A DNA stretch of 61,276 bases, the filler included. It is 14 parts of 14 records of this genome, joined end to end, with 100 filler letters (N's around TTAATTAATTAA, not from the genome) between each part and the next. Parts side by side here need not be neighbours in the genome. Positions count along the whole stretch, not along the records: positions 55,548 to 61,276 come from SRR7504441_112790; 13 more parts are not named here. One strand, 5' to 3'. The position numbers and the translations under genes are program-made. Of the stretch, positions 1-61,276 are shown piece after piece. Numbering within the stretch: the stretch's first letter is position 1; each line of letters begins with the position of its first letter. The notes beneath the pieces are model-generated. The model had not been told where the DNA came from. It made no database searches and saw only the letters and a list, made by a program, of their open reading frames with translations.

Positions 1-3
1 TCA

Positions 4-2073
4 ATGGTGTCGGGCGAGCGGGCTACCACCCTCGGCCAGCACGGCATGGTCTCGTGCACCCAGCGGCTCGCCTGCGCCGTCGGCGTGTCCGAGCTCGAGA
101 CAGGCGCCACCGCGCTCGAGGCTGCGGTGGCAGTGCAGCTGGCCCTCGCTGTAGTCGAGCCCCAGCACGTCTCCCTGCTCGGCGGGGGTGCCCTTATGTA
201 TCTGCCCCGCCGGGGTGAACCGCCGGTGTTTATGGACTTTAGGGAGGAGGCACCGGAGGAATACCACCCAGGCACGTTCTGCAAGGGCGCAGCCTGCGAT
301 CGACCGGGTGATCCACAGTGCACCTGTGCCGACGGGGTGTGGCCGTACGAGGAGCGCTGCAGCGGCGGGCACGCCACTGGAGTCCCGGGCGTGCCGGCAC
401 TGATCAGGCGGCTGTATTACGATGGATTAATCAAACGGCCCCTGCGAAGGCTCGCGGCGGGGGCGGTGCGATTAGCCCGAGAGGGCTTCCCGATGTACGA
501 CTTCTTGCACCGAACGATCACAGCAAAAGCCGAGTGGCTGTGCAGATACCCCGAGGCTCGGAGCACATTCCTGAATCCGGACTGTTCGAGTGCTAAGGTT
601 CAGGTTGGGGAGCTATTCACGCAGCCAGCGCTAGCACACACTCTGGAGACGTACTTTGACACACCGGAGAGCCTTGCGTCCTTTTACACCGGAGAGATGG
701 CCAGCGCCGTTGTCGCCGCATCGCGCAAGGCCCGGAACCCCGTGACCAGCAAATCAGGCCGGCTGCAGTTAACCGATCTAGCACTGTACCGCGCTGTGAG
801 GCGCGAGCCCATCAGCTTTGGGTACCGGGCACCTGACGGCGAGCTATACACTATCTACGGTCCTGGCATGCCTTTCTCAGGCCCGCTGACTATGAATCTA
901 GTCTTGAAGCAGTTGACGCGGCTCGAATTAGGCGCCGACCGCGTAAGCCTCGGGCAGTTCATGGATATTCAGAACGGTGCGTTTGCCGATCGTAATGCAT
1001 ACATGGCAGACGCCGACTTTGCGACAGTACCGGTGAAAGAGATGCTATCTGAGAGGTTCGCTTCCCAGAGGTTCGACAGCCTCTTTGCCAACGCCTCACT
1101 CCCATTGGCGACACCAGTGGCCCCTGGAAACACAGGCTCTGATCGACGAGGTGCCGAGTCGCCAGCAGTCGAGCACGGCACCTCACATATGTCTATCGCC
1201 GATGCTAGCGGTGGCGTCGTTGCAATGACGACTACAGTCAACGGATTGATGGGCTCCAAAGTCGTGGTAGAGGGGATGATTTTAAATAATCAACTCTGTG
1301 ACTTTGATGCGGTTGGGCTCCTCGCCTCCGGCAACATCACTGCCAACAGCCCAGAGGGTGCGCGAGCACCCCGCCGCACCGCAATTGGTCACGATCACAA
1401 TACCCGTGGAGGGAAGAGGCCGAGATCGTCCATGACTCCAATCATTGTGCTTCCTACCAGCAACGCGACTGTAGCAGCATTCGGAGCACCAGGTGTTTGA
1501 GCCAGGCAAATATGCATTCTGACTGTGTTGATAGGGGGCACCGACATCATCGGAGGGGTGACAAATGTTGTGAAGAACATGTGTGCTGCAGGCTTCCCTG
1601 CAGACCAGCTGCAGCAACAGACTGACCTCCCGCGGGTAATTGGGAAGAACAAACCTGGCATTTCAGGCTCGGTAGAGCGCGAAATCTACGACGACCCTGC
1701 TGCGATGGCAGCTCTGGATTCGCAAGGATATGCCCAGGCACGACTCGTCACAACGGAGACTGAGAGGCCTTATGCTGTGGGCGAGACGTTCGCTCGGGTG
1801 CAATCAGTCATGGTGACAGCGGAGGGGTTCTACGGGGCGTCTGACGCTTCGCGATTTCCGGAATGCGCATCACTGGCCCCCAGAAGCCAAACTGAAATAG
1901 CTGATGACGATAGCGCCAGTGCAGTCGATTCAAACGGCTCTCTGCCTGTTGGGATTGGCGTGGCGACGGGGTTGTCTGCACTTGTGGCCGTGGCTACTGT
2001 GCTTTTGTGGCGGAATGCTCTGAATAGTGTGGAACCCGAGCTCGAACAAACACACGAACTACCGTGCGGATAA
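4..2073 (+). CDS. GGT: gamma-glutamyltranspeptidase (probably 5'-partial), one intron 1493-1534, C-terminal transmembrane helix
   Basis: Motifs VVEPQHVSLLGGG, DFREEAP, TGVPG, FADRNAYMAD, catalytic Thr in HGTSHMS, LNNQLCDF and KRPRSSMTP. Removing a 42-nt GT-AG intron restores FGAPGG. Confidence 0.93.
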
Positions 2074-2163
2074 TAACTGAAAGATCGATAAAATCTCGAC
2101 AAAATCTCGATAAGATCTTCAATGTATAATTCGCTTTCGAATTAATACAGTCATACGATATCA

Positions 2164-3870
2164 TCACTTTACTCCCACCCACGGCCCCCAGTAACCTCCA
2201 TACTTGGAGTTTGCCACTTTGCACGCTTGGCCGTGGCGGGAGCCCCTATCCGGGCTGTAGACAGTGCCCTGGGCTTTGTCAACCTTGGCGAGCATCTCAG
2301 CAAATAAGCTCGGCATCTCAGCTGACAGGCTCTTGGTCTCGCTTGGGTCTTGCTTGATGTCAAATAAGCAGCCATCGGAGGCGTCTCGGCCGCACTTTCG
2401 CTTCTTGAGCGAGGGCACTAACCAGGACGATTTATTGGGCCAGAGCGGGCCTGTGAGTGTGTCCTGCTCGATCATATATTTCTTATTCTCAGCGCCTAGC
2501 AGAAGTTTGTAGTCGCCTTGGATCAGCCCGCCGACCAATGTCTTCCCGTCTCCGTTCGGACTGGTACTCGACGTATCCCCAATCACAAACCCGGACCGCG
2601 GGGCGGTGTGGTTAAGACCGGCCAGCAACGGCCACTGGTTGCTGCACAGCCAGTCAGTGCCCTCGGCGGCTCGGGCGGCTCACATGGAGTCGTGAGGTGG
2701 CAGCCCAGCTTTGGCCGCCTTGTGGTCGGTTGGGTCGACTCCTGCGATCGCCGCATAGGTGGCGTACCAGTCCCAGCTGGTGATGTAACTCGACTCCTTG
2801 GCGCCCCGTCGCTCAACGGGCAACGCACCTCCTGCAACCATCGCAGGCACACGGATCCCGCCTTCAAAGTTACTAAACTTCCCGCCCCGGAGAGGCCAGT
2901 TGTTCCCGCCACAGATACCGGCAAAGATGATCTCCCCGCCGTTGTCCGAATGAAAGACCACCAGTGTATCGTCCCACAGCTGAGCTGCTTTGAGCTCATC
3001 GAGAACTCGACCAATTTGCTCGTCCATCATGTTCACCATCGCGTCCATCGACCGGCGGTAGCCGTCATCCACCGAGCTGAACCGGTCCAGATATACCTGC
3101 GGCACCTCCAACGGCATGTGCACCAGGTGCATCGACCAGAACAAGAAAAGCCGCTCGTCCGGCGGATGCTCTCGAATCAGTCTGAGCACCTGGTCAGTGA
3201 GCAGCAGCTCCTCGTGCACACAGCTCTGATTGGCCGGCCGCTGCTGCTGCTGCGAGCAGTCGGGTCCGTTGGCCAGGTCAGCAGCTGGCCCGTTGCAGCG
3301 TGTCCCGATCCCGGTGTCACAGCTTTCATTGTACCGCCAGAGGTCTTTCATCGAGTGCACAAGCTCGCAGTGCGATTCAGCGTGGCTCCAGTAGTCGTTG
3401 GTATGGTGCCAGTAGCCCAGCCAGGACCCGAACCCCCTGCTGCCCGGACTGTGGCTTCGAGTGGCCATGCCTACATCCCATTTACCCACCATATGGGTCC
3501 GCCAGCCGGCCCCCTTGAGCAGCTCGGCCATACCTGTCATATTCCGCGGTATCCCCTGAAATCCGCCCTCCGGGTCCTTCGGGTTGATCACCTCCGGCGG
3601 CACGTTCTGGACGTTCACGTGGATGGGGGCCCGGCCGGTCTGGATCGCGCATCGGGAGGGCGAGCATATTTTGTGGGTATACAACCGGTCCAGCTCGAGC
3701 CCCTCGGCCAGCAGCGCGTCGAGTCGCGGGGTCCGGCTCTCCTCGGGGTGGTGCCAGCCCACCGCGGCCCATGAGAGGTCGTCGGCCAGGATGTGCACAA
3801 TATGTCTTGGGCCGCCCTCCCTCGCCAGCCCGCCGGCCGCCAGGAGCGCTATCAGCGCGAGAGGGTGCAT
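2164..3870 (-). CDS. secreted arylsulfatase (formylglycine-dependent S1, ARSB/I/J-like), intron 2642-2683
   Basis: Signal peptide, ILADD, CSPSR (CxPxR), VGKW, SDNGG, GGKFSNFEGGIRVP. A 42-nt GT-AG intron joins HDSI-NQWPLL. Confidence 0.93.
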
Positions 3871-4069
3871 CAGTCGGAGCGCTTGGCGGGCGGGAGTAGC
3901 TCGCGGGAGTGGTAGAGCAACACCAGCACGAACGTCGCGATGCCCAGCAGGTTGCTCACCGCCACAAGCATGTGGGTAGACCTATCGATCTGCAGTCGAT
4001 TGCTCTGCCACTGAGTGGGAGTAACGGCATTTCGATCCAGACTTCCAGGGCTGCTCTCAGAAGGGCCCC

Positions 4070-5323
4070 TTGCAGGGAGGGGCGGCCGCGATGCCGCCAG
4101 GAGGGGACCTGGCCGCGCAGGCGGCCCTGGATTCGGGCGACGTGGAGATGAAGGAGCGGACCGAGCGGAGCTACAGTCGGCAGCAGACCTTCGTGATCAA
4201 GGAGGCGGTGGTGCAGACCTCCTCAGGCGAGCTGGTGATCAGGGAGATCGGCCGCACCCTGGTGGAGTCCTGGCAGACCGACATACGGCGGTTAATGGAC
4301 GGGCTGAACTTGTCCGAGTTTGCAGTCAAGGTGCTGTTGGAGGACGCTGAAGGCGGGGACGAGGCGGCCCAGCAGCAGATAGGGCCTTTCGCTATGGGGC
4401 TGATAAAGCCGTTCGCGCCAGTGACTTCGACCTGGGAGGAGCCAAACACCGAGCACACGCTGACTTTCGATGAGCATCACTGGGCCAAGCGGCTGCCCAA
4501 GATGTTCGAGAACATCGAGCGGATGATCGAGGAGATCAAGATTCAGATAGAGGAATGCGAGATAGACCCGCGCGATCCGGAGATCAAGTGGATGGAATAC
4601 GAGCTCGAAAGGTACAGGGCATTTGCCACTGAGGAGGGCCTGCGGATCACTGACGACTACTCCCCCTGGCGACCAGACTTTTACGATCCTGAGCGGATCA
4701 ATAGGCTCACCGATATTGAGAAGTCCCAGCTGGTTCAGCAGGCTATCTGGGCAGCACTTTGCATGCCCCCGGCGAATGAAAGCGGCGACTGCCAGCTGCA
4801 GCTGGTTATGCGCACATTTATGACCATGTTTGACAATGGGCTGTCGCCAGATAAGCCCTTCATCGACCCAATCACTCTTAAGGAAATGTCTCCACTGGAG
4901 TACTCAGCTTATTACGCTTCCGAGGCAGGCCAGCGGCAGGTTGCGGCGCTGCAGAAGGGGCTGCCGGAGGAGTCAAAGGCGGCTGGCTGGGAGGCGGGAT
5001 GCATGTCCACTGTAATCAACGCAATCTTTGACCGTGGTGGCAGCTACTTTTCCGACGATCCCATATTTGCAGCTCGGACTGCCAAGAAGCGTTTCTTGGA
5101 GCAGAAAAGGAGGTCGCTGCCAGATCCATTGAACACCTTGCCAAGGGGGTACGTGCCTGGGTTCAAGCCGCTGCATGCCAAGGTCGAGCTGGTGGGCGAA
5201 AAGAAGAAAAAACTCTCCAAGAAAGAAGCAAAGAATAGAAAACAGTTTGGAGAATTGTCCACAGAAAGCAAAAAGGATTTCCAGGGCCCGAAGCGTAATA
5301 GCATTACCGGAGATATGATGTGA
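4070..5323 (+). CDS. hypothetical protein with Lys-rich C-terminus
   Basis: 417-aa ORF with protein-like composition; no family recognised. Confidence 0.65.
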   Translation: MQGGAAAMPPGGDLAAQAALDSGDVEMKERTERSYSRQQTFVIKEAVVQTSSGELVIREIGRTLVESWQTDIRRLMDGLNLSEFAVKVLLEDAEGGDEAAQQQIGPFAMGLIKPFAPVTSTWEEPNTEHTLTFDEHHWAKRLPKMFENIERMIEEIKIQIEECEIDPRDPEIKWMEYELERYRAFATEEGLRITDDYSPWRPDFYDPERINRLTDIEKSQLVQQAIWAALCMPPANESGDCQLQLVMRTFMTMFDNGLSPDKPFIDPITLKEMSPLEYSAYYASEAGQRQVAALQKGLPEESKAAGWEAGCMSTVINAIFDRGGSYFSDDPIFAARTAKKRFLEQKRRSLPDPLNTLPRGYVPGFKPLHAKVELVGEKKKKLSKKEAKNRKQFGELSTESKKDFQGPKRNSITGDMM

Positions 5324-5409
5324 TATAGATGTGATAAAGTCCTTCAATAGGAGCTCGTGTGTTTTGGTCGTTGTGCCTCGAAAAACCCATGTCCGTTATA
5401 CGAGCCAGG

Positions 5410-5925
5410 ATGGGCAGCTGTTCCTCGACCGAGCAGCGTCGATCCTTCGAGCGGCGTCGATCCGTCGAGCGGACTCAGACCCCACACGCTCCGCCCCCGC
5501 CGCCCCCGGTGCGGACTGTCCTGCTAGACCGGCGTGGCCAGCTGGACCGGCCGCTGGGGCTCCACGTCAGGGTGTCGGCCGGGCAGCTACTGGTGCACCG
5601 GGTCGAGCCCGGCGGGATGGCGGCCGGCACCGGCCAGATATACGCCAACGACCTCGTGCGCGAGGCCAATCGGGCGAGGGGAGTGGGGCCGATGCTCCGG
5701 GTGCTGCAGGACGAGATGCTGGTAGAGCTGGAGCTGAGCAGGCCGGAGCGTCCACTGGTTGGAGACCTGCTCGAGCAGGACCTGGCCCGGGTGCAGGCTG
5801 AGCGGCGGGTGGGCGGCCATTCGCTGGGCGGCAAAGAGAGCGAAAGCCCGAGCCATCCGGAACAACCGGACCAACCGGACCAACCGGAGGAATTCGGGAG
5901 CGCCGATAAAATCTGGACACTCTAA
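5410..5925 (+). CDS. small PDZ-like domain protein, possibly N-myristoylated
   Basis: MGSCSS start (alternative ATG at 5389); PLGLHV...LLVHRVEPGGMAA...DLVREAN resembles a PDZ domain. Confidence 0.6.
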   Translation: MGSCSSTEQRRSFERRRSVERTQTPHAPPPPPPVRTVLLDRRGQLDRPLGLHVRVSAGQLLVHRVEPGGMAAGTGQIYANDLVREANRARGVGPMLRVLQDEMLVELELSRPERPLVGDLLEQDLARVQAERRVGGHSLGGKESESPSHPEQPDQPDQPEEFGSADKIWTL

Positions 5926-6358
5926 CACTCCGAGTAGTTCGAACACACGTGCGTAACAGCAATTAATTAAGAAGAGCCAACTAGATAAATTCACTTACAC
6001 GTTCACTTATATAGCTAACAGCCATACCTAACTGCTCAAGGCCAGTCTTGTCACACGGCGTGATGTCGAGGGTCACNNNNNNNNNNNNNNNNNNNNNNNN
6101 NNNNNNNNNNNNNNNNNNNNTTAATTAATTAANNNNNNNNNNNNNNNNNNNNNNNNNNNNNNNNNNNNNNNNNNNNGAGTGGATGAATACCACGCGTGTC
6201 TACGAAGATGCTTGAGAACGGATGGTTCCACGACAACGTGAAAACCCCTCATGACGTCGTGTTGTGAGGAAAACCCCAAAATCGGCCAAAATCTTGAGAT
6301 TAAATTCGGATGTACATACTAGTATAGAAATCACCACGATTGTGCCTAGGTTGCTTCA

Positions 6359-8345
6359 TTAAATGTCAAAGTTTTGCCGTGGAGGATATTCGTCGTCCTC
6401 CGTAAAGTCAAACTGAGAACCATAAAGCTGCATTCCCATGCAACCATACACAACCAAAACTACAATCATGAACATCAAAATGTTGATGATAGGCTGCATC
6501 GAATTGAAAGCAGCATCGATGATCTTGCGCACAGACTCTATCTTTCGCAGGACTCTTGTCAACCTAAGGGCACGGAATATGCGGAAAACTCGGATAAAGC
6601 CAACATCGATGCCGGCAGATTCTGTGATCATGTTCAGCCAAGAAGTGACCACAATGAAAAAGTCAAACTTGTTGGAGCCAAATCTCCAGTAGTTACAAAA
6701 ACCTTTCAAACAATAGAACTTCATTAGCATTTCGATGGTGAAAACAACATTGAAGGACCATTCAGCAACGTACAGCATGGTGCCGAACGCTCGAGATCTC
6801 TTGTAATGGTCGATTGCAAGGAAAATCGAGTTGAGACAGATGATAGCAATGATAGTGAAGTCAAATCCTGTAGACAAGATGAACGCTTCAGACTCGTCGA
6901 TTGTCAAGGCAAAGAAGAGACTATGCTGCACACGGAGGGCCCTGAGCGCAGAAAAGTCCATACCAACCTGTGCAACGTCGAGCCAACCAGTCACGACCAC
7001 AAAGAAATCCAGAATATTGAACATATCATCAAAGTACGATCTAAACCCCAGAACAATCCACGAATTCAGCATGTCGATTGTGAAAAGAATATTTGCTGTC
7101 AGATCTAGAGCAGGTAGGACATCGTCCTGATAAGAATTGCCACAACTTCTGTCCTGATCACCTGTGCCATTACATGATGTGTCCTGTGAAATGAGACCCA
7201 GGACGTTGACAATATTCACTATCAGCATGAACCACTGCCATCCAGCATCAGCACGGAGCCTGGAGCAATATTGCCAGAGACAGGTCTCGTCGCTGATGCA
7301 CGACGCACCCCGTAGCCAGAGTACATTCTTCCCTACTAAGTTCCGCTCTTTTCGAGCCAACTTCTCGATCATCTTGGCGTTCTTTATCTCGAACACCAGG
7401 TGCTCCTCCTCGCTCTGGCACTTGCTAATGTCCTGATTCTCTCGAATACAGCGCCGCCACTCGGCAATGTTGTCAGCTCGCTTCAGTTCCCAGTCCCGAC
7501 GCCGCACCGCTGCCTTGAACTCCAATTTTGCTTTCTCGAGTATCAACTCGGTCTCGGCATCGTGCTTGTTTGGCCCGTCGCCAGGGTGTTCGCTCAGGTA
7601 GTCGACACCATAAATGTCCTCCCACCACTCGACGAATCCATCCAGTTCAGGGTCGTTGTATGGGTAGGTTTTCGCCTTTTCCTCGCGTTTGGCCTTAGTC
7701 TGTCGGATCGTTTGGTTCCTGTCGGGCTTGGTCCCATCGGCCAGCTCAAAGCAATAGATGCACACGATCAGATTAACGTACAGCGTTTTGTTCACCCCTG
7801 GCGGCGAGCCCTCGTCCAGCAGGGGCAGGCACAGCTCGATGAACTCGTCGATCTCCGCCGAGCCCACCTGGCAGCCCACCCATCACCCCTGTTAGCAGCC
7901 GGTGGTATTCCCCCCCTCGCGACGCCACCCCACAGTCGGGCCGCGGGCTCTAGCTAAACGACCGCCCCCTGAGGCTGCGACACCACCAGACTGACTCCCT
8001 GGGTCGATCGGGATTGGTCACAGCCCCCTTACCCTAACGCCGGCGCCGCACATTCAGATTGAAGGGCTCGGAGAAGGCGAGGTAGGCGACGTTGGTGGCC
8101 AGCAGGTTGAGCTCAGCCTCTGTGTCGATGAACCCGCTCTCGTCGATGTCATAACGGTCGAACTGGTCCTCCAGCGCCGCCACCGTGTCGGGCGACAGCT
8201 CCCAAAACAGCTCCTCCCGTGAGAACATCCCAGGCCCCGACTCGGCCGGCTCGTCGGGCCCTGTTGGCGGCGAGTCGGCGGGGTGCTCATCGGGGGGGTC
8301 CTGGTCGCTCTTCGGGTCGACTGGGTCGATCACCGTCCCGCTCAT
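6359..8345 (-). CDS. EF-hand plus voltage-gated Ca/Na channel-like protein, internally deleted and truncated (possible pseudogene or misassembly); intron 7868-8051
   Basis: EF loop DIDESGFID; repeat with FNILDFFVV and S4 SALRALRV; second repeat with NKFDFFIV, S4 RVFRIFRALRLTRVLR and S5 GMQLYG; ends at RQNFDI-stop. Confidence 0.75.
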
Positions 8346-8475
8346 CCCGCGCCCGGCTCGCGCCCACAGCCGGCCGGCGCTGCTCGGCGCACTGCTGCCT
8401 GGGTCCACGCAGCCCTACACAAGAGGAAACACAGTTTGGTCTGACTAACGGACAAATCCAAAGGCTGGGGCGACC

Positions 8476-9052
8476 ATGTCTGAGTTTGGGCACGAGGAGG
8501 CCATGATGATGGCCTCGCAGCGGCCGCTCGACGCCGCCCCGCTCGACGACGGTGCCCGGTCCCGCCCCCGCCCCCTGCCGACCGCCGGCAGCGCTCGAGG
8601 TGGACGATGGGCTCGACTTTGAAGAGACCCAGGAGGAGCAGCCGGAGCCGGCCGGCGAGAGCGTTGAGGAGGCCGACTCGCAGGACCTGGCCGGGTTCAC
8701 CCAGGAGCTCGGCGAGCCCATGGTAGCGCCCTGCCATCGCAGACGCACGCAACGCTGGGCGCAGGTGGCGGATGAGCCGTTGTTGACCCAGGAGCACCAG
8801 CAGCCGACCCAGCCGCCGCTGATCTTGATACCACACGGTGCGCCGCCGCTGGCGATCCGGGCTGACTGCTGGCGGGCAGGAGCCGGCGGCCAAGGGGTGC
8901 GCCGGCCGGAGTTGGCAGTGGAACAGACGGCGGCGCCGCAGCCGCAGACGGGGGGGGGCGGCGGCTCCGCGGACCGCATTAGAGGAGTGGCTGGGCACGT
9001 TGCCGGTCCCGAGTGTAAATCCACGAACGTGGCTGGACGGATATTAGATTAA
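8476..9052 (+). CDS. acidic hypothetical protein (intron 8552-8591, 3' structure uncertain)
   Basis: The frame from ATG 8476 joins ORF 8552-9052 through a 40-nt GT-AG intron. Confidence 0.4.
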
Positions 9053-9103
9053 ATACTTGACTAATTTAAAATAACAGCTTGTACAATAACACTTAGAACG
9101 GTC

Positions 9104-9574
9104 TTATATGGTATGCGCCAGCTCGCTTCTAAATTGAACGATTCTTAGGAGGTCGGCCGCCTCTGTGTTGCCAAATTCGTCAGCGAGCTCCAACGCAGTG
9201 GCCCTATCCTGAAGGCAAGCGTGAGGAATCCCCGACACACACACACTCACCACATCATCCTTCAGGTGCGGGTCGGCCTTGCAATCTAGCAGCAGCGCCA
9301 CCACTGCCGTCCGTCCATTTGCTCCGGCCACGTGCAGGGCAGTCCTTCCGATCTGCCCCGGCTGATTTGCTCCGCTGCCTAGCCGGCGGCTTGCCTGGTT
9401 CCTGGCCTGCACGTCGGCCTTGGCGTCCAGCAGCAGCTTCCCAGCCGCCGCCTGCCCGCTGAAAGCCGCGAAGTGCAGCGCTGTGTTGCCAAACTGCCCC
9501 GCGTAGGCTGGCTTGGGGCACCAGGCAGAGCACCGTCTTGTCTCTGGCCTCCGGATCGGCCTTGGCCTCCAGCA
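9104..9574 (-). CDS. ankyrin-repeat protein, 5'-partial, spliced
   Basis: GRTALHVAGANGRTAVVALLLDCKADP, plus further TALHFAA and TALELA repeats separated by short introns. Confidence 0.85.
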   Translation of the reverse strand, partial: CWRPRPIRRPETRRCSAWCPKPAYAGQFGNTALHFAAFSGQAAAGKLLLDAKADVQARNQASRRLGSGANQPGQIGRTALHVAGANGRTAVVALLLDCKADPHLKDDVVSVCVSGIPHACLQDRATALELADEFGNTEAADLLRIVQFRSELAHTI

Positions 9575-10244
9575 NNNNNNNNNNNNNNNNNNNNNNNNNN
9601 NNNNNNNNNNNNNNNNNNTTAATTAATTAANNNNNNNNNNNNNNNNNNNNNNNNNNNNNNNNNNNNNNNNNNNNCCGCGGCCCAGACCGAGCAGGTTGAG
9701 GCGACGGATCTGCAAAACAGTGCACGTGTGGCGGAGTAACACAGCTCCGCGCTGTTGGCGCCGGCTCCCTGAAATACCTGGAGCGCCGCTTTACCCGCAG
9801 ATGGTCATGTACCGGCAATGAGCTCTATCCGCAGACCTGCCTCGGCGCCCGGGTCGGCGCCGAGCGCTGTATACACGTAGTGTGAAAGCCGGCTCGCCGG
9901 TTCAAGATAAGTGGCTTGCAAGCAACGCGCGAGCCTGGCCTGCTGGCAACACGGCGCCAGGCGATCGCGCAATGGCATACAACCCAACGCACAGTCGGGT
10001 GTCTTTTGATGAGTTTTTACTCGTGAGTACTGTATGTGCGCCATCTGTGCACGTCCGGCCGGACTTAAGTCTTTAGATCACGACATTACATGTAGCTAGT
10101 GTAATGTTAGTCATCAGTGCGCACTAACCTAGGGCGCCGGGCACATTACCGGGGTGTTTATGAGTACTCTGAGTAGCCGAACTGAAACTCTAGCCGGACA
10201 GTACACTGTAGCCGAATTTAACGGCTTCGACATTCAACCAAAAG

Positions 10245-11359
10245 ATGCCCGAAGTGAGAGCGAGGGCTGCGAAACTCAGCGGGTGCGGGGCAGGTGGATA
10301 GGCTCCCGAAGCTCGTGCTGGCGTGCACCTTCGGCAAGCCGGAGAACAAGGCGCCCCCGCCGATCTGCCCCGCCCATGCCCCCGCCAGGCCTCTGCGGCC
10401 TACACGCTGCAGCAGCTGTCCGGATGCCGTGAAAACCGGTCCAAGATGGCGCTGCACCCGGGGTTCCTCGAGGGCGTGGTCGGGCTGCTCGAGCCCGTCG
10501 GATCCGACTTCGACGAGGTGCCCGCCCCTGGCCTGGCCAGCCTGACGGCTGGCCGTGTAGAAGCTGCAGGAGCATGGTGCGTCGATCATCGTGAACCTGC
10601 TTCTCGAGGCGGCCCACCCCCTCCCCAGCCAGCCCACCGTCCGGGCAGGACCCCGCGATAGACAGCGCCATCGTGGGGACGCCGGGCTGCGTCGACGGGA
10701 TCGTGGCCCTGCTAGGGTCTAGCTTTCCCATCCTGCAGGTGCCCCGTGGCCTGCCCGGCGGCCGACCCAGGGGCCAGCTGCTGGGGGCAACCATGTGCGA
10801 CTACCTGTCGGTCTCGCCGGCGCATCAGCTGGTGCTGGGCGGGGTGACCGGCTGCCGCGGGCGGGGCGTGATGCGAGGCGCAGAGCAACGAGCTGCTTTC
10901 GCGGCTGCACGACACGTTGTTCGTGGATGATATCTCGATGAAGAAGCACGCGGTCAAGGCGATGGAGTACCTCACCGGCCAGCCGGACATTGTCCGCCAG
11001 CTGGTGCTCTATGAGAGTGGATTCTGCTCTGGTATCCTCGACGCCGGTGCGATTCTTTTTATTTCGAATTGTTCGGGGCGATCTGACCTGTGGGGCAGCT
11101 AAGAGCGCCGGGAAGGAGGCGATTGAGCTGTCTGCGCTGAGGACGCTCGGGAACGTGGGACAGTTTGAGGACTTGCAGGTGTGTGCTTGCGAGCGCTGCG
11201 GCTGACTGAGAGCCGAAGGTGGAACTGGCACACACAAAGGGACTCATCGACCACTTAGTGACGCTGCTGGACAGCGAATCGATGGCGGCGCGCGGGATCG
11301 CCAAAGAGATCCTGACCAACCTATCAGAGAACCAGGAGCTCCAGAACATCATAGAATGA
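10245..11359 (+). CDS. armadillo/ARM-repeat-like protein, multi-intron (GC-AG introns 10351-10388 and 10609-10648)
   Basis: Spliced product MPEVDRLPKLVLACTFGKPENKASAAYTLQQLS...GFLEGVVGLL...GCVDGIVALL...ALRTLGNV...ILTNLS has ARM-like periodicity. Confidence 0.65.
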
Positions 11360-11709
11360 TCGGAGTGCTGTGAGGCGCATTGCACATGTCGAACACTCGT
11401 TTGAGTTGAGAAGCTTCTAAATCCAGGTAAATCCAAGTCTCATAGAACGGGCTTCCCTGCCCGGACCAGATTTGGAGTCCCCCGCGCCGGACCACGATCT
11501 TTCGTAGTAGAATTTTAGAAACAATGACTCAAACAAGTTTGTGAGTGCACGACTGTACGAGACAGTATTGTACTTTACATGACTTTATACGAATCGCAAT
11601 ATTATAATTATTCATTGCGGAACTTAGTTATAGTAATCACAATGTAATCACAATGTGTCACAATCCACAAGTACGAGTACATAAGTCATCGATCATCCGA
11701 GGCCAGTCA

Positions 11710-13998
11710 TCAGTAAGTCATCAGCGCGTCCAACGAGAGCCCTGACATCTCTGGCAACCGGCCAAACAACTTCAGGCAAGTCCCTGCGCATTGCTGATTG
11801 ATAGGCGAGCCCTCCCTCCCAGCTATCGCCTGCACCCACAGCTGGAGCTCGCCCAGATAGTCAAACAACAGCCCTTCCAACCGCACGCTGGCCGGCCAAG
11901 TGAGCAGTACTCGTGACAGCGCAAACATCCCACAACGCTCGACGTACTCGTCCGCATACAGCCGGATAGCGATCAGAAACTCGACCAGCGAGCCGGCCAT
12001 CCGAGGGTGTGCCACCGTGTTGTTGGCCGCTTCGAGCACAGTGCCCAGCGTGCACAGCAGCTGGCCCAGAGGCAACACAGCGTCCTTGGAGAGAAGGTCC
12101 AGCGTGCCAATTCGGTTATCATACTCGACCATCAACGGGTAGAAAAATTCCCCGGCCACCTCGCCAAACTGATTCCTGCTCGAGCTAGGCTGATGCTCCC
12201 GGGTGTGCGAGGCCAAAGTCCACCGTCGCGTCTTGCCGTCGTTGGACACACCGAGTGGCGTCAGCGGCGGCGGCGCCCCCGCCTGTCCTGCGGGACCAAG
12301 CCCGGCTATCTCAGCCGCAGCTCCGCTAATCACATCCAAAACCAGCAGCCGGGTCTCGAGCGAGACGTTTTGCGTGTAAAATTGGCCCGCGAGCACTCGG
12401 GCTGCCGCAGCCGGGATCTGCTTGCAAAGCGCCACCAGAGCGGCCTTGCGCTTGTGGTCGAATCCTTCTAAGTCGCAGCTGTTAGACACATGCAGCACTG
12501 CAAGGCAAAGCTCCTCGCACACAGCGGACGTGTCGGCTAGCTCCCGGCCCACAAGCCTGGGCACCGCGCACAGCCCAGCCTCCAGCGGCTCGGCCTTCTC
12601 CTGGCGGAGCAGCCCTATCACTTCAACTAGCGATTTGGGCTGCCCGTCGGTGCTCGGAGGCTTGCACACTGCTTCAAACGGCCCATCGTCGTCGCTCTCG
12701 TCACTCTCGTCCGCCCAGGCCGCGCCCCACACATTCTGCACGGCCGGTGCCGGGGCCTCGGGGGCCGGGGCCTCCGGTTCCGGGTCGGGCGGCGGGGCAG
12801 GCGGCGGCTCGTCCTCGCTGCTGCTCGACAAATCATCGAATCTCAACGGCTCTTCGGGCGAGAGCTGCAGCGACATGGCCACGGCCACCCGCATCGCGCA
12901 GTGCCTGTACTCCTTGATAGGACTGCTCAGCTGGGTGGGTATCCCAGCGACCAGTGCTGCCAGCATCGGTGAGTCTGGCGGGAGAGCGCCTATCCGTGGC
13001 AGACTCACGCAGATCCACCTGGCCAGCTGCCGGAGCAGCCCCGGGCTGAGGCCCGAGATGGCGCTCGGGTCCGCAAACAGCTGGCAGCAGCTTAGCAGCA
13101 CTGGCCCGAGCCGATTCTGGTCTGACAGGGTCGCCGCTAGGCTCCGGAGCGAACGGCGAGGTAAGAGCTCTGAGCTGAGCAGCCGGGGCAGCTGCAGCAG
13201 AGGCACCAGCGGCGGCTGTATCCACCGCGCGAGCCAGCCGGGCTCCAGATCTGGCCGGCAGAGCGCCCGGCGCACCAGCAGTCGAAGCGCGGCTGGAGGC
13301 AGCGCCGAGGCCAGCTTGGGGCAGAGGTCAGGCGGTAGGGCGCTCACGGCGTGCAGTGCAGCGTCGGCGTGCCCGGATCCGGCAACCTTGGCCAGCCCCA
13401 CGGCCGCCCGGTGGAGCGCCGCGTCGGTGGGCGGCACCAGGGCCCCGGCGAACTCGCCTGCGAGGTGCCCGAACCATTCGGGCGGTCTGAGCTGGACCGG
13501 GACGTTCGTGTGCGCGCCGGCCGCATTGGCCACCCGGTCGGGCACCGAGCCCAGCTGTTGGACTAGGTCGTCCCACCCGAGCTCGTGCCGACTTGCCGCC
13601 GCCACCACCGCCTGGCCCACCCGGCCGGGCGCCGCCACCGCCCTGATTATCAGCTGGGCCAGCGCTGCCGTGTGCAGCGCCACTGGTTCGGGTCGGGCCG
13701 GGCCGGCCAGCGTGACCAGCCGGGCGAGGATCGGCGGGAGCGCGGCGGCGAGCGGGACCTCGCAGAAGAAGACGTCGAAGCAGTCGCGCCGCTGGTCGGT
13801 GGCAATCGCCGGAACCCACTGGACCAAAACCTCGCTGAGCAACAGCCCGGAGAACCGGGCCAGCTGGGCGCCGAGCTGGCCGGCCCGGAGCAGCGCCGCT
13901 GCCTCGGCCAGCGGGGCGAGCACCTGCTCGACCGACTCGGCCTCCCGCAGCGCTCGTTGTATTGACCGGAGGCCGGAGGCCCCCCCCGGGCTGTCCAT
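11710..13998 (-). CDS. TELO2: telomere length regulation protein TEL2 (TTT complex)
   Basis: HEAT-like solenoid, acidic SDESDDD motif, GKTRRW, NQFGEVAGEFFYPLM. Confidence 0.88.
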   Translation of the reverse strand: MDSPGGASGLRSIQRALREAESVEQVLAPLAEAAALLRAGQLGAQLARFSGLLLSEVLVQWVPAIATDQRRDCFDVFFCEVPLAAALPPILARLVTLAGPARPEPVALHTAALAQLIIRAVAAPGRVGQAVVAAASRHELGWDDLVQQLGSVPDRVANAAGAHTNVPVQLRPPEWFGHLAGEFAGALVPPTDAALHRAAVGLAKVAGSGHADAALHAVSALPPDLCPKLASALPPAALRLLVRRALCRPDLEPGWLARWIQPPLVPLLQLPRLLSSELLPRRSLRSLAATLSDQNRLGPVLLSCCQLFADPSAISGLSPGLLRQLARWICVSLPRIGALPPDSPMLAALVAGIPTQLSSPIKEYRHCAMRVAVAMSLQLSPEEPLRFDDLSSSSEDEPPPAPPPDPEPEAPAPEAPAPAVQNVWGAAWADESDESDDDGPFEAVCKPPSTDGQPKSLVEVIGLLRQEKAEPLEAGLCAVPRLVGRELADTSAVCEELCLAVLHVSNSCDLEGFDHKRKAALVALCKQIPAAAARVLAGQFYTQNVSLETRLLVLDVISGAAAEIAGLGPAGQAGAPPPLTPLGVSNDGKTRRWTLASHTREHQPSSSRNQFGEVAGEFFYPLMVEYDNRIGTLDLLSKDAVLPLGQLLCTLGTVLEAANNTVAHPRMAGSLVEFLIAIRLYADEYVERCGMFALSRVLLTWPASVRLEGLLFDYLGELQLWVQAIAGREGSPINQQCAGTCLKLFGRLPEMSGLSLDALMTY

Positions 13999-14386
13999 TT
14001 CCGTTACGCACCTTGGACAAGTTGGAGTCCAGGTCCTCTTGTGACCTTGTCTCTGCTAGCTGCCGGATCGAACTGTGCACCCCGTCCCATCGAGCGGCCT
14101 CCGTGGGAGACGAGCACAGAGTGCCGCGTGTGCACCACGGCCAGCTGCTGTCGATCGCGATCTACTCCCCAGACCTCCACCNNNNNNNNNNNNNNNNNNN
14201 NNNNNNNNNNNNNNNNNNNNNNNNNTTAATTAATTAANNNNNNNNNNNNNNNNNNNNNNNNNNNNNNNNNNNNNNNNNNNNAAGTCATCTACGGTGGTAG
14301 CATCGCTCATCGGATTGCTTCTCGCCAACGCTGGAGCCGCCAGACGGCAGTCCGCAACGACGTTCCGTTACTGATCTCCCTCGACC

Positions 14387-17242
14387 ATGAGGTGGCAGTT
14401 GCTCAGCTTGCTGTGGGTGCCTGGGCTGCTGGCGGGCCCGGTGGTTGTGACGGACGTGTGGCCGCGGCTAATCTACACCAAACTACCCACCGAGCTCCAC
14501 ATCCGGGGCCGCGGTTTCTCCGGCGGCGCCGGCCCAGCCCTCTGCCGGATTCTCTCACTGGACAACGCCTTCGTCGGTCAAAACTATACGGACGACCCAT
14601 CGGCCCAGGGGTACAACATCATGCGCGCACTCCCGGCCAGGGTGATCAACGACTCCGCGTGCGTCTGCACCACTGTGCCGCTGCACAATGCGGCACCGGC
14701 CAGCTTCGCACTCTCCACGGACGGTGGGCAGCAGTTTGCCAACCTCAATCTGACGCTCCGCTTCGTAGAGATGGCCGAGTGGGCCGTGAGCCGCAGGCCG
14801 TTCGTGTGGGAGCGCGCCGGGGCGCTGCTGGTCAGGACAGACAGCTCGGTGGCGGGGGGCACTCTCAGCCTGACCGCCAGGCTACACCGGCACCTTCCTA
14901 ATCGGAGCGGGTTTGACGGGCCGGTCGACACCGCTGCCGTCCCGGGGGGCGACCTGCTCGGTGGTGCCAGGGTGATCCGGCCGGCCACGGGCCAGAACGA
15001 GCATCGGGTGCGATTCGATCTGAGGAGGCTGCCAGCAATGGTGGATGACGACCTCGTTGTGACGGTCGATTTCAAGCTGGCTGACGGGACTGTCGGCCAG
15101 TTCAGGAGCTTCAAGCGGTTCGTGCGCGTCCCGCCGCCCCCGGACAACCGAACGGTCTTCCAAGTAGATCACGAGACTCGGGGGATGCTCAAAAACGGGT
15201 GGGAGCCCTTTGTGGGACTTGGCTGGTTCAATTCGGCATTCGAATACGCGCACGAGAGCCTAGGCGATATGGGGCTCACCTCGCCGGCTGTCAATGGCTG
15301 GCTGGCCCGCGGGGGCTCGTTTGCCGTCGAGTGGGCAAAGCGGGGACAGACACTCCTTCGGATGGGGAATGCACATTTGATCGAAAGTCCGCAGCTGATG
15401 AACGACATCCTGGACGAATGCTTCGCTGCAGGCATTTATGTGATGCTCTCGCCGCCGTCCTATCAGTACGCCGTCTCTCCCAACGAGACGACCCGTGCCT
15501 GGCTTGCTGGCAACATCTCAGCGGTCGCCTCACACCCAGCGGTGTGGGGTTGGTATATTTGCGACGATTGCTGCAAGGGCTTCGACTTCCTCTGGCAGCA
15601 GTCGCTCGCCTACGACCTGATCAAGCAGCTCGACCCGTACCACCTCACCGCCGGGTTTCTCGAATGCGGCGAGATGGCAGCCTTCCAAGAGCCTCACCTT
15701 TCTCTCGATGTACCAATACGTGAGAACTACCGGCCGGACCTGAGTTTCCACCAAGCCGATGGATGGGACCAGCCCGGCTCGGATGGGGCTCTCCGGACGG
15801 CCCCAATGAGCTTCGAGCCGGTGATGAACGGCCCTCAGGTCGAGAGGCAGTGGAACCCTGAGGTAGCCCGCAGCAATGTCTACCTTGGACTGATAACAGC
15901 AAACATGCCAAACATACACTGGTATGTGTTCAACGGCATCAACTACCTGCGCTGGCAGAATCGAGACCTTGTGGACAAGACGTTTGCAGAGGTACGTGAG
16001 CTGCTCCCTTCGTTCTACGCCCCATTCGATACAAAGCACCCTCAAGTGATCGTCGACCGAAGCTCTCCAACTGTAAGAGCTCGAGCCTGGCGTGAGCCGA
16101 GTAATGACGCGGCGGTTTGCGTCCACATTATTGCTGTGAATAGTGTGGCTGAAAATGCGATGCCGCAGCCAACCGTATTCAAGGGCAGGATAAGTGGGCT
16201 CACTGCCGCTGAGCTGAAATGGCTTAGTCTGCAAGGTGCAGCTACGTTTGTCAACCTTGGCATTCAAACCAACACCAACGTGAGCGGTGCAGTCAATGGG
16301 ATGGCAGCCAGGGCGATCGACGATTGTGTTGTGAATTGCGCCGACACCAAGAAGCAGGCCTACTTGTGCCGCCAGGTGCCCCTGATTGGGCTCCAAGACG
16401 GCACCGTGCAACTCTCCGATTGGATTGGCCCTGCAGCAACCGCGCGTTACCGAATCGGCTGCTCTCCAGACGCTGCTAATGCTGGTCTGCCACCAGAGCC
16501 GAACAATCTGGTGTTCGACCCGTCACTAGAGCGCACAATGCAACCGGGAGTGCCGGGTTACAATATCCAAAACAATCACCAGAGCTTCTGGATTGTAGCC
16601 CTTCCACCGGATGGCAACAGAATTGGGCGTGGGGCGTATGATGACCGTACCCACCTGTTCATCGACTCGATGCTGCCACATGGTGGGAGGCATTCGGCAC
16701 GGGTGTGGCTGCCTCAAGCCTTCCCGTACTCGGCCTATGTTCCGTTGCCATGTGCCGACAAGAACGCTTCTGTTTGTGGAACGACTGTGCAAGTGAAAAC
16801 TGGAGAATCGATGGATTTCTCTTTCTGGGGTCGTGCAGACCCCTTGAGTCGGGCCGTCATTGAGCTAGTCATCGGCGGTTGGCAAACTATGCCAAGCGGT
16901 AACGACTACCGATTTGTGGTGAATCAGACAATTGCAACCAGCATGTCACTCAATAGCACTTGGCAGCAGGTGGCAGGGAGTGTCTCGAATGCAAAGTTCA
17001 CCGGGATGGTGTACATGCGAATCTTTTCCATCGCACGGCCTGGAGCGATCTGGTTTGATGATGTCAAAGCAACGCAGCTGCCTTCACCGCCCCAGTCTGG
17101 CACCTGCATGGTCACAGAAGGTGGCTGCGATAATCCAGGAAACACATACAACTGCGAAGGACAACTGTGTACCGGCTGTACTTGCACTGGCGGATGCCTC
17201 GGAGGCATCTTTTCCGGCTGCAAGTGCAGCTCTTGCTGGTGA
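14387..17242 (+). CDS. secreted multidomain protein: IPT/TIG-like, glycoside-hydrolase-like barrel, CBM-like domain, Cys-rich tail
   Basis: Signal peptide, LHIRGRGF, LSTDGGQQF, HPAVWGWYICDDCC, YDLIKQLDPYH, IWFDDV; 951 aa, intronless. Confidence 0.65.
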   Translation: MRWQLLSLLWVPGLLAGPVVVTDVWPRLIYTKLPTELHIRGRGFSGGAGPALCRILSLDNAFVGQNYTDDPSAQGYNIMRALPARVINDSACVCTTVPLHNAAPASFALSTDGGQQFANLNLTLRFVEMAEWAVSRRPFVWERAGALLVRTDSSVAGGTLSLTARLHRHLPNRSGFDGPVDTAAVPGGDLLGGARVIRPATGQNEHRVRFDLRRLPAMVDDDLVVTVDFKLADGTVGQFRSFKRFVRVPPPPDNRTVFQVDHETRGMLKNGWEPFVGLGWFNSAFEYAHESLGDMGLTSPAVNGWLARGGSFAVEWAKRGQTLLRMGNAHLIESPQLMNDILDECFAAGIYVMLSPPSYQYAVSPNETTRAWLAGNISAVASHPAVWGWYICDDCCKGFDFLWQQSLAYDLIKQLDPYHLTAGFLECGEMAAFQEPHLSLDVPIRENYRPDLSFHQADGWDQPGSDGALRTAPMSFEPVMNGPQVERQWNPEVARSNVYLGLITANMPNIHWYVFNGINYLRWQNRDLVDKTFAEVRELLPSFYAPFDTKHPQVIVDRSSPTVRARAWREPSNDAAVCVHIIAVNSVAENAMPQPTVFKGRISGLTAAELKWLSLQGAATFVNLGIQTNTNVSGAVNGMAARAIDDCVVNCADTKKQAYLCRQVPLIGLQDGTVQLSDWIGPAATARYRIGCSPDAANAGLPPEPNNLVFDPSLERTMQPGVPGYNIQNNHQSFWIVALPPDGNRIGRGAYDDRTHLFIDSMLPHGGRHSARVWLPQAFPYSAYVPLPCADKNASVCGTTVQVKTGESMDFSFWGRADPLSRAVIELVIGGWQTMPSGNDYRFVVNQTIATSMSLNSTWQQVAGSVSNAKFTGMVYMRIFSIARPGAIWFDDVKATQLPSPPQSGTCMVTEGGCDNPGNTYNCEGQLCTGCTCTGGCLGGIFSGCKCSSCW

Positions 17243-17610
17243 AGAAATAGATAAGAAATAGAAGAAATGTGAAGAAATGGCAGACGCGAAAGACTCTGAA
17301 TGTACATGGCTCAAGACGTACTCAAGACGGACACGAAGAAGCACCAGCATGATTCATGCATGATTTATTAGCTATCACCGAGTGGAACCTTAGGCAATAT
17401 TAATATTCGTGTTTGGCTCTAGTTTGCTGATAGAAGTCATTTTGATGGTTGTAGCTTTTCCTATGCTCAGCTCGCTCTTCGCGCCCATAACAAACTCCCC
17501 TTCCGATTCCNNNNNNNNNNNNNNNNNNNNNNNNNNNNNNNNNNNNNNNNNNNNTTAATTAATTAANNNNNNNNNNNNNNNNNNNNNNNNNNNNNNNNNN
17601 NNNNNNNNNN

Positions 17611-18821
17611 CCAGCGCTCGTGGTTGAAGTTGTACATGATCAGTCGGAAGCCGTCGCCCTCCTTGCCCAGCAGGTTGGTCACCGGCACCTTGACGTCCTC
17701 GTACAACACGAGTGCCGTCCCGGCTGACACACTGTACGTGGTCTTGATCTGGGTGGTCTCGAGCCCCTCGCTCCGCTCGACAAGAATCAGAGAGATCCCG
17801 CCGTGCCCCTTGCCGCCGGTGCGCACGGCCGTGATGAACACGTCCGAGGTCATGCCCTCTGTGATCCACTTCTTTATGCCATTGAGCACGTAGTGCTTGC
17901 CGTCAGGAGTCTTCTCACCAGTCAGCCGGACCGAGGCCACGTCCGACCCGGCGAACGGCTCAGAGATGGCCAGGCAGCTGGTCACATCCCCGAGCATCAG
18001 CGAGCTGCCAGCAGGCTGAGCCGCAGTCGACCGGGCGCTCACCGGCCGATCCCTGCCTTGAGTGGAGCGCTGCCGAAGTTCATCACACACGGGAACGAGA
18101 TGAGGTATCCGCCGCCGCAGCCGTCCAGGAACCCGGGGGTGCCCACCCTGGCCATCTCCTGGTGCACGATCATCTCGTGAAAGTAATCAAAAGTCTCAGG
18201 CGAGCAGCCCTCTGGCAGCGAGATGCCCAGCCGTACAGCCTCCTTGAGCCACGGGCTGCGCCAGACTCAGCCCCGGCCCGGCCCAACCGCTCACCCGGGC
18301 CCGATCCGGGTGACCAGAAGCCCGTTCATCGCCAGCTTCTTCTTGAGAGCCTTGCTCGGGTACTTCCCTGCCCCCGGCTGCTGCACCAGCCTAGCCCGGC
18401 GGCCCACACCGGCCAGGTCGTCCTTGACGGCGGTCGGGGCGAACTCGGTGGCCACGAACTTGCGTACGGCCCGCTGCATCGTCCGGTGGCCCTCGCTGTA
18501 GTAGGGCGAGTTGCCGCCCTGGAAGGCCGGAGGGTCGGCGAACGGGACAGGCGAGATGGCGTCCGGGGCGGCGAGCTGGTCGGTGGCGCCCTCGAGACGG
18601 CCCACCTTGAGCTTCTGGTACTTGGTGAGCACGTCCTTGCGGTGGAGCTCGAAGAACTCGGACGAGACGTCCATCCCGGCGTACTGCTCGAGCAGCTTGG
18701 CACCGCCCGGGTGGCCCAGGGCGAATGTGCTGACGTTGTACACGTCCCCGGCCACCGCCAGCCACAGGTCGCCCTGCTTGTTGTGCTTGGCCAGCTCGGC
18801 CTCGCTGATCATCTTCGCCAT
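17611..18821 (-). CDS. cytochrome b5-acyl-CoA dehydrogenase fusion, 3'-partial, three short GT-AG introns
   Basis: b5 motifs ELAKHN...DLW...VYNVSTFALGHPGG; ACAD motifs CLAISEPFAGSDVA, LNGIKKWIT, MYNFNHERW. Confidence 0.92.
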
Positions 18822-18908
18822 AATGTCGGAGTGCAGCGGGCCGGGGGGCGACTTGCGGCCCGAAAACAACGGACATCAACGGACATCAGTGAGCATCAGG
18901 AGGAGGCA

Positions 18909-19388
18909 ATGGCACACAGCCGTGGCTGGACTGACGGGGCAGGGGCAGGGGCTGGCGACTGGGGACAGCAAGGATGGGGAACAAGTCGACCTACTTTTCT
19001 GTGGTCTGGCAGGACGCCAACCCGGCCACCACCAACCAAGGGCTCAAGAACAACCTGTGCTACGAGTTTAAGGACCTGCAGACCCCCACCACCCTCAACA
19101 GGGTCACCACGACCCATCCCACCCGCGCTAACGCCGGGCCAGACCTGGTGCAAAGGCGGCTGCAACTCAGCCAACACTACAATCAACTGGAGTAGTTTCG
19201 CGACGGTGCAGCCCCGCCTCCCCGCCCAGCCAGCCGGCGGTCAGGACCGAAACGGCATCAAATACTACCAGCCGACTTCGGCCATCGGGACGGTGACTGC
19301 ACACACCCGGTACCAGCTAGCCTGGGGGCAGATCCCGACGTCCAGCCAGTTCGGGTCCAACTCCAAGTGCTTTGTGCCCTACCACTAA
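18909..19388 (+). CDS. small orphan protein (about 105 aa) with about four short introns
   Basis: Consensus GT-AG introns join into MAHSPRMGNKSTYFSVVWQD...TWCKGGCNS...KCFVPYH. Confidence 0.5.
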   Translation: MAHSRGWTDGAGAGAGDWGQQGWGTSRPTFLWSGRTPTRPPPTKGSRTTCATSLRTCRPPPPSTGSPRPIPPALTPGQTWCKGGCNSANTTINWSSFATVQPRLPAQPAGGQDRNGIKYYQPTSAIGTVTAHTRYQLAWGQIPTSSQFGSNSKCFVPYH

Positions 19389-19635
19389 CCGAGCCACGGA
19401 GCTAGTGGTTGTGCCAGTGGCGACTATCCGCTATGTACATACATTTGTACAAATAAGCAATCCTAGCCTTAACATACGATGGTCCAGTCGTAGACGTACT
19501 CATAAATTCATTGATAAATACAATATCCATTTCGACTCCATGTGCTTGGGTTCAATCGGTGAATGTACTTACAGTACTGTCTCAGTCGTTTTATTATCGT
19601 TTTAATTATAATTGAACCAGGGTTGCCAAAATCAA

Positions 19636-20270
19636 TCACCCTTGGCCCTTTAGTCTAGCGCGGATCGTTTCACGGTCTTGCTCCGACCCCACGAGCTTGA
19701 GCAGCTCGCCGAGCCTATACGGGTCTACAAGCTTCGATTGCAGCACAAGCAGCGCCTCGCATAGTTCGACAGGCTCGGCGAATCCGCGGAGCACCATCTT
19801 GGCCTGGTGCACCATCAAGTTCCGCCCTCGGACCTTCTCCTGGAACACCGCCATTCGGTCTGTCCGGTTGCCGCACTTGACCAGTCTGCCCACGAGCTGC
19901 TGCATCTGCGCATCGCTCACCACCTCCTTCCCGTTGTCCATAGAGTGTGCAGTCACCTCAAGGATCCCCTTGGCCGGCACCCGCCACCGGCCGTCCTTGT
20001 GAAACACAAACGGCTTGCCGTCTAGGCTGCCGTCCACCAGGCTGAAGTGCGGCTCCACCAGTCCGCGCAGCCGGACCTGTGAGTCGGCCAGGTCCAGAAA
20101 GTAGGAGGCCTCGTAGCGCTGATTGGCCACCACATACCGCACTGCACACATCCCACTATTGGGCACCTGCACCTGCAGCGGCTGGCCGGGCGAGTGAGCG
20201 GGCTATTACCTTGAGCACTGTTGGGTCTTGTGTACTGCCGTTGACTGACAAGCACGGCTCCGGAGCATCA
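19636..20270 (-). CDS. hypothetical protein with DUF4476-like C-terminus (start uncertain)
   Basis: 178-aa ORF ending in a helical segment (QAKMVLRGF...ALLVLQSKLVDPYRL); an upstream exon joins through a short intron. Confidence 0.45.
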
Positions 20271-20494
20271 ACGATCGGCTGTGATCATTACTGTGATCAT
20301 CGTTCGGAAAGCGAATGCTGCAGTCTGAGAGACTTTTTGTAACAACCACACGCTTTCTACTGAATATTCCAACAACTTTAATACTATAAAGACTTACAAG
20401 TACTTTGTCATAACATAGCCATAGCACTTACAAGTATAAGCCATGCCTAGCATTAGCCTAGCATGTGTAAAGCTTATGCAGTTTTATTGCGACT

Positions 20495-22119
20495 CTAGTC
20501 CAACTCAGTCATGCTAGACTTGGGTGGCTCCCTTCCCGTCAACAACTGCCGCGTATTCAAGTCTCTAATCCCCAAAAAGTTCATGTCCTGATCGTCGAGC
20601 CCCATCTCCTCTATCGTGGCCACGTCCGTATAACCCTTTTCCCTAAAAATTGATTCCAAGTGCGCCAGCCCCTTCTGGGCCAGCCAGTCCCCCAGATCTC
20701 CAGCAGCTGGATCGTTCGCCCCCTTACACGGGTTGGGCTGCCCAGCTGCCGGCTCAGTGCTTGGCGCCACGTCCATCTGATTGCTAGCATGGGTACTGGC
20801 AGGGAGCAGCATCTCAGGGTTCATGACATCAATGCTGCCTGGGTGGATCGTGTTCATGGACATCACTTTAAGCCCAGCCCATGTCTGGCCCTCCAGCCCT
20901 GCGCTCTCCACGTCCGCTGACTCCTCTTCCGCTAGCATCCTCGCAGCTGCCCGCTCCTTTGCTTCATAGTCTTCCCTTTCCGCATCCAATGAAGGCTGAA
21001 TCCCGGCCGGTCGGGCTGCCGGGTTGCTCTCGGCCGGTCTGCCGGTGCCGGGCGCCCCTGCGACGGACAGATTTGACCCGTCGAGCGCAGGTCTTGCTGA
21101 AGTTGCCGACTTGCTGGCTGCTGGCTGCTGGCTCGGCCGGCGGGACGGCTCAGGCCCAAAAGCGTAGTCGAGCAGCGGATCCGGCTTGGCGTGCTCGGCT
21201 GGGTCGACTGGGTCGGCGCACGGCGTGTGGCTATCCATCTCTTTGGTCACCCAGTCCTTGGCCGCCCTCCGCGCCTCCGCGTCGTCGCAGCCGGAACCCG
21301 AAAACACTCTCAACAGGATCCGTTCCTGCCTAGGCTCATCTCGCACCGAACCGGGCGCACCGCGTCTCTGATTCTGCCGAGCGCCACGCAGCCTTGCGCG
21401 TACCGCACTTTGGCTTTGTCCTGGGTCTTGACAGGGCACGGGGTCTTCCATTTGGGCGGGAAAGCGATCTGCCCCGGCGGCCTGGGGGGCGGCCGGCACC
21501 GGGCAGTTACCTCGTAAACGCTCTCCATCGCCGCCTTCGGGTGGCCTGCCGCCCGGTTGGCGCCGCCGGGGCCTAAGCCACGCGCCGAGCTTTAGGTGAG
21601 CGAGCGCCGCGTTTACCCGGACGCTGGCGTCGAGCAGCTTGACCTCGTTCAGCTGCGCCCGGCTCAGCGAGGCCAGCCGGGGCCGCGCCTTGCTGGCGGG
21701 CAGCGATATGCTCGGGTCGGTGTACAGAACCAGCACGTGCTGCCCGCCCGCTCGCCGGTCCCGGCCGGCAGCGCACATCGCTGGCCTCCTTGTACTGCAC
21801 CAGGGCCTGTTCGTACTCGGCCTGGCCCACCAGCGCGTTGCCCTCGGCCTTATACTTGCTGGCCCGCTCCAGGAAGCCGTAGTCCTTGAACTTTGTGGCA
21901 TACTCCAGGCTGCCCGCTGCTGACCCCGTGCCGCCCACCGGCCCACACCTCTCAGGGGGCTCCGGCTTGCCAGCAGGCTCGATCGCACCTGCCGCGGCCG
22001 CCTCCACCTGGCCCAGTGCAGCTCAGGCCCAGGCAAAGCGCATCACAACCTCCACAGGTTGGGCCTCAACAGGCTCGGCCTCCATAGGCTCGGCCTCAAC
22101 AGGCTCGACCACCACCATC
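20495..22119 (-). CDS. TPR plus C-terminal SAM domain protein, about seven introns (GC-AG 21546-21585)
   Basis: KYKAEGNAL...YEQALVQYKEA and VRVNAALAHLKLGHPKAA (TPR); DWLAQKGLAHLESIFREKGY...LDDQDMNFLGI (SAM). Confidence 0.78.
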
Positions 22120-22614
22120 GTGCCAACGGAAACGGAAGATCTCCGGCAAGGGGGAGTGCAGGTTGGGAGCAGTACTGGGAGACTTGTAAAACTCCCGCAC
22201 NNNNNNNNNNNNNNNNNNNNNNNNNNNNNNNNNNNNNNNNNNNNTTAATTAATTAANNNNNNNNNNNNNNNNNNNNNNNNNNNNNNNNNNNNNNNNNNNN
22301 TAGCCAAATGAACCGGTTTGTAAGTTCAAGAGCATCTTTGACGTGCCAAGTGGGTTGAACGGGGTTTCGGTACACGCTACAGTAACTAGCAAGGTGGTAG
22401 GCAGGCTTATTCCCTAATTAGCAAGATGGTGTTCCCTTATAAGGAAGGTGGTAGGTTGTTGTAACAACTCGATGGGCCGACAGTTCCAACTGTTGAATTC
22501 ATCACATTCTCTATTATAGTAGTAGACCTACATGTAGTACAGAATTAATCAATATTTTCATCACTCATGCATCACTTTCGAGCTCGGTTACTAACGAACA
22601 ATTGTCTTATCATG

Positions 22615-23511
22615 TTACTTGGGTTCATGGTTTTCGAGCCAAAACAAAGACGGTGGCTCGACATGCTCCACCAACTCGACATGCACTTGGCCGGGTTGCC
22701 CCAAATCCGATCCATTAGTACGTGGGATATCTGGGCAGTTTACTTCAGTCCACTCCTCGGCTACTGGACAGTACACCTCCACGGAGTCAAGATAGCTGCA
22801 ACCACATCAAGCAACTATAAGCTTATAAGCCCAGCAGCACAGCGCTCTTGCCTGTAATCACTGCCCCACCCACCCTCGACATATAGCTTGCCATCAAGCA
22901 CCATGCAAATGTGGCTGCGTCGTGCTTTGTTCAGGGCAGCACCTTTCGTCCACGTGTTAGTCACTGGGTCGTAAACTTCCGTAGTATCGAGCGTCCTGAC
23001 ACCACAAACCAAGCGCTTAGTCAAGTAAGCACAGCCCCCACCAGTCTCACATGCCATTGCGATCTCCTCCACCCATGGCGTACAGTTTCCCATCAAGCCC
23101 CATGCATGTATGAGCGAACCGGCCCCTGTTCAGCGAGGCGCCTGGAATCCACTTGTTGGTAACTGGATTGTAAATCTCCATGGAGTCGAGCACCCTAACA
23201 CCACAAACCAAGCACTCAGCAAAGCAGGCTCGGCCCCCACAGCGCGCTCACCTGTCGTTGTCGGCTCCTCCGACAACGAACAGTTTCCCCTCGATTACGG
23301 CACAGCTGGTAATTTCCCGCGCCGTGTTGAGTGGGGTCCGCGTAATCCTCGCCCCCCCGCCATCAAGCACCTCCACTTCCCTGCAATCCTTTAAACTCGG
23401 CATCACCTGTCGATACGCGCTCGTCGCCACCTGCGCGCCCGCCCACTTACCCGCAGCGTCCATCTTGCCACGCAACGGCCTGTCTGCCGCGCTGCCTCCA
23501 CCGCCGCCCAT
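22615..23511 (-). CDS. kelch-repeat protein; introns 23195-23251, 22996-23050, 22796-22851 (start uncertain)
   Basis: Repeats GKLFVVGG, GKLYAMGG and GKLYVEGG, each followed by LDS/T-x-E-x-Y-x-P...W after splicing. Confidence 0.85.
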
Positions 23512-23857
23512 GGACTTTCGCCACTGCACGCCAGCTGCCAACCAACAGCCTCACCTTCAATACCAGCTATCAGGTCTGTACCATGCCGCGCGAGCCGGGG
23601 TCCAGTGCTTCGATCAGAATCCCGGGAACGCCATTTCGGTGCAAGAATCCGCACAGCGGCGACAGCGCCATTATTATCCTTTGCGAGTGCCGAGACGCCC
23701 GCCGGTGCCCCTTCGGTCGGTCTGCCAGCTGGGTTACGCCGCCCGCTACGCTGTACACCGTAGCGTCCTGGCCACTCCGTGACTCGGAAAAAGAAAAATC
23801 GGCCACGTTCCCGGACTTGACACGGGGTGACCCTCCCGGTACACGCGGCGAGCCAAG

Positions 23858-24880
23858 ATGCAAGGGCTGGAGGCGCTGAACGACATGCCGCCGGAGGAGC
23901 TGATGCAGTTCCTTGCGGCTATGCCCCCCGAAATCCGGGCCGAGCTGGTTAGCCTCATCCGGGCCGCCGAGCATCAGGAGCCGGAGCCGCCGGCCTCACA
24001 ACTGGGTTACGTCACTGTGGGTCGCGCCAGCCCGGACGAGTTGCCGCCAGCGCTCGCGCGGCTGGGGCGCCGCGGCTGGGTCGGATCGTTGCCCTACATA
24101 ACACCGACAGACGAGCTGGGGCCTCTGACAAGCACGCTGGCGGCAAAGTACCCGGGGGACTTTTGCGTAGGGAGTTGCTTTGACGTAGACTTCATCACCC
24201 GGCTGATATACCACGGCTACTTGACCATGTGCGAGCGGGTCGGGCCAACCGACTTTGTGCTGCTCCCGAAGCTGCACACCGAGCGCTGTGTGTTGCAGTG
24301 GACCGACCTCCACGTCGAGAAGAACGCCCGCAAGCGGAGCAAAAAGTTCCAGCTCTGCGTCGATCAGGACTTTGATGGGGTGTTTGACGGCTGCGTGGCG
24401 CAGCACGGGGAGAACTGGCTGCACAAGCCGCTGCGACGAGTGTTCAAGAGCATCTTTGACGTGCCAGGTGGGTTGAACGGGGTTTCGGTGCACACAGTCG
24501 AGCTGAGGGACGCCGAAGGTACGCTGGTGGCAGGCGAGCTGGCCACAGCAGTAGGTGGGTGCTATACCGCGCTGAGTGGGTTCCGCACGGTATCGTCGTC
24601 AGGCTCAATCCAGATGATATGCACGGCCCGAGTGCTCGAAGCTGCTGGTTTCGCGTTCTGGGATCTTGGAATGGTGATGGACTACAAGGCTCGGCTTGGG
24701 GCTCGCGAGATGCCCCGGGGCGAGTTCCTCAAGGAACTGGCTCGGGTGCGTGACTGTAGCGAGGTCAAGCTCCAGCCGATAGTTTCTCTCAATGCGCACT
24801 ACGTAATCAGTCAGTCCGCACCTCTATGGACGCCAACTGAAGGTGCCGGCCCCGAGGAGGCGGCCGGCGTGGAAATATGA
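23858..24880 (+). CDS. aat: leucyl/phenylalanyl-tRNA-protein transferase family protein
   Basis: LLPKLH, VDQDFDGVFDGCVAQHGENWL, HTVEL...LVAGEL...GGCYTALSGF, FWDLGMVMDYK. Confidence 0.85.
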   Translation: MQGLEALNDMPPEELMQFLAAMPPEIRAELVSLIRAAEHQEPEPPASQLGYVTVGRASPDELPPALARLGRRGWVGSLPYITPTDELGPLTSTLAAKYPGDFCVGSCFDVDFITRLIYHGYLTMCERVGPTDFVLLPKLHTERCVLQWTDLHVEKNARKRSKKFQLCVDQDFDGVFDGCVAQHGENWLHKPLRRVFKSIFDVPGGLNGVSVHTVELRDAEGTLVAGELATAVGGCYTALSGFRTVSSSGSIQMICTARVLEAAGFAFWDLGMVMDYKARLGAREMPRGEFLKELARVRDCSEVKLQPIVSLNAHYVISQSAPLWTPTEGAGPEEAAGVEI

Positions 24881-25023
24881 GCGCTAGTTACGACTGAACC
24901 ATGCATTCACTACTGCTTGGCTAAATATAATTGATATCGAGCTTGTATGAATTATACCGGCGAGCCGGTCTGTATTTACTTGATTTGAGTCCAACATGAG
25001 CAACTAATCTATCGCAAGCAGAT

Positions 25024-26095
25024 TTAGAACATGGGCTGCTGGGGAGCAGCGTGGCCGCCGTATGCGCCCCACTCCTGGCCAGCTGCCGGCGCGGCCGGAG
25101 CGGCTGGAGCAGCCGGAGCAGCCGAAGCGCCCCACTCCTGGGCAGCAGCGAAGCCGCCAGGGGTGTCGCCAGCGCCAGGGGTGACGCCGAACGCGGACGG
25201 GTCGGCCTGCGGCACGACAGCCGGAGCGGCATCGTACTGCGGGGTGGCGGCCGGGATGACAGCCTCCTCAGCCGCCTGCTGAGCCTCCTCGATCTGCCTC
25301 TCGGCCTCCTCGGGGTCACGGTGGAAGAACAAGTCAACCACAACGTCCCACGGCTGCTGGCGGGAGATGGAGCCGCGCATCCGGAGCACCTCACGGGCCA
25401 GCATCCAGTAAAGCAGACCGATCGAGTTCCGGGCCTTGTTGTTGGCCGGAATGGCGATGTCCACAAACCGGAGCGGAGAGTCGGTATCACAGAAGGCAAT
25501 GGTCGGGATATTCATGTACGAGGACTCCCGAATCGGCTGGTGGTCGGTCCGCGGGTCGGTGAGCACGAGCAGACGGGGCTCCATGTACTTCTTCTGGATA
25601 TAGTTAGTGAAGGTACCTGGAGTGTACCGGCCGGCAATGTATTGGGCGCCAGTGTACTGAGCGTACTTGAGCACAGCACGGCCGCCGAAGGGGCGGGCGG
25701 CGATGACGCACACGTCACCCGGGTTCTCGATGGCCACGATCACGCGAGCGGCGAGCATCATCTTCTCCCAGGTCTTGGAAAGATCGAAGATGTACACACC
25801 TGCAAAAGAGCGGCTTAGCCCAGCGGGCGGGTGAGGGTGGCCGGGCGGGCGGGCTAGACAAGGTCAGAGCCTGTATCTACCCATCCACTTGCGTGTCGTC
25901 TAATACATGCAATTATCGAATTCACATCACGCCCGAGGGAGCAGCGGGGGGAGGCCGGGGAGGGGTACCGTCCATCTGGCGGCGCTTGTATGTGTACTTC
26001 TCCATCTGGAAGTCGCAGTTCTTGGTGCCCAGGTGCACTTGGCACGCGAGCATCCGCTGGATGTCATCTTCAGTGTACGGCAGATCAGTGGCCAT
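25024..26095 (-). CDS. RPSA: 40S ribosomal protein SA (uS2), intron 25800-25968
   Basis: Exon 1 [31 protein letters not shown]; exon 2 [18 protein letters not shown]...[10 protein letters not shown]...EPRLL...[10 protein letters not shown]. Confidence 0.98.
25859..25935 (-). ncRNA. intronic box C/D snoRNA, SNORD45-like (guide for the 18S Um172-equivalent)
   Basis: Box C GTGATGT (25930-25924), box D CTGA (25867-25864), guide TGCATGTATTAG (25911-25900) complementary to conserved 18S CUAAUACAUGC, followed by a degenerate D' box ACGA. Confidence 0.82.
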
Positions 26096-26720
26096 GTTGG
26101 ATCAGGGCTCTTGGCGCGGACGAAGCCCACGGGCGAGAATAAAGAAAAATAAATAAAAAAGACCGCAGCAAAACACTCAGCCGGCTCAGCGATGCGGCTG
26201 TACAGTAATCGGGCTGTAATCCTCCGAAAGTTAGATAGACCGAANNNNNNNNNNNNNNNNNNNNNNNNNNNNNNNNNNNNNNNNNNNNTTAATTAATTAA
26301 NNNNNNNNNNNNNNNNNNNNNNNNNNNNNNNNNNNNNNNNNNNNGACTGCTTCCAAACCTGATCCAAATGCGCGAATGGCACGATGGCAAGGCACGAAGG
26401 CAGTAGTTTATTGAGACGAACCGATTTATGTTGTTAAGATTACTTTGTGATCCATCTCGCGCCTAGCTTTCTCATCACTTTCTCATAATTTCCTTGACTT
26501 TGCCGTCATCATGGGTTATGAAATCGTGAAATTGATTCGAGAGCTTGAGCCTGCGTAGCATAGCCTCACGACCCAAACACGCCTGTTAAAAGCATCAGAG
26601 AGGACGCCACCACGATGCATGATAGTCCGATCCGAATCCAGCATGCGCCTCGAGCATCGTCCTTGCCACGCCTTAGCCAAGCCTACAGGTGGGAACATGC
26701 AGTCTTGGCTGTCTCTGCGC

Positions 26721-28830
26721 TTATTCAGCGCTCTTCTTCACGGGCGACTGCACACAATAAAAATCAGTACTATCCTCAACTGTGTAAGGACACCTTGCGG
26801 GGGCGCGCACGCTGTGGTTGAGGCTTGCTGTCCTGAGACGCATCCTCTGGCTTGCTCGACTCTTTGTTGCCACCCTTGCCTCGACCGCGGCCTCCCCGGC
26901 CACGCCCACCTCCCCTGCCTCTATTCGGGCTCTTGACTTCTACCGTTGCGCCGTCCGATTGCTCATCGGCACCTTTTCCCTTGCTTGGCTTGGGCTTGGG
27001 TTTGGGCTGCTCAGACTTGCTGTTATTTTCTGTCTTGTTGCTCGGTTTCGGAAGAGGCACGTCAGCCGCGTGGCCATTCACCTCGGCGTCTGGCTTGGGA
27101 GCTGGCTTCGGAAGTCCAGGGAAGTCATCATCCTCGCTCTTAAAAGGCCTCCTTTCCCTCTTAGAAGGCGAATTGTCCCCACCTTTGCCCCTACCTCTGC
27201 CCTTGCCGCCTTTCCCCTTGCCGAACTGGCCCCCCTTGCCACCATAATGGCCGTCCTCGTCGCGGATGTCGCGGTAACAGTCGTCAATCTTCTGGCGAGC
27301 GCCATCAAACTCCTCGAGGTACTTGGTGTGCGTCTCCAGCCACAACTTGCCTTTCATCACAGCTGCCCGAGTGCCCACAAACTCCACCGTGTTGTCGAGC
27401 ACTCTGATGGTGATCACCCCAGTTTCTTGTTGCATCTGAAGCGGCCACACCGGCGGTCAGAACCAGCTCCTCCAGTCAGCGGCCCACCTCCCTGATGTTA
27501 GCGCCTTTCTTCCCGATAATCCAACCGAGTCTTTCCGCAGGCACCTGGGCCAATTCCAGCACGAGTGTGCACTGTTAGATACCTCGACGTGCTCCCTCAC
27601 CACGTCCAGCCGGGCCCTGCACTCGTCGACCGACTTCTGGTCCGGCCCGTGGATCACCACCTGACCGACTGCTCAGCTGTGCCCTTACGCACGCGCTACC
27701 CGGCCGTCCTCTATGTAGACGGAGTGCACACCAGAGTCACGCTCAGCTTTCTTAATGTGACTGCCCGCCAATCAAGCACGATGGCGCACGCGGCGGGCCG
27801 CACCTCCCCTTGGGCCCCACAATGGCGCCGATCAGGTCGGCGTCGACAGCAAAGCTGTGGTGCACGCTGCGGCCACAGATCAGCAGCCGGATTTGCTAGG
27901 CTGCAACCTGTTGCCGTACTGCTCCTGCCTGGCCTCCTTCTCCAGCTTCAGTTTCTGGGCTTCCTTCTCGAGTGATTTGAGCCCGTCCTGCCTCCGGCTC
28001 ACTGTCGACTCCCGAGGCCAGGCGCACCTGGTGCTTGGCGTGCAGTTGAAGCAGCATCTTTGCTGTATCTGCAGCAGTGGCCGTGCCCAGCAAGGAAAGC
28101 GTGGCCTGAAACCGCCCGTTCGAGCCGCGGGGGGTACTGAACTGCACCTTGGACCTCGGCTCCTGGAGAGCCAGACCCCACGCGCCGCACGTCTTCCTGA
28201 TGGTTTCAAGGTTTTCAGGATCCTCGATCCAGTTCATCATGTTGGCCGGGACAGCGACGTTGTGCTTCTCGAGGTTGAGCTTCTGCTGGGGCAACCCAGC
28301 GTACGGCCGAAGGCACGACAGCTCGACGATCTCATTGTAGCTTTTATCCCAACCCTGCCCGCGCTTGTTCGGCCGGCCATTGACCGGGCTCACCGTGTAG
28401 GCCAAATGGCAGAACTCGCCCTTGACCGCCGAGATGTCGGCCTCCCACCAGCACATACCGCCCTCGTGGTCGCCGCCCGGATGCTCGTCCGACTGACAGC
28501 ACACCTCCACCTTCTCCCTGGCCCGCCTGTAACCAAACCGCCCGGGCGGAGGGGGCTGGTTACTTGTCCTGATAGGTGTGGCCCTGGAGCGGCTCGGGCG
28601 GAAGTCGAACGTTTTGGAGCTCGACGGTGCGCCGCTCCCTCGAGACGACGAACTCGCATTCGCACGCATCGCCCTTAATGTCCAGCACCTTGGCCGGGAT
28701 AAACACCCGCTTCTGCAGGGCAAGCGAGCACAAGTCAGGAGAGCGCGCCAGCTCAAGGCTCCGCCGGGCCAAGCCTCCCGGGGTGCGGGGGATGGGGCAC
28801 CTCGGGAACGTAAACCTCCACCAGTCCCAT
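26721..28830 (-). CDS. FMR1: Fragile X protein family homolog (Agenet1-Agenet2-KH0-KH1-KH2-RGG), about eight introns
   Basis: MGLVEVYVPEKRVFIPAKV...VRLPP; CWWEADISAVKGEF...YNEIVELSCLRP; KH loops IVGPKG and IIGKKG; FVGTRAAV...LETHTKYLEE; RGRGGGRGRGG. These match the FMRP blocks in order. Confidence 0.88.
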
Positions 28831-29248
28831 AGCTGCTTTGCGACGACCTCAGTGGCGCGGCAGCTAGCAAGAAACGTCTTGTCACACACATAAGGCAATG
28901 CTCAGGCCGTCAGGCGTGCCTGATGATTCCCGGCGGACGGTGGAAACCGATGTAGAAAACGAGCAAGCGACGCTCGCAAGGGCTGGAAAGCCGGCAGGTT
29001 ATTACGTGCAAAGACAGCGCAGCATAAATCGAAACTATTTTGTAAAAGTCACAAAGTCGTTTATAAACCCTGTGTAAACCACGGCGCTCGGTACACTGAG
29101 TGCGCGTAGCATTTAGTATAGAACAAGCATGTCACCGGTGTCAGCACGCACGGGTTCTCAGCCCGGCTGTCTGTCCGAAGCCCCAGAGGCCCTCCGATGA
29201 CTGCATCCGTCCCCCCTCCCCTCTGTGTCGCCTCCCATTCCCCCGGCC

Positions 29249-29695
29249 TTAGCATTCGGCCGGGGCCGGAACGACGACGTTCACCTCCTCCCACTCATCC
29301 TCGGCATCTGGCCCAGCCCCCCGTCAACCGCGGCTCCAGGTCCGGCCAGACCCGGCTTCTTGAACACCATGTGGATCTCGGCCCCATTGTCCGCCTTGCC
29401 GTCGGCCAGGGTCTTGCCCTCCTCTAGCGCCTCGGACGTCTCGGCCAGGAGCAGCTTAATATCCTCCGGCTGCCCGACCGATCAGTGGTGACCTCGCTAG
29501 CACGGCGCGCAAACCCACCGCAGGGGTGTTGCCCAGGATCTGCGAGAGTTTGGCCTTGGCGCGGTCGACTGTATCGGACGGTTCACAGACCAGGAAGATG
29601 GTCTGGGCCGGGCATGGGTGAGCCGGGGCGGCCGGCCAACAGGGCTCAGTCACCTGCTTATCCCGCTTGACCCTGAGGTAGTTCCACTGGCTCAT
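29249..29695 (-). CDS. ELOB: Elongin B-like ubiquitin-fold protein, three introns
   Basis: Spliced MSQWNYLRVKRDKQTIFLVCEPSDTV...LEEGKTLAD...EWEEVNV resembles Elongin B. Confidence 0.75.
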
Positions 29696-29855
29696 CCTCC
29701 GTAGCACGCCTCCCTGCGGTAATCCAAAAATGCCCAGCTGCGGAGAGGCCGTTGTNNNNNNNNNNNNNNNNNNNNNNNNNNNNNNNNNNNNNNNNNNNNT
29801 TAATTAATTAANNNNNNNNNNNNNNNNNNNNNNNNNNNNNNNNNNNNNNNNNNNN

Positions 29856-30512
29856 GCGCGCTCAGTTGCCCGCCGGCTATTTGCCGGGCCAGCCTGGCAC
29901 TTCGTGGGCAGCTATGACAGCGTGCGCCCGCTCCAGCGGCTCCCGCCGGCCTGCACGCTCTGCGTGGCCGGCCGGTCCAACTGCGGCAAATCGAGCCTGA
30001 TCAACGGGCTGGTCGGGGCTTCCGGGCTGGCCAAGAGCTCCAGGACCCCAGGCCGGACCTCCAAGCTGAACGTGTTCGAGGGCCAGGCCGAGCCCGGGAT
30101 CCGGCTGCGGATGGTGGACTTGCCGGGGTACGGGTACACCGCGAAGGGGGCCGAGGCCGGGGGCGAGTGGGGGCGGATGATCCGGAACTATCTGCTGGAT
30201 GGAGCCAGAGGCCGGCTGCAGCTGGTGCTGCTGCTGCTGGATGCCCGGCGGGGGATCAGCGAGACGGACCAGCTGATGATCCGTATGCTCGAGCAAAAGC
30301 AGCTGCCGTATCAGGTGGTGCTCACCAAGGCGGATAAGCTGCGCCCAAAGCAGGTCGAGGCGCTCGCGATGGCGCACCAGCTGATGTTTGCCTCACGGCC
30401 GCACTGCGTGTCGGCTGAGATTGCCACCTCTACTAAGAAGCGGTGGGGGCTAGATGCGTTGAGAGAGTCGTTAGTCGTTCACACGGGACTAGTGCCGCCT
30501 GAAGAGCTCTGA
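29856..30512 (+). CDS. engB: EngB/YihA ribosome-biogenesis GTPase, 5'-partial
   Basis: GRSNCGKSSLIN, SRTPGRT, DLPGYG, LTKAD. Confidence 0.92.
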   Translation, partial: ARSVARRLFAGPAWHFVGSYDSVRPLQRLPPACTLCVAGRSNCGKSSLINGLVGASGLAKSSRTPGRTSKLNVFEGQAEPGIRLRMVDLPGYGYTAKGAEAGGEWGRMIRNYLLDGARGRLQLVLLLLDARRGISETDQLMIRMLEQKQLPYQVVLTKADKLRPKQVEALAMAHQLMFASRPHCVSAEIATSTKKRWGLDALRESLVVHTGLVPPEEL

Positions 30513-30693
30513 CTCGATCAATCAATTTAAAAGTACTACTTGTACGTAGGTCGGTACTCGTACGAGTACGTACTCGACTGTCTGTACGAGTGTAACTGAG
30601 TATATGAGTACATTAAGTCGGCGCCCTAGGGCTCACACCTGTACGTACATGTACTCGACATCTGATTATTTATTTATACATTGATTCATAGCT

Positions 30694-33150
30694 TTAGAGT
30701 GATCCATAGTGCAGCATCGCTTGCGCAATTGCCATCTCACCATGATGTCCATAAGTATTATTGGTCACAGCCTTGACGAATAGGCGCACTCCGTTCATCT
30801 TCACCGGCGGCTCCAGCCCATCCTCCGGGCGGCCCCACATGCAAGGCGGCGAAGCAATATACCCGGGCTCATTAAACTCTTGTTTGTCCGAAACAAACCC
30901 GCCAGTGCCACCGTACACCGGCTGGGTGCGGCAGAGCAGCTCGCCAGTGATGTTGTTATACGTCTCCATGTACAGGCAAGTCGGCTGCACACTTTACTCA
31001 GCAGTCGGGACGGGCCCGAGCTACTCACCGCGTGGCAGTGGTGGTGAATCGCCGCCAAGTAAACGTCGCCGCCCGTGTGAGGCACAGGTGTCCACTGTCC
31101 TGTTATGGTGTGAGTGCACTGCTCAGTCGGTGTGCCCGCCGGGCATTGCGGCACATCGTACTCGCACCTGGGCCAGACTGAGCACAGTATCGCGCTGTGC
31201 CACACCCGTCGTGCGACGCGATGCACCAGTCCACCCGCTCAATCTGCTTGTGGTGCGACGCGTTGTAATCCTGGTAGTAGACTCTGAACTTTTTATAATA
31301 CTCGAGAGGCTGGTCGGGCCATGGGATCTCTTGATCCGCATCCAACTGCACACTACTCAGCAGCTAGAGCAAGGGCGAGCTACTCACCAGGTGCCAACCG
31401 TGCCTGCACACATTCAGGCCGCCTACATACGTTCTGATATCGCAGGTCGGGTTGGCTTGTGCGATCAAATCCTCCCTCGGCTGGTGGTCGCACCGTCCAG
31501 ACGGCCAGCCCACTACCTCGTGTGTAGGTAGATACTCAATCGTACCCGCCCCCTGCCCAAACGGAGCCGCAGGCACTGCGCAGATGCACACCGCCCCTCC
31601 TGTGGGCCACAGCGACACGGTAGCTGCCCCGTGCGGCGCTGAGTTGTGCGGCCCGAATTGGGCGGTGCTGCCTACTGCCGAGATTACAGGGATCGACAGC
31701 ACAGTTGGATTAAACTCGTAATGATCCGGAGTGGCCCCGGCCGTTGCACGCGTGATCACTAGAGAGCGCAGCCCGCCAGCTACTGTGTCGGACACCACCG
31801 TGAGGCTTGTGTTGAGCAGCCTGCCTGGTTCGTGCTTGGCCAGTCTCCGCTCGGTGACCTGCCCTGTCGGGCCTCCTTCGACCACGATTGTGTACGGACT
31901 GTCGCTCATTTGCTGGGCGTTGAACCCTACCGCAAACCACACGGCAGCCGGGCCGGTGAGCCGGATGGTCACTGTTGAGGTTGATCCCGAGACCGCGAGC
32001 TTCATGTCGAGCTGTCCAGCCAATCTTTGGCTTCCGCCCTCGAGGTCAGTCCCCCCGTCCACCCCGCAGCAGCCGGTGGCGTTACGATTGGCGTTGAACA
32101 CGACTGCGGCTGTGCCGGTGCTCGGGTCGGCGACCACGCTGCAACCCGGTGGAAGTGCAGCCGACGAGACGGCTCGTGTGCTCAAATTGGTCATCTCAGC
32201 GAGGGCATTCAGACCCCGCGCAGCACCAAAGCAGCCGGTGGCGGTGGCGGTCATGTGATCGCACTGACGGTGCGAGGCGTTGCACGCGAAGGCCTGGGCA
32301 GCGAAGCCGTCGTTGAAGCCGCTCGCGCCAACCACGTGCTTGGCAACTCGCGTGGTGAGAGGGCACTCGAGCAGCCCTGAGTAGATAGCATCCGGTCCTG
32401 CGAGAGGGGCCAGGGCCCGGCGTGGCACTGGACCCGGCACAAACGGGGAGCCTGTGAGATTCATGCGATCCCTGTGCCAGGTGTCGATTTGCATCGCAAC
32501 TCCGTTGATCTTCGACGGTGAGTCGACCAGCTGAGCAAATGGCGGCGCATACACGTGCAGAGTCTTCCTGTACTCTCCGCCGTTCCCGTCATCTGCCCCC
32601 AGTCACACGGCCGTCTGCCGGCGCCAGCACCGAACATGGCCGAAGTGGGATGGCCGTTCGGGGATGGTGTGTACTCCACCGGCAGCCAGACTGTCGCCGG
32701 ATCCGATAGCCGGGCGTGCTTGGTGCCGGCCACGCGTGGGTCAGCCCGGTGCACCACTTGCATCTCGGCTCCGGCCCCCGTGATGAGCGTGTTGTGGTGG
32801 TGGTTGTATGCAACATTTATGGGGACCGATACGTCCCCAGCCGGGGTGCGCCGGACTTGATCCATCTCGATCCCGACAATTGCCATCACCTTGCCCTTGA
32901 ATCGGTCAATCACTGCCTGGGGCAGCTGGTCGGAGCTGCTGGTCCACCAGACCTGCGAGTAGGTGGACCGGATCGGGCCGTGGTAGGCATCAAAGCTCTG
33001 GACCCCCCCAGGGTACGACATGAGATTGGTCGGGAAGGTCAGGTTGGCTGGCGCCCCAGGGGTGCGCCAGTAGACATAATTTCCATTCATATTCGGCACG
33101 GGACTGCCGGCTGCCAGCATCAACAGCAGGCAGCTGGACAGGGTCCGCAT
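30694..33150 (-). CDS. secreted DOMON-containing protein with copper-monooxygenase-like His/Met motifs (SURNod19-like), four introns
   Basis: Signal peptide; YNHHH; DOMON-like VTIRLTGPAAVWFAVGFNA...TERRLAKHEPG; HHHCHAPTCL; HHGEMA. Confidence 0.7.
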
Positions 33151-33352
33151 TGCACTGTCAAGGAGGACGGGAGGTGGGAGTGCCTGCCCTGCACTGATCT
33201 GCGAAAGTACAACGGACGAATCGGCATTTGTTTGGGTGAGAAGACCCATCGACCCGTCTAGATCACTCTTTCTAATAATATTCTAATATAATCATATTCT
33301 AATCAGTGTCTTTTATATAATCACTTTAACTATACTAATCAATCACTCTTTC

Positions 33353-34183
33353 TTATTGTAAAAAATCCTGCAACGATTCGGCCAGTGAGCGCCGCAGTGT
33401 TCTAGATTTTTCCTCGTCATCCAAAGATCGCAAAGTCTCTGACATGAGCGCGTCCTCGTCGCTTCGCAGTCCCCAGGAGGCATACCGAAGCGCGTCGTGG
33501 CAATGCCGCACAGCTGCCAACACTACTTCCCGATCGTCCTTGAGCCTGTCTGATGCATATTGGAGCGCTCTGCCGTCATTGTGCACTGCTACAAGCACCA
33601 CTTGCTTGTCGTCCTGAAGCTCGGGCGAGGCATGCAACAGCGCCCTTCCGTTCTTCCGGACTGCCTCCATCACGACATCTTTCTCGCCTCGCAATATCAG
33701 GTCTGCGAACAGCAAGGCGCAGCTGGCTTGTTTCACTGCAGCAAAGACCACATCCTTGTCGGCACGCAGCTCATCTGATGCGTGTACCAGAGCGCCTCCA
33801 CCCTGGTGCATCGCCTCAAGCACCACGGTCTTGTCATTCCTGAGTTCGGAAGAGGCAAATTCGAGGGCAGAACCCGCTTGCCTGACGGCAGCAAGCACCA
33901 CCTGCCTGTGTGCTCTAAGCTCCAATGACGCCTCCTGCAGCAGCCGACCATTTCGCTGGACCGCCTCGAGAGCAACTCTGAGCTCCTCCTCGGCTGCAAC
34001 CCAGTTGCTCTTCCAGCTACTAATAGGGCTCGCTGCCTTGCTAACTAGATCTTCCTGCGAATCTCGCACATCGAATAGCGCAGCTTCCATTTGTCTAGCC
34101 TTTGAGCGAGCCATTGCTGGTTCTCTGTGCATGTGCACCTCAAACTCAGTTCGATCGATAAACCCGTCCTTGTTGGTATCTAT
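33353..34183 (-). CDS. DUF4116-repeat protein with N-terminal EF-hand, 5'-partial
   Basis: About seven 25-aa repeats of the type L-x-x-D-K-x-VV-x-x-AV-x-x-x-G-x-AL-x-x-AS; EF loop DTNKDGFIDRTEF at the contig edge. Confidence 0.85.
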   Translation of the reverse strand: MDTNKDGFIDRTEFEVHMHREPAMARSKARQMEAALFDVRDSQEDLVSKAASPISSWKSNWVAAEEELRVALEAVQRNGRLLQEASLELRAHRQVVLAAVRQAGSALEFASSELRNDKTVVLEAMHQGGGALVHASDELRADKDVVFAAVKQASCALLFADLILRGEKDVVMEAVRKNGRALLHASPELQDDKQVVLVAVHNDGRALQYASDRLKDDREVVLAAVRHCHDALRYASWGLRSDEDALMSETLRSLDDEEKSRTLRRSLAESLQDFLQ

Positions 34184-34283
34184 NNNNNNNNNNNNNNNNN
34201 NNNNNNNNNNNNNNNNNNNNNNNNNNNTTAATTAATTAANNNNNNNNNNNNNNNNNNNNNNNNNNNNNNNNNNNNNNNNNNNN

Positions 34284-35349
34284 ACTCTTCACACACTAGG
34301 AAGTAGTCCAGCCTCTGGCCCTTGCCTTCATACCTGGCCCTCGCGAAGTTGCCGCCCGCATTGGCCTGACTCCCCCGCCACGTGAACACCGGCTCCCCTC
34401 GTGCTGGCGGCGAGTCTGGATTCACAGGGTGCAACTCCCTCCATGCGTCCAGTAGCCCACTCGCTGCCAGCGTCTCGCCAAACCGTCTTCTCTCGTTGTC
34501 GCTAAATCCCGGAATTCCCCGGTCGGCCTCCGGCGTTGCCTCCAAGTAATCCTGCTTCGCCTGCTTTGACTTGTCCTTCCTGACCGAATCTGGGAGCTCG
34601 GCCCGGAAAAAGTCCTCGTCCGTCGAGTCGTCCGGCGTGGCGGTCACGTTGAGGTCCCCGCACCATACGAGCGGCCTAGCAGGACTAGACGCCCGCCGTG
34701 CCGCCAGGAAGGCCAGGACTTCCTGGTCCCACTGCCGGCGCCGCGCACGCTTCTCGGGAATCCATCCATTGTTAGGCACGTACGTGTGCAGCAGGTCAAA
34801 TGTTTCGAACCGGGCGTACTGGATCCTGCCTTCCGTGTCGTGCTCGCCGCCTGCAGCCCCCGAGAGCGCCCTGGCGTAGCTATTCACCACGGGAACCGTC
34901 CCCATCCGCACATGGATCAGCAGCATCGTGCCGGCGCTCCGGCCATTCGCCAGCGACCAGTGAATATTGTAACTGTCCAGCGGCGGCTTCCTATCCTCCC
35001 GCTTCAGCCCGAATTCCTTAAGAGGCTTGAGCTCCACCTGATGTGGCCGGCCGCGCTCACGCCGGTCTGCCGATGACGGTTTATTGCTGGTGGCGCAGTG
35101 TGCCCAGACACAGGCCTCCTGGATGGCCAGCACGTCCGGGTCCTCTGCCCTGATCAGCGCCACCAGCGCCTGCAAGTCCTCGGACCGGCCACAGATATCA
35201 TTGTCATCCCCGGTCTTCAGACGGCTCATCAGCCCGTTGGCGTTCCAGCTGATCAGCACCGTCGGGTCGTCCAGCGGGCCCGCCGGCTCCTCCAGCCGCG
35301 GCCGCTTGGCCGCGCGTGGTGATTGGAAGAAGGACCGGATGTCCGCCAT
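34284..35349 (-). CDS. ExoIII/APE-family apurinic endonuclease, 3'-partial
   Basis: SWNANGL, DVLAIQE, YVPN, CGDLN, FTW, RLDYFL; N-terminal DIRSFF (PIP-like) and KRPRL (NLS-like). Confidence 0.92.
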
Positions 35350-35441
35350 GAGAGTGGGAGAGACCGAGTGAGCCGGCGACCCTGATGGCGCCACCCGCCG
35401 GCACCCGGTGCGATAACGGATTTGATTTCTGATCTGGCTCC

Positions 35442-36965
35442 ATGTTTGCACTGGCCCAGCCGGCGAGCGACGAGCAGCACTGGGCGCCGGACCGGGCGGC
35501 CGGCCAGTCAGTCGAGCCGCTGGCCGCCGGATGGGCCGGTCCGCGCGACCAGTCGGCCGCGGCGCTCGCCGAGCGGACGGTCGGAGTGCTGGCGCGCGAG
35601 GAGGGCCGGATGCAGCCGGGGTACACACTGCTCTGCCTCGGGCGGGAGACCTACCTGATCGACTCAGATGGGCGGGTGGTACACGAGTGGCGCGGGCTGC
35701 GCGACACGTTCTGCGCCTACCTGCTCCCCAACGGGGACCTGCTGCGAGACGGGAGCGAGAATGAACTGGCGGTGGGCTTCCGGGCCGGGGGGGCTTCCGG
35801 CTATCTGGAGCGGGTGACCTGGGACAACCAGCTGGTCTGGCGGTACAGCAAGCAGCCGTACGATGCATTTCTGTCGCACCACGACGTCGAGCCGCTGCCC
35901 AACGGCAACGTGATGGTGCTGCTCTGGGAGAGGAAGGACGCGGCCCAGGCGGTTCAGGCGGGCCGGCGGCCGGATCTGATCCCGGACGGCGAGGTCTGGA
36001 ACCAGCTGGTGCTCGAGATCGCGCCGGACGGGCATGGCGGGGCCGAGCCGGTCTGGGAGTGGAGCCTGTGGGACCATCTCTGCCAGGACTATGACAGGAC
36101 TAAGGATAACTACGTCGAGGACGTCGCAGCCCACCCGGAGCTGTACGACATCAACTTCTGCCCGGCGGGCGGCAAGGCCGGGCAGCGGAATGCGGAGCTG
36201 CTCAAGCCAGAGGGCGAGCGCTTCGCCGAGTACAATTCGGGGCTGTGCACCTTTTCTGGCAAGCCAGGCAGGACCGGGGAGAAGGACTGGATCCACTGCA
36301 ACGGGATATCGGTCAGCGCCGAGCGCGGGCAGGTGTTGCTTTCTTTCAATACGCAGTCCGAGGCTGTGATCATAGAGCATGGGAGCAACACCACCGAGTC
36401 GAAAGGGCACTCGGGAGGGCGCTACGGCAAGGGCGGGGATATTCTGCTCCGGTGGGGCAACCCGCAGGCTCACCGGGCCGGTTCGAGGCACGAGCAGCAC
36501 TTGTTCGTGCAGCACTCTGTTCAGTTTATTGGATCTGGCGAGCACGCGCTGCTTTTTAACAACGGCAGAGCGCCCGACCGGCACTGGTCCTCAGTTGATG
36601 AGTACAAGCTGCCCGCGGCCGGCGAGCAGGCGGCACCGCGGCTGGTGTGGAGCTTTGGCCCCCGAGTGGGCCGCCAGAATTCTTTTTATTGCACTCACTC
36701 GTCCGGATGCCAGCGACTGCCGAATGGCAACACCCTGATCACGTACGGGCCGCAGGGCACGATCACGGAGGTCACCCCCGACGGCGAGGAGGTGTGGCGG
36801 TTCGTAAACCCGGTGATGAAGGTCGACGGCGCGGTGGCGGTGGCGCGACAGGGTGACTCTCGCGCCGGAGGCAAGTTTGGGCTCTTCCGGGCACTGCGGC
36901 TGCCTCCGGAGTTCCCGGGGTTTGAAGGTAAGGTGATCAAGCCCTACCGTTATCTCGAGGGGTGA
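35442..36965 (+). CDS. aryl-sulfate sulfotransferase (ASST, beta-propeller), intronless
   Basis: LLPNGDLLR, SHHDVEPLPNGN, DWIHCNGI, RWGNP, QHS, LFNNG, SGCQRLPNGNTLIT. Confidence 0.88.
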   Translation: MFALAQPASDEQHWAPDRAAGQSVEPLAAGWAGPRDQSAAALAERTVGVLAREEGRMQPGYTLLCLGRETYLIDSDGRVVHEWRGLRDTFCAYLLPNGDLLRDGSENELAVGFRAGGASGYLERVTWDNQLVWRYSKQPYDAFLSHHDVEPLPNGNVMVLLWERKDAAQAVQAGRRPDLIPDGEVWNQLVLEIAPDGHGGAEPVWEWSLWDHLCQDYDRTKDNYVEDVAAHPELYDINFCPAGGKAGQRNAELLKPEGERFAEYNSGLCTFSGKPGRTGEKDWIHCNGISVSAERGQVLLSFNTQSEAVIIEHGSNTTESKGHSGGRYGKGGDILLRWGNPQAHRAGSRHEQHLFVQHSVQFIGSGEHALLFNNGRAPDRHWSSVDEYKLPAAGEQAAPRLVWSFGPRVGRQNSFYCTHSSGCQRLPNGNTLITYGPQGTITEVTPDGEEVWRFVNPVMKVDGAVAVARQGDSRAGGKFGLFRALRLPPEFPGFEGKVIKPYRYLEG

Positions 36966-37565
36966 TTCGTACGAGTATTGCATACATGTACATGTAAGTA
37001 TTGCACTGTGTAAAAAAAATCTTTTATTACTCGTGTATATGAAAGCATTATTTTTAGCACCAATGGCCGCTATAAGTCGGGACTGCGCATTACCTGCGTC
37101 ACTCCTCACCAGTGCTGGACGCATCACCCGACCTAGTACAGTAGTCCCCAAGGCCGCCAGCGACCAGCCGCGCCGCTGTGTTGGACAGCTGGGCTGCTCC
37201 GCGCACTCGGTACGAGACTCCGCCCGGGTGGCAAGCACTAGCCGCTGGTCCAGGCGCTGGCCCGGTCGGCCTCGGACGACGAGCTAAAGGTCCTCTCGGG
37301 CGGATGGGGCGGGGAAGTGGGCGATGGGCTGAGCGCTCCGATACTGCCCGACTCGCGGGTGTTGCTCCGGTGCGAGCCCGAGTACCGGGGCGACCGGAAC
37401 GGGTTGACGTCCTCCTCCGCGCCGCACAGCCCGGTGCACATCGCGCCCATCAAGGCTACCCGCCCATCGACCCCCCAGGCACGCCGTGCCCCAGCCTGGG
37501 CGACCGTGGCTGATCCGTTATTCCGTTATGTTCGGCTCATCGCAGAGCGGTGCATCGGGAAGAGA

Positions 37566-38414
37566 ATGCAGGTGCTCGGTGTGCAGTTCGACGGGCTGAC
37601 GCTGGTGCTGATCGTACTGGCGCTGCTGAGGTCCTGGCGGCTGGCAGCCGGCGGGGCCGACCGGCTGGGCAGCATGCTGATGAAGAAGTACGCGCTGCGC
37701 TACTTAGACCAGACCAAAGATGTAGGACCAGACCGCCGGCTGGACAAGATCTACCGCCCGCCCTGGCCGGCGCTCCCGGGCAACCCGCGGGTCTACCTCG
37801 ACATCAGCATCCGGGGCGAGCCGTGCGGCCGAGTGCTGATCGAACTGCGAAAGGCGCCGGGACCGCCAAGCCACGGGCGAGCCCAGGGGACAGGAAGCGG
37901 CCCCACGGACCTGCGAGAACTTTCGGGCGCTGTGCACCGGTGAGAAGGGGTTCGGGTACAAGGGGAGCCGGCTACACCGGATCATCCCGGGGTTTATGGC
38001 ACAAGGCGGCGACATCACCAGCGGAGACGGCTCGGGTGGCCGGAGCATCTACGGCGAAGCATTCCCGGATGAGAACTTCACACTGTGCGGCCCGGGGGCG
38101 CCGGGGGTGAGCCCGGGGGCAGGAAGCACACCGGGCCAGGGGTGGTGTCGATGGCCAATTCGGGGCCAGACAGCAACAAGTCGCAGTTTTTTCTGTGCAC
38201 TGCGCTCGAGCCGCTCAAGCATCTCGACAACAGGCCTGGCTGGCCCCTGTCCGGCGCCTGAGCGTGGGGCAGGCACTGCGTGTTCGGGCAGGTGCTCGAG
38301 GGCTACAGCACGCTCAGGGCGATGGACACCGCAGGGTCGCGCAGTGGGGCGGTCAGCTCGATCCTCAAGGTGGCGGTGAGTGATTGCGGCCAAATCGAGT
38401 CCGACAAGACCTGA
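37566..38414 (+). CDS. cyclophilin PPIase with N-terminal hydrophobic anchor; introns include 37854-37893 (GC), 38085-38122 (GT), 38234-38272 (GC)
   Basis: Spliced [64 protein letters not shown]. Confidence 0.93.
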
Positions 38415-38555
38415 TCAGCCCTCTATACTACTTAGTCTAGATTAATGGTTTCTCAAGGTCATCAGAACTACACCACTTGTATGATTGTGCCCTTCATTGA
38501 GTAATCCGCGACAGCCCCACTTGCAGCTTGGAGGAATTTTTTGAGTGGCGACAGT

Positions 38556-40994
38556 ATGCTTGGCGTCATCCTCGTGCTGCTGACCTCGTCCTGCTCGGCC
38601 AGTCCGGCCTCCGTCCAGCCGGCATACGACCTGCTCGCCCGGCAGTTCGGGCCGTCCGCAGCCGCCGCGTTCGATCTCCGACTCTCGCCCGGGCTCCCGT
38701 GCGGTCGGCGGTGCTTTCAGCTGTCGCAGCGGGCCGGTGCTGACAAGGTGACCGTCTCGGCCACAGGAATGAGCGAGCTGACCTACGGGCTGGGCTACTA
38801 CGCCCGCTTTCACTGTGGGCTCACTGTAGGCTGGCCGCGCGGCGGGGGCAGCGTCAGGGAGCCGATCGGCCGGCAGTGGCCGTGCGGCAGCTCGGTCGGG
38901 CCAATCGCGGTGCGTCGGGCGGTGAACTTCACTTTCCAAGACAACGTGTGCACCCACTCGTATTCATACGTGTGGTACGATGCCGCTGCCTGGTCTGACC
39001 ACATCGACTGGATGGCTCTGAGCGGAATTAATGTCTTCTACGCCCTGGCCGGTCAGGAGGAGATCCAGTACAAAGTGTTCCGCAAGTTCAATCTCACAGA
39101 CTCGCAGATCCGAGGCTTCTTCAACGGACCGGCCTTCCTCACCTGGAGTCGCGGGCAGAGCCTTCAGTCTGTCGGCGCCCCGCTAGCCCGGTCCTGGATG
39201 CAAGCGCAGTGGCGCCTTCAGAAGCAGATCCTGGCCCAGGCACGCTCGCTTGGGATGATTGGCGTTCTCCCGGCGTTTCAGGGCAACACGCCGCCCGCGA
39301 TCAAGGCGATGCATCCCCGAGCAAACTGTACCGTTACAGATGCCGAGACGACCGGGGCGTATTCCAAGCAGATCGACCAAGCAGGGAGGTGTGCCTGGAT
39401 AGCCTCTACAGATCCGCTTTTCGGGGCAGTGGCGGATGAATGGATGCGGACGATAATTGCGGACTTTGGGAGCGATCACTGGTACCAATCCGATGGCTGG
39501 TTTACTGGGGCTAAGCCACCTTGGTATGAACTGGAGCTGACTGAGCCACAGACCCGGCCCGTTGAACCTTCAGCCGTGACGCCCGACCGGCACTGGCTGC
39601 CGGTGTGGCAGGCCGCTTGGCAAGGGATGGCTCGGACCGACCCCAATGCCGTCTGGTTGTACCAAGGCTGGGCGGTACGCGGATGGAACGATGCGGCCGG
39701 CGCTTCCAGGATGAAAGCGCTGGTAAGCGTAGTGCCTCAGGGGCAGTTTGTATTGCTGGACATGGACGTGCAAGGCATCTGGCGTTACTTTGGGAATTAC
39801 TCCTTTTTTGGTGCGCCGTTTATCTGGACCACTTTGCATAACATGGGAGGCAACGACGGGCTCAAAGGTGACATGAGGCTGTTGCAGCATATGCCCGGTG
39901 ACGCACTGGATGCCGGCGCCTCGATCGTCGGCACTGGTGCCACGCCTGAGGGAATCGACCAGAATGCGGCCTACTACGTGCCTTTATCTCCCTGATTGCT
40001 TGTTGAGGCTGTGATTGTGCAGGAGTATGCCTATGACACCGCCTGGCACGCCCGGCCACAGGCGCTGGAGGACTGGTTTGCTGTGTACGCCTGTCGACGA
40101 TACGGTGGGGTTTACGACACTCACGCCCAGCACTGCCAAACCCGAAACCCGAACAGTGTGGCGGCAGCGGCGGCGGCGTGGGAGATTTTGAGAGTTTCAG
40201 TGTATGAGACCCAGGCTGGCGGCTTTCACGATGATACCGGAGTGGAGTGGAATGGACTGGCTAAGCCCCCTGTGCCACAAGGGGCGAACCTGACACAGCT
40301 CCAGGCGGCCTGGTGCCACCTGATCAATGCAACCAGTTCGCTGAACGAGAAGCTGCCAGACACGCTAAATTATGATCTCGTGAATGTTGGCCGAGAGGTG
40401 CTTGCTCGTCTGATTTCGAGCACGGAAGCTGACCTCGTGGACGCTGTTGCCACCACCAGCCATTCGCACTTTGAAACGGCCAGTGCGAGGCTGATAGGCC
40501 TATTCACGGACTTGGACACGCTGCTGGCATGCGAATTCGGGTTTCTCATCGGGCCATGGATAGAGGATGCTCGACGGTGGGGCAATATGACCGACCCTCA
40601 AGGTACTGCAGACCTGATGGAGTGGAATGCGCGTTCTCAAGTGTCGACTTGGTGGCCAGTGAGTCCGCAAGAGGCGTCTGATGACCCGAAAGTGTTTACT
40701 CACTTGCCAGTGCTTGACAATTATGCTAACAAGCACTGGCAAGGGCTAGTAAGTGATTTCTATTTGCCGAGGATTCAGTGCTACATTGACCAAGCAGAAC
40801 GTGATATCTTTGCGAGCACAAGTAAGGTCATCAATCAGGCCAACTTGACTTCTTGTATCGTACACGCGGAGCTGAGCTTCACTCAAGGTACAAGCAACCA
40901 GAGCAATGCTTACGCTACCCAGCCTAGTGGCAGAACCTTGGCTGTGAGCCAAGCGCTTTACCACAAGTATGTAATTGTTGTAGAAAGGGAGTAG
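38556..40994 (+). CDS. NAGLU: alpha-N-acetylglucosaminidase-like protein (GH89), intron 39978-40022
   Basis: Signal peptide, NVCTHSYSYVW, IDWMALSGIN, FFNGPAFLTWSR, LHNMGG, TPEGIDQN, EWNARSQV, YANKHWQGL. Confidence 0.92.
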
Positions 40995-41423
40995 ACGAGC
41001 CGCGGGCCCAGGCCCTCGAGCGAGCAAAGGCGCGTGCATTCGACAGATTCATCGATGCATACGCCATACGGCAGATTAGAACTACTAACAATGTTTAATA
41101 TACATAGCATTACTTGTAAATAACTTGTAAAGAAAAAGTCTTAGTAAAAGTCTTCTTGAACGTCAAACTCAAAATTCAGCCTCATTTATTACTTGGTAAC
41201 GCACACGTTNNNNNNNNNNNNNNNNNNNNNNNNNNNNNNNNNNNNNNNNNNNNTTAATTAATTAANNNNNNNNNNNNNNNNNNNNNNNNNNNNNNNNNNN
41301 NNNNNNNNNCCCGGCTCACCGATACAAGGCTACCTAAACCGATCTTCCAAAAATCGTAATAATAAGACCCCGGTAAACTAATAGGTACCGGGTGGTACAC
41401 GTGACTGGTGGAGCTGGTGAGCC

Positions 41424-44324
41424 ATGGCGCACATGGTGCGACTTCAGCCTAGCGAGCTAGCGTAGATCGCTGATGGCCTGGCCAGCTGGGTATCCCGGGC
41501 AAGGCGACCGACCCGTGTAGCTTGATCGGTCCACTCAACGATTGGGTCACTGAAAAGTACTCCGGCGAGGAGGTCTGCTGCCGCCAGCCTGTGGCGCCAG
41601 CCGTCCCCGCAGGCTGCGGCGCTTCAAACAGTGTTTGAGGGTATCCAAAGCGCCCGCGAAGCGGCCACGGCGGCCACGGACTACAGCTCCGGGGTGATGA
41701 GCTCGCTCAAGAAGTACGCGGTGATGCTCGAGCTGATCGAGTCCCGGCTCAAGCTCGACTGCTACACGGTGCCTCGCCGACCCACCCAGACTCACCGGCC
41801 GCCAGCTCGCGAACTTCGAGCCTGCCTGGCACCTGGCCTTTGTCAAGAATTCCAAGGTGGAATTCTAAGGTGGCCAGCAGGTCCCACCGGCAAGCCCCGG
41901 CAGGTTTCGCGGGCGGGGATCACGCATGAGCGGGCCTCGATCCTGTTCTGCATCGCGGCAGCCGAGTCGCAGTACGCGATAGAGCAGGATCCCAAGGTTT
42001 GGCAGCTGGACTACAGGAGGCTAAGGCTTGAGCAGGACAGCCGGGGGATCAAACTGATCCAAAACTCGTTCCTCAAGGCCGGTTGGATATTCGGATACCT
42101 CAAGGAATATGTGGTGGAGCAGGGCCTAATCAATGTGGCCAACGACCTGCACAAAGATGCGCTCGAGGTGCAGCTGCACGGGTCCCAATCTGATGGCTGG
42201 CCAGATATTTAGGCTGCTCATGCTTGGTCAAGCCCAGGAGTGCACCTGCACTGCCGCAATTAACAGTAACATGAAGCCTAATATGATCGCCCGGCTGACT
42301 GCCCAAGTAGACCTGCTGTTTGGCTTGGCTGTCCGAGCAGCTGGCCAGGTGGCTACCTACTTCAACCAGACCTTGCAGCTGCTGGCGTCACCCTCGATCA
42401 AAGAGACATTTGAAAAGTCATGGACCGAGATTATTGAGCTGCGTAAAGAGGTTCAGCCGGCTGGCCTTGGAGCATTGCGCGTGGTGCATAGCTCGGACTG
42501 CAGGTGTTCCTCGGCCTGGCTCAGTATCGGCAGGCACTCTTTCTGGGCGGTCAGTTAATCTGCTGTCAGCGCATGATTCGTGTGGGTCAGGCGAGTTCCA
42601 GGAGACTGGGATTCCTGAGGTCGCTGAGCAGATCCCCAGGCTGGAGCAGGCGGTCCGGCATCTTGAGAGGGCGTTGGCTTGCGGCCGGCAGCCCAAGGAT
42701 GTGGCGTATGTGGAGTCGCTGCTCGGCCTGGTGCGCAAAGCGCTGGCCCAGGTTTTACATCCGGCTAGTACTGGCTGGACGGTGTGGACAGGCCAGGGAG
42801 GACAACGATACGTTGTATCACGAGCCTCCCAAGGACTTTGCCCAGCTGCCCAAGATTGCTCCAAAGGAGCTGGGCAAACCAGTGCCTCTTGACCTGTCTG
42901 AATATGAGTGGGCTGACCCATTTACTCATCTCGTGCCAGCGCACGTGCATGCAGAAGCCACAGCGCACAATGCACGTGTGGAGCAGCTGCTGGCCGATAA
43001 GGAGTCTGAAGGCGTAATTGCAATTTCTGATTTGGAGAGCAAGCTGTATGCACTAAGTATCGCCGGTCAGGATCAGCTTGGAATGCCGTCAGATATAATC
43101 AAATCAGTGCAGCACATTCAAGGCAAAGGTGGGTTTGAGTGCCTTTGGGGCATGGCTGAGTCGATTAGCCAGCTTGCAGAAGCAAACCAGACGCTAGCAC
43201 AAGAGATCGAGACGATGCTAGCAAGGGAAAAGGAGGAGGATGCCAACAATCGAAGGCTGTACGGCGACCGGTGGACACCACCGCTGTCATCTGAAGCCGC
43301 CAAGATGCACGACGAGACCCTTGACCAGCACAAAAAGTACATAAGCCAAGCCGCAGTAGCAGACAAGAAGATCAAGCAGACACTAGAAGCCAAGGAGAAG
43401 CGATTGCGTATATTGGATCAGCCGATCAACATGCTAGAAGCTCGAGTTGCTGAGGCAGCCAAATCATCTGCAGCTACCCCCGATCAGCATGGCGAATGGA
43501 ACCACGAACTCGACCTGATAAGGTCTCGGATACAGGCAGCATCGCAGGCATTGAGGAGAGTGCATGAGCATGAGGACTTCAAGTCAGCCACGGCCACAGT
43601 GCAGGCCCCAGATATCAAGGTGAGTGATAACCTTATGGAGGCATACGCGCCAGCTTGCGCCGAAATCGACGCTGCTGTGGCCCAGCAAAAGGATTTGGTG
43701 GCCAGAATAGAAATAGAAGCTGAAGGTGTAAAGGTTGTGATCAGCCAGCAGGCAAAACTCGCCAGGTCAGCTTTGGATGAAATTGTGGGTGCTTTGCAAG
43801 ACTTCAAAACAATTGAGGGCCTGCTAGCAGAGGGTGGTAAATTTCACAGTGGTTTTGTTGAACATTTGAATAAGCTCAGGACCGAAGTCTCTGGTTTCAC
43901 CACTGGCCGAATGCTTCAAGCCCAGGAGTGCACGGTGGCACTCGAGCCAGCGCAGACTCTCACTCCACCTCAAGCACCTGCTTACCAACAAGTAGCCCCA
44001 TCCGCTCCAACTCCTGCATACTTCCCGGATCAGACAGCCGCGCCGCCATATACATATCCGGCCAATGCTTACCCTAGGCAGCAAGCAGGACAGTATAACG
44101 TTACAACCCAGCAGTTGCCACCTGCACCGCAACCTCTGCTTGCTGTCCCACCTTCTCATCCGTCACAGCTTCATTGTCATAACCAAGCGCTGTCTCCTCC
44201 GCCAGGCCAGCCTCCGACCCAAAACGTTGCACAGCAAGCTCCAAGGCCACCTCCAGGCATGCCCCCAGACCCACCTTTGCGACCTCCGCCGCCGCCATAC
44301 CGGCCGGCCGGCGGTTTGGAGTGA
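41424..44324 (+). CDS. BRO1: ALIX/BRO1 ESCRT-associated protein (Bro1 domain, V domain, Pro-rich tail), multi-intron
   Basis: HERASILF, LMLGQAQEC, EDNDTLYHE, DPFTHLVP, EGGKFH, and a PSAP motif in the Pro-rich C-terminus. Confidence 0.9.
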
Positions 44325-44662
44325 CACCAAGATTCCAGGAATTAGTTACAAATGGATCGTGAAAGTAATGCGTCGTGAAAGTAATGCGTCATTCGCATGC
44401 TGTACGCATCCAATGCATGGGAAATTGTTGCATCAAAGTTACTTTGCGGCCGAATTGTTTGATCCGAAGAAGATGACAGTATTTATTACGACTTCAGTAT
44501 AACTTATTACAGTGATCATGATCAAGAATAGAAGAATAAAACCATCTTATTAAAGTATAGCANNNNNNNNNNNNNNNNNNNNNNNNNNNNNNNNNNNNNN
44601 NNNNNNTTAATTAATTAANNNNNNNNNNNNNNNNNNNNNNNNNNNNNNNNNNNNNNNNNNNN

Positions 44663-46299
44663 GCTGGCGCTTGCTGACTTCAAGACGATGATCAGCGCGT
44701 TGCAGTCGCTCTACGGCGTGGCCCGGGAGACGGCGCGGGACGTGTGTCGGCTCAGGTGAGGGGCTGGGCTGGGCTGGGCTGAGTGATGTGTGTAGGCCGA
44801 CCAAGCTCCTGAAGGATGCGTTGGGTCAGAAGCTGTCTGGCGGCCAACAGGTCAATATAGTCAGCGACGAGTGCAATGCGGCCGGCGAGTACGTGCAGAA
44901 GGTGGCCGCTGACTGGTCAGATGCTATCGCACTCGAGGATGTGACGCTGAGGAATGGGCCGCCGACAGTGGACAAGCAGATCGAAGCAATGCAAAAGCTG
45001 ACTCAAAGCTACAAAGACCGGCACAGCTTCCATCAGTGGCTCAAGGGCCCTGGGACATCCAAGGTCAACAACGGACTGAGCTGGCCGCCGTATGCCTCAA
45101 AGGCTGGGCTGCTGCACTCGGAGCATCAGTTGGAATACTTGAGTGAGCTCATGCTCTCAACGCCGCTGTGCGGTTCGCAAGACCCGGCGTTGCAGGAAGA
45201 CATTGCCACAGCCACCACCCTGCAGGCTAGATTCGGCAGCGACTGTCGGACGGTGGCCGAGGAGCTGAGTGAAATGAGCAGAGCGTTTGCCTTGAGCCGC
45301 GAAAAGTCAATCAAGGTCCTGGATCGTACGAAAGGCAACCTGACCGACGACGTGCTGCTGCTGCCCGCGGAGGAGATTCGACGGCTCCAGCCGTACATCC
45401 AGCGCGACCTACTGCTTGACCCATCAGGCGGCCGGATTGAAGGACCTCTGCTTGGCTCACCACCGGGCGCACCGGAATGGCAGAGTTACGACCACGAGCT
45501 GGATGATGAGGTGCTAGTGATCGACAACGTGTTCAGCAAGGAAGCGCTGGCCCGGTTGCTCAGGTTCAGTCAGCGCTCTACAGTGTTCCACCACCTGAAG
45601 GCCAAAGGGTACTCATGTGGACTGAGTGGCACTGGGTTCAGCCCAGCGCTGGTGGCTCAAGCCTACAGCGCTCTGCACGCTGCGCTCCCGACAATGCTGT
45701 GCAAGCACCGCTTGTTCACTGCATGGGCGTACGTATACGGCGAGACAGGCGAAGGGTTTGACCCAGCAGCAGCCGACGAGGCGACCAAGGACACGGCTCA
45801 GTGGGTCGAAGGCAGTGGGATCGGAGCGCACGCCGACCAGGCTGCAGTCAACATCAACTGCTGGCTCACGCCGGATGAGAGCCGGGAGTCGCCTGAGTAC
45901 GGCGGGATGAAGGTGTGGCCGATCCGCCCACCCAAGTCCTGGGGCCCTAATGAGTACAACCCAAACAACCAGTTTAGCTTCCACCACATCGCAGATGGCA
46001 AATACTATGGCACTCAGAACAGGGGAGACCAGACCAAAGTCGAAGAGTTTGTGAGCTCACACTCTCCGAAGATCGTGCCGTACAAGCAGAATCGGTGCGT
46101 GATCTTTGACTCGCGCTTCCTGCACGCTACTCACATGGTGGACTTCAAGAAAGGGTTCACCAATCGGCGGATCAACCTGACGTTCCTCGTCGGGCATCAC
46201 GGCGATACTTGTGCTGCAGCGGAGGCGCGAGCCAACTCTGGCCTTGAGGCAAACCGCGAACATGCCGTTCATAAGGAGCATGACATCTTCTTCGAGTAG
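44663..46299 (+). CDS. 2OG-Fe(II) oxygenase-like protein, 5'-partial
   Basis: GIGAHADQAAVNINCWLTP (HxD), PYKQNRCVIFDSRFLHAT (distal His), RRINLTFL. Confidence 0.75.
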
Positions 46300-46449
46300 C
46301 GGCCGGGATTGATCATCTCCAATCTCCCTAATTTATGATTTTAGATTACAATAGTCTGATTAGATTATGTAAGATTGGGTCAAGAGTAAAGATTATCAGC
46401 ACCGTGTAAGCGTGTGCTAAGCGTGTGCTATCTTAGTGATATCTTAGTA

Positions 46450-49104
46450 CTATCTGTCTTTTCGTTGCCACGCGGTCTTCTTATTGGTCATCACGCGAAG
46501 GACACTGTTGTGTGATGTTATGAGCTCGTCCTTCTTGAGCACATTCCTCACTCCATTCGGGCCGATCGCCTCGGCTCTAACATACTCGCCCATTCGCTCC
46601 GAGCTCTCACGGTCACTCGAACACGCTCGCTTGAGCGCCTCATAAAGATTAAACACCGTGCTACCGGGCTTGAGTACCACGCATCTCGACAGAGGACCAG
46701 AGTCTTTGCCCGAGGACTTGAGAGATCCCAAATCGCACACCGGGTAAACCAGCGAGGGTGGGCGTAGGCTCACGGCCTTGGATACCGCGGCCAGCACTCC
46801 AGTGCCGCCCCAAGCTTCGAACACGCTGTTCCGAATATCATCAAGTCTCTGCTGCGTGGTGTGGTCCAGCCGGCTGCTTGGAAGCACTCGTGGAGGGTCT
46901 GATTGGCCCTCGCGGTACTCCACCAGGCCCTCTTGGTGCCACTTTTGGAGCTGCTCCGCAATCAGTCAGCCGGCCGACCGACTAGCCCACCTGCCGCTCG
47001 GCTGCAGCACAGACTACTTGGACGTTCTCGTGCTGCTCCAGCACCCGCTGCACGTTCTGCTTGGCCGCGGGCAGATCGGCTTTATTTAAGACAAGCAGCA
47101 CCGGGAATCGGACCGCCAGGAAGTGTGCAACCAGCGCGTGCAGCTCGCTCTCGCCCCACTCGCTCACCGGACTCAAGTCGTCCGGGTTGAGACCGGCCCG
47201 ACGCAGCACGCTGCGAATCATAGATTTGTTAGCATGATAGCCTGCCCGAGTGCTCCTGCATGGCTGCAGCGCGACGCACCAGAGAACATCCCGGGGAGTC
47301 TGTCCGGGTGCCTGCAGATCCCAGGCCACTTGTGGTGCACGTTGGCGAATATCCAGCTGCCGTTGCTCAGCCGGGCGGCCGGGCAGGGCACCGGTGCAGC
47401 TCCTGGTGCACCCAGTCGATCTCGCCGAGTGGGTCTTGGTTGCTCGCCGCGTCGTTGAGCTGGTTCCCTCCCTCGTCCGTTGTGCCCGACACGTCCACAA
47501 TGTGCAGCAGCACGTCGGCGTCCACCAAATCATTCAAGAATGCGTTCCCCCGGCCCCTGCCCTGCCAAGCCCCGGGCACGAGCCCCGCCACGTCCTTCAC
47601 CAGCAGAGGCAGCTTCCGCTCCCCATTTGCAGCTCTCCCAAATTCGGAGAGGGCCTCCACGCCATAGCCCAGGCCGATCTCAGGGACCGAAAAGTACCCG
47701 GTGCCGTAGTTTGGCTCGATCGTGGTGAAAGGATGCGCCGCCTGCTCAAGGTCACCCGGGTACACAGCCGGCAGCTTACCACTTGCGCCTTGTCAGATAG
47801 AGTCGACGCATTGAAAAAGGTCGATTTACCCGCACTGGGCTTGCCCACTAGCCCCACGCAGTAGCGCCACACCCCGCCGCCCTTGTGCACCTCCTCCGGA
47901 CCGCCCTCCTCGGCGCAAAGACTCGCGTTAGCCGTTGCGGCCTGGATCTGTTGGATAGGGTCGACCTCAGCAACAGCTTCGGGCTCCGCCTCCGCGGCCT
48001 CAGCAGGCCGGTCAGCGAGCCATTCCTCTGCCGCGCTGCAGATCGTGAACACTGAGGCCGCCCCAACTGCCTCCTGCGCCACGCTCTCCAGCAGGGCAAG
48101 CAGCTCCCCAGGGGCATGCACCCCGACCAGCTTGATCCATGGTGGCTGCTCCAGAGGATACCGCTGCGACAACTCTAGCACCAGCCGGGCTGGGTCAAAC
48201 TGACCAGGCTCCGGATCTCCCAGCAGCAGTCGCCAGCGCCGGTCGGCTAGCTGCTCGAACCGCTGGTCGTATATGGCGGCGAGTGCCTCAGCCTCCAGCT
48301 GTTGCTCCTCCCTGCACTCTGGCCAGCACTCCGGCTCCTGCTCTGCCACGCTCTCAATAAACTGCCGGACCGCCGCTATGTCGGCCGCCCTGGTGGGCCA
48401 GCAGTGCCCGCCGGGGTGGCGCCAGACAGTCCGGTGTGGATAGCTCTCAGCGAGATGGGTTGACTCCTCTAGAGGCACCAGTTCGTCCTTCTCCCCAGCA
48501 ATATGCAGCGACGCCCCGACCGCCGCGCTCCCGGGGCACCCGCACATTGGGGCACCGCACAGCACCACGAACCGCACCGCGTCCCACGGGCGCCCACCCT
48601 CAGTCACGAGCGCGTGCGCCACCGCCGCGCCCTGGCTGAACCCAAGAATGCCATCCCATGCCCCCCCAGGGAGCCCGAGCGAGCAGAGCTCGGGCGCGTC
48701 AGCGTACCAGTTGCGGGTGGGCACCTCCTGCCCGTCGGCCAGCGGGAGCTCGATCGGTCCCTCCGCGAACACAAAGTCGGCGAGGTCGGACAGCTTGCTG
48801 GTCAGCTCTGCCGCCCGACTCAGCTCCGGCCCGGCCGGCCAGCGCACTGTCTAGCCGGTTGGCGAAAGTGTCGGCGTTCTGCCGCCCACCGTGCAGACAC
48901 AGCACCCGCAGCCTGCCCTGTGCCGGTGGCGTCTCAACTCCTCCTCGCGACGGGGCGGCGGTCGCGTTGAGGCTCGCGGCTGGGGCCAGCGGCAGTGGCT
49001 CCCGGGCCGGGGAGGGCCCTCTGGCGGCTACCTCGTCGGCTGCTCTCGCCGCCCGTGCCTCGGCCCAGCGGTCAGGCTTGGGCTTGGGCTTGGGCTTGGG
49101 CTTG
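46450..49104 (-). CDS. fusion of FSH1-type serine hydrolase, RWD domain and Obg-family GTPase (Ygr210-like); 5'-partial, five introns
   Basis: Hydrolase: LCLHGGRQN, GFSQG, GEKD, HPGGH. RWD: EAEALAAIY...YPLEQPP. GTPase: GKPSAGKST, PFTTIEPN, DVAGLVPGAWQGRGRGNAFL, NKAD. Confidence 0.88.
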
Positions 49105-49605
49105 NNNNNNNNNNNNNNNNNNNNNNNNNNNNNNNNNNNNNNNNNNNNTTAATTAATTAANNNNNNNNNNNNNNNNNNNNNNNNNNNNNNNNNNNNNNNN
49201 NNNNTGGCATTTAAATCGGTTTCTTGTCTGGTAAGCCTGCTGCCTGGCCCGCTTGAGAGCGCAAGCAGTTAGCTCCAGCCCTAGACGAAGTGCATGCGGA
49301 AGCTTAGATCCAATTGTTAAGTATGAATTCGAAGACTAGTGTGATCGCTTTATACAGCGGTACATGTACGTACCGTTACAATCTCGATTAAATCGATTAG
49401 TACTTATCCTGAGACTAATCAGTTAGATATCTCCTCAGGCGGGAGCTACTCGTACAGTGTACTACGCCCGAATGTAGGGCTCCCGAATGTGCATTGATAT
49501 TTCTGGGCTGTCGACTGATTTCACTTCACAGACGTCTCTCCGACACGTCGACAAAGCTCAACATAGCTCAACATGATGAAGCCTGGCTCGTGGCTGGGAG
49601 GCCCT

Positions 49606-50901
49606 CTAACCGTTGCGGCAGCTGGGCGTGAGCAGTTGCACAATCGCCGACGGCACATCTCCATGCATTTGAGCATAAGCGAGCGGTGTCAATCGCTTCT
49701 CTGTGGAGTCTGCCACATTCACGTCCGCCTTGGCCGCCACGAGCACTTCCAGGGCCTCCTGGCATCGCCATGTGGCTGCATAATGGATCGCAGTCCTGCC
49801 GTGTGCATCGCTTGCATCCGGATCCGCCTTGGCTGCCAACAAAGCTCGAACGTCTTCAGGAAGGTCGTTCCCAGCTGCATACCTCAGCAGCATTGGTAGC
49901 CACACCGAGCCAAACTGCTCGCGCACTATGCTGTCAACGGCCTCACACCCGCCCTCCACCTCGCGCTCCACAAAATCAAGAACAAACGCTTTATCTGCAG
50001 GCACTGTTGCCTCGGCATCGCGGATGGCCACTATGCAGCTCTCCAGTTGGTAGTTGAGGGCTGCAGCCCTTGCCACGTCCTCAGGCCTGAGCTTGCCACT
50101 GATGATACGGAACCCTCTGCCGGTCCTGTTCCCTTGGGCAACTTCATAGAGGCACCACACACGGCTCAATGCCCGAGGTATCGTCACGTTGGGCGCAGAG
50201 AACCAAACTTCGTCCGATTGTTCCATCGCTCGATTTAACATTCCCATCACGTCGTCAGGATCATGCTGGTTGCTGCAAAAGATATCCCAATAAAAGTAGA
50301 GCGTATCGTGCTGCTCGCTGCCTTCACGCACTGACCAGAACAGTGTGCGATAAGTCGACTGCCAAGACTCGCCCCAGGTGTAGCTGTGGAAGACGTTGCA
50401 GGTCCCAACTAACGGCGCGCCGCTCTGTCGCCACCTTAGCCCCAGGAAGAGGTCGAGGAGGCGGCAGGGGCAAGGGCTGGTCTTGGTCTGGGGCAGTACA
50501 ACAAAGCTGTTCATCCAGTGAACGCTCGGGACGCAATCCTCTTTCCAGTGTAAAGACAGCCTGTCACACTGGGTGAGGGCCACGCTGTCCAAACTCAGGC
50601 CTCTTGCGACACACTCTTGCTTCGAGAGACCCTGGTGCCCACCAAAGCCTGCCTCGATCATGAACGCAACCGCGCGCATGTTGAGGCCGAGCTGAGTTCT
50701 GTCGGTCTGCTGTGCGTGCAGCAAGCCAGCATCGAACTCAACCTGCTCGTGCTCTCGCAGCAAGGGGCCGAGCCATAGCGCCTCATTCATGACCGAGGCA
50801 GTCTTTTGGTAGCGACCCGCCTGGCAGGCACCGCCAGCACTGTCGTCGGTTGGGCGCCAAGAGTCCTCAATTCTGAATTCGAGTCCATCTTGTTGATTCA
50901 T
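49606..50901 (-). CDS. TIR/HET-like domain plus C-terminal ankyrin repeats (start 50901 or 50790)
   Basis: FHSYTW...YWDIFCSNQH...LSRVWCLYEV, then GRTAIHYAA and LTPLAYA ankyrin repeats. Confidence 0.72.
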   Translation of the reverse strand: MNQQDGLEFRIEDSWRPTDDSAGGACQAGRYQKTASVMNEALWLGPLLREHEQVEFDAGLLHAQQTDRTQLGLNMRAVAFMIEAGFGGHQGLSKQECVARGLSLDSVALTQCDRLSLHWKEDCVPSVHWMNSFVVLPQTKTSPCPCRLLDLFLGLRWRQSGAPLVGTCNVFHSYTWGESWQSTYRTLFWSVREGSEQHDTLYFYWDIFCSNQHDPDDVMGMLNRAMEQSDEVWFSAPNVTIPRALSRVWCLYEVAQGNRTGRGFRIISGKLRPEDVARAAALNYQLESCIVAIRDAEATVPADKAFVLDFVEREVEGGCEAVDSIVREQFGSVWLPMLLRYAAGNDLPEDVRALLAAKADPDASDAHGRTAIHYAATWRCQEALEVLVAAKADVNVADSTEKRLTPLAYAQMHGDVPSAIVQLLTPSCRNG

Positions 50902-50910
50902 CAGCGAGCG

Positions 50911-52187
50911 ATGGGTAATCGATGCAGCAAGAAGGGGATGAACCAGACCGACGGGGGGGCAACCGAGCCCACCCGCTCGATGATCTCCCCGCCACCTTCC
51001 CTGCGCAACGGGACCGGCCTCACTCATCGGCGCGAGTCTATCCGCCGGGCCGAGAGCGAGTTTGGTCTACACCGCAGGAGGCGCGAGCTGGAGTTGGAAC
51101 GGCGGCGGCTTGAGGTGATCAACCGGGGCAAGGAGCTCGACAAGATCCGCCGGGCCTCTCGCGAGTCCGAATCCCAGCTGGCCAGCCTGCAGACCAGCGT
51201 GGTGGAGCAGCGCACGCTCATGGCCCAGCGCCGGTCCGAACTGGACGCGGGCGTGGCCGTCCTCCGGGTGCAGCTGGAGCAGCTTTACAACGCTGAGCTC
51301 AGCCCAGAGCAATCCTCTGAGCGTCGGCCGCGCTGGGCCGAGTCAGGTCAGTGCGCGCTCTGCGTGGAGCAGGCCGAAGCGGGGCCCGAGTTCGGGTTCG
51401 GGAACCGGCGGCATCACTGCCGGCGGTGCGGCCGGTCGGTGTGCCAGCGGCACTCCGGACTGAGCGCTCCGCTGCCGATGCTCGGATATAGCGAGCCTGT
51501 TCGGCATTGCGATAGCTGCTTCACTGAGAGTCGGTGGGGCGAGACTCTGTTTGGCAGCATCGCACCGTCGGCGGATGGCGTCCATCCAAAGCCGGAGTGG
51601 GCCGCCAAGGCCAGGGCGCTAGGCCTGAGTGAGCCGCTGATTGAATCGCGGCTTGTACCTTTAATTGATCTGGCAGCGCTGCTCCGGCAGGTTTGCTCCC
51701 ATTGGCCTGATTGCCGGCCTGTGCATTAGCAAACCCTGACCGTGCGGCAGGGGCAGGCCGAGATGGACGAGCTGGACGAGCACCAGTCTGCGGTGACTCA
51801 GCTGCTCCGAGAGCGCGGCTCTGCCCTCGATCGGCACAGCCAGGCGTTTGCTAATGCACAGGCATCTCGGCTGGGCTCAGGGTTGGAGTGAGGGCGGGCA
51901 GGCGGCGGTGGCCGAGGTGGCGAACGAGCTGCACGAGCTGGAGCTGAGCCGGGTCCGGCGTCCCGTCAGCCCGGACAGCGATTACTCTGCCCACTCGAGT
52001 GCGAGGTGCGCACGGCCTGGGAGGGTTGTCTCAGACAGTGGTGTGCAGTGTGTCGTGTGGCAGCGGCGAGGAGCCGGCTGAGGGCCCGGCTGCCGAGTCT
52101 TTCACTCACCTAGGCCAACGAGCCGGCGAGTTTGAGCGTACTGGCCGGCCAGAGTACGAGCACGAGTATGAGATTGCTATACATTAG
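50911..52187 (+). CDS. coiled-coil FYVE zinc-finger protein, possibly myristoylated (3' exons approximate)
   Basis: MGNRCS start; PRW...CALC...RRHHCRRCGRSVC...VRHCDSC. Confidence 0.82.
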
Positions 52188-52513
52188 CAAGATAAATTAT
52201 TAGGGGCCCTTATCTACGCCATAATTATGGGCTTTTAATTAACTAANNNNNNNNNNNNNNNNNNNNNNNNNNNNNNNNNNNNNNNNNNNNTTAATTAATT
52301 AANNNNNNNNNNNNNNNNNNNNNNNNNNNNNNNNNNNNNNNNNNNNGTCTTCCCAGGGCAGGGAGGGGTCAGCGGCCGTGCAGTTCCCGCGGCACGGGAG
52401 CCCCGCCGGCGGCGAGCCGGGGCGCTCCATCCCAACGTCGGCCCTCACGCCATCTGCACAACGACAACCCAACAACAACAACACAACGGTCATCTCCGGA
52501 CGTGGTGGTGGCC

Positions 52514-53533
52514 ATGGGCAGCTGCGAGAGTTCAGAGCACGACGGCGAGAGTAAAGACTTGCGAGACGCCCAGCCCGCCAAACCAGGTCGGCGGCGTTCG
52601 GACGCCGCGGCCGTCATGCGGCGCGACCTCGCCCGGATCGAGCGCGAGCGCGCCGAGCAGGCCAGTGCCCGCCCCCCCCATGTCCGCCAATGATGAGAGC
52701 CGATAGCCAGCCTAGGGGCCAATCCCCGGTGCGGCAGCTAGACGGTGTCCCTCTGAGGCCGGATGCCCATGCCTGGGGCCGGTGTGAGCTGGGGCCAGGC
52801 GAAAAAGCCAATGCGGAACTCGATCGAAGAGGCGCTGCTGATGCCGATGCACTTCACAGTAGTGTGCTTCGGAGACGGGAACAACGGGCAGACCTCCATC
52901 TGGCGCCGACTGCAGGCGCGGGGCGGGGCAACTCGATGCTGAGCCACCGGCAGGGCAAGCCGATGGTGACTGACGCCAGCGAGATGAAGCTGGAGCCTGA
53001 GGCCAAGGAGCTTAGGGTGAAGCACCAGGGGATCTGTTACAGGATCAGCCTGATCGACGCGGGCGAGGGGATCGAGGGGGTGGACGAGGCCAATAAGCAG
53101 TGCTTTGACGCCGCTGATTTCTTCCTGCTTGTATTTGATATGTGCCAGCCTACCTCTATCAGCATGGACAACATCGTCTCACGCTGGCTACCGGTGATAC
53201 ACTCGCGCGGCGGGACCAACTTCATGCTGGTCGGGGCCAAGAAAGACAAGTTTGAGGCCAACGGCGGCGACACGGCTGCTCTGAGACAGCAAGTCGACGA
53301 GGTGATGTACGCGGAGCAAAACGGAACTTACATGTTCAAATACCACGGCTACATGGAGACTTCGTCGGCCACCGGTGAGAACTTGGGGGTCACGGTGCAT
53401 CCAGGCAAGCCGGTGGGCTGGGTTACCAAGCCTGGATTGAGCTAGAGGACAGGCGAAGCCGGCCGCGGGCTCATTGCTTGCGAAGCTTATGGAAGCATTT
53501 GAAGGATTGACCGAGATGGCGTCGAGCTCGTAG
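52514..53533 (+). CDS. divergent Ras/Rho-superfamily small GTPase-like protein (GC-AG intron 52916-52953; 5' exons uncertain)
   Basis: VVCFGDGNNGQTS, ISLIDAGEG, ADFFLLVFD, NIVSRWLP, LVGAKKD, YMETSSATGENL. Confidence 0.7.
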
Positions 53534-53777
53534 TCCAATAGTATTTGATATGAAACTGAGGATGGGTTTAGTGGCATTGCAATTGCGTAGTTCGAGGTTC
53601 TCTGTGTGCACGTTTGCATAGATCATGGCATAGAGATAGATTCAATAGATTGACAAATGAGCGTGTCAATTCAACTTAATAGTCAACGGCTTTATTTCTA
53701 GATTATAGCTGGCTAGTGTACACTATTTTAAGTGTGGATGATTACCGAGAGCAGTGCGAATACCGGGAGAGACACCC

Positions 53778-53843
53778 AATTGCAATGTGGCCAGGTTCAC
53801 CCTTGTGAGTAATTGCAATGTGGCCAGGTCCACTCTTGTGCGT
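53778..53843. repeat. 33-bp tandem duplication (two copies, three mismatches)
   Basis: aattgcaatgtggccaggttcacccttgtgagt / aattgcaatgtggccaggtccactcttgtgcgt. Confidence 0.9.
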
Positions 53844-53882
53844 GCCGCAAGCTTCGATCATCCAAGCACCGTCCATCCTTCA

Positions 53883-54744
53883 CTACTCCTCCAGCAGGGC
53901 GGCCGCTGGCGCATCCTGCCCAGTCTGCACCCGCCCGCTTTCAGCCTCTAGCCCGGTAGTCCAGACCTTGGGCTGTTGGAAAAGCGGTAGAGCCGGCGCC
54001 GGCTCGCGGGCGTACTGATCGATCCACTCCCTCAGATGATCCTCAAATGCCGCAGAGTCGCTCTGACCCTCTCCTCACGGCCAGCCCCACTAGACCGGGC
54101 ACCAAATACTGGGCAGCGGCGTCGCTGTTTAGAGGATCTTCGTAGTTTGCTTCGCCGGTGAAGAGCGTGAGGATGCCAATAACCACCTGCGGCCTGCTTG
54201 CACCCTCCCGGCCAGCCGGCTACAAATTCGAGCCTGGTGGTCGCGTTGAACGCGCCGTTGGAACGTGCCCCCGGCGTGTACACCAGGCTATGGCAGACCT
54301 TCCCTTCCGGTGTGATGTTCGGGTGCCAAATCTGGGTCAAGCACTTCACGAGTGGCTGAGCCGGAAATCGTGAGCACACATCAGCGCGTAGGCCAATTAC
54401 CGGCTCGTGCGGCCAGTTGATCATTGTGCCGTCATCTTTCACGAACTTGAACTCCTGATGCGGCTCAGGGCGTCGGTGTACCAGAAGAAGGCGGCGTACC
54501 AGAGCGAAGGTGCCGCCGGCCCACGGACCAACGTCCGGGGTGTAGTACACGATGAAGTGCTGACCGATGGGCTGAGCGAGGCCGCAGGGCTGAGCACCTT
54601 GTATTTGTCCATGTCCTCGTGATCGTCCTCGGTGGCTCGGACGAACTGGACTTTACACGTGTCCATCGGCAGCCCGAGCGTCTCGTTCTGGCCCTTGTCA
54701 AAGTCCCGCTTGAAGAGCGTGAAGAGGCGCTTGTCCATTGGCAT
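53883..54744 (-). CDS. ubiquitin/NEDD8-conjugating E2 enzyme (Ubc12/UBE2F-like), about five introns
   Basis: [38 protein letters not shown] (catalytic Cys), EDPLNSDAA. Confidence 0.87.
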
Positions 54745-54906
54745 TGTTAGCCGTGTACCACCGGGCAGATTGCCCAGTGGCCACTGACAAAAAAAAAAAA
54801 ACTGACACGGACTCACGGAGACAGCGACTGAACTGTGAACGACGGCAGGTAGCACACGGCGGCAGACCAAGGCACCAGGCTCGTCTGATGCCGCCTGCGG
54901 GCAGCA

Positions 54907-55447
54907 TGAGCGACCCGGTCGACTCGGCCGAGTTCCTGGCCGAGATGTTCCCCGCGATCGACCCGGCCCTGATCGGGCAGGTCTCGGCCCAGGCTGGCTC
55001 GCTGCATGCGGCCATCAGCGCGCTGCTAGAATTGCACTCCCAGGCCCAGCCGCCCGCCAGCGCGGGCCCGGAGCCGGTGCGGGCTGGGCTGCACCGAATG
55101 CTCGGCCAGCTGGAGCGGCCCGGCTGTGACACACCTGGCCGAGAGGCTGATGGCGCTGCTGCTAATCTCGCGCGGCTGCTGCGGAGTGATCAGCCCACCC
55201 CACCGGCGGCCGAGGCGGACGAGGAACAGCCGGGCGCGTTGCGCTGGATGGAGGTGAGCTGGCCGACCGGGGTGGCGCTGCGCGGGTCGGCGGACGCGCA
55301 GGATGTGATCGGGCGCGGCCCCGAGCGGGGGGAGCTGCTGGAAGGCAAGCTGACCGCCTGCCGACAGTTCCTGGTCACAGACGAAGGATTTGTGCCCGTG
55401 GCGCACCCAGAGACCGGCGAGCCGCTGCTGGTGCCAGCTGACAGGCA
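54907..55447 (+). CDS. CUE-domain protein, 3'-partial
   Basis: LAEMFPAID...AISALL (MFP and LL CUE motifs). Confidence 0.7.
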
Positions 55448-55547
55448 NNNNNNNNNNNNNNNNNNNNNNNNNNNNNNNNNNNNNNNNNNNNTTAATTAAT
55501 TAANNNNNNNNNNNNNNNNNNNNNNNNNNNNNNNNNNNNNNNNNNNN

Positions 55548-58500
55548 CCTTGCTTCAGTGTGAGCACAGTGTGCTCATCATCTCTTGTTGCGCTAGATGC
55601 AGCTACACAGAACCTGCAGTTGGGCCGGTGCACTGCGGGGCTGGTGGCTGGAGTGAATATGATCTTCGATCCAGTTGGGTTCCTTTGTCTCGGGTCTGCT
55701 TTGGCTCCAGATGGCAAGTGCAAGACCTTTGATACAGCTGCAAATGGAATGGGCCGTGGCGATGCAACTGGTGCAGCGCTATTGCGTCCCTTGGAACTCG
55801 AAGGAGATACTCAAGTTGTGATCCGGGCTTCCGGCGTTAACCAGGATGGCAGAAGTGCGTCCATGGCTGCAGCAAACGGGCCATCGCAGGTGGAGCTGCT
55901 CTGTGATGTCATACAGCGAGCCACCGTAGTGGCAGATTGGCGCTGCTCCAGCGAGACTCACGGCACTGGAACTACGCTGGGCGATCCGATCGAAGTCGGT
56001 GCTCTGCGTGCAGTGTTTGGGCATGGGACCAGTTGCAGTGCGCCAATGGTGCTGGGAGCGCTGAAGTCGCGGCTGGGGCACACCGAGGGCGCTTCAGGAA
56101 TAATGGGCGTTCTCAAGGCGGCGCTTCTGCTCTATCAAGCCGCCCGTCCTACCAACTTACACCTGCAAGTGTCCAACCCGAAACTGGAACTGGACGGGTT
56201 TGGTGCTGTGCTGCCAGTGGTAGCTGTTGCTGCGCGTGTCAAGCGGACAAGTGCAGATGCAGCCTGGACCAGTGGGGTGAGCTCGTTTGGCATGTCGGGT
56301 ACCAACAGCCATGCTGTGCTGGACAATACGATGTTGACCGTGAAATTGTCGCAACACCTCGAGAAATCATCAATGGTGCAATACAACACCAGATCTTTTG
56401 CCTGGGTTGTACTACTGTCAGACGAGGCTGGCGATGTGATGCGAAACCCACCAAAATTTGTTGATGAGCATCTGTACGAGGTGGCATGGAAGCCCTCACG
56501 AGCAAACTCAGAACAACAGCTTCTTGTTGAGTATTTGGGAAGCTACAAAACAATGATGACCGCATCTGACCTTTCTCAGTTCACTGTGTGCGTCATCGGC
56601 GCGGGAGCCACCGGGATTGGCATTGCTGGGATGCTCTCCAGACACCAGATTTCATCTGTCATGGTAGACAGGCGGCCCTGTATTGGAGGTCTGTGGCACG
56701 ACGGGTATGCTGGGCTTCGGTTGCATTGTCCAACTTACTACTACCAGTTTCTTGACGATCAGCTGGAAAACGAACCTCATCGAAACAAACTGCTCGCGCA
56801 CCGGCGTACGGCACAGGAGCAGCTTGAATATTTCGAGGACTATGCTAAGCGCCGCAGGCTAGCTTTTGTTCATAGTGTACATTGTGAGTTGCCTTCTGTT
56901 GTTCATAGGACAACTGCCTCTCCAACAGTCGTAATGTCTATCAACGCAGAATCTGTCCAGCTAGAAGTCAGCTTCAAGTGGGCTATTGATGCTCGCTTAG
57001 CTCGTCTTAACGCTGGTTCTCTGCGTCAATTAGCAGGAGCTGAACAGCTCACAACAGAACATATTCTTGGACCAAGTAGTTCCAGTTACATTGTCGTGGG
57101 CGGTGGCAAGTCTGGAGCAGACGCAGTCGTGGAGCTCTCAAGGGCTGGTAAAAAGAATGTTGTATGGATTTGCTCAAAGAAGCTCGGTTTCTCTCGAAGA
57201 GAGGACATGGCTGATCCGCAAAGCCGGGTGAGAGCACTAAAGCAATTCTACGAAGATTGGTTCAAAAGTGATGAAGAGGAGATTCTCGAGTTGTCCAACC
57301 TTGTCAGTCCTCATGACTCCTTTGATTGCTTCAAGTTCGGGATTATCGATCAAGAAGAATTAGACATTTTGACTCAAGTTCAAAAGGTGTATGGGCGGGT
57401 GACGAAGGTAACCACCTCTCTCAACCTCCAGTGCATAGTTGACCTGGAGGATGGCCGGTCCCTTGCAGCGGACAAGGTCATCAGCGCACTGGGTCCAGAT
57501 GCCCAAGCTGTAGTCACAGACCGATCGCATATCCGGACAAGCGCATCCCTGGTGCTCGACATGATCGACTTTGATAATCATGTACTTCATGCGAACAACG
57601 AGGTGGGCGAAGCTGCGCTGGGTGCGAGCCTTCTCGGTCTGCTAGCAGCAGGAGTCATCAGCAATACCATACCACGTTCGAAGTGTGAGAACATAAAACG
57701 TCTCAAGCGCTCGATCCCTCTTCTGGGATGTATAGCACCCTGGATGGCGCGGGACACAAACTCTGCACTGCAAGACAGCACTGTCTTCGAGGCATACATT
57801 GTCGAACTGTTAACCGGGGTCCGCACCGCATTCCGAGCGCTCGAATGGTCGACACAGCGGTCCTTGCTGCGGATGGATGACGAGTCTACGGTACCGGACT
57901 TTGCACTGCTAAGCCCTATCACACTCACACTATACCTGGGGTCGTTGAGATTGGACCCAGCTCTCCAGCAACACCGTGTTGTTTCGACAGTTCAAGAAAC
58001 GATCAATGTGATGGCAATGCCGGCAAAGGTGAGCACACTGCTTGTCGTATCAGCAGGGGCTCTCCAACCTGTCCAGGGTGTCTATGCTGGCTTGGTGCTG
58101 GTACAGATAGCCGATCTGGATAGGCAATCTCCGACAATCTGGTTCGTGACACACGGCACACAGGGTGAAACTATCCACTCTTCTGATGGATCTGGGCTCT
58201 GGGGGTTGGCCCGCACAGTACGTATCGAAAAAGGAAGCACTCTACCATGTGGATGTCTCGATCTCAAAGAGTCAACTGCGCTGATTGCCATCAATAGCTT
58301 GGATGTATTCGAGCCTGAGGTTTTACAGCAAGAAGGAAAGGACCATCATCCGGTATTGAAGCGGGCCCACTGCACCGCAATGCAGGTGCTGGCAGCCCCA
58401 CGCCGCGCCCATGTTATCACTGGAGGTACTGGTGCCTTAGGACTGGTGTCGGCTGCTTGGTTGTCGGCGGGAGATGCCATCCGGATCATCCTGTTATCCC

Positions 58501-61276
58501 GGACCGGATCGATTGATGCTGCTGAGAGGTGGGTGTCGTTGGCACAGTCCGGAGTGTCAGTGCTACTAGTGCAGGGAAGCATAACGGAACGGCTACAACT
58601 CGAAGCACTCAACAGTAACCTAGCCACACAGCAGCTAGGTCACCTTGTGCACTCCGCTGGGACACTGGCCGACGCTGTCTTCCGAAATCAGACGTTTGCG
58701 AAGCTGACGCGTGTCTGGAGGCCCAAGGTTCAGGGACTGGCAGCCTTGGATGCTTGCAAGTTCAGTGCAGACTTTACGCTGCTCTTTTCGTCAATGTCGG
58801 GCCTGCTTGGATGTTACGGGCAAACCAACTATTCCGCTGCAAACACCCATATGGATGCAGTTGCACGATTATGTCGAACCCAGGAGAAGCCCTGGACAAG
58901 CATTCAGTGGTCAGCATGGTCTGGCTCCGGGATGGCAGCACCGATCGCTAGTGAAGTGGAACAGACTGGCATACAGCTTATCGAGCCCTCCCAGGGGTGG
59001 TCAGCTCTTGACTGGTGCACCAAGTACAGACCTGCAGTGGTGGCAGTAATCCCAGTGTCCTGGCCGACCTTTGTCTTTGAAAAGTCAAACTTCGGTTCCG
59101 ACTTTTTTTCTGAAGTGGCATTGCCTGCAGTAGCTGCGCCACTTCATGGTTCTCATAGCTCGGGACTGTTGCCGTTCATGAATGAAACCCAGAAACGGAA
59201 CTTGTTAGAGAGCATTTTCGCGGAAGAATTGCAAAAACTGGCAACCAGCGATCTGGTGCTTTCCGCGGATGATGCACTCCCCGACGTGCTGGATTCCCTC
59301 CAAGCACTGGAGTTTCAGCATTGTTTGTCTCGGAGGCTACCTGGTGTCAGCATCCCAGCTAGCGCACTCTTTGAGCATCCCACGACCCGAAGTTTTGTGG
59401 CCTTCTTGAACAGCTCATATCAAGTACACTCGCCTTCCAGCAAAGATGTAGTTTCTGTTCTCGAGCCATGTGCAACCGCAGTTGTGCTATGCGGAAAGAG
59501 CTGTCGGCTGGCCCAAAGAATGCAAAGTGGGCAGCAGTTCTTCAGATTCCTTGTGGAAGCCGCCTGCTGTATCACACAAGCTTCGCGCACACGATGGGCA
59601 GTGATGAGTGCACATTTTGAGGATCTTGAGCCTGATTTCGGCATTGGATCGTTCCTTGAGGATCTAGAGCTATTCGATGCAACTTACTTCGGACTGAAGC
59701 CACGGTTAGCAAAGAGTCTCGATCCGCATATCCGTGTGCTCCTTGAGTTGGTGGCAGAAGCATTATTGGATTCTGATTTGCTAGCTCTCCACCACACACG
59801 GCATAATCCAGTAGGTCTATTTGCTGGCACTCAACAGCGAGACTTTGCCTTGCCGTGTGGGAACAATGATGTTCCACGAGTAATTGCCCATGCTCTGAAT
59901 TTGCAGGGTCCACTTGAGCAGATTGAGCTCGAGTGCACATCGTCCCATGTTGCCGCTGCCCGCTCACTCACTTCTTTGAGGGAGAAACACTGTGCATCTG
60001 CCGTGGTTGCTGGGCTCTGTCTCCGGCTCACAGCGCCATTCGAGCGGTTTGTCATGTCAGATACTTTTCGAAGTACAACTGGTATTTGTAGGCCGTTAGA
60101 TGAGGCGTGCGACGGTGGTGTGAGAAGCGAGGGAGGAGGCGCATTGGTTCTGCAGCTGTGCACTCACGAGAAACCGAGAATGTCTGTAACACTTCAGAGT
60201 GCAAAAATCACTCGTAGCAGTATTCAGTTGGCCTCGCTGGCATCACCTGACCCTGAAGCACAGTCTGTTGCAATGAGGCAAGCTCTGGCAGGGGTTGGAG
60301 AATCGCCTGTCGCTGTGGCCATCTGTCATGTCCATGGGGTGGGACAAAAGATTGCAGACACATGTGAGATCTACGCATTAGCGAATGTGTATGGACAATC
60401 TCAGTCCGCACCACAGGTAACACTGATGAATCACAAGGCAAACTACGGACACACAACAGAAGGGTCGGGTGCACTCGCACTGATTTTGACCGCCCTATCG
60501 CTATACGAGTCGGTGCCGGCACACATGTACGTGGTACGGCCACTTGGAGCTATCGATCCATTTTTACTTGTACCGTGCTCACTCACAAGAACAGACGGCA
60601 GATCGTCAGTAGCTTCTGTGAACGGACAGGCCACGTCTGGTGTCAATGCACACTTGGTACTGTCCAAGCGCGCAGATGAATTACCGGATTTCTTGACATG
60701 CAGCAAGATAGAATACGAGCAGGCATCCTATCCCTGGTGCGATTTGCCTATGCGTGGGGTACGCCCTCAGCTTCCTTCAGACCCCGGTAGCCTGACAATT
60801 TCGAGCTCCCAACAAGATGAGGCTGATTCGGATAAGATCCGCTTTCGTTACTGGAACTGCCGGGGCACCGGGCAGGTGTGCCGGTACATGCTGCATGACA
60901 GCGGCACCGATGGACAGGATTTTGACGACGAGGTGGTCAGATTTACACAGGCCAGAGCCTGGGCTCTTGATAAGTTGGAAGAGTCCAAGACTGGCCCATT
61001 CCACTCTCTCCCAATGGTGGAGCATAGGGGAGAGTGCCTGAGTGAATCATCGGCCTGTACGCTCTACGTGGCCGAGCAGTTCGGATATTTGCCAGTCGAT
61101 CCGATGGAAAGGGCGAAGGCGTCGATGATCTGGCAGCATGTGAAAGAAGAAATAATTCATCGCATCGGCAGCGGTATGTATGAGCGCGAAGAGTGGCAAA
61201 CCATCATCGGCGGTGGAAAGTACCAGAGCTGGAGTACTTTTGTATCAAAGTACCAGAACCTGGAGGACGTGCTGAG
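55548..61276 (+). CDS. AT-less modular type I polyketide synthase fragment: KS - KR with inserted flavin monooxygenase - ACP - KS - GST; open at both ends
   Basis: Hand translation from 55548 gives 1909 codons with no stop. KS1: TVCSSS, HGTGT, GHTEG. FMO: GAGATG, GGLW, GGGKSG. KR: GGTGALG, HSAGTLAD, YSAAN. ACP: LDSL. KS2: ECTSS, HGVG, GHTT. GST: YWNCRG, PFHSLP, SES. Confidence 0.93.

Follow-up and report, generated by a model that had tools for sequence, protein, structure and literature searches.

A spliced gene recognised as a member of the FMRP/FXR family in a non-animal marine eukaryote, probably a telonemid

The Fragile X protein FMRP has been studied almost entirely as an animal, mostly neuronal, translational regulator, and nuclear roles are also established for animal FMRP. 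The animal proteins FMRP, FXR1 and FXR2, e.g., human FMR1 and Drosophila dFMR1, are built in the order Agenet 1, Agenet 2, KH0, helix, KH1, KH2, helix and RG/RGG tail, and the same order is found in the protein described here. In passages of PMC3361156, FMRP is spoken of in animals only, and PMC9282427 and PMC4105795 do not treat the origin of FMRP. A lexical literature search, with subscription journals outside its range, returned among the papers listed neither a paper on non-animal FMRP nor functional data for non-animal members of the family. With a probability of about 0.88, the gene analysed here is a true FMRP/FXR member of a non-animal marine eukaryote (probably a telonemid, most likely unicellular), which is transcribed and spliced and whose product would have an FMRP-like role in RNA biology.

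The window, i.e., the whole stretch of DNA that was analysed, has a length of 61,276 nucleotides and consists of 14 short contigs separated by spacers of the form N44-TTAATTAATTAA-N44. The FMRP-like gene lies wholly inside the contig at 26345-29755 and is encoded on the minus strand, with a start ATG at 28830 and a stop TGA at 26776-26778. An earlier note on this DNA had placed a Fragile X protein with about eight introns at 26721..28830. The gene is indeed spliced and the upper end of that span is the start codon; however, the introns number ten, and the lower bound lies 55 nt past the stop, in the 3' UTR. Eight of the introns are required by frame changes. Two more, at 28355-28393 (39 nt) and 28106-28147 (42 nt), are in-frame; the corresponding residues are missing from all four close relatives, which is why these introns were called, and the total comes to ten. 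All of them are GT..AG introns of 37 to 88 nt. The intron-free relatives P0001-P0004 (56-63% identical) align end to end with the 531-amino acid protein and reproduce every exon junction, and the first residues of exon 1 are identical in the five close relatives P0001-P0005. The parts of the gene, all on the minus strand, are as follows:

26776..28830, minus strand: complete coding sequence of the FMRP-like gene, with 11 exons, 10 GT-AG introns, 531 aa
28801..28830, minus strand: exon 1, aa 1-10, start of Agenet 1
28713-28800, minus strand: intron 1, 88 nt
28564..28712, minus strand: exon 2, aa 11-60, Agenet/Tudor domain 1, aligned to the FMR1-type profile from position 7
28527-28563, minus strand: intron 2, 37 nt
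28394..28526, minus strand: exon 3, aa 60-104, opening portion of Agenet domain 2 (CWW...KGEF)
28355-28393, minus strand: intron 3, 39 nt, in-frame, 13 residues missing in 4 of 4 relatives, no RNA cover
28148..28354, minus strand: exon 4, aa 105-173, remainder of Agenet 2 with the opening portion of KH0
28106-28147, minus strand: intron 4, 42 nt, in-frame, bridged by an RNA loose end of X2
28028..28105, minus strand: exon 5, aa 174-199, C-terminal strand and helix of KH0 (AKMLLQLH)
27988-28027, minus strand: intron 5, 40 nt, spliced out in X2 (a joint) and in X3 (a loose end)
27908..27987, minus strand: exon 6, aa 200-226, long linker helix from KH0 to KH1
27867-27907, minus strand: intron 6, 41 nt, skipped in X2 and X3
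27804..27866, minus strand: exon 7, aa 226-247, first strand and helix of KH1, GPKG loop at 27806-27817
27761-27803, minus strand: intron 7, 43 nt, skipped in X3
27700..27760, minus strand: exon 8, aa 247-267, middle of KH1, Pfam KH_1 found on relatives
27661-27699, minus strand: intron 8, 39 nt
27583..27660, minus strand: exon 9, aa 268-293, last portion of KH1 with the initial strand of KH2
27545-27582, minus strand: intron 9, 38 nt
27488..27544, minus strand: exon 10, aa 294-312, KH2 with GKKG loop at 27503-27514
27436-27487, minus strand: intron 10, 52 nt
27244..27435, minus strand: first part of exon 11, remainder of KH2, ending near aa 334, followed by the long post-KH2 helix at about aa 335-376
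26779..27252, minus strand: disordered tail in exon 11, with two RG-rich patches, a P/K-rich linker and the C-terminal end
27178-27252, minus strand: RG/GK patch 1, aa 374-398
aa 399-482: P/K-rich linker of the tail
26872-26925, minus strand: RG-rich patch 2, aa 483-500, holding both RGG triplets

The gene is transcribed and spliced. In marine metatranscriptome contigs of four runs, four of the ten introns are spliced out, and the other six, including the 39-nt intron 28355-28393, have no RNA cover in these runs, which says nothing about their splicing. Joints in the contigs of runs X2 and X3 (study P2) skip 27761-27803, 27867-27907 and 27988-28027, and a 13-letter loose end of X2 carries on across 28106-28147. 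At 26741-27121, the 3' exon has RNA cover from X2, X3 and X4, runs which belong to studies P2 and P3.

Searched with a profile of 15 FMR1-type proteins, all of which carry Pfam KH_9 and Tudor_FRX1 and 13 of which carry FXMRP1_C_core, the spliced protein gives a single hmmsearch alignment of 146.5 bits, in which residues 5-445 correspond to profile positions 7-447 and Agenet 1, Agenet 2, KH0, KH1, KH2 and the post-KH2 helix are passed collinearly. The complete architecture collinear with animal FMRP, as claimed in the earlier note, is thus recovered in one alignment. The profile of the clade aligns to the same 15 proteins by hhalign with a probability of 100 and an E-value of 6.5e-40 over 350 collinear columns, reaching residue 368 of P0001, and recovers a crab protein named 'synaptic functional regulator FMR1-like' with an E-value of 2e-22; blastp of the window's own protein against the crab protein gives 1e-20. 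Because the FMRP matches of the unspliced 166-amino acid frame of exon 4 were weak (phmmer against the PDB, E 0.025-0.033, 4qw2 at 0.025, level with a chance glycopeptidase match), full-length relatives were used instead, and the sequence and fold comparisons with the PDB refer to P0001, which is 59% identical to the window's protein. By sequence, the best 8 of 15 PDB matches of P0001 are all FMR1, FXR1 or FXR2, with E-values of 3.2e-15 for 2qnd (KH1-KH2) and 4e-11 for 4qvz (N-terminus); in the latter, P0001 residues 12-195 align to residues 14-192. The reciprocal comparison proposed in the earlier note therefore leads back to FMR1/FXR by PDB sequence, Foldseek, the crab protein, hhalign and hmmsearch alike, and not to unrelated KH proteins.

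The predicted structure of P0001 has a pLDDT above 90 over most of residues 1-370 and below 60 from about residue 370, in line with a disordered tail. The model contains a beta-barrel at residues 4-47 which superposes on Tudor 1 of FMRP, a beta-alpha-alpha-beta-beta-alpha unit at 129-221 representing KH0, a linker helix between KH0 and KH1 at 179-221 and a post-KH2 helix at 332-373. In a Foldseek search with this model, the best 12 matches are all FMRP, FXR1 or FXR2. The Tudor pair superposes on 3o8v, 3h8z and 3kuf with TM-scores of 0.76-0.77, Tudor1-Tudor2-KH0 on FMRP/FXR with 0.72-0.77 (4ova 0.74-0.77 over about 205 columns), and KH1-KH2 on FMRP (2qnd) with 0.70-0.74; the two units of the model thus fall on the two structural units of animal FMRP, 4ova/4qvz and 2qnd.

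The individual domains which the earlier note had named from the letters were all located. Both Agenet/Tudor domains align to FMR1-type profiles and superpose on FMRP/FXR Tudor pairs in the P0001 model. The sequence AKMLLQLH is present in the spliced protein and falls on the KH0 helix when aligned to FMR1-type profiles, and the corresponding unit of P0001 superposes on 4ova. The GxxG loops are intact in KH1 (GPKG, residues 243-246) and KH2 (GKKG, residues 304-307). After KH2, the directly following helix is the sole part aligned by hhalign (to template column 388). The tail (residues 355-531; G 18%, K 14%, P 11%, R 10%) contains two RGG triplets, both in patch 2, and eight RG, and a second, weak domain match places patch 2 on the RG-rich stretch of the FMR1-type profile. 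Tandem Agenet domains, KH0, KH1-KH2 with GxxG loops and a disordered RGG tail, as in the FMRP/FXR family, are therefore present, whereas the C-terminal core (FXMRP1_C_core) and the KH2 variable loop are missing. In animal FMRP, KH2 carries a variable loop insertion, which is absent from the window's protein and its relatives in the alignments. Both features are missing in 124 of 147 family representatives and are therefore characters of the animal subfamily, not of the family as a whole. The Pfam models KH_9, Tudor_FRX1 and FXMRP1_C_core, which are specific to animal FMRP, found no match in P0001-P0004 (E up to 0.1) or in the exon frames of the window (E up to 1), and FXR_C1 and FXMR_C2 were unmatched in window frames and relatives at the thresholds used. 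Further differences from animal FMRP are the tail, in which two RG patches are split by a P/K-rich linker, the ten tiny introns in a protist host and the identity of only about 25%.

Agenet and KH_1 are widespread modules, and these two generic models are the sole Pfam models that match the clade. On the single exon frames of the window (E up to 1), Agenet alone was matched, the KH exons being too short to score; on the unspliced frame the second Agenet domain reached 8.9e-5, below the curated cut-off. On the relatives, the second Agenet domain scores between 6e-8 and 1e-5, and KH_1 matches two stretches with E-values of 1e-15 to 1e-20. An unrelated Agenet-plus-KH protein, which arose by convergent domain shuffling and resembles FMRP in domain order only, would fit such a Pfam pattern, and plant tandem-Agenet proteins are indeed found among the fold matches at ranks 38-49. 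However, against shuffled modules stand an unbroken 350-column profile-profile alignment (probability 100) through linkers, KH0 and post-KH2 helix, the equally unbroken alignment of the window's own protein to the FMR1-type profile, and the superposition of Tudor1-Tudor2-KH0 and KH1-KH2 of P0001 on FMRP as rigid units (TM 0.70-0.77), whereas other KH tandems reach 0.30-0.43 with an rmsd of 6-19 Å. The plant tandem Agenet readers AGDP1 and ADCP1 and the KH tandems of PCBP, IGF2BP, Nova and FBP share single domain folds with the protein, at fold ranks 13-49 and PDB sequence ranks 11-14, but none has the modules in the FMRP order, and with P0001 as query, other Agenet and KH proteins reach sequence E-values of 0.002 or worse versus 1e-15 for FMR1. 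Convergence is disfavoured and regarded as very improbable; common descent with FMRP/FXR is preferred.

The family is broad, with 485 representative clusters matching its profile at E up to 1e-30 and 86 of the best 147 representatives lacking the animal-specific Pfam signature of KH0. The nearest relatives of the window's protein are unnamed metatranscriptome proteins (48-59% identical by blastp), whereas the named protist homologs are only 29-33% identical. The latter include full-length proteins named as dinoflagellates, from Yihiella yeosuensis and Gymnodinium smaydae (EukProt), and as haptophytes, from Prymnesium parvum (KAL1527303.1) and Scyphosphaera apsteinii (EukProt); in addition, an Atlas cluster of Perkinsozoa is named 'Fmr1-b protein' (score 0.91, a lead only). 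By profile, these homologs belong to the same family, and most of them match nearly the whole profile. A EukProt member (P0006/P0022) lies inside the window's clade, which joins the haptophyte-bearing clade. In an unrooted tree calculated with FastTree only, one branch (support 99) divides the 52 FMR1-type rows from all others, and the window is placed with the haptophyte-named rows in another group, of 21 rows (support 97).

This placement bears on the question whether the contig stems from a sampled animal or the gene was lately acquired from one. Marine samples contain animals, and the window is made up of short binned contigs whose host assignment comes from another contig than the FMRP-like gene. 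Against an animal source, the protein shares only 25% identity with the FMR1-like protein of the crab, whereas identities among FMR1-type proteins are 41-51%; the FMR1-type rows stand apart from the window's group in the tree; and both the intron lengths of 37-52 nt and the GC3 of 0.74 agree with what the window's other contigs show. The codon use of the gene correlates at r 0.72 with that of the remaining ORFs taken together, which falls inside the range of the window but is non-discriminating. Animal contamination or recent transfer is thus considered very improbable.

Nor does the host resemble an animal. This assignment is based on its marine occurrence, the 37-88 nt introns in DNA of 59% GC, the ribosomal protein gene RPSA and the position of the gene in the tree. 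The DNA of the window was found in marine metagenomes and metatranscriptomes, each sequencing run that contains it sharing at most 0.25 of the words. RPSA, which is located on another contig, is 85.9% identical to that of Telonema subtile and 61-67% identical to those of cryptists. An Atlas search with the 955-amino acid ORF of the window returned bacterial GH42-like neighbours alone and gave no help in host placement. The earlier note had asked for a check that the host is not an animal, and both RPSA and the separation of the gene from the FMR1-type clade agree with this. The host is probably a telonemid flagellate and most likely unicellular; the unicellular character, which the earlier note had stated, is based on one marker gene from a different contig.

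From what animal FMRP does, one might expect that the protein binds RNA and partner proteins and has a role in translation. The two type-I KH domains with their intact GxxG loops would bind single-stranded mRNA, and the disordered RG/RGG-rich tail may bind structured RNA and promote the assembly of mRNP granules. The N-terminal Agenet-Agenet-KH0 unit could dock protein partners, which would probably be methylated. The protein would thereby ride on mRNPs or ribosomes and tune the translation or storage of the bound messages. A true homolog could also have a shifted role, acting chiefly as a reader of chromatin or methyl marks or as a ribosome-biogenesis factor instead of a cytoplasmic translation regulator. 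The Agenet pair resembles histone-mark readers (AGDP1 and ADCP1 with H3K9me, fold ranks 38-49), single KH fold matches include the pre-ribosome factor Dim2/Pno1 (ranks 14-15 and 30-47), and animal FMRP itself has nuclear roles. However, the fold matches to AGDP1/ADCP1 and Dim2/Pno1 are far weaker than those to FMRP, and the RG-rich tail, together with the canonical GxxG loops of both KH domains, would point to RNA. A shifted role is therefore judged unlikely, and an FMRP-like role in RNA biology is the favoured reading.

It had been anticipated in the earlier note that some protist homologs may already be annotated, and public databases do contain such proteins, among them the Atlas cluster that even bears the name 'Fmr1-b protein'. 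Since these homologs are already public and partly auto-named, the novelty lies in recognition and not in a new kind of protein: the gene is an additional, evolutionarily interesting member of the known FMRP/FXR family. A non-animal host, together with full-length relatives in named dinoflagellates and haptophytes, supports a pre-metazoan origin of the FMRP architecture which reaches beyond Holozoa, wider than first proposed. Whether the complete FMRP core already existed in a very early eukaryote before the split of Amorphea and TSAR-Haptista, and was passed on vertically to telonemids, dinoflagellates, perkinsids and haptophytes and lost, e.g., in yeasts, is evenly balanced in our judgement.

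The origin of the FMRP architecture is moved far below the base of the animals. The comparison also separates its ancestral parts, namely both Agenet domains, the three units KH0, KH1 and KH2, the helices and the RG tail, from what animals added, i.e., the loop in KH2 and the C-terminal core. If the early-eukaryote reading is true, the Fragile X protein would be a general regulator of mRNPs with an ancient origin, which became specialised for its neuronal role only late, and the core mechanism of FMRP could be studied in simple protists as models. Unicellular systems thus offer a way to ask what the job of an FMRP-type protein was before there were neurons.

The FMRP-like gene is encoded on the minus strand, with the ATG at 28830 and a TGA stop codon at 26776-26778, and lies wholly within a single contig (26345-29755). 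In a first model, three minus-strand frames were joined at GT..AG borders, which gave nine exons and a protein of 558 amino acids. Two in-frame stretches of this model (13 and 14 residues) were missing from all four relatives found by protein search, which are 525 to 546 amino acids long and are located on cDNA-sized contigs of 1.6 to 1.9 kb. Since both stretches are also bounded by GT..AG and, with 39 and 42 nt, are sized like the remaining introns, the model was revised to 11 exons and 10 introns (37, 38, 39, 39, 40, 41, 42, 43, 52 and 88 nt), encoding 531 amino acids. The resulting protein aligns with the relatives from end to end (56-63% identity with MAFFT, 48-59% with blastp), and their sequence is restored at every splice junction. 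The interval 26721-28830 proposed in the earlier note is correct, its lower bound reaching 55 nt into the 3' UTR; the "about eight introns" correspond to the number forced by frame shifts, whereas the total is 10.

Marine and aquatic metagenomes and metatranscriptomes contain sequence words of the contig, each at a share of no more than 0.25. The contig was compared with one DNA run and three marine RNA runs, X2, X3 and X4. RNA contigs skip the introns 27761-27803 (X3), 27867-27907 (X2 and X3) and 27988-28027 (X2), all of which read CT..AC on the plus strand and thus GT..AG on the gene strand. When their loose letters were located in the window, the loose end of an X3 contig resumed exactly beyond 27988-28027 and that of an X2 contig exactly beyond the in-frame 42-nt intron 28106-28147. 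Hence, four of the ten introns are removed in RNA, all from a single study (P2), and the 3' exon is covered by RNA of X2, X3 and X4, which stem from two studies. The remaining six, including the in-frame 39-nt intron, fall outside the RNA cover of these four runs and are predicted from homology and splice signals. Pieces of the DNA run traverse introns 1 and 10 unspliced, as genomic DNA should. Upstream on the same strand lies a further gene (29352-29701), which is likewise expressed: in an X4 RNA contig, two introns with GT..AG borders, 29470-29518 (49 nt) and 29603-29653 (51 nt), are spliced out. A Pfam search with this frame at 1e-5 gave no match.

The unspliced exon frame alone has Agenet as its sole Pfam match (8.9e-5) and reaches E ~0.03 against FMRP N-terminal structures, which is no better than a chance match. 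The spliced protein scores 146.5 bits against a profile of 15 classical FMR1/FXR proteins (KH_9 and Tudor_FRX1 in 15 of 15, FXMRP1_C_core in 13 of 15, according to Pfam), with a single alignment that pairs residues 5-445 with positions 7-447 of the profile. Against a crab "synaptic functional regulator FMR1-like" protein, blastp gave an E of 1e-20 (25% identity over 306 columns). P0001, an intron-free relative with 59% identity, contains KH_1 twice and Agenet in Pfam. In a phmmer search of all PDB chains it gave 15 matches, the best eight of which are FMR1, FXR1 or FXR2, among them 2qnd (KH1-KH2; 3.2e-15) and 4qvz/4ova/4qw2 (Agenet1-Agenet2-KH0; ~4e-11, residues 12-195); other KH proteins appear from 0.002 onward. 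Comparison of the clade of these close relatives with the 15 FMR1-type proteins by hhalign gave a probability of 100 and an E of 6.5e-40, in a single alignment of 350 columns (10-368 against 18-388). The individual motifs described in the earlier note are present: both GxxG loops are intact (GPKG 243-246 and GKKG 304-307), the KH0 motif AKMLLQLH aligns with the corresponding FMRP helix, and the proposed RGG boxes lie in a tail with two RG-rich patches (two RGG and eight RG). The observation is confirmed in detail, and its interpretation is supported.

An AlphaFold2 model of P0001, built from a 150-row alignment, has high confidence across residues 1-370 and consists of two beta-barrels, a beta-alpha-alpha-beta-beta-alpha unit, a 40-residue helix, two KH folds and a second 40-residue helix, followed by disorder. 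All of the best 12 Foldseek matches in the PDB belong to FMRP, FXR1 or FXR2. The Tudor1-Tudor2-KH0 unit superimposes on FMRP/FXR with a TM of 0.72-0.77 and the KH1-KH2 unit with 0.70-0.74, whereas for the KH tandems of PCBP2, IMP1-3, FBP and Nova the TM is only 0.30-0.43, with an rmsd of 6-19 Å.

The window protein nevertheless differs from animal FMRP. Identity is around 25%, the long variable loop of the animal KH2 is missing, the clade is unmatched by the animal-family Pfam models KH_9, Tudor_FRX1, FXMRP1_C_core, FXR_C1 and FXMR_C2 at E up to 0.1, and the tail is rich in G, K, P and R with a P/K-rich linker separating the RG patches. These differences place the FMRP-like gene beyond the animal subfamily, as a divergent member of the wider family.

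A profile built from 16 relatives was run against 1.84 billion representative proteins and gave 6549 matches at E up to 1e-3, of which many are expected to be generic KH proteins. At 1e-10 there were 1982 matches, and at 1e-30 there were 485. Most of the top 150 span nearly the whole profile. Among the best 147 not already in hand, KH_1 was found in all 147, Agenet in 75, KH_9 in 61, Tudor_FRX1 in 57 and FXMRP1_C_core in 23; thus, the animal type accounts for about two fifths, and animal-specific models miss the others. Names were obtained for few members: Prymnesium parvum (NCBI KAL1527303.1, "hypothetical protein"), Scyphosphaera apsteinii, Yihiella yeosuensis and Gymnodinium smaydae. As leads only, the nearest cluster of the protein Atlas is auto-named "Fmr1-b protein", with Perkinsozoa as its commonest phylum, and a Chlorophyta KH cluster ranks lower. 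In an unrooted FastTree of 151 rows with local supports only, from which 11 rows under 380 amino acids were left out, a branch with support 99 sets apart the 52 rows that share at least 33% identity with crab FMR1. A group of 21 rows (support 97) unites the window's clade with one further unnamed clade and the haptophyte-bearing one, and a dinoflagellate-bearing clade comprises 48 rows. This pattern fits a family that is old and was for the most part inherited vertically in eukaryotic groups far apart from one another; ancient transfers could also have produced it, given that the tree is unrooted, is based on simple models and has few named rows.

The window of 61,276 bases consists of 14 contigs of 3.0 to 6.9 kb and is not one chromosome stretch. 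GC contents of the contigs are 53-64% (59% overall), and the contigs are joined by spacers of the form N44-TTAATTAATTAA-N44. Genes on either side of a spacer are unlinked; RPSA (ribosomal protein SA) and the genes of other contigs belong to the same bin as the FMRP-like gene, without physical linkage, and the binned origin means that the contigs could stem from more than one organism.

6077-6176, 9575-9674, 14182-14281, 17511-17610, 22201-22300, 26245-26344, 29756-29855: spacers, first half
34184-34283, 41210-41309, 44563-44662, 49105-49204, 52247-52346, 55448-55547: spacers, second half
25024-25863 (long exon) and about 25922-26101, minus strand: RPSA gene, the only host marker used, on the contig neighbouring that of the FMRP-like gene
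55548-61274, plus strand: uninterrupted frame of 1909 amino acids, open at both contig ends, with parts of a type I polyketide synthase (KS C-terminal, KR, PP-binding, KS N-terminal); GC3 0.53, the lowest among the ORFs compared
33356-34183, minus strand: EF-hand-like start, then five repeats of DUF4116 (Pfam E 2.2e-65), a repeat family with a domain of unknown function
14375-17239, plus strand: open frame of 955 amino acids, without a Pfam match at 1e-5
17611-18186 and 18294-18875, minus strand, one contig: cytochrome b5 frame upstream of an acyl-CoA dehydrogenase middle-domain frame
6362-7882, minus strand: two Ion_trans repeats (Pfam E 4.8e-50)

The nearest Atlas clusters of the 955-amino acid frame, a lead only, are GH42-like hypothetical proteins of Bacteroidota and Lentisphaerota (score 0.90); either a glycosidase-like gene acquired by transfer or a binned contig of bacterial origin could explain this. 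The b5 and dehydrogenase frames are possibly a single b5-ACAD fusion gene, and the Ion_trans frame belongs to a voltage-gated cation channel with multiple repeats.

Among the best 120 of 4815 RPSA matches, the only named organisms are Telonema subtile (82% identity over 87% of the query), Palpitomonas bilix and six cryptophyte entries (58-72%). In a FastTree of 113 rows (eight of the 120 matches, under 230 amino acids, were left out), the window's RPSA falls within a 15-row group (support 95) that includes Telonema and no cryptist, and the long exon is 85.9% identical to Telonema subtile (213 columns) versus 61-67% to cryptists. Based on this one marker from another contig of the bin, the host is probably a telonemid or a close relative. 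It is almost certainly not an animal, as judged from the tiny introns, the GC content, the window's other genes, which include the 1909-amino acid polyketide synthase frame and the DUF4116 repeats, and from where the FMRP-like gene falls in the family tree. Its codon use resembles that of the other contigs, staying within their range, but does not discriminate.

In FMRP, the GxxG loops of the KH domains bind single-stranded RNA, the RG tail is involved in structured RNA binding and granules, and the Agenet-Agenet-KH0 unit binds protein partners. Taking this knowledge together with the demonstrated homology, the best-supported proposal is that the parts shared with animal FMRP would work in the window protein as they do there: KH1 and KH2 would bind single-stranded RNA via their GxxG loops, the RG-rich tail would bind structured RNA and drive granule assembly, the Agenet-Agenet-KH0 unit would bind protein partners, and the two long helices may mediate self-association. 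A different role, in reading chromatin or in the biogenesis of ribosomes, is possible but less likely.

Lexical searches of the literature, with subscription journals and supplements outside their scope, turned up no description of a non-animal member of the FMRP family. The FMRP-like gene thus adds a divergent new member to a known family, in a host where it was not expected, and belongs to a large, essentially unremarked protist radiation of this family. For the evolution of RNA regulation the finding is of moderate to good interest, which is limited in that homologs are already public and the function of the window protein is a predicted one.

Follow-up and report, generated by a model that had tools for sequence, protein, structure and literature searches.

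Can a glutathione S-transferase (GST) serve as a built-in domain of a polyketide synthase (PKS), and if so, what would it do there? Modular PKSs have recruited many odd tailoring domains, and the earlier note on this DNA had described a GST fused in frame behind a ketosynthase (KS). We analysed the fusion within the window, that is, the whole stretch of DNA of 61,276 nt, by domain searches, structure prediction, and comparison with related loci and with contigs assembled from other sequencing runs.

Results

The last record encodes part of a modular polyketide synthase

The window consists of 14 separate records joined by artificial spacers of the form N44-TTAATTAATTAA-N44, and the sequence upstream of the last spacer is no part of the PKS. 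The last record (SRR7504441_112790, marine metagenome, positions 55548-61276) is a contig fragment of 5729 nt whose start, at the spacer, falls within a KS and whose end, at the window end, falls within the GST. Since the window is a concatenation, the 'polyketide megasynthase' of the earlier note is this fragment: PKS domains do lie in one frame, while both ends of the protein are cut. Translation of the plus strand from 55548 gave 1909 codons without a stop up to 61274, as had been claimed of this frame. Over positions 60300-61276, stops numbered 16 and 13 in the other two plus-strand frames and 7-10 in the minus-strand frames, so that the PKS-GST frame is the sole open one of the six. The domain order along it was KS (C-terminal half), flavin monooxygenase-like domain, ketoreductase (KR), acyl carrier protein (ACP), a second KS (KS2), a linker and the N-domain of a GST (Table 1).

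Table 1. Features of the last record and of the spacer in front of it
Feature	Position	Strand	Evidence
Artificial spacer (N44 + TTAATTAATTAA + N44)	55448..55547	.	Marks start of last record
KS1, C-terminal part	55548..56405	+	Pfam Ketoacyl-synt_C 145.4 bits, KAsynt_C_assoc 28.8 bits
Class B flavin monooxygenase-like domain, two Rossmann motifs	56583..57182	+	Pfam, PDB phmmer
Ketoreductase (KR)	58410..58922	+	Pfam KR 139.7 bits, aa 955-1125
Acyl carrier protein (ACP)	59211..59408	+	Pfam PP-binding 28.8 bits, aa 1222-1287
KS2, complete	59478..60737	+	Pfam ketoacyl-synt aa 1311-1536
Ser/Gln/Asp-rich linker, ~32 codons	60738..60833	+	Open frame, motif positions
GST domain, thioredoxin-like N-domain and first C-domain helices	60834..61274	+	Pfam, PDB phmmer, Foldseek

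KS1 presented the active-site Cys in STVCSSS (55563), followed by HGTGT (55956), GHTE (56070) and the post-KS motif YNTRSFAW (56382-56405). KS2 retained the full triad, Cys (ELECTSS, 59925), His (VHGVGQ, 60330) and His (NYGHTT, 60441), and its three catalytic positions aligned with those of 7zma_A, a trans-AT PKS bimodule (E 4e-48). When KS2 was compared with the KS1 tail by BLASTP (E 1e-14), the alignment extended through the post-KS motif, which in KS2 reads YEQASYPW (60714-60737). Because Y-x3-S-[FY]-x-W is the common end of both KSs, PKS homology ends at about 60737, 32 codons before the first strand of the GST. Between KS1 and KR, the monooxygenase-like domain matched Pfam Pyr_redox_3 and FAD_binding_3, with all matches under the curated cut-offs, and PDB phmmer returned 4usq_A (E 5.7e-8) and the flavin-dependent monooxygenase 8z12 (E 2e-6). 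The ACP carried the serine motif LDSLQ at 59289, and an acyltransferase was absent among the 22 Pfam families detected on the 1909 aa of the visible fragment. Taken together, KSs with Cys-His-His, a KR and an ACP with its Ser motif, all in modular order, are the features of a modular type I PKS, and the domain content shows the last record to be, as far as sequence tells, part of an AT-less (trans-AT-type) synthase.

The PKS record was a compositional outlier among the records of the window, and the data do not establish the fragment as eukaryotic. Its tetranucleotide profile was a poor fit both to that of the other records (r 0.58-0.59) and to those of gammaproteobacterial loci (r 0.47-0.59). 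An Atlas search with KS2 returned bacterial KS clusters only, which is not evidence of origin, and an Rfam scan of the whole window found 0 families. Contigs from other runs differed from the record at 16 positions, 11 of them amino-acid-changing and 5 synonymous, and two of the three differences within the GST changed the residue. The 16 variants gave no sign of purifying selection, at read depths of only 2-4, so some of them may be errors.

KS2 continues in frame into the GST

KS2 is joined in a single reading frame, via a linker of ~32 residues, to the GST domain. There is no stop in the linker, nor in the PKS frame up to the window end, and a ribosome translating the PKS would therefore read on into the GST. 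The two peptides quoted in the earlier note (KIRFRYWNCRGTGQVCRYML and GPFHSLPMVEHRGECLSESSACTLYVAEQFGYLPVDPMERAKASMI) both lay in this frame, immediately after the second KS, which keeps its Cys and both His; only the start of the GST, placed at 60835, had to be moved by one base, the Lys codon of KIRF being 60834-60836. The junction, for which spanning sequence had been sought over 60650-60900, was present with 0 differences in separately assembled contigs of two different studies (X5, covering 60620-60955, and X3, covering 60716-60875). None of the contigs of other runs covered 61087-61276, and there was no loose end in that stretch. The 11 runs listed for the sequence included no RNA run. 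Within the linker we found an in-frame ATG at 60750, and the G+C content at third codon positions (GC3) was 0.67 in the GST part vs 0.47 in KS2. The two halves of the PKS record were similar in composition (r 0.77).

The fused domain has the sequence and predicted fold of a cytosolic GST

Pfam GST_N matched the isolated 151 aa of the domain with 21.3 bits (E 3.5e-4, cut-off 20.9), and reached 16.0 bits only (E 0.016) in a scan of the full 1909 aa. PDB phmmer returned 119 GST-family sequences at E<=10, headed by 4q5f_A (E 8.6e-8), and HMMER against 1.84 billion representatives gave 94 matches at E<=1e-3, with a lowest E of 9.7e-30. The AlphaFold model (pLDDT 76.4) presented the elements E6-10, H16-26, E34-38, H44-50, E65-68, E71-74 and H76-86, then H94-119, which is the thioredoxin-like strand-helix-strand-helix-strand-strand-helix order followed by long helices. 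Foldseek found 444 matches to this model at E<=1e-3, again led by 4q5f (E 6.6e-7), and among the matches listed all belonged to the GST superfamily. Profile and fold searches thus both recovered GSTs, the outcome on which the identification in the earlier note had been made to depend, and from sequence and predicted fold the domain can be securely assigned to the cytosolic GST superfamily.

When aligned with 4q5f, Tyr10, Trp47, Lys51, Leu63-Pro64 and Glu75-Ser76 of the domain fell on Tyr, Trp, Lys, Leu-Pro and Gln-Ser, in agreement with the Tyr (in RYW; codon 60849-60851), cis-Pro LP and ES elements named earlier. We take these to be glutathione-site positions, that is, the Tyr after strand 1, the cis-Pro of L-P, the (E/Q)-S before helix 3, and the Trp and Lys at the glycine end. 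Among solved structures, those closest in sequence and fold were Ascaris GST1 (4q5f), 2ws2, 1zl9, GSTA1-1, 2vcq and 2hnl. The domain shares the Tyr-type site with nematode nu/sigma GSTs, the alpha-class GSTA1-1 and the sigma prostaglandin D synthases, from which it differs in that they are soluble homodimers, at 15-25% identity to it, while the window's GST is a domain of a synthase. Membership in a GST class goes, as a rule of thumb, with identity of about 40% or more, so the domain is not placed in the sigma, nu or alpha class; the earlier assignment to the Tyr-type GSTs held for the N-domain, with nematode nu/sigma and alpha-class structures nearest, and did not extend to a named class.

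The window end truncates the domain, leaving it ~85 residues shorter than its relatives and cutting ~12 residues into their GST_C_3 stretch (aa 172-254 of the nearest relative, P0002). What is lost is most of the C-domain, the part forming the substrate site; neither a GST C-half nor an additional PKS piece was found in the other 13 records of the window.

The closest relatives are free-standing enzymes

In a FastTree phylogeny of 79 rows, comprising matches of 190-300 aa and de-duplicated loci, the window's GST grouped with free-standing GSTs inside a clade of 33 rows (SH-like support 99). The clade shares an R-Y-W-N-C start, W-x3-K, L-P, E-[ST] and G-Y-x-P, and its full-length members carry GST_C_3. 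Identity to these relatives was 31-43%, P0002 being the nearest at 43%, and the terminal branch of the window's GST was the longest in the clade (1.25 vs at most 0.7), showing that the copy is, in this sequence tree, the most diverged member of a clade of free-standing GSTs. Of 61 columns conserved in the family, 41 were kept, including Tyr10, Trp47, Lys51, Leu63 and Pro64, and 20 were changed. In the G-R-G motif the Arg is replaced by Thr, and the window's copy, like 4q5f, has an Arg two residues before this. The conserved Cys of the family is present as C13, three residues past the catalytic Tyr.

Related loci were scanned with alignment A2 (5 sequences), A1 (12 sequences) being too diverse. 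All 60 were free-standing genes of ~275 aa (about 275-305 aa), and an in-frame stop lay 7-101 codons upstream of the GST in 50/50 metagenome loci. With PKS aa 1-1755 as tblastn query, PKS sequence was detected near none of the 50 metagenome loci and none of the 10 genome loci. The window's copy thus belongs with these 'RYWNC' GSTs by clade and shared motifs and differs from them in being fused behind a KS, and in the Thr of its G-R-G motif. Most related loci came from marine Gammaproteobacteria, the bacterial relatives L051-L060 being found in MAGs labelled Luminiphilus, Halieaceae, Pseudohongiella, K189A clade and Pseudomonadales; P0002 (a EukProt record labelled Picozoa), L005 and L007 are probable protist relatives. 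All of these GSTs are uncharacterised. The neighbourhood of L054 contained methyltransferases, an LPMO and RecQ, and that of L052 a transposase and DUF4440; the two had nothing in common and offered no lead to a function.

No second example of the fusion was found

The GST region gave no match at E<=1e-3 in proteins of 343-1094, 1049-3341 and 3342-5000 aa. The longest of the 94 HMMER matches, at 1070 aa, showed repeated GST-like stretches and, by eye, no ketosynthase motif. A literature search did not find a PKS-GST or KS-GST domain described. The statement that no KS-GST module had been characterized therefore held in both the literature and the protein databases searched; we found no example of a GST behind a KS described or databased, and the fusion is displayed by one sequence only.

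Discussion

Proposed role of the GST domain

From the sequence features above, we infer that the most likely role of the GST would be glutathione-dependent chemistry on the bound chain. In spite of differences from every relative at ~60% of positions, the domain keeps the residues that hold and activate glutathione in Tyr-type GSTs; glutathione binding and formation of its thiolate have thus most likely been retained. Its place immediately after a KS whose Cys-His-His is intact, matched by that of the monooxygenase after KS1, makes action in cis most likely, the substrate being the thioester-bound intermediate of KS2's module. The thiolate would then probably attack an electrophilic carbon, in an enoyl group, an enone or an epoxide, and either a C-S bond would remain in the product or glutathione would serve only transiently, in isomerising or reducing the chain. 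For the combined proposition, a glutathione-competent GST fused to KS2 and acting in cis on the module's thioester-bound chain, we consider the chances evenly balanced. Several observations count against it: the fusion is a single one, its relatives lack both a neighbouring PKS and an open upstream frame, the GST is truncated before most of its C-domain, the Arg of G-R-G is Thr, most of the variants are nonsynonymous, GC3 steps up at the junction and an ATG lies in the linker. The longest terminal branch of the clade is also consistent with relaxed constraint.

A role as structural element only, in which the GST fold would serve as a dimerisation or docking element ending a PKS subunit after the KS (a split module), with no glutathione chemistry, is unlikely in our judgement. 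Free GSTs are obligate dimers, and the role would be akin to that of the GST-like domains by which the multi-aminoacyl-tRNA-synthetase complex is assembled. Such a role would fit the absence of a KS-AT-type linker domain between KS and GST, which begins ~32 residues past the post-KS motif, and it would also fit the long branch, the 20 altered family-conserved columns, the residue-changing differences within the GST and the loss of the family's Arg. Against it stands the retention of Tyr10, Trp47, Lys51, Leu63-Pro64 and Glu75-Ser76, all at 31-43% overall identity.

Still less probable is that KS2 and the GST do not form one protein, the GST being either the product of a separate gene or exon, by way of the ATG at 60750 or splicing, or an artefact of a low-coverage metagenome assembly. 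All related loci are free-standing without a PKS, and initiation at this ATG would give a 28-residue Ser-rich leader, of a length near that of the relatives' leaders. We estimate that ~32 linker codons would be open and in frame by chance with a probability of ~0.08 (at the ~4.5% stop density of the other frames), and the GC3 step and the low read depth point the same way. Against this reading stand the uninterrupted PKS frame, the identical junction contigs of two studies and the similar composition of the record's halves.

Chain release is very unlikely. In this reading, glutathione activated by the GST would cleave the acyl thioester of KS2 or of a carrier protein, and the chain would leave as a glutathionyl thioester, the GST thereby standing in for a thioesterase. 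In its favour, the GST is the last domain visible after the KS, no thioesterase is in view, and a single added His can make GST A1-1 hydrolyse thioesters, going by the title of PDB entry 1usb. Against it, acyl-thioester exchange is not known to us as the role of any natural GST, the end of the protein lies beyond the window, and the full condensing triad of KS2 favours elongation over release.

Comparison with known systems and significance

The DUF-SH domains of leinamycin LnmJ are sulfur-inserting domains built into a PKS, and GliG is a free-standing GST-family enzyme of gliotoxin biosynthesis. The window's module resembles trans-AT-type modules with built-in tailoring domains in having an extra catalytic domain directly after a KS. 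Among these, the Prymnesium PKZILLAs have trans-AT-type modules with a flavoprotein alpha-hydroxylase, FLX (10.1101/2024.01.29.577497). They share with the window an AT-less KS-X-KR-ACP-KS layout with a flavoenzyme in the module. The words 'glutathione' and 'GST' occur 0 times in the main text of the preprint, and supplementary domain tables S3-S9 could list such a domain (10.1101/2024.01.29.577497). In Dictyostelium, DrcA is described as a free-standing glutathione-dependent DIF-1 dechlorinase of the Ure2p-like class, in which the glutathione thiolate attacks the scaffold and a pocket Cys then resolves the conjugate (PMC3205185). The window's family also has a conserved Cys (C13 in the window), three residues after the catalytic Tyr. 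DrcA and GliG are separate proteins acting on released molecules, while the window's GST is fused to the PKS.

Whether active or structural, the domain would represent a detoxification-type, free-standing enzyme captured by an assembly line. In its fullest form, which we regard as possible but on the doubtful side, the proposal is that this is the first assembly-line PKS module with an active GST, in which glutathione would be added to the tethered chain at a carbon of an enoyl group, enone or epoxide, perhaps prepared by the monooxygenase domain of the preceding module. The product would be a marine polyketide that bears sulfur, or that glutathione has isomerised or reduced, and its biosynthesis would differ from that of leinamycin and that of gliotoxin; the domain would have been captured from a GST family common to marine Gammaproteobacteria and protists. 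A GST with a structural role alone would be a new type of megasynthase dimerisation or docking element. If it is active, it would represent a new on-line means of forming C-S bonds, or of employing glutathione as cofactor, while the polyketide grows, and would provide both a portable engineering part and a lead to a sulfur-related metabolite of marine plankton. The PKS-GST fusion may thus be a new route for bringing sulfur chemistry into a polyketide.

Domain organization of the PKS frame

The polyketide synthase (PKS) frame opens at the very start of the last record (55548–61276, 5729 nt) and continues for 1909 codons with no stop up to the end of the window. Between 60300 and 61276 it is the sole stop-free frame of the six (16 and 13 stops in the other plus frames, 7–10 in the minus frames), confirming the observation of the earlier note that a glutathione S-transferase (GST) domain lies in frame behind a ketosynthase (KS). 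Both peptides quoted in that note are present in this frame, and its start for the domain, 60835, was right as to place but one base late, the Lys of KIRFRYWN being at 60834.

The 22 Pfam families listed for the 1909-residue protein include no acyltransferase, so the visible part of the PKS is of the AT-less type. As judged from its aligned residues, KS2 is apparently competent. The flavin monooxygenase-like domain, a possible functional partner of the GST, could act as an alpha-hydroxylase, a Baeyer–Villiger oxygenase or an S-oxygenase.

Features of the window
Feature	Position	Strand	Evidence or remark
Artificial spacers (n=13)	6077–6176, 9575–9674 ... 55448–55547		between records
Gamma-glutamyltranspeptidase gene	4–1500	+	Pfam 246.6 bits
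Exo_endo_phos-family (endonuclease/exonuclease/phosphatase) ORF	34228–35868	opposite to ASST-like ORF	546 aa; overlaps ASST-like ORF
Arylsulfotransferase (ASST)-like ORF	35442–36965	+	507 aa
KS1	start of PKS frame	+	part from active-site Cys onward
Class B flavin monooxygenase-like domain	56583–57182 (aa 346–545), between KS1 and KR	+	PDB 4usq, E 5.7e-8; all Pfam matches below cut-offs
KR	after flavin monooxygenase-like domain	+	Pfam 139.7 bits
ACP	between KR and KS2	+	Pfam 28.8 bits
KS2, complete	after ACP	+	best solved relative trans-AT PKS bimodule 7zma, E 4e-48; Cys, His, His aligned
GST	after KS2, strand 1 from 60834	+	last domain in view

Identity of the GST domain

The assignment as a GST proposed in the earlier note was upheld by several comparisons. 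Pfam GST_N was borderline, with 21.3 bits on the isolated 151 residues (cut-off 20.9) but 16.0 bits when the whole protein was scanned. Comparison with solved structures returned 119 GST-family sequences, the best being 4q5f_A (Ascaris GST1, E 8.6e-8), followed by nu/sigma and alpha class enzymes, while HMMER against 1.84 billion representatives gave 94 matches at E≤1e-3, 10 of them at E≤1e-10 (best 9.7e-30). An AlphaFold model (12 sequences, pLDDT 76.4) showed strands and helices in thioredoxin-like order with long helices after them, and Foldseek with this model produced 444 matches at E≤1e-3, all those among the matches listed being GST-superfamily entries. Because solved GSTs are only 15–25% identical to it, the domain falls in no named class. 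In full-length relatives GST_C_3 begins at about the point where the window ends, so that some 85 C-domain residues lie beyond it.

In the alignment with 4q5f, Tyr10, Trp47, Lys51, Leu63-Pro64 and Glu75-Ser76 of the isolated fragment pair with Tyr, Trp, Lys, Leu-Pro and Gln-Ser of that enzyme. We take Tyr10 to be the thiolate-activating residue, Trp47 and Lys51 to contact the glycine end of glutathione, Pro64 to be the cis-Pro, and Glu75-Ser76 to contact the gamma-glutamyl end. Three residues after Tyr10 lies a Cys (C13, 60858–60860) that the window's domain shares with at least 90% of 40 relatives, and this hints at disulfide-exchange chemistry (reductase or dehalogenase-like) over plain conjugation. 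C13 may be comparable to the resolving Cys of DrcA, a polyketide dechlorinase that is GST-like (PMC3205185).

Free-standing relatives

A scan of metagenome contigs yielded 50 loci encoding GSTs 35–45% identical to that of the window. All 50 have a stop in the GST frame 7–101 codons upstream, encode proteins of about 275–305 aa where complete, and lack PKS-like sequence. In prokaryote genomes (one per species) we found 10 loci, every one in MAGs of marine Gammaproteobacteria (with the labels Luminiphilus, Halieaceae, Pseudohongiella, K189A and Pseudomonadales), and PKS sequence was absent here too; two copies, L057 and L060, lie on one Luminiphilus contig. As 37 of the 50 metagenome loci are 83–99% identical in DNA to gammaproteobacterial loci, most free-standing relatives are bacterial. 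Thr-rich leaders occur in P0002, P0004 and P0005 (protein matches) and in metagenome loci L005 and L007, and low GC in L044–L049; all of these may be eukaryotic, and P0002 is labelled Picozoa in EukProt. This family, which we call 'RYWNC' GSTs, is common to marine Gammaproteobacteria and to sequences that look eukaryotic in their Thr-rich leaders or consist of exon-like pieces of low GC, a distribution that may reflect transfer between domains of life.

In a FastTree phylogeny of 79 rows, the window's GST was placed inside a 33-row clade of free-standing GSTs (SH-like 99), nearest to P0002 (43% identity), with the longest end branch of the clade (1.25 vs at most 0.7). Of the 61 columns with conservation of 90% or more among the 40 relatives, it retains 41. 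The Arg of the family's G-R-G is replaced by Thr, and an Arg lies two places earlier, as in 4q5f. Searches of the GST region against proteins of 343–5000 aa and exhaustively against representatives (E≤1e-3) returned no long protein with this GST.

Evidence for and against the fusion

Both KSs share an end motif (YNTRSFAW after KS1, YEQASYPW after KS2), and the alignment of their tails (BLASTP, E 1e-14) extends through it, so PKS homology stops at about 60737. From there to strand 1 of the GST lie 32 Ser/Gln/Asp-rich codons with zero stops and, as the PKS frame has no stop before the window ends, the DNA as it stands reads from PKS into GST. We estimate that such an open, in-frame gap would arise by chance in about 8% of cases, given that about 4.5% of codons in the other frames are stops; this share is not negligible.

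The junction was recovered in separately assembled contigs of public metagenome runs. A 336 nt contig of run X5 spans 60620–60955 and a 160 nt contig of run X3, from a different study, spans 60716–60875, both with 0 differences, at depths of only 2–4 and with one of these runs possibly the source of the window; contigs of run X1 add 60220–60590 and 60857–61030. Counting against fusion, an in-frame ATG at 60750 could start a free GST whose 28-residue leader would resemble those of its relatives, GC3 rises from 0.47 in KS2 to 0.67 in the GST, and none of the public runs matched was an RNA run containing the stretch. Taken together, these data support fusion of the GST behind a KS, and we regard a separate gene or an artefactual join as quite unlikely.

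Composition of the window and host of the PKS record

Thirteen spacers, each N44 + TTAATTAATTAA + N44, separate the 14 records of the window, which are about 3–7 kb long; since the window is a concatenation, synteny across records is meaningless and ORFs are unable to cross spacers. ORFs scanned in eight of the 13 other records were typical eukaryotic genes (ALIX/BRO1, FYVE, Ras, NAGLU, TEL2-like, ankyrin). A stretch of 45 nt within the NAGLU gene (39978–40022) starts with GT, ends with AG and contains an in-frame TGA; it is probably a very short spliceosomal intron, which would give the organism of that record tiny introns. Gamma-glutamyltranspeptidases trim glutathione conjugates; the gene found here is on a different record from the PKS-GST, so linkage cannot be claimed. 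An ASST-like and an Exo_endo_phos-family ORF overlap on opposite strands.

In composition the PKS record stands apart (GC 0.53 vs 0.60 in the other records; GC3 0.53). Its tetranucleotide correlation with the others is 0.59, compared with 0.75–0.95 among themselves; it is no nearer to the gammaproteobacterial loci (r 0.47–0.59), and its two halves agree (r 0.77). That it comes from the same eukaryotic organism as the other records is not secure, and the candidate sources are that eukaryote, a region of its genome with odd composition, or a mis-binned bacterium. Pieces of the record occur in nine marine or aquatic metagenome runs from eight studies.

Proposed function and precedents

The GST directly follows KS2, as a tailoring flavoenzyme directly follows KS1 in the same enzyme. 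With the glutathione site kept through about 60% sequence divergence, the GST probably still binds and activates glutathione, and its position behind KS2 suggests that it probably acts in cis on a tethered intermediate. Candidate reactions would be thiol addition to an enoyl/enone carbon or epoxide, and glutathione-dependent isomerization or reduction. The long branch, the lost G-R-G Arg and the low-depth variants (11 of 16 change a residue, as do two of the three within the GST) weaken this catalytic reading; a purely structural GST with a dimerizing or docking role, set against the retained glutathione site, is unlikely yet deserves weight. Release of the chain onto glutathione by the GST seems improbable.

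The closest precedent for the module before KS2 is PKZILLA, whose trans-AT modules contain flavoprotein (FLX) domains (10.1101/2024.01.29.577497) that the window's flavin domain appears to resemble. The words 'glutathione' and 'GST' have 0 occurrences in the main texts of that preprint, a survey of Karenia brevis PKSs, the 2015 paper of Shelest et al. and a review of natural-product mining in algae, and no paper describing a GST domain in a PKS was found in the openly readable full-text literature. On the basis of these searches, the PKS-GST is not known to have a precedent. It is represented by one truncated metagenomic contig, whose host is uncertain, and would be a modular PKS into which a new domain has been built.
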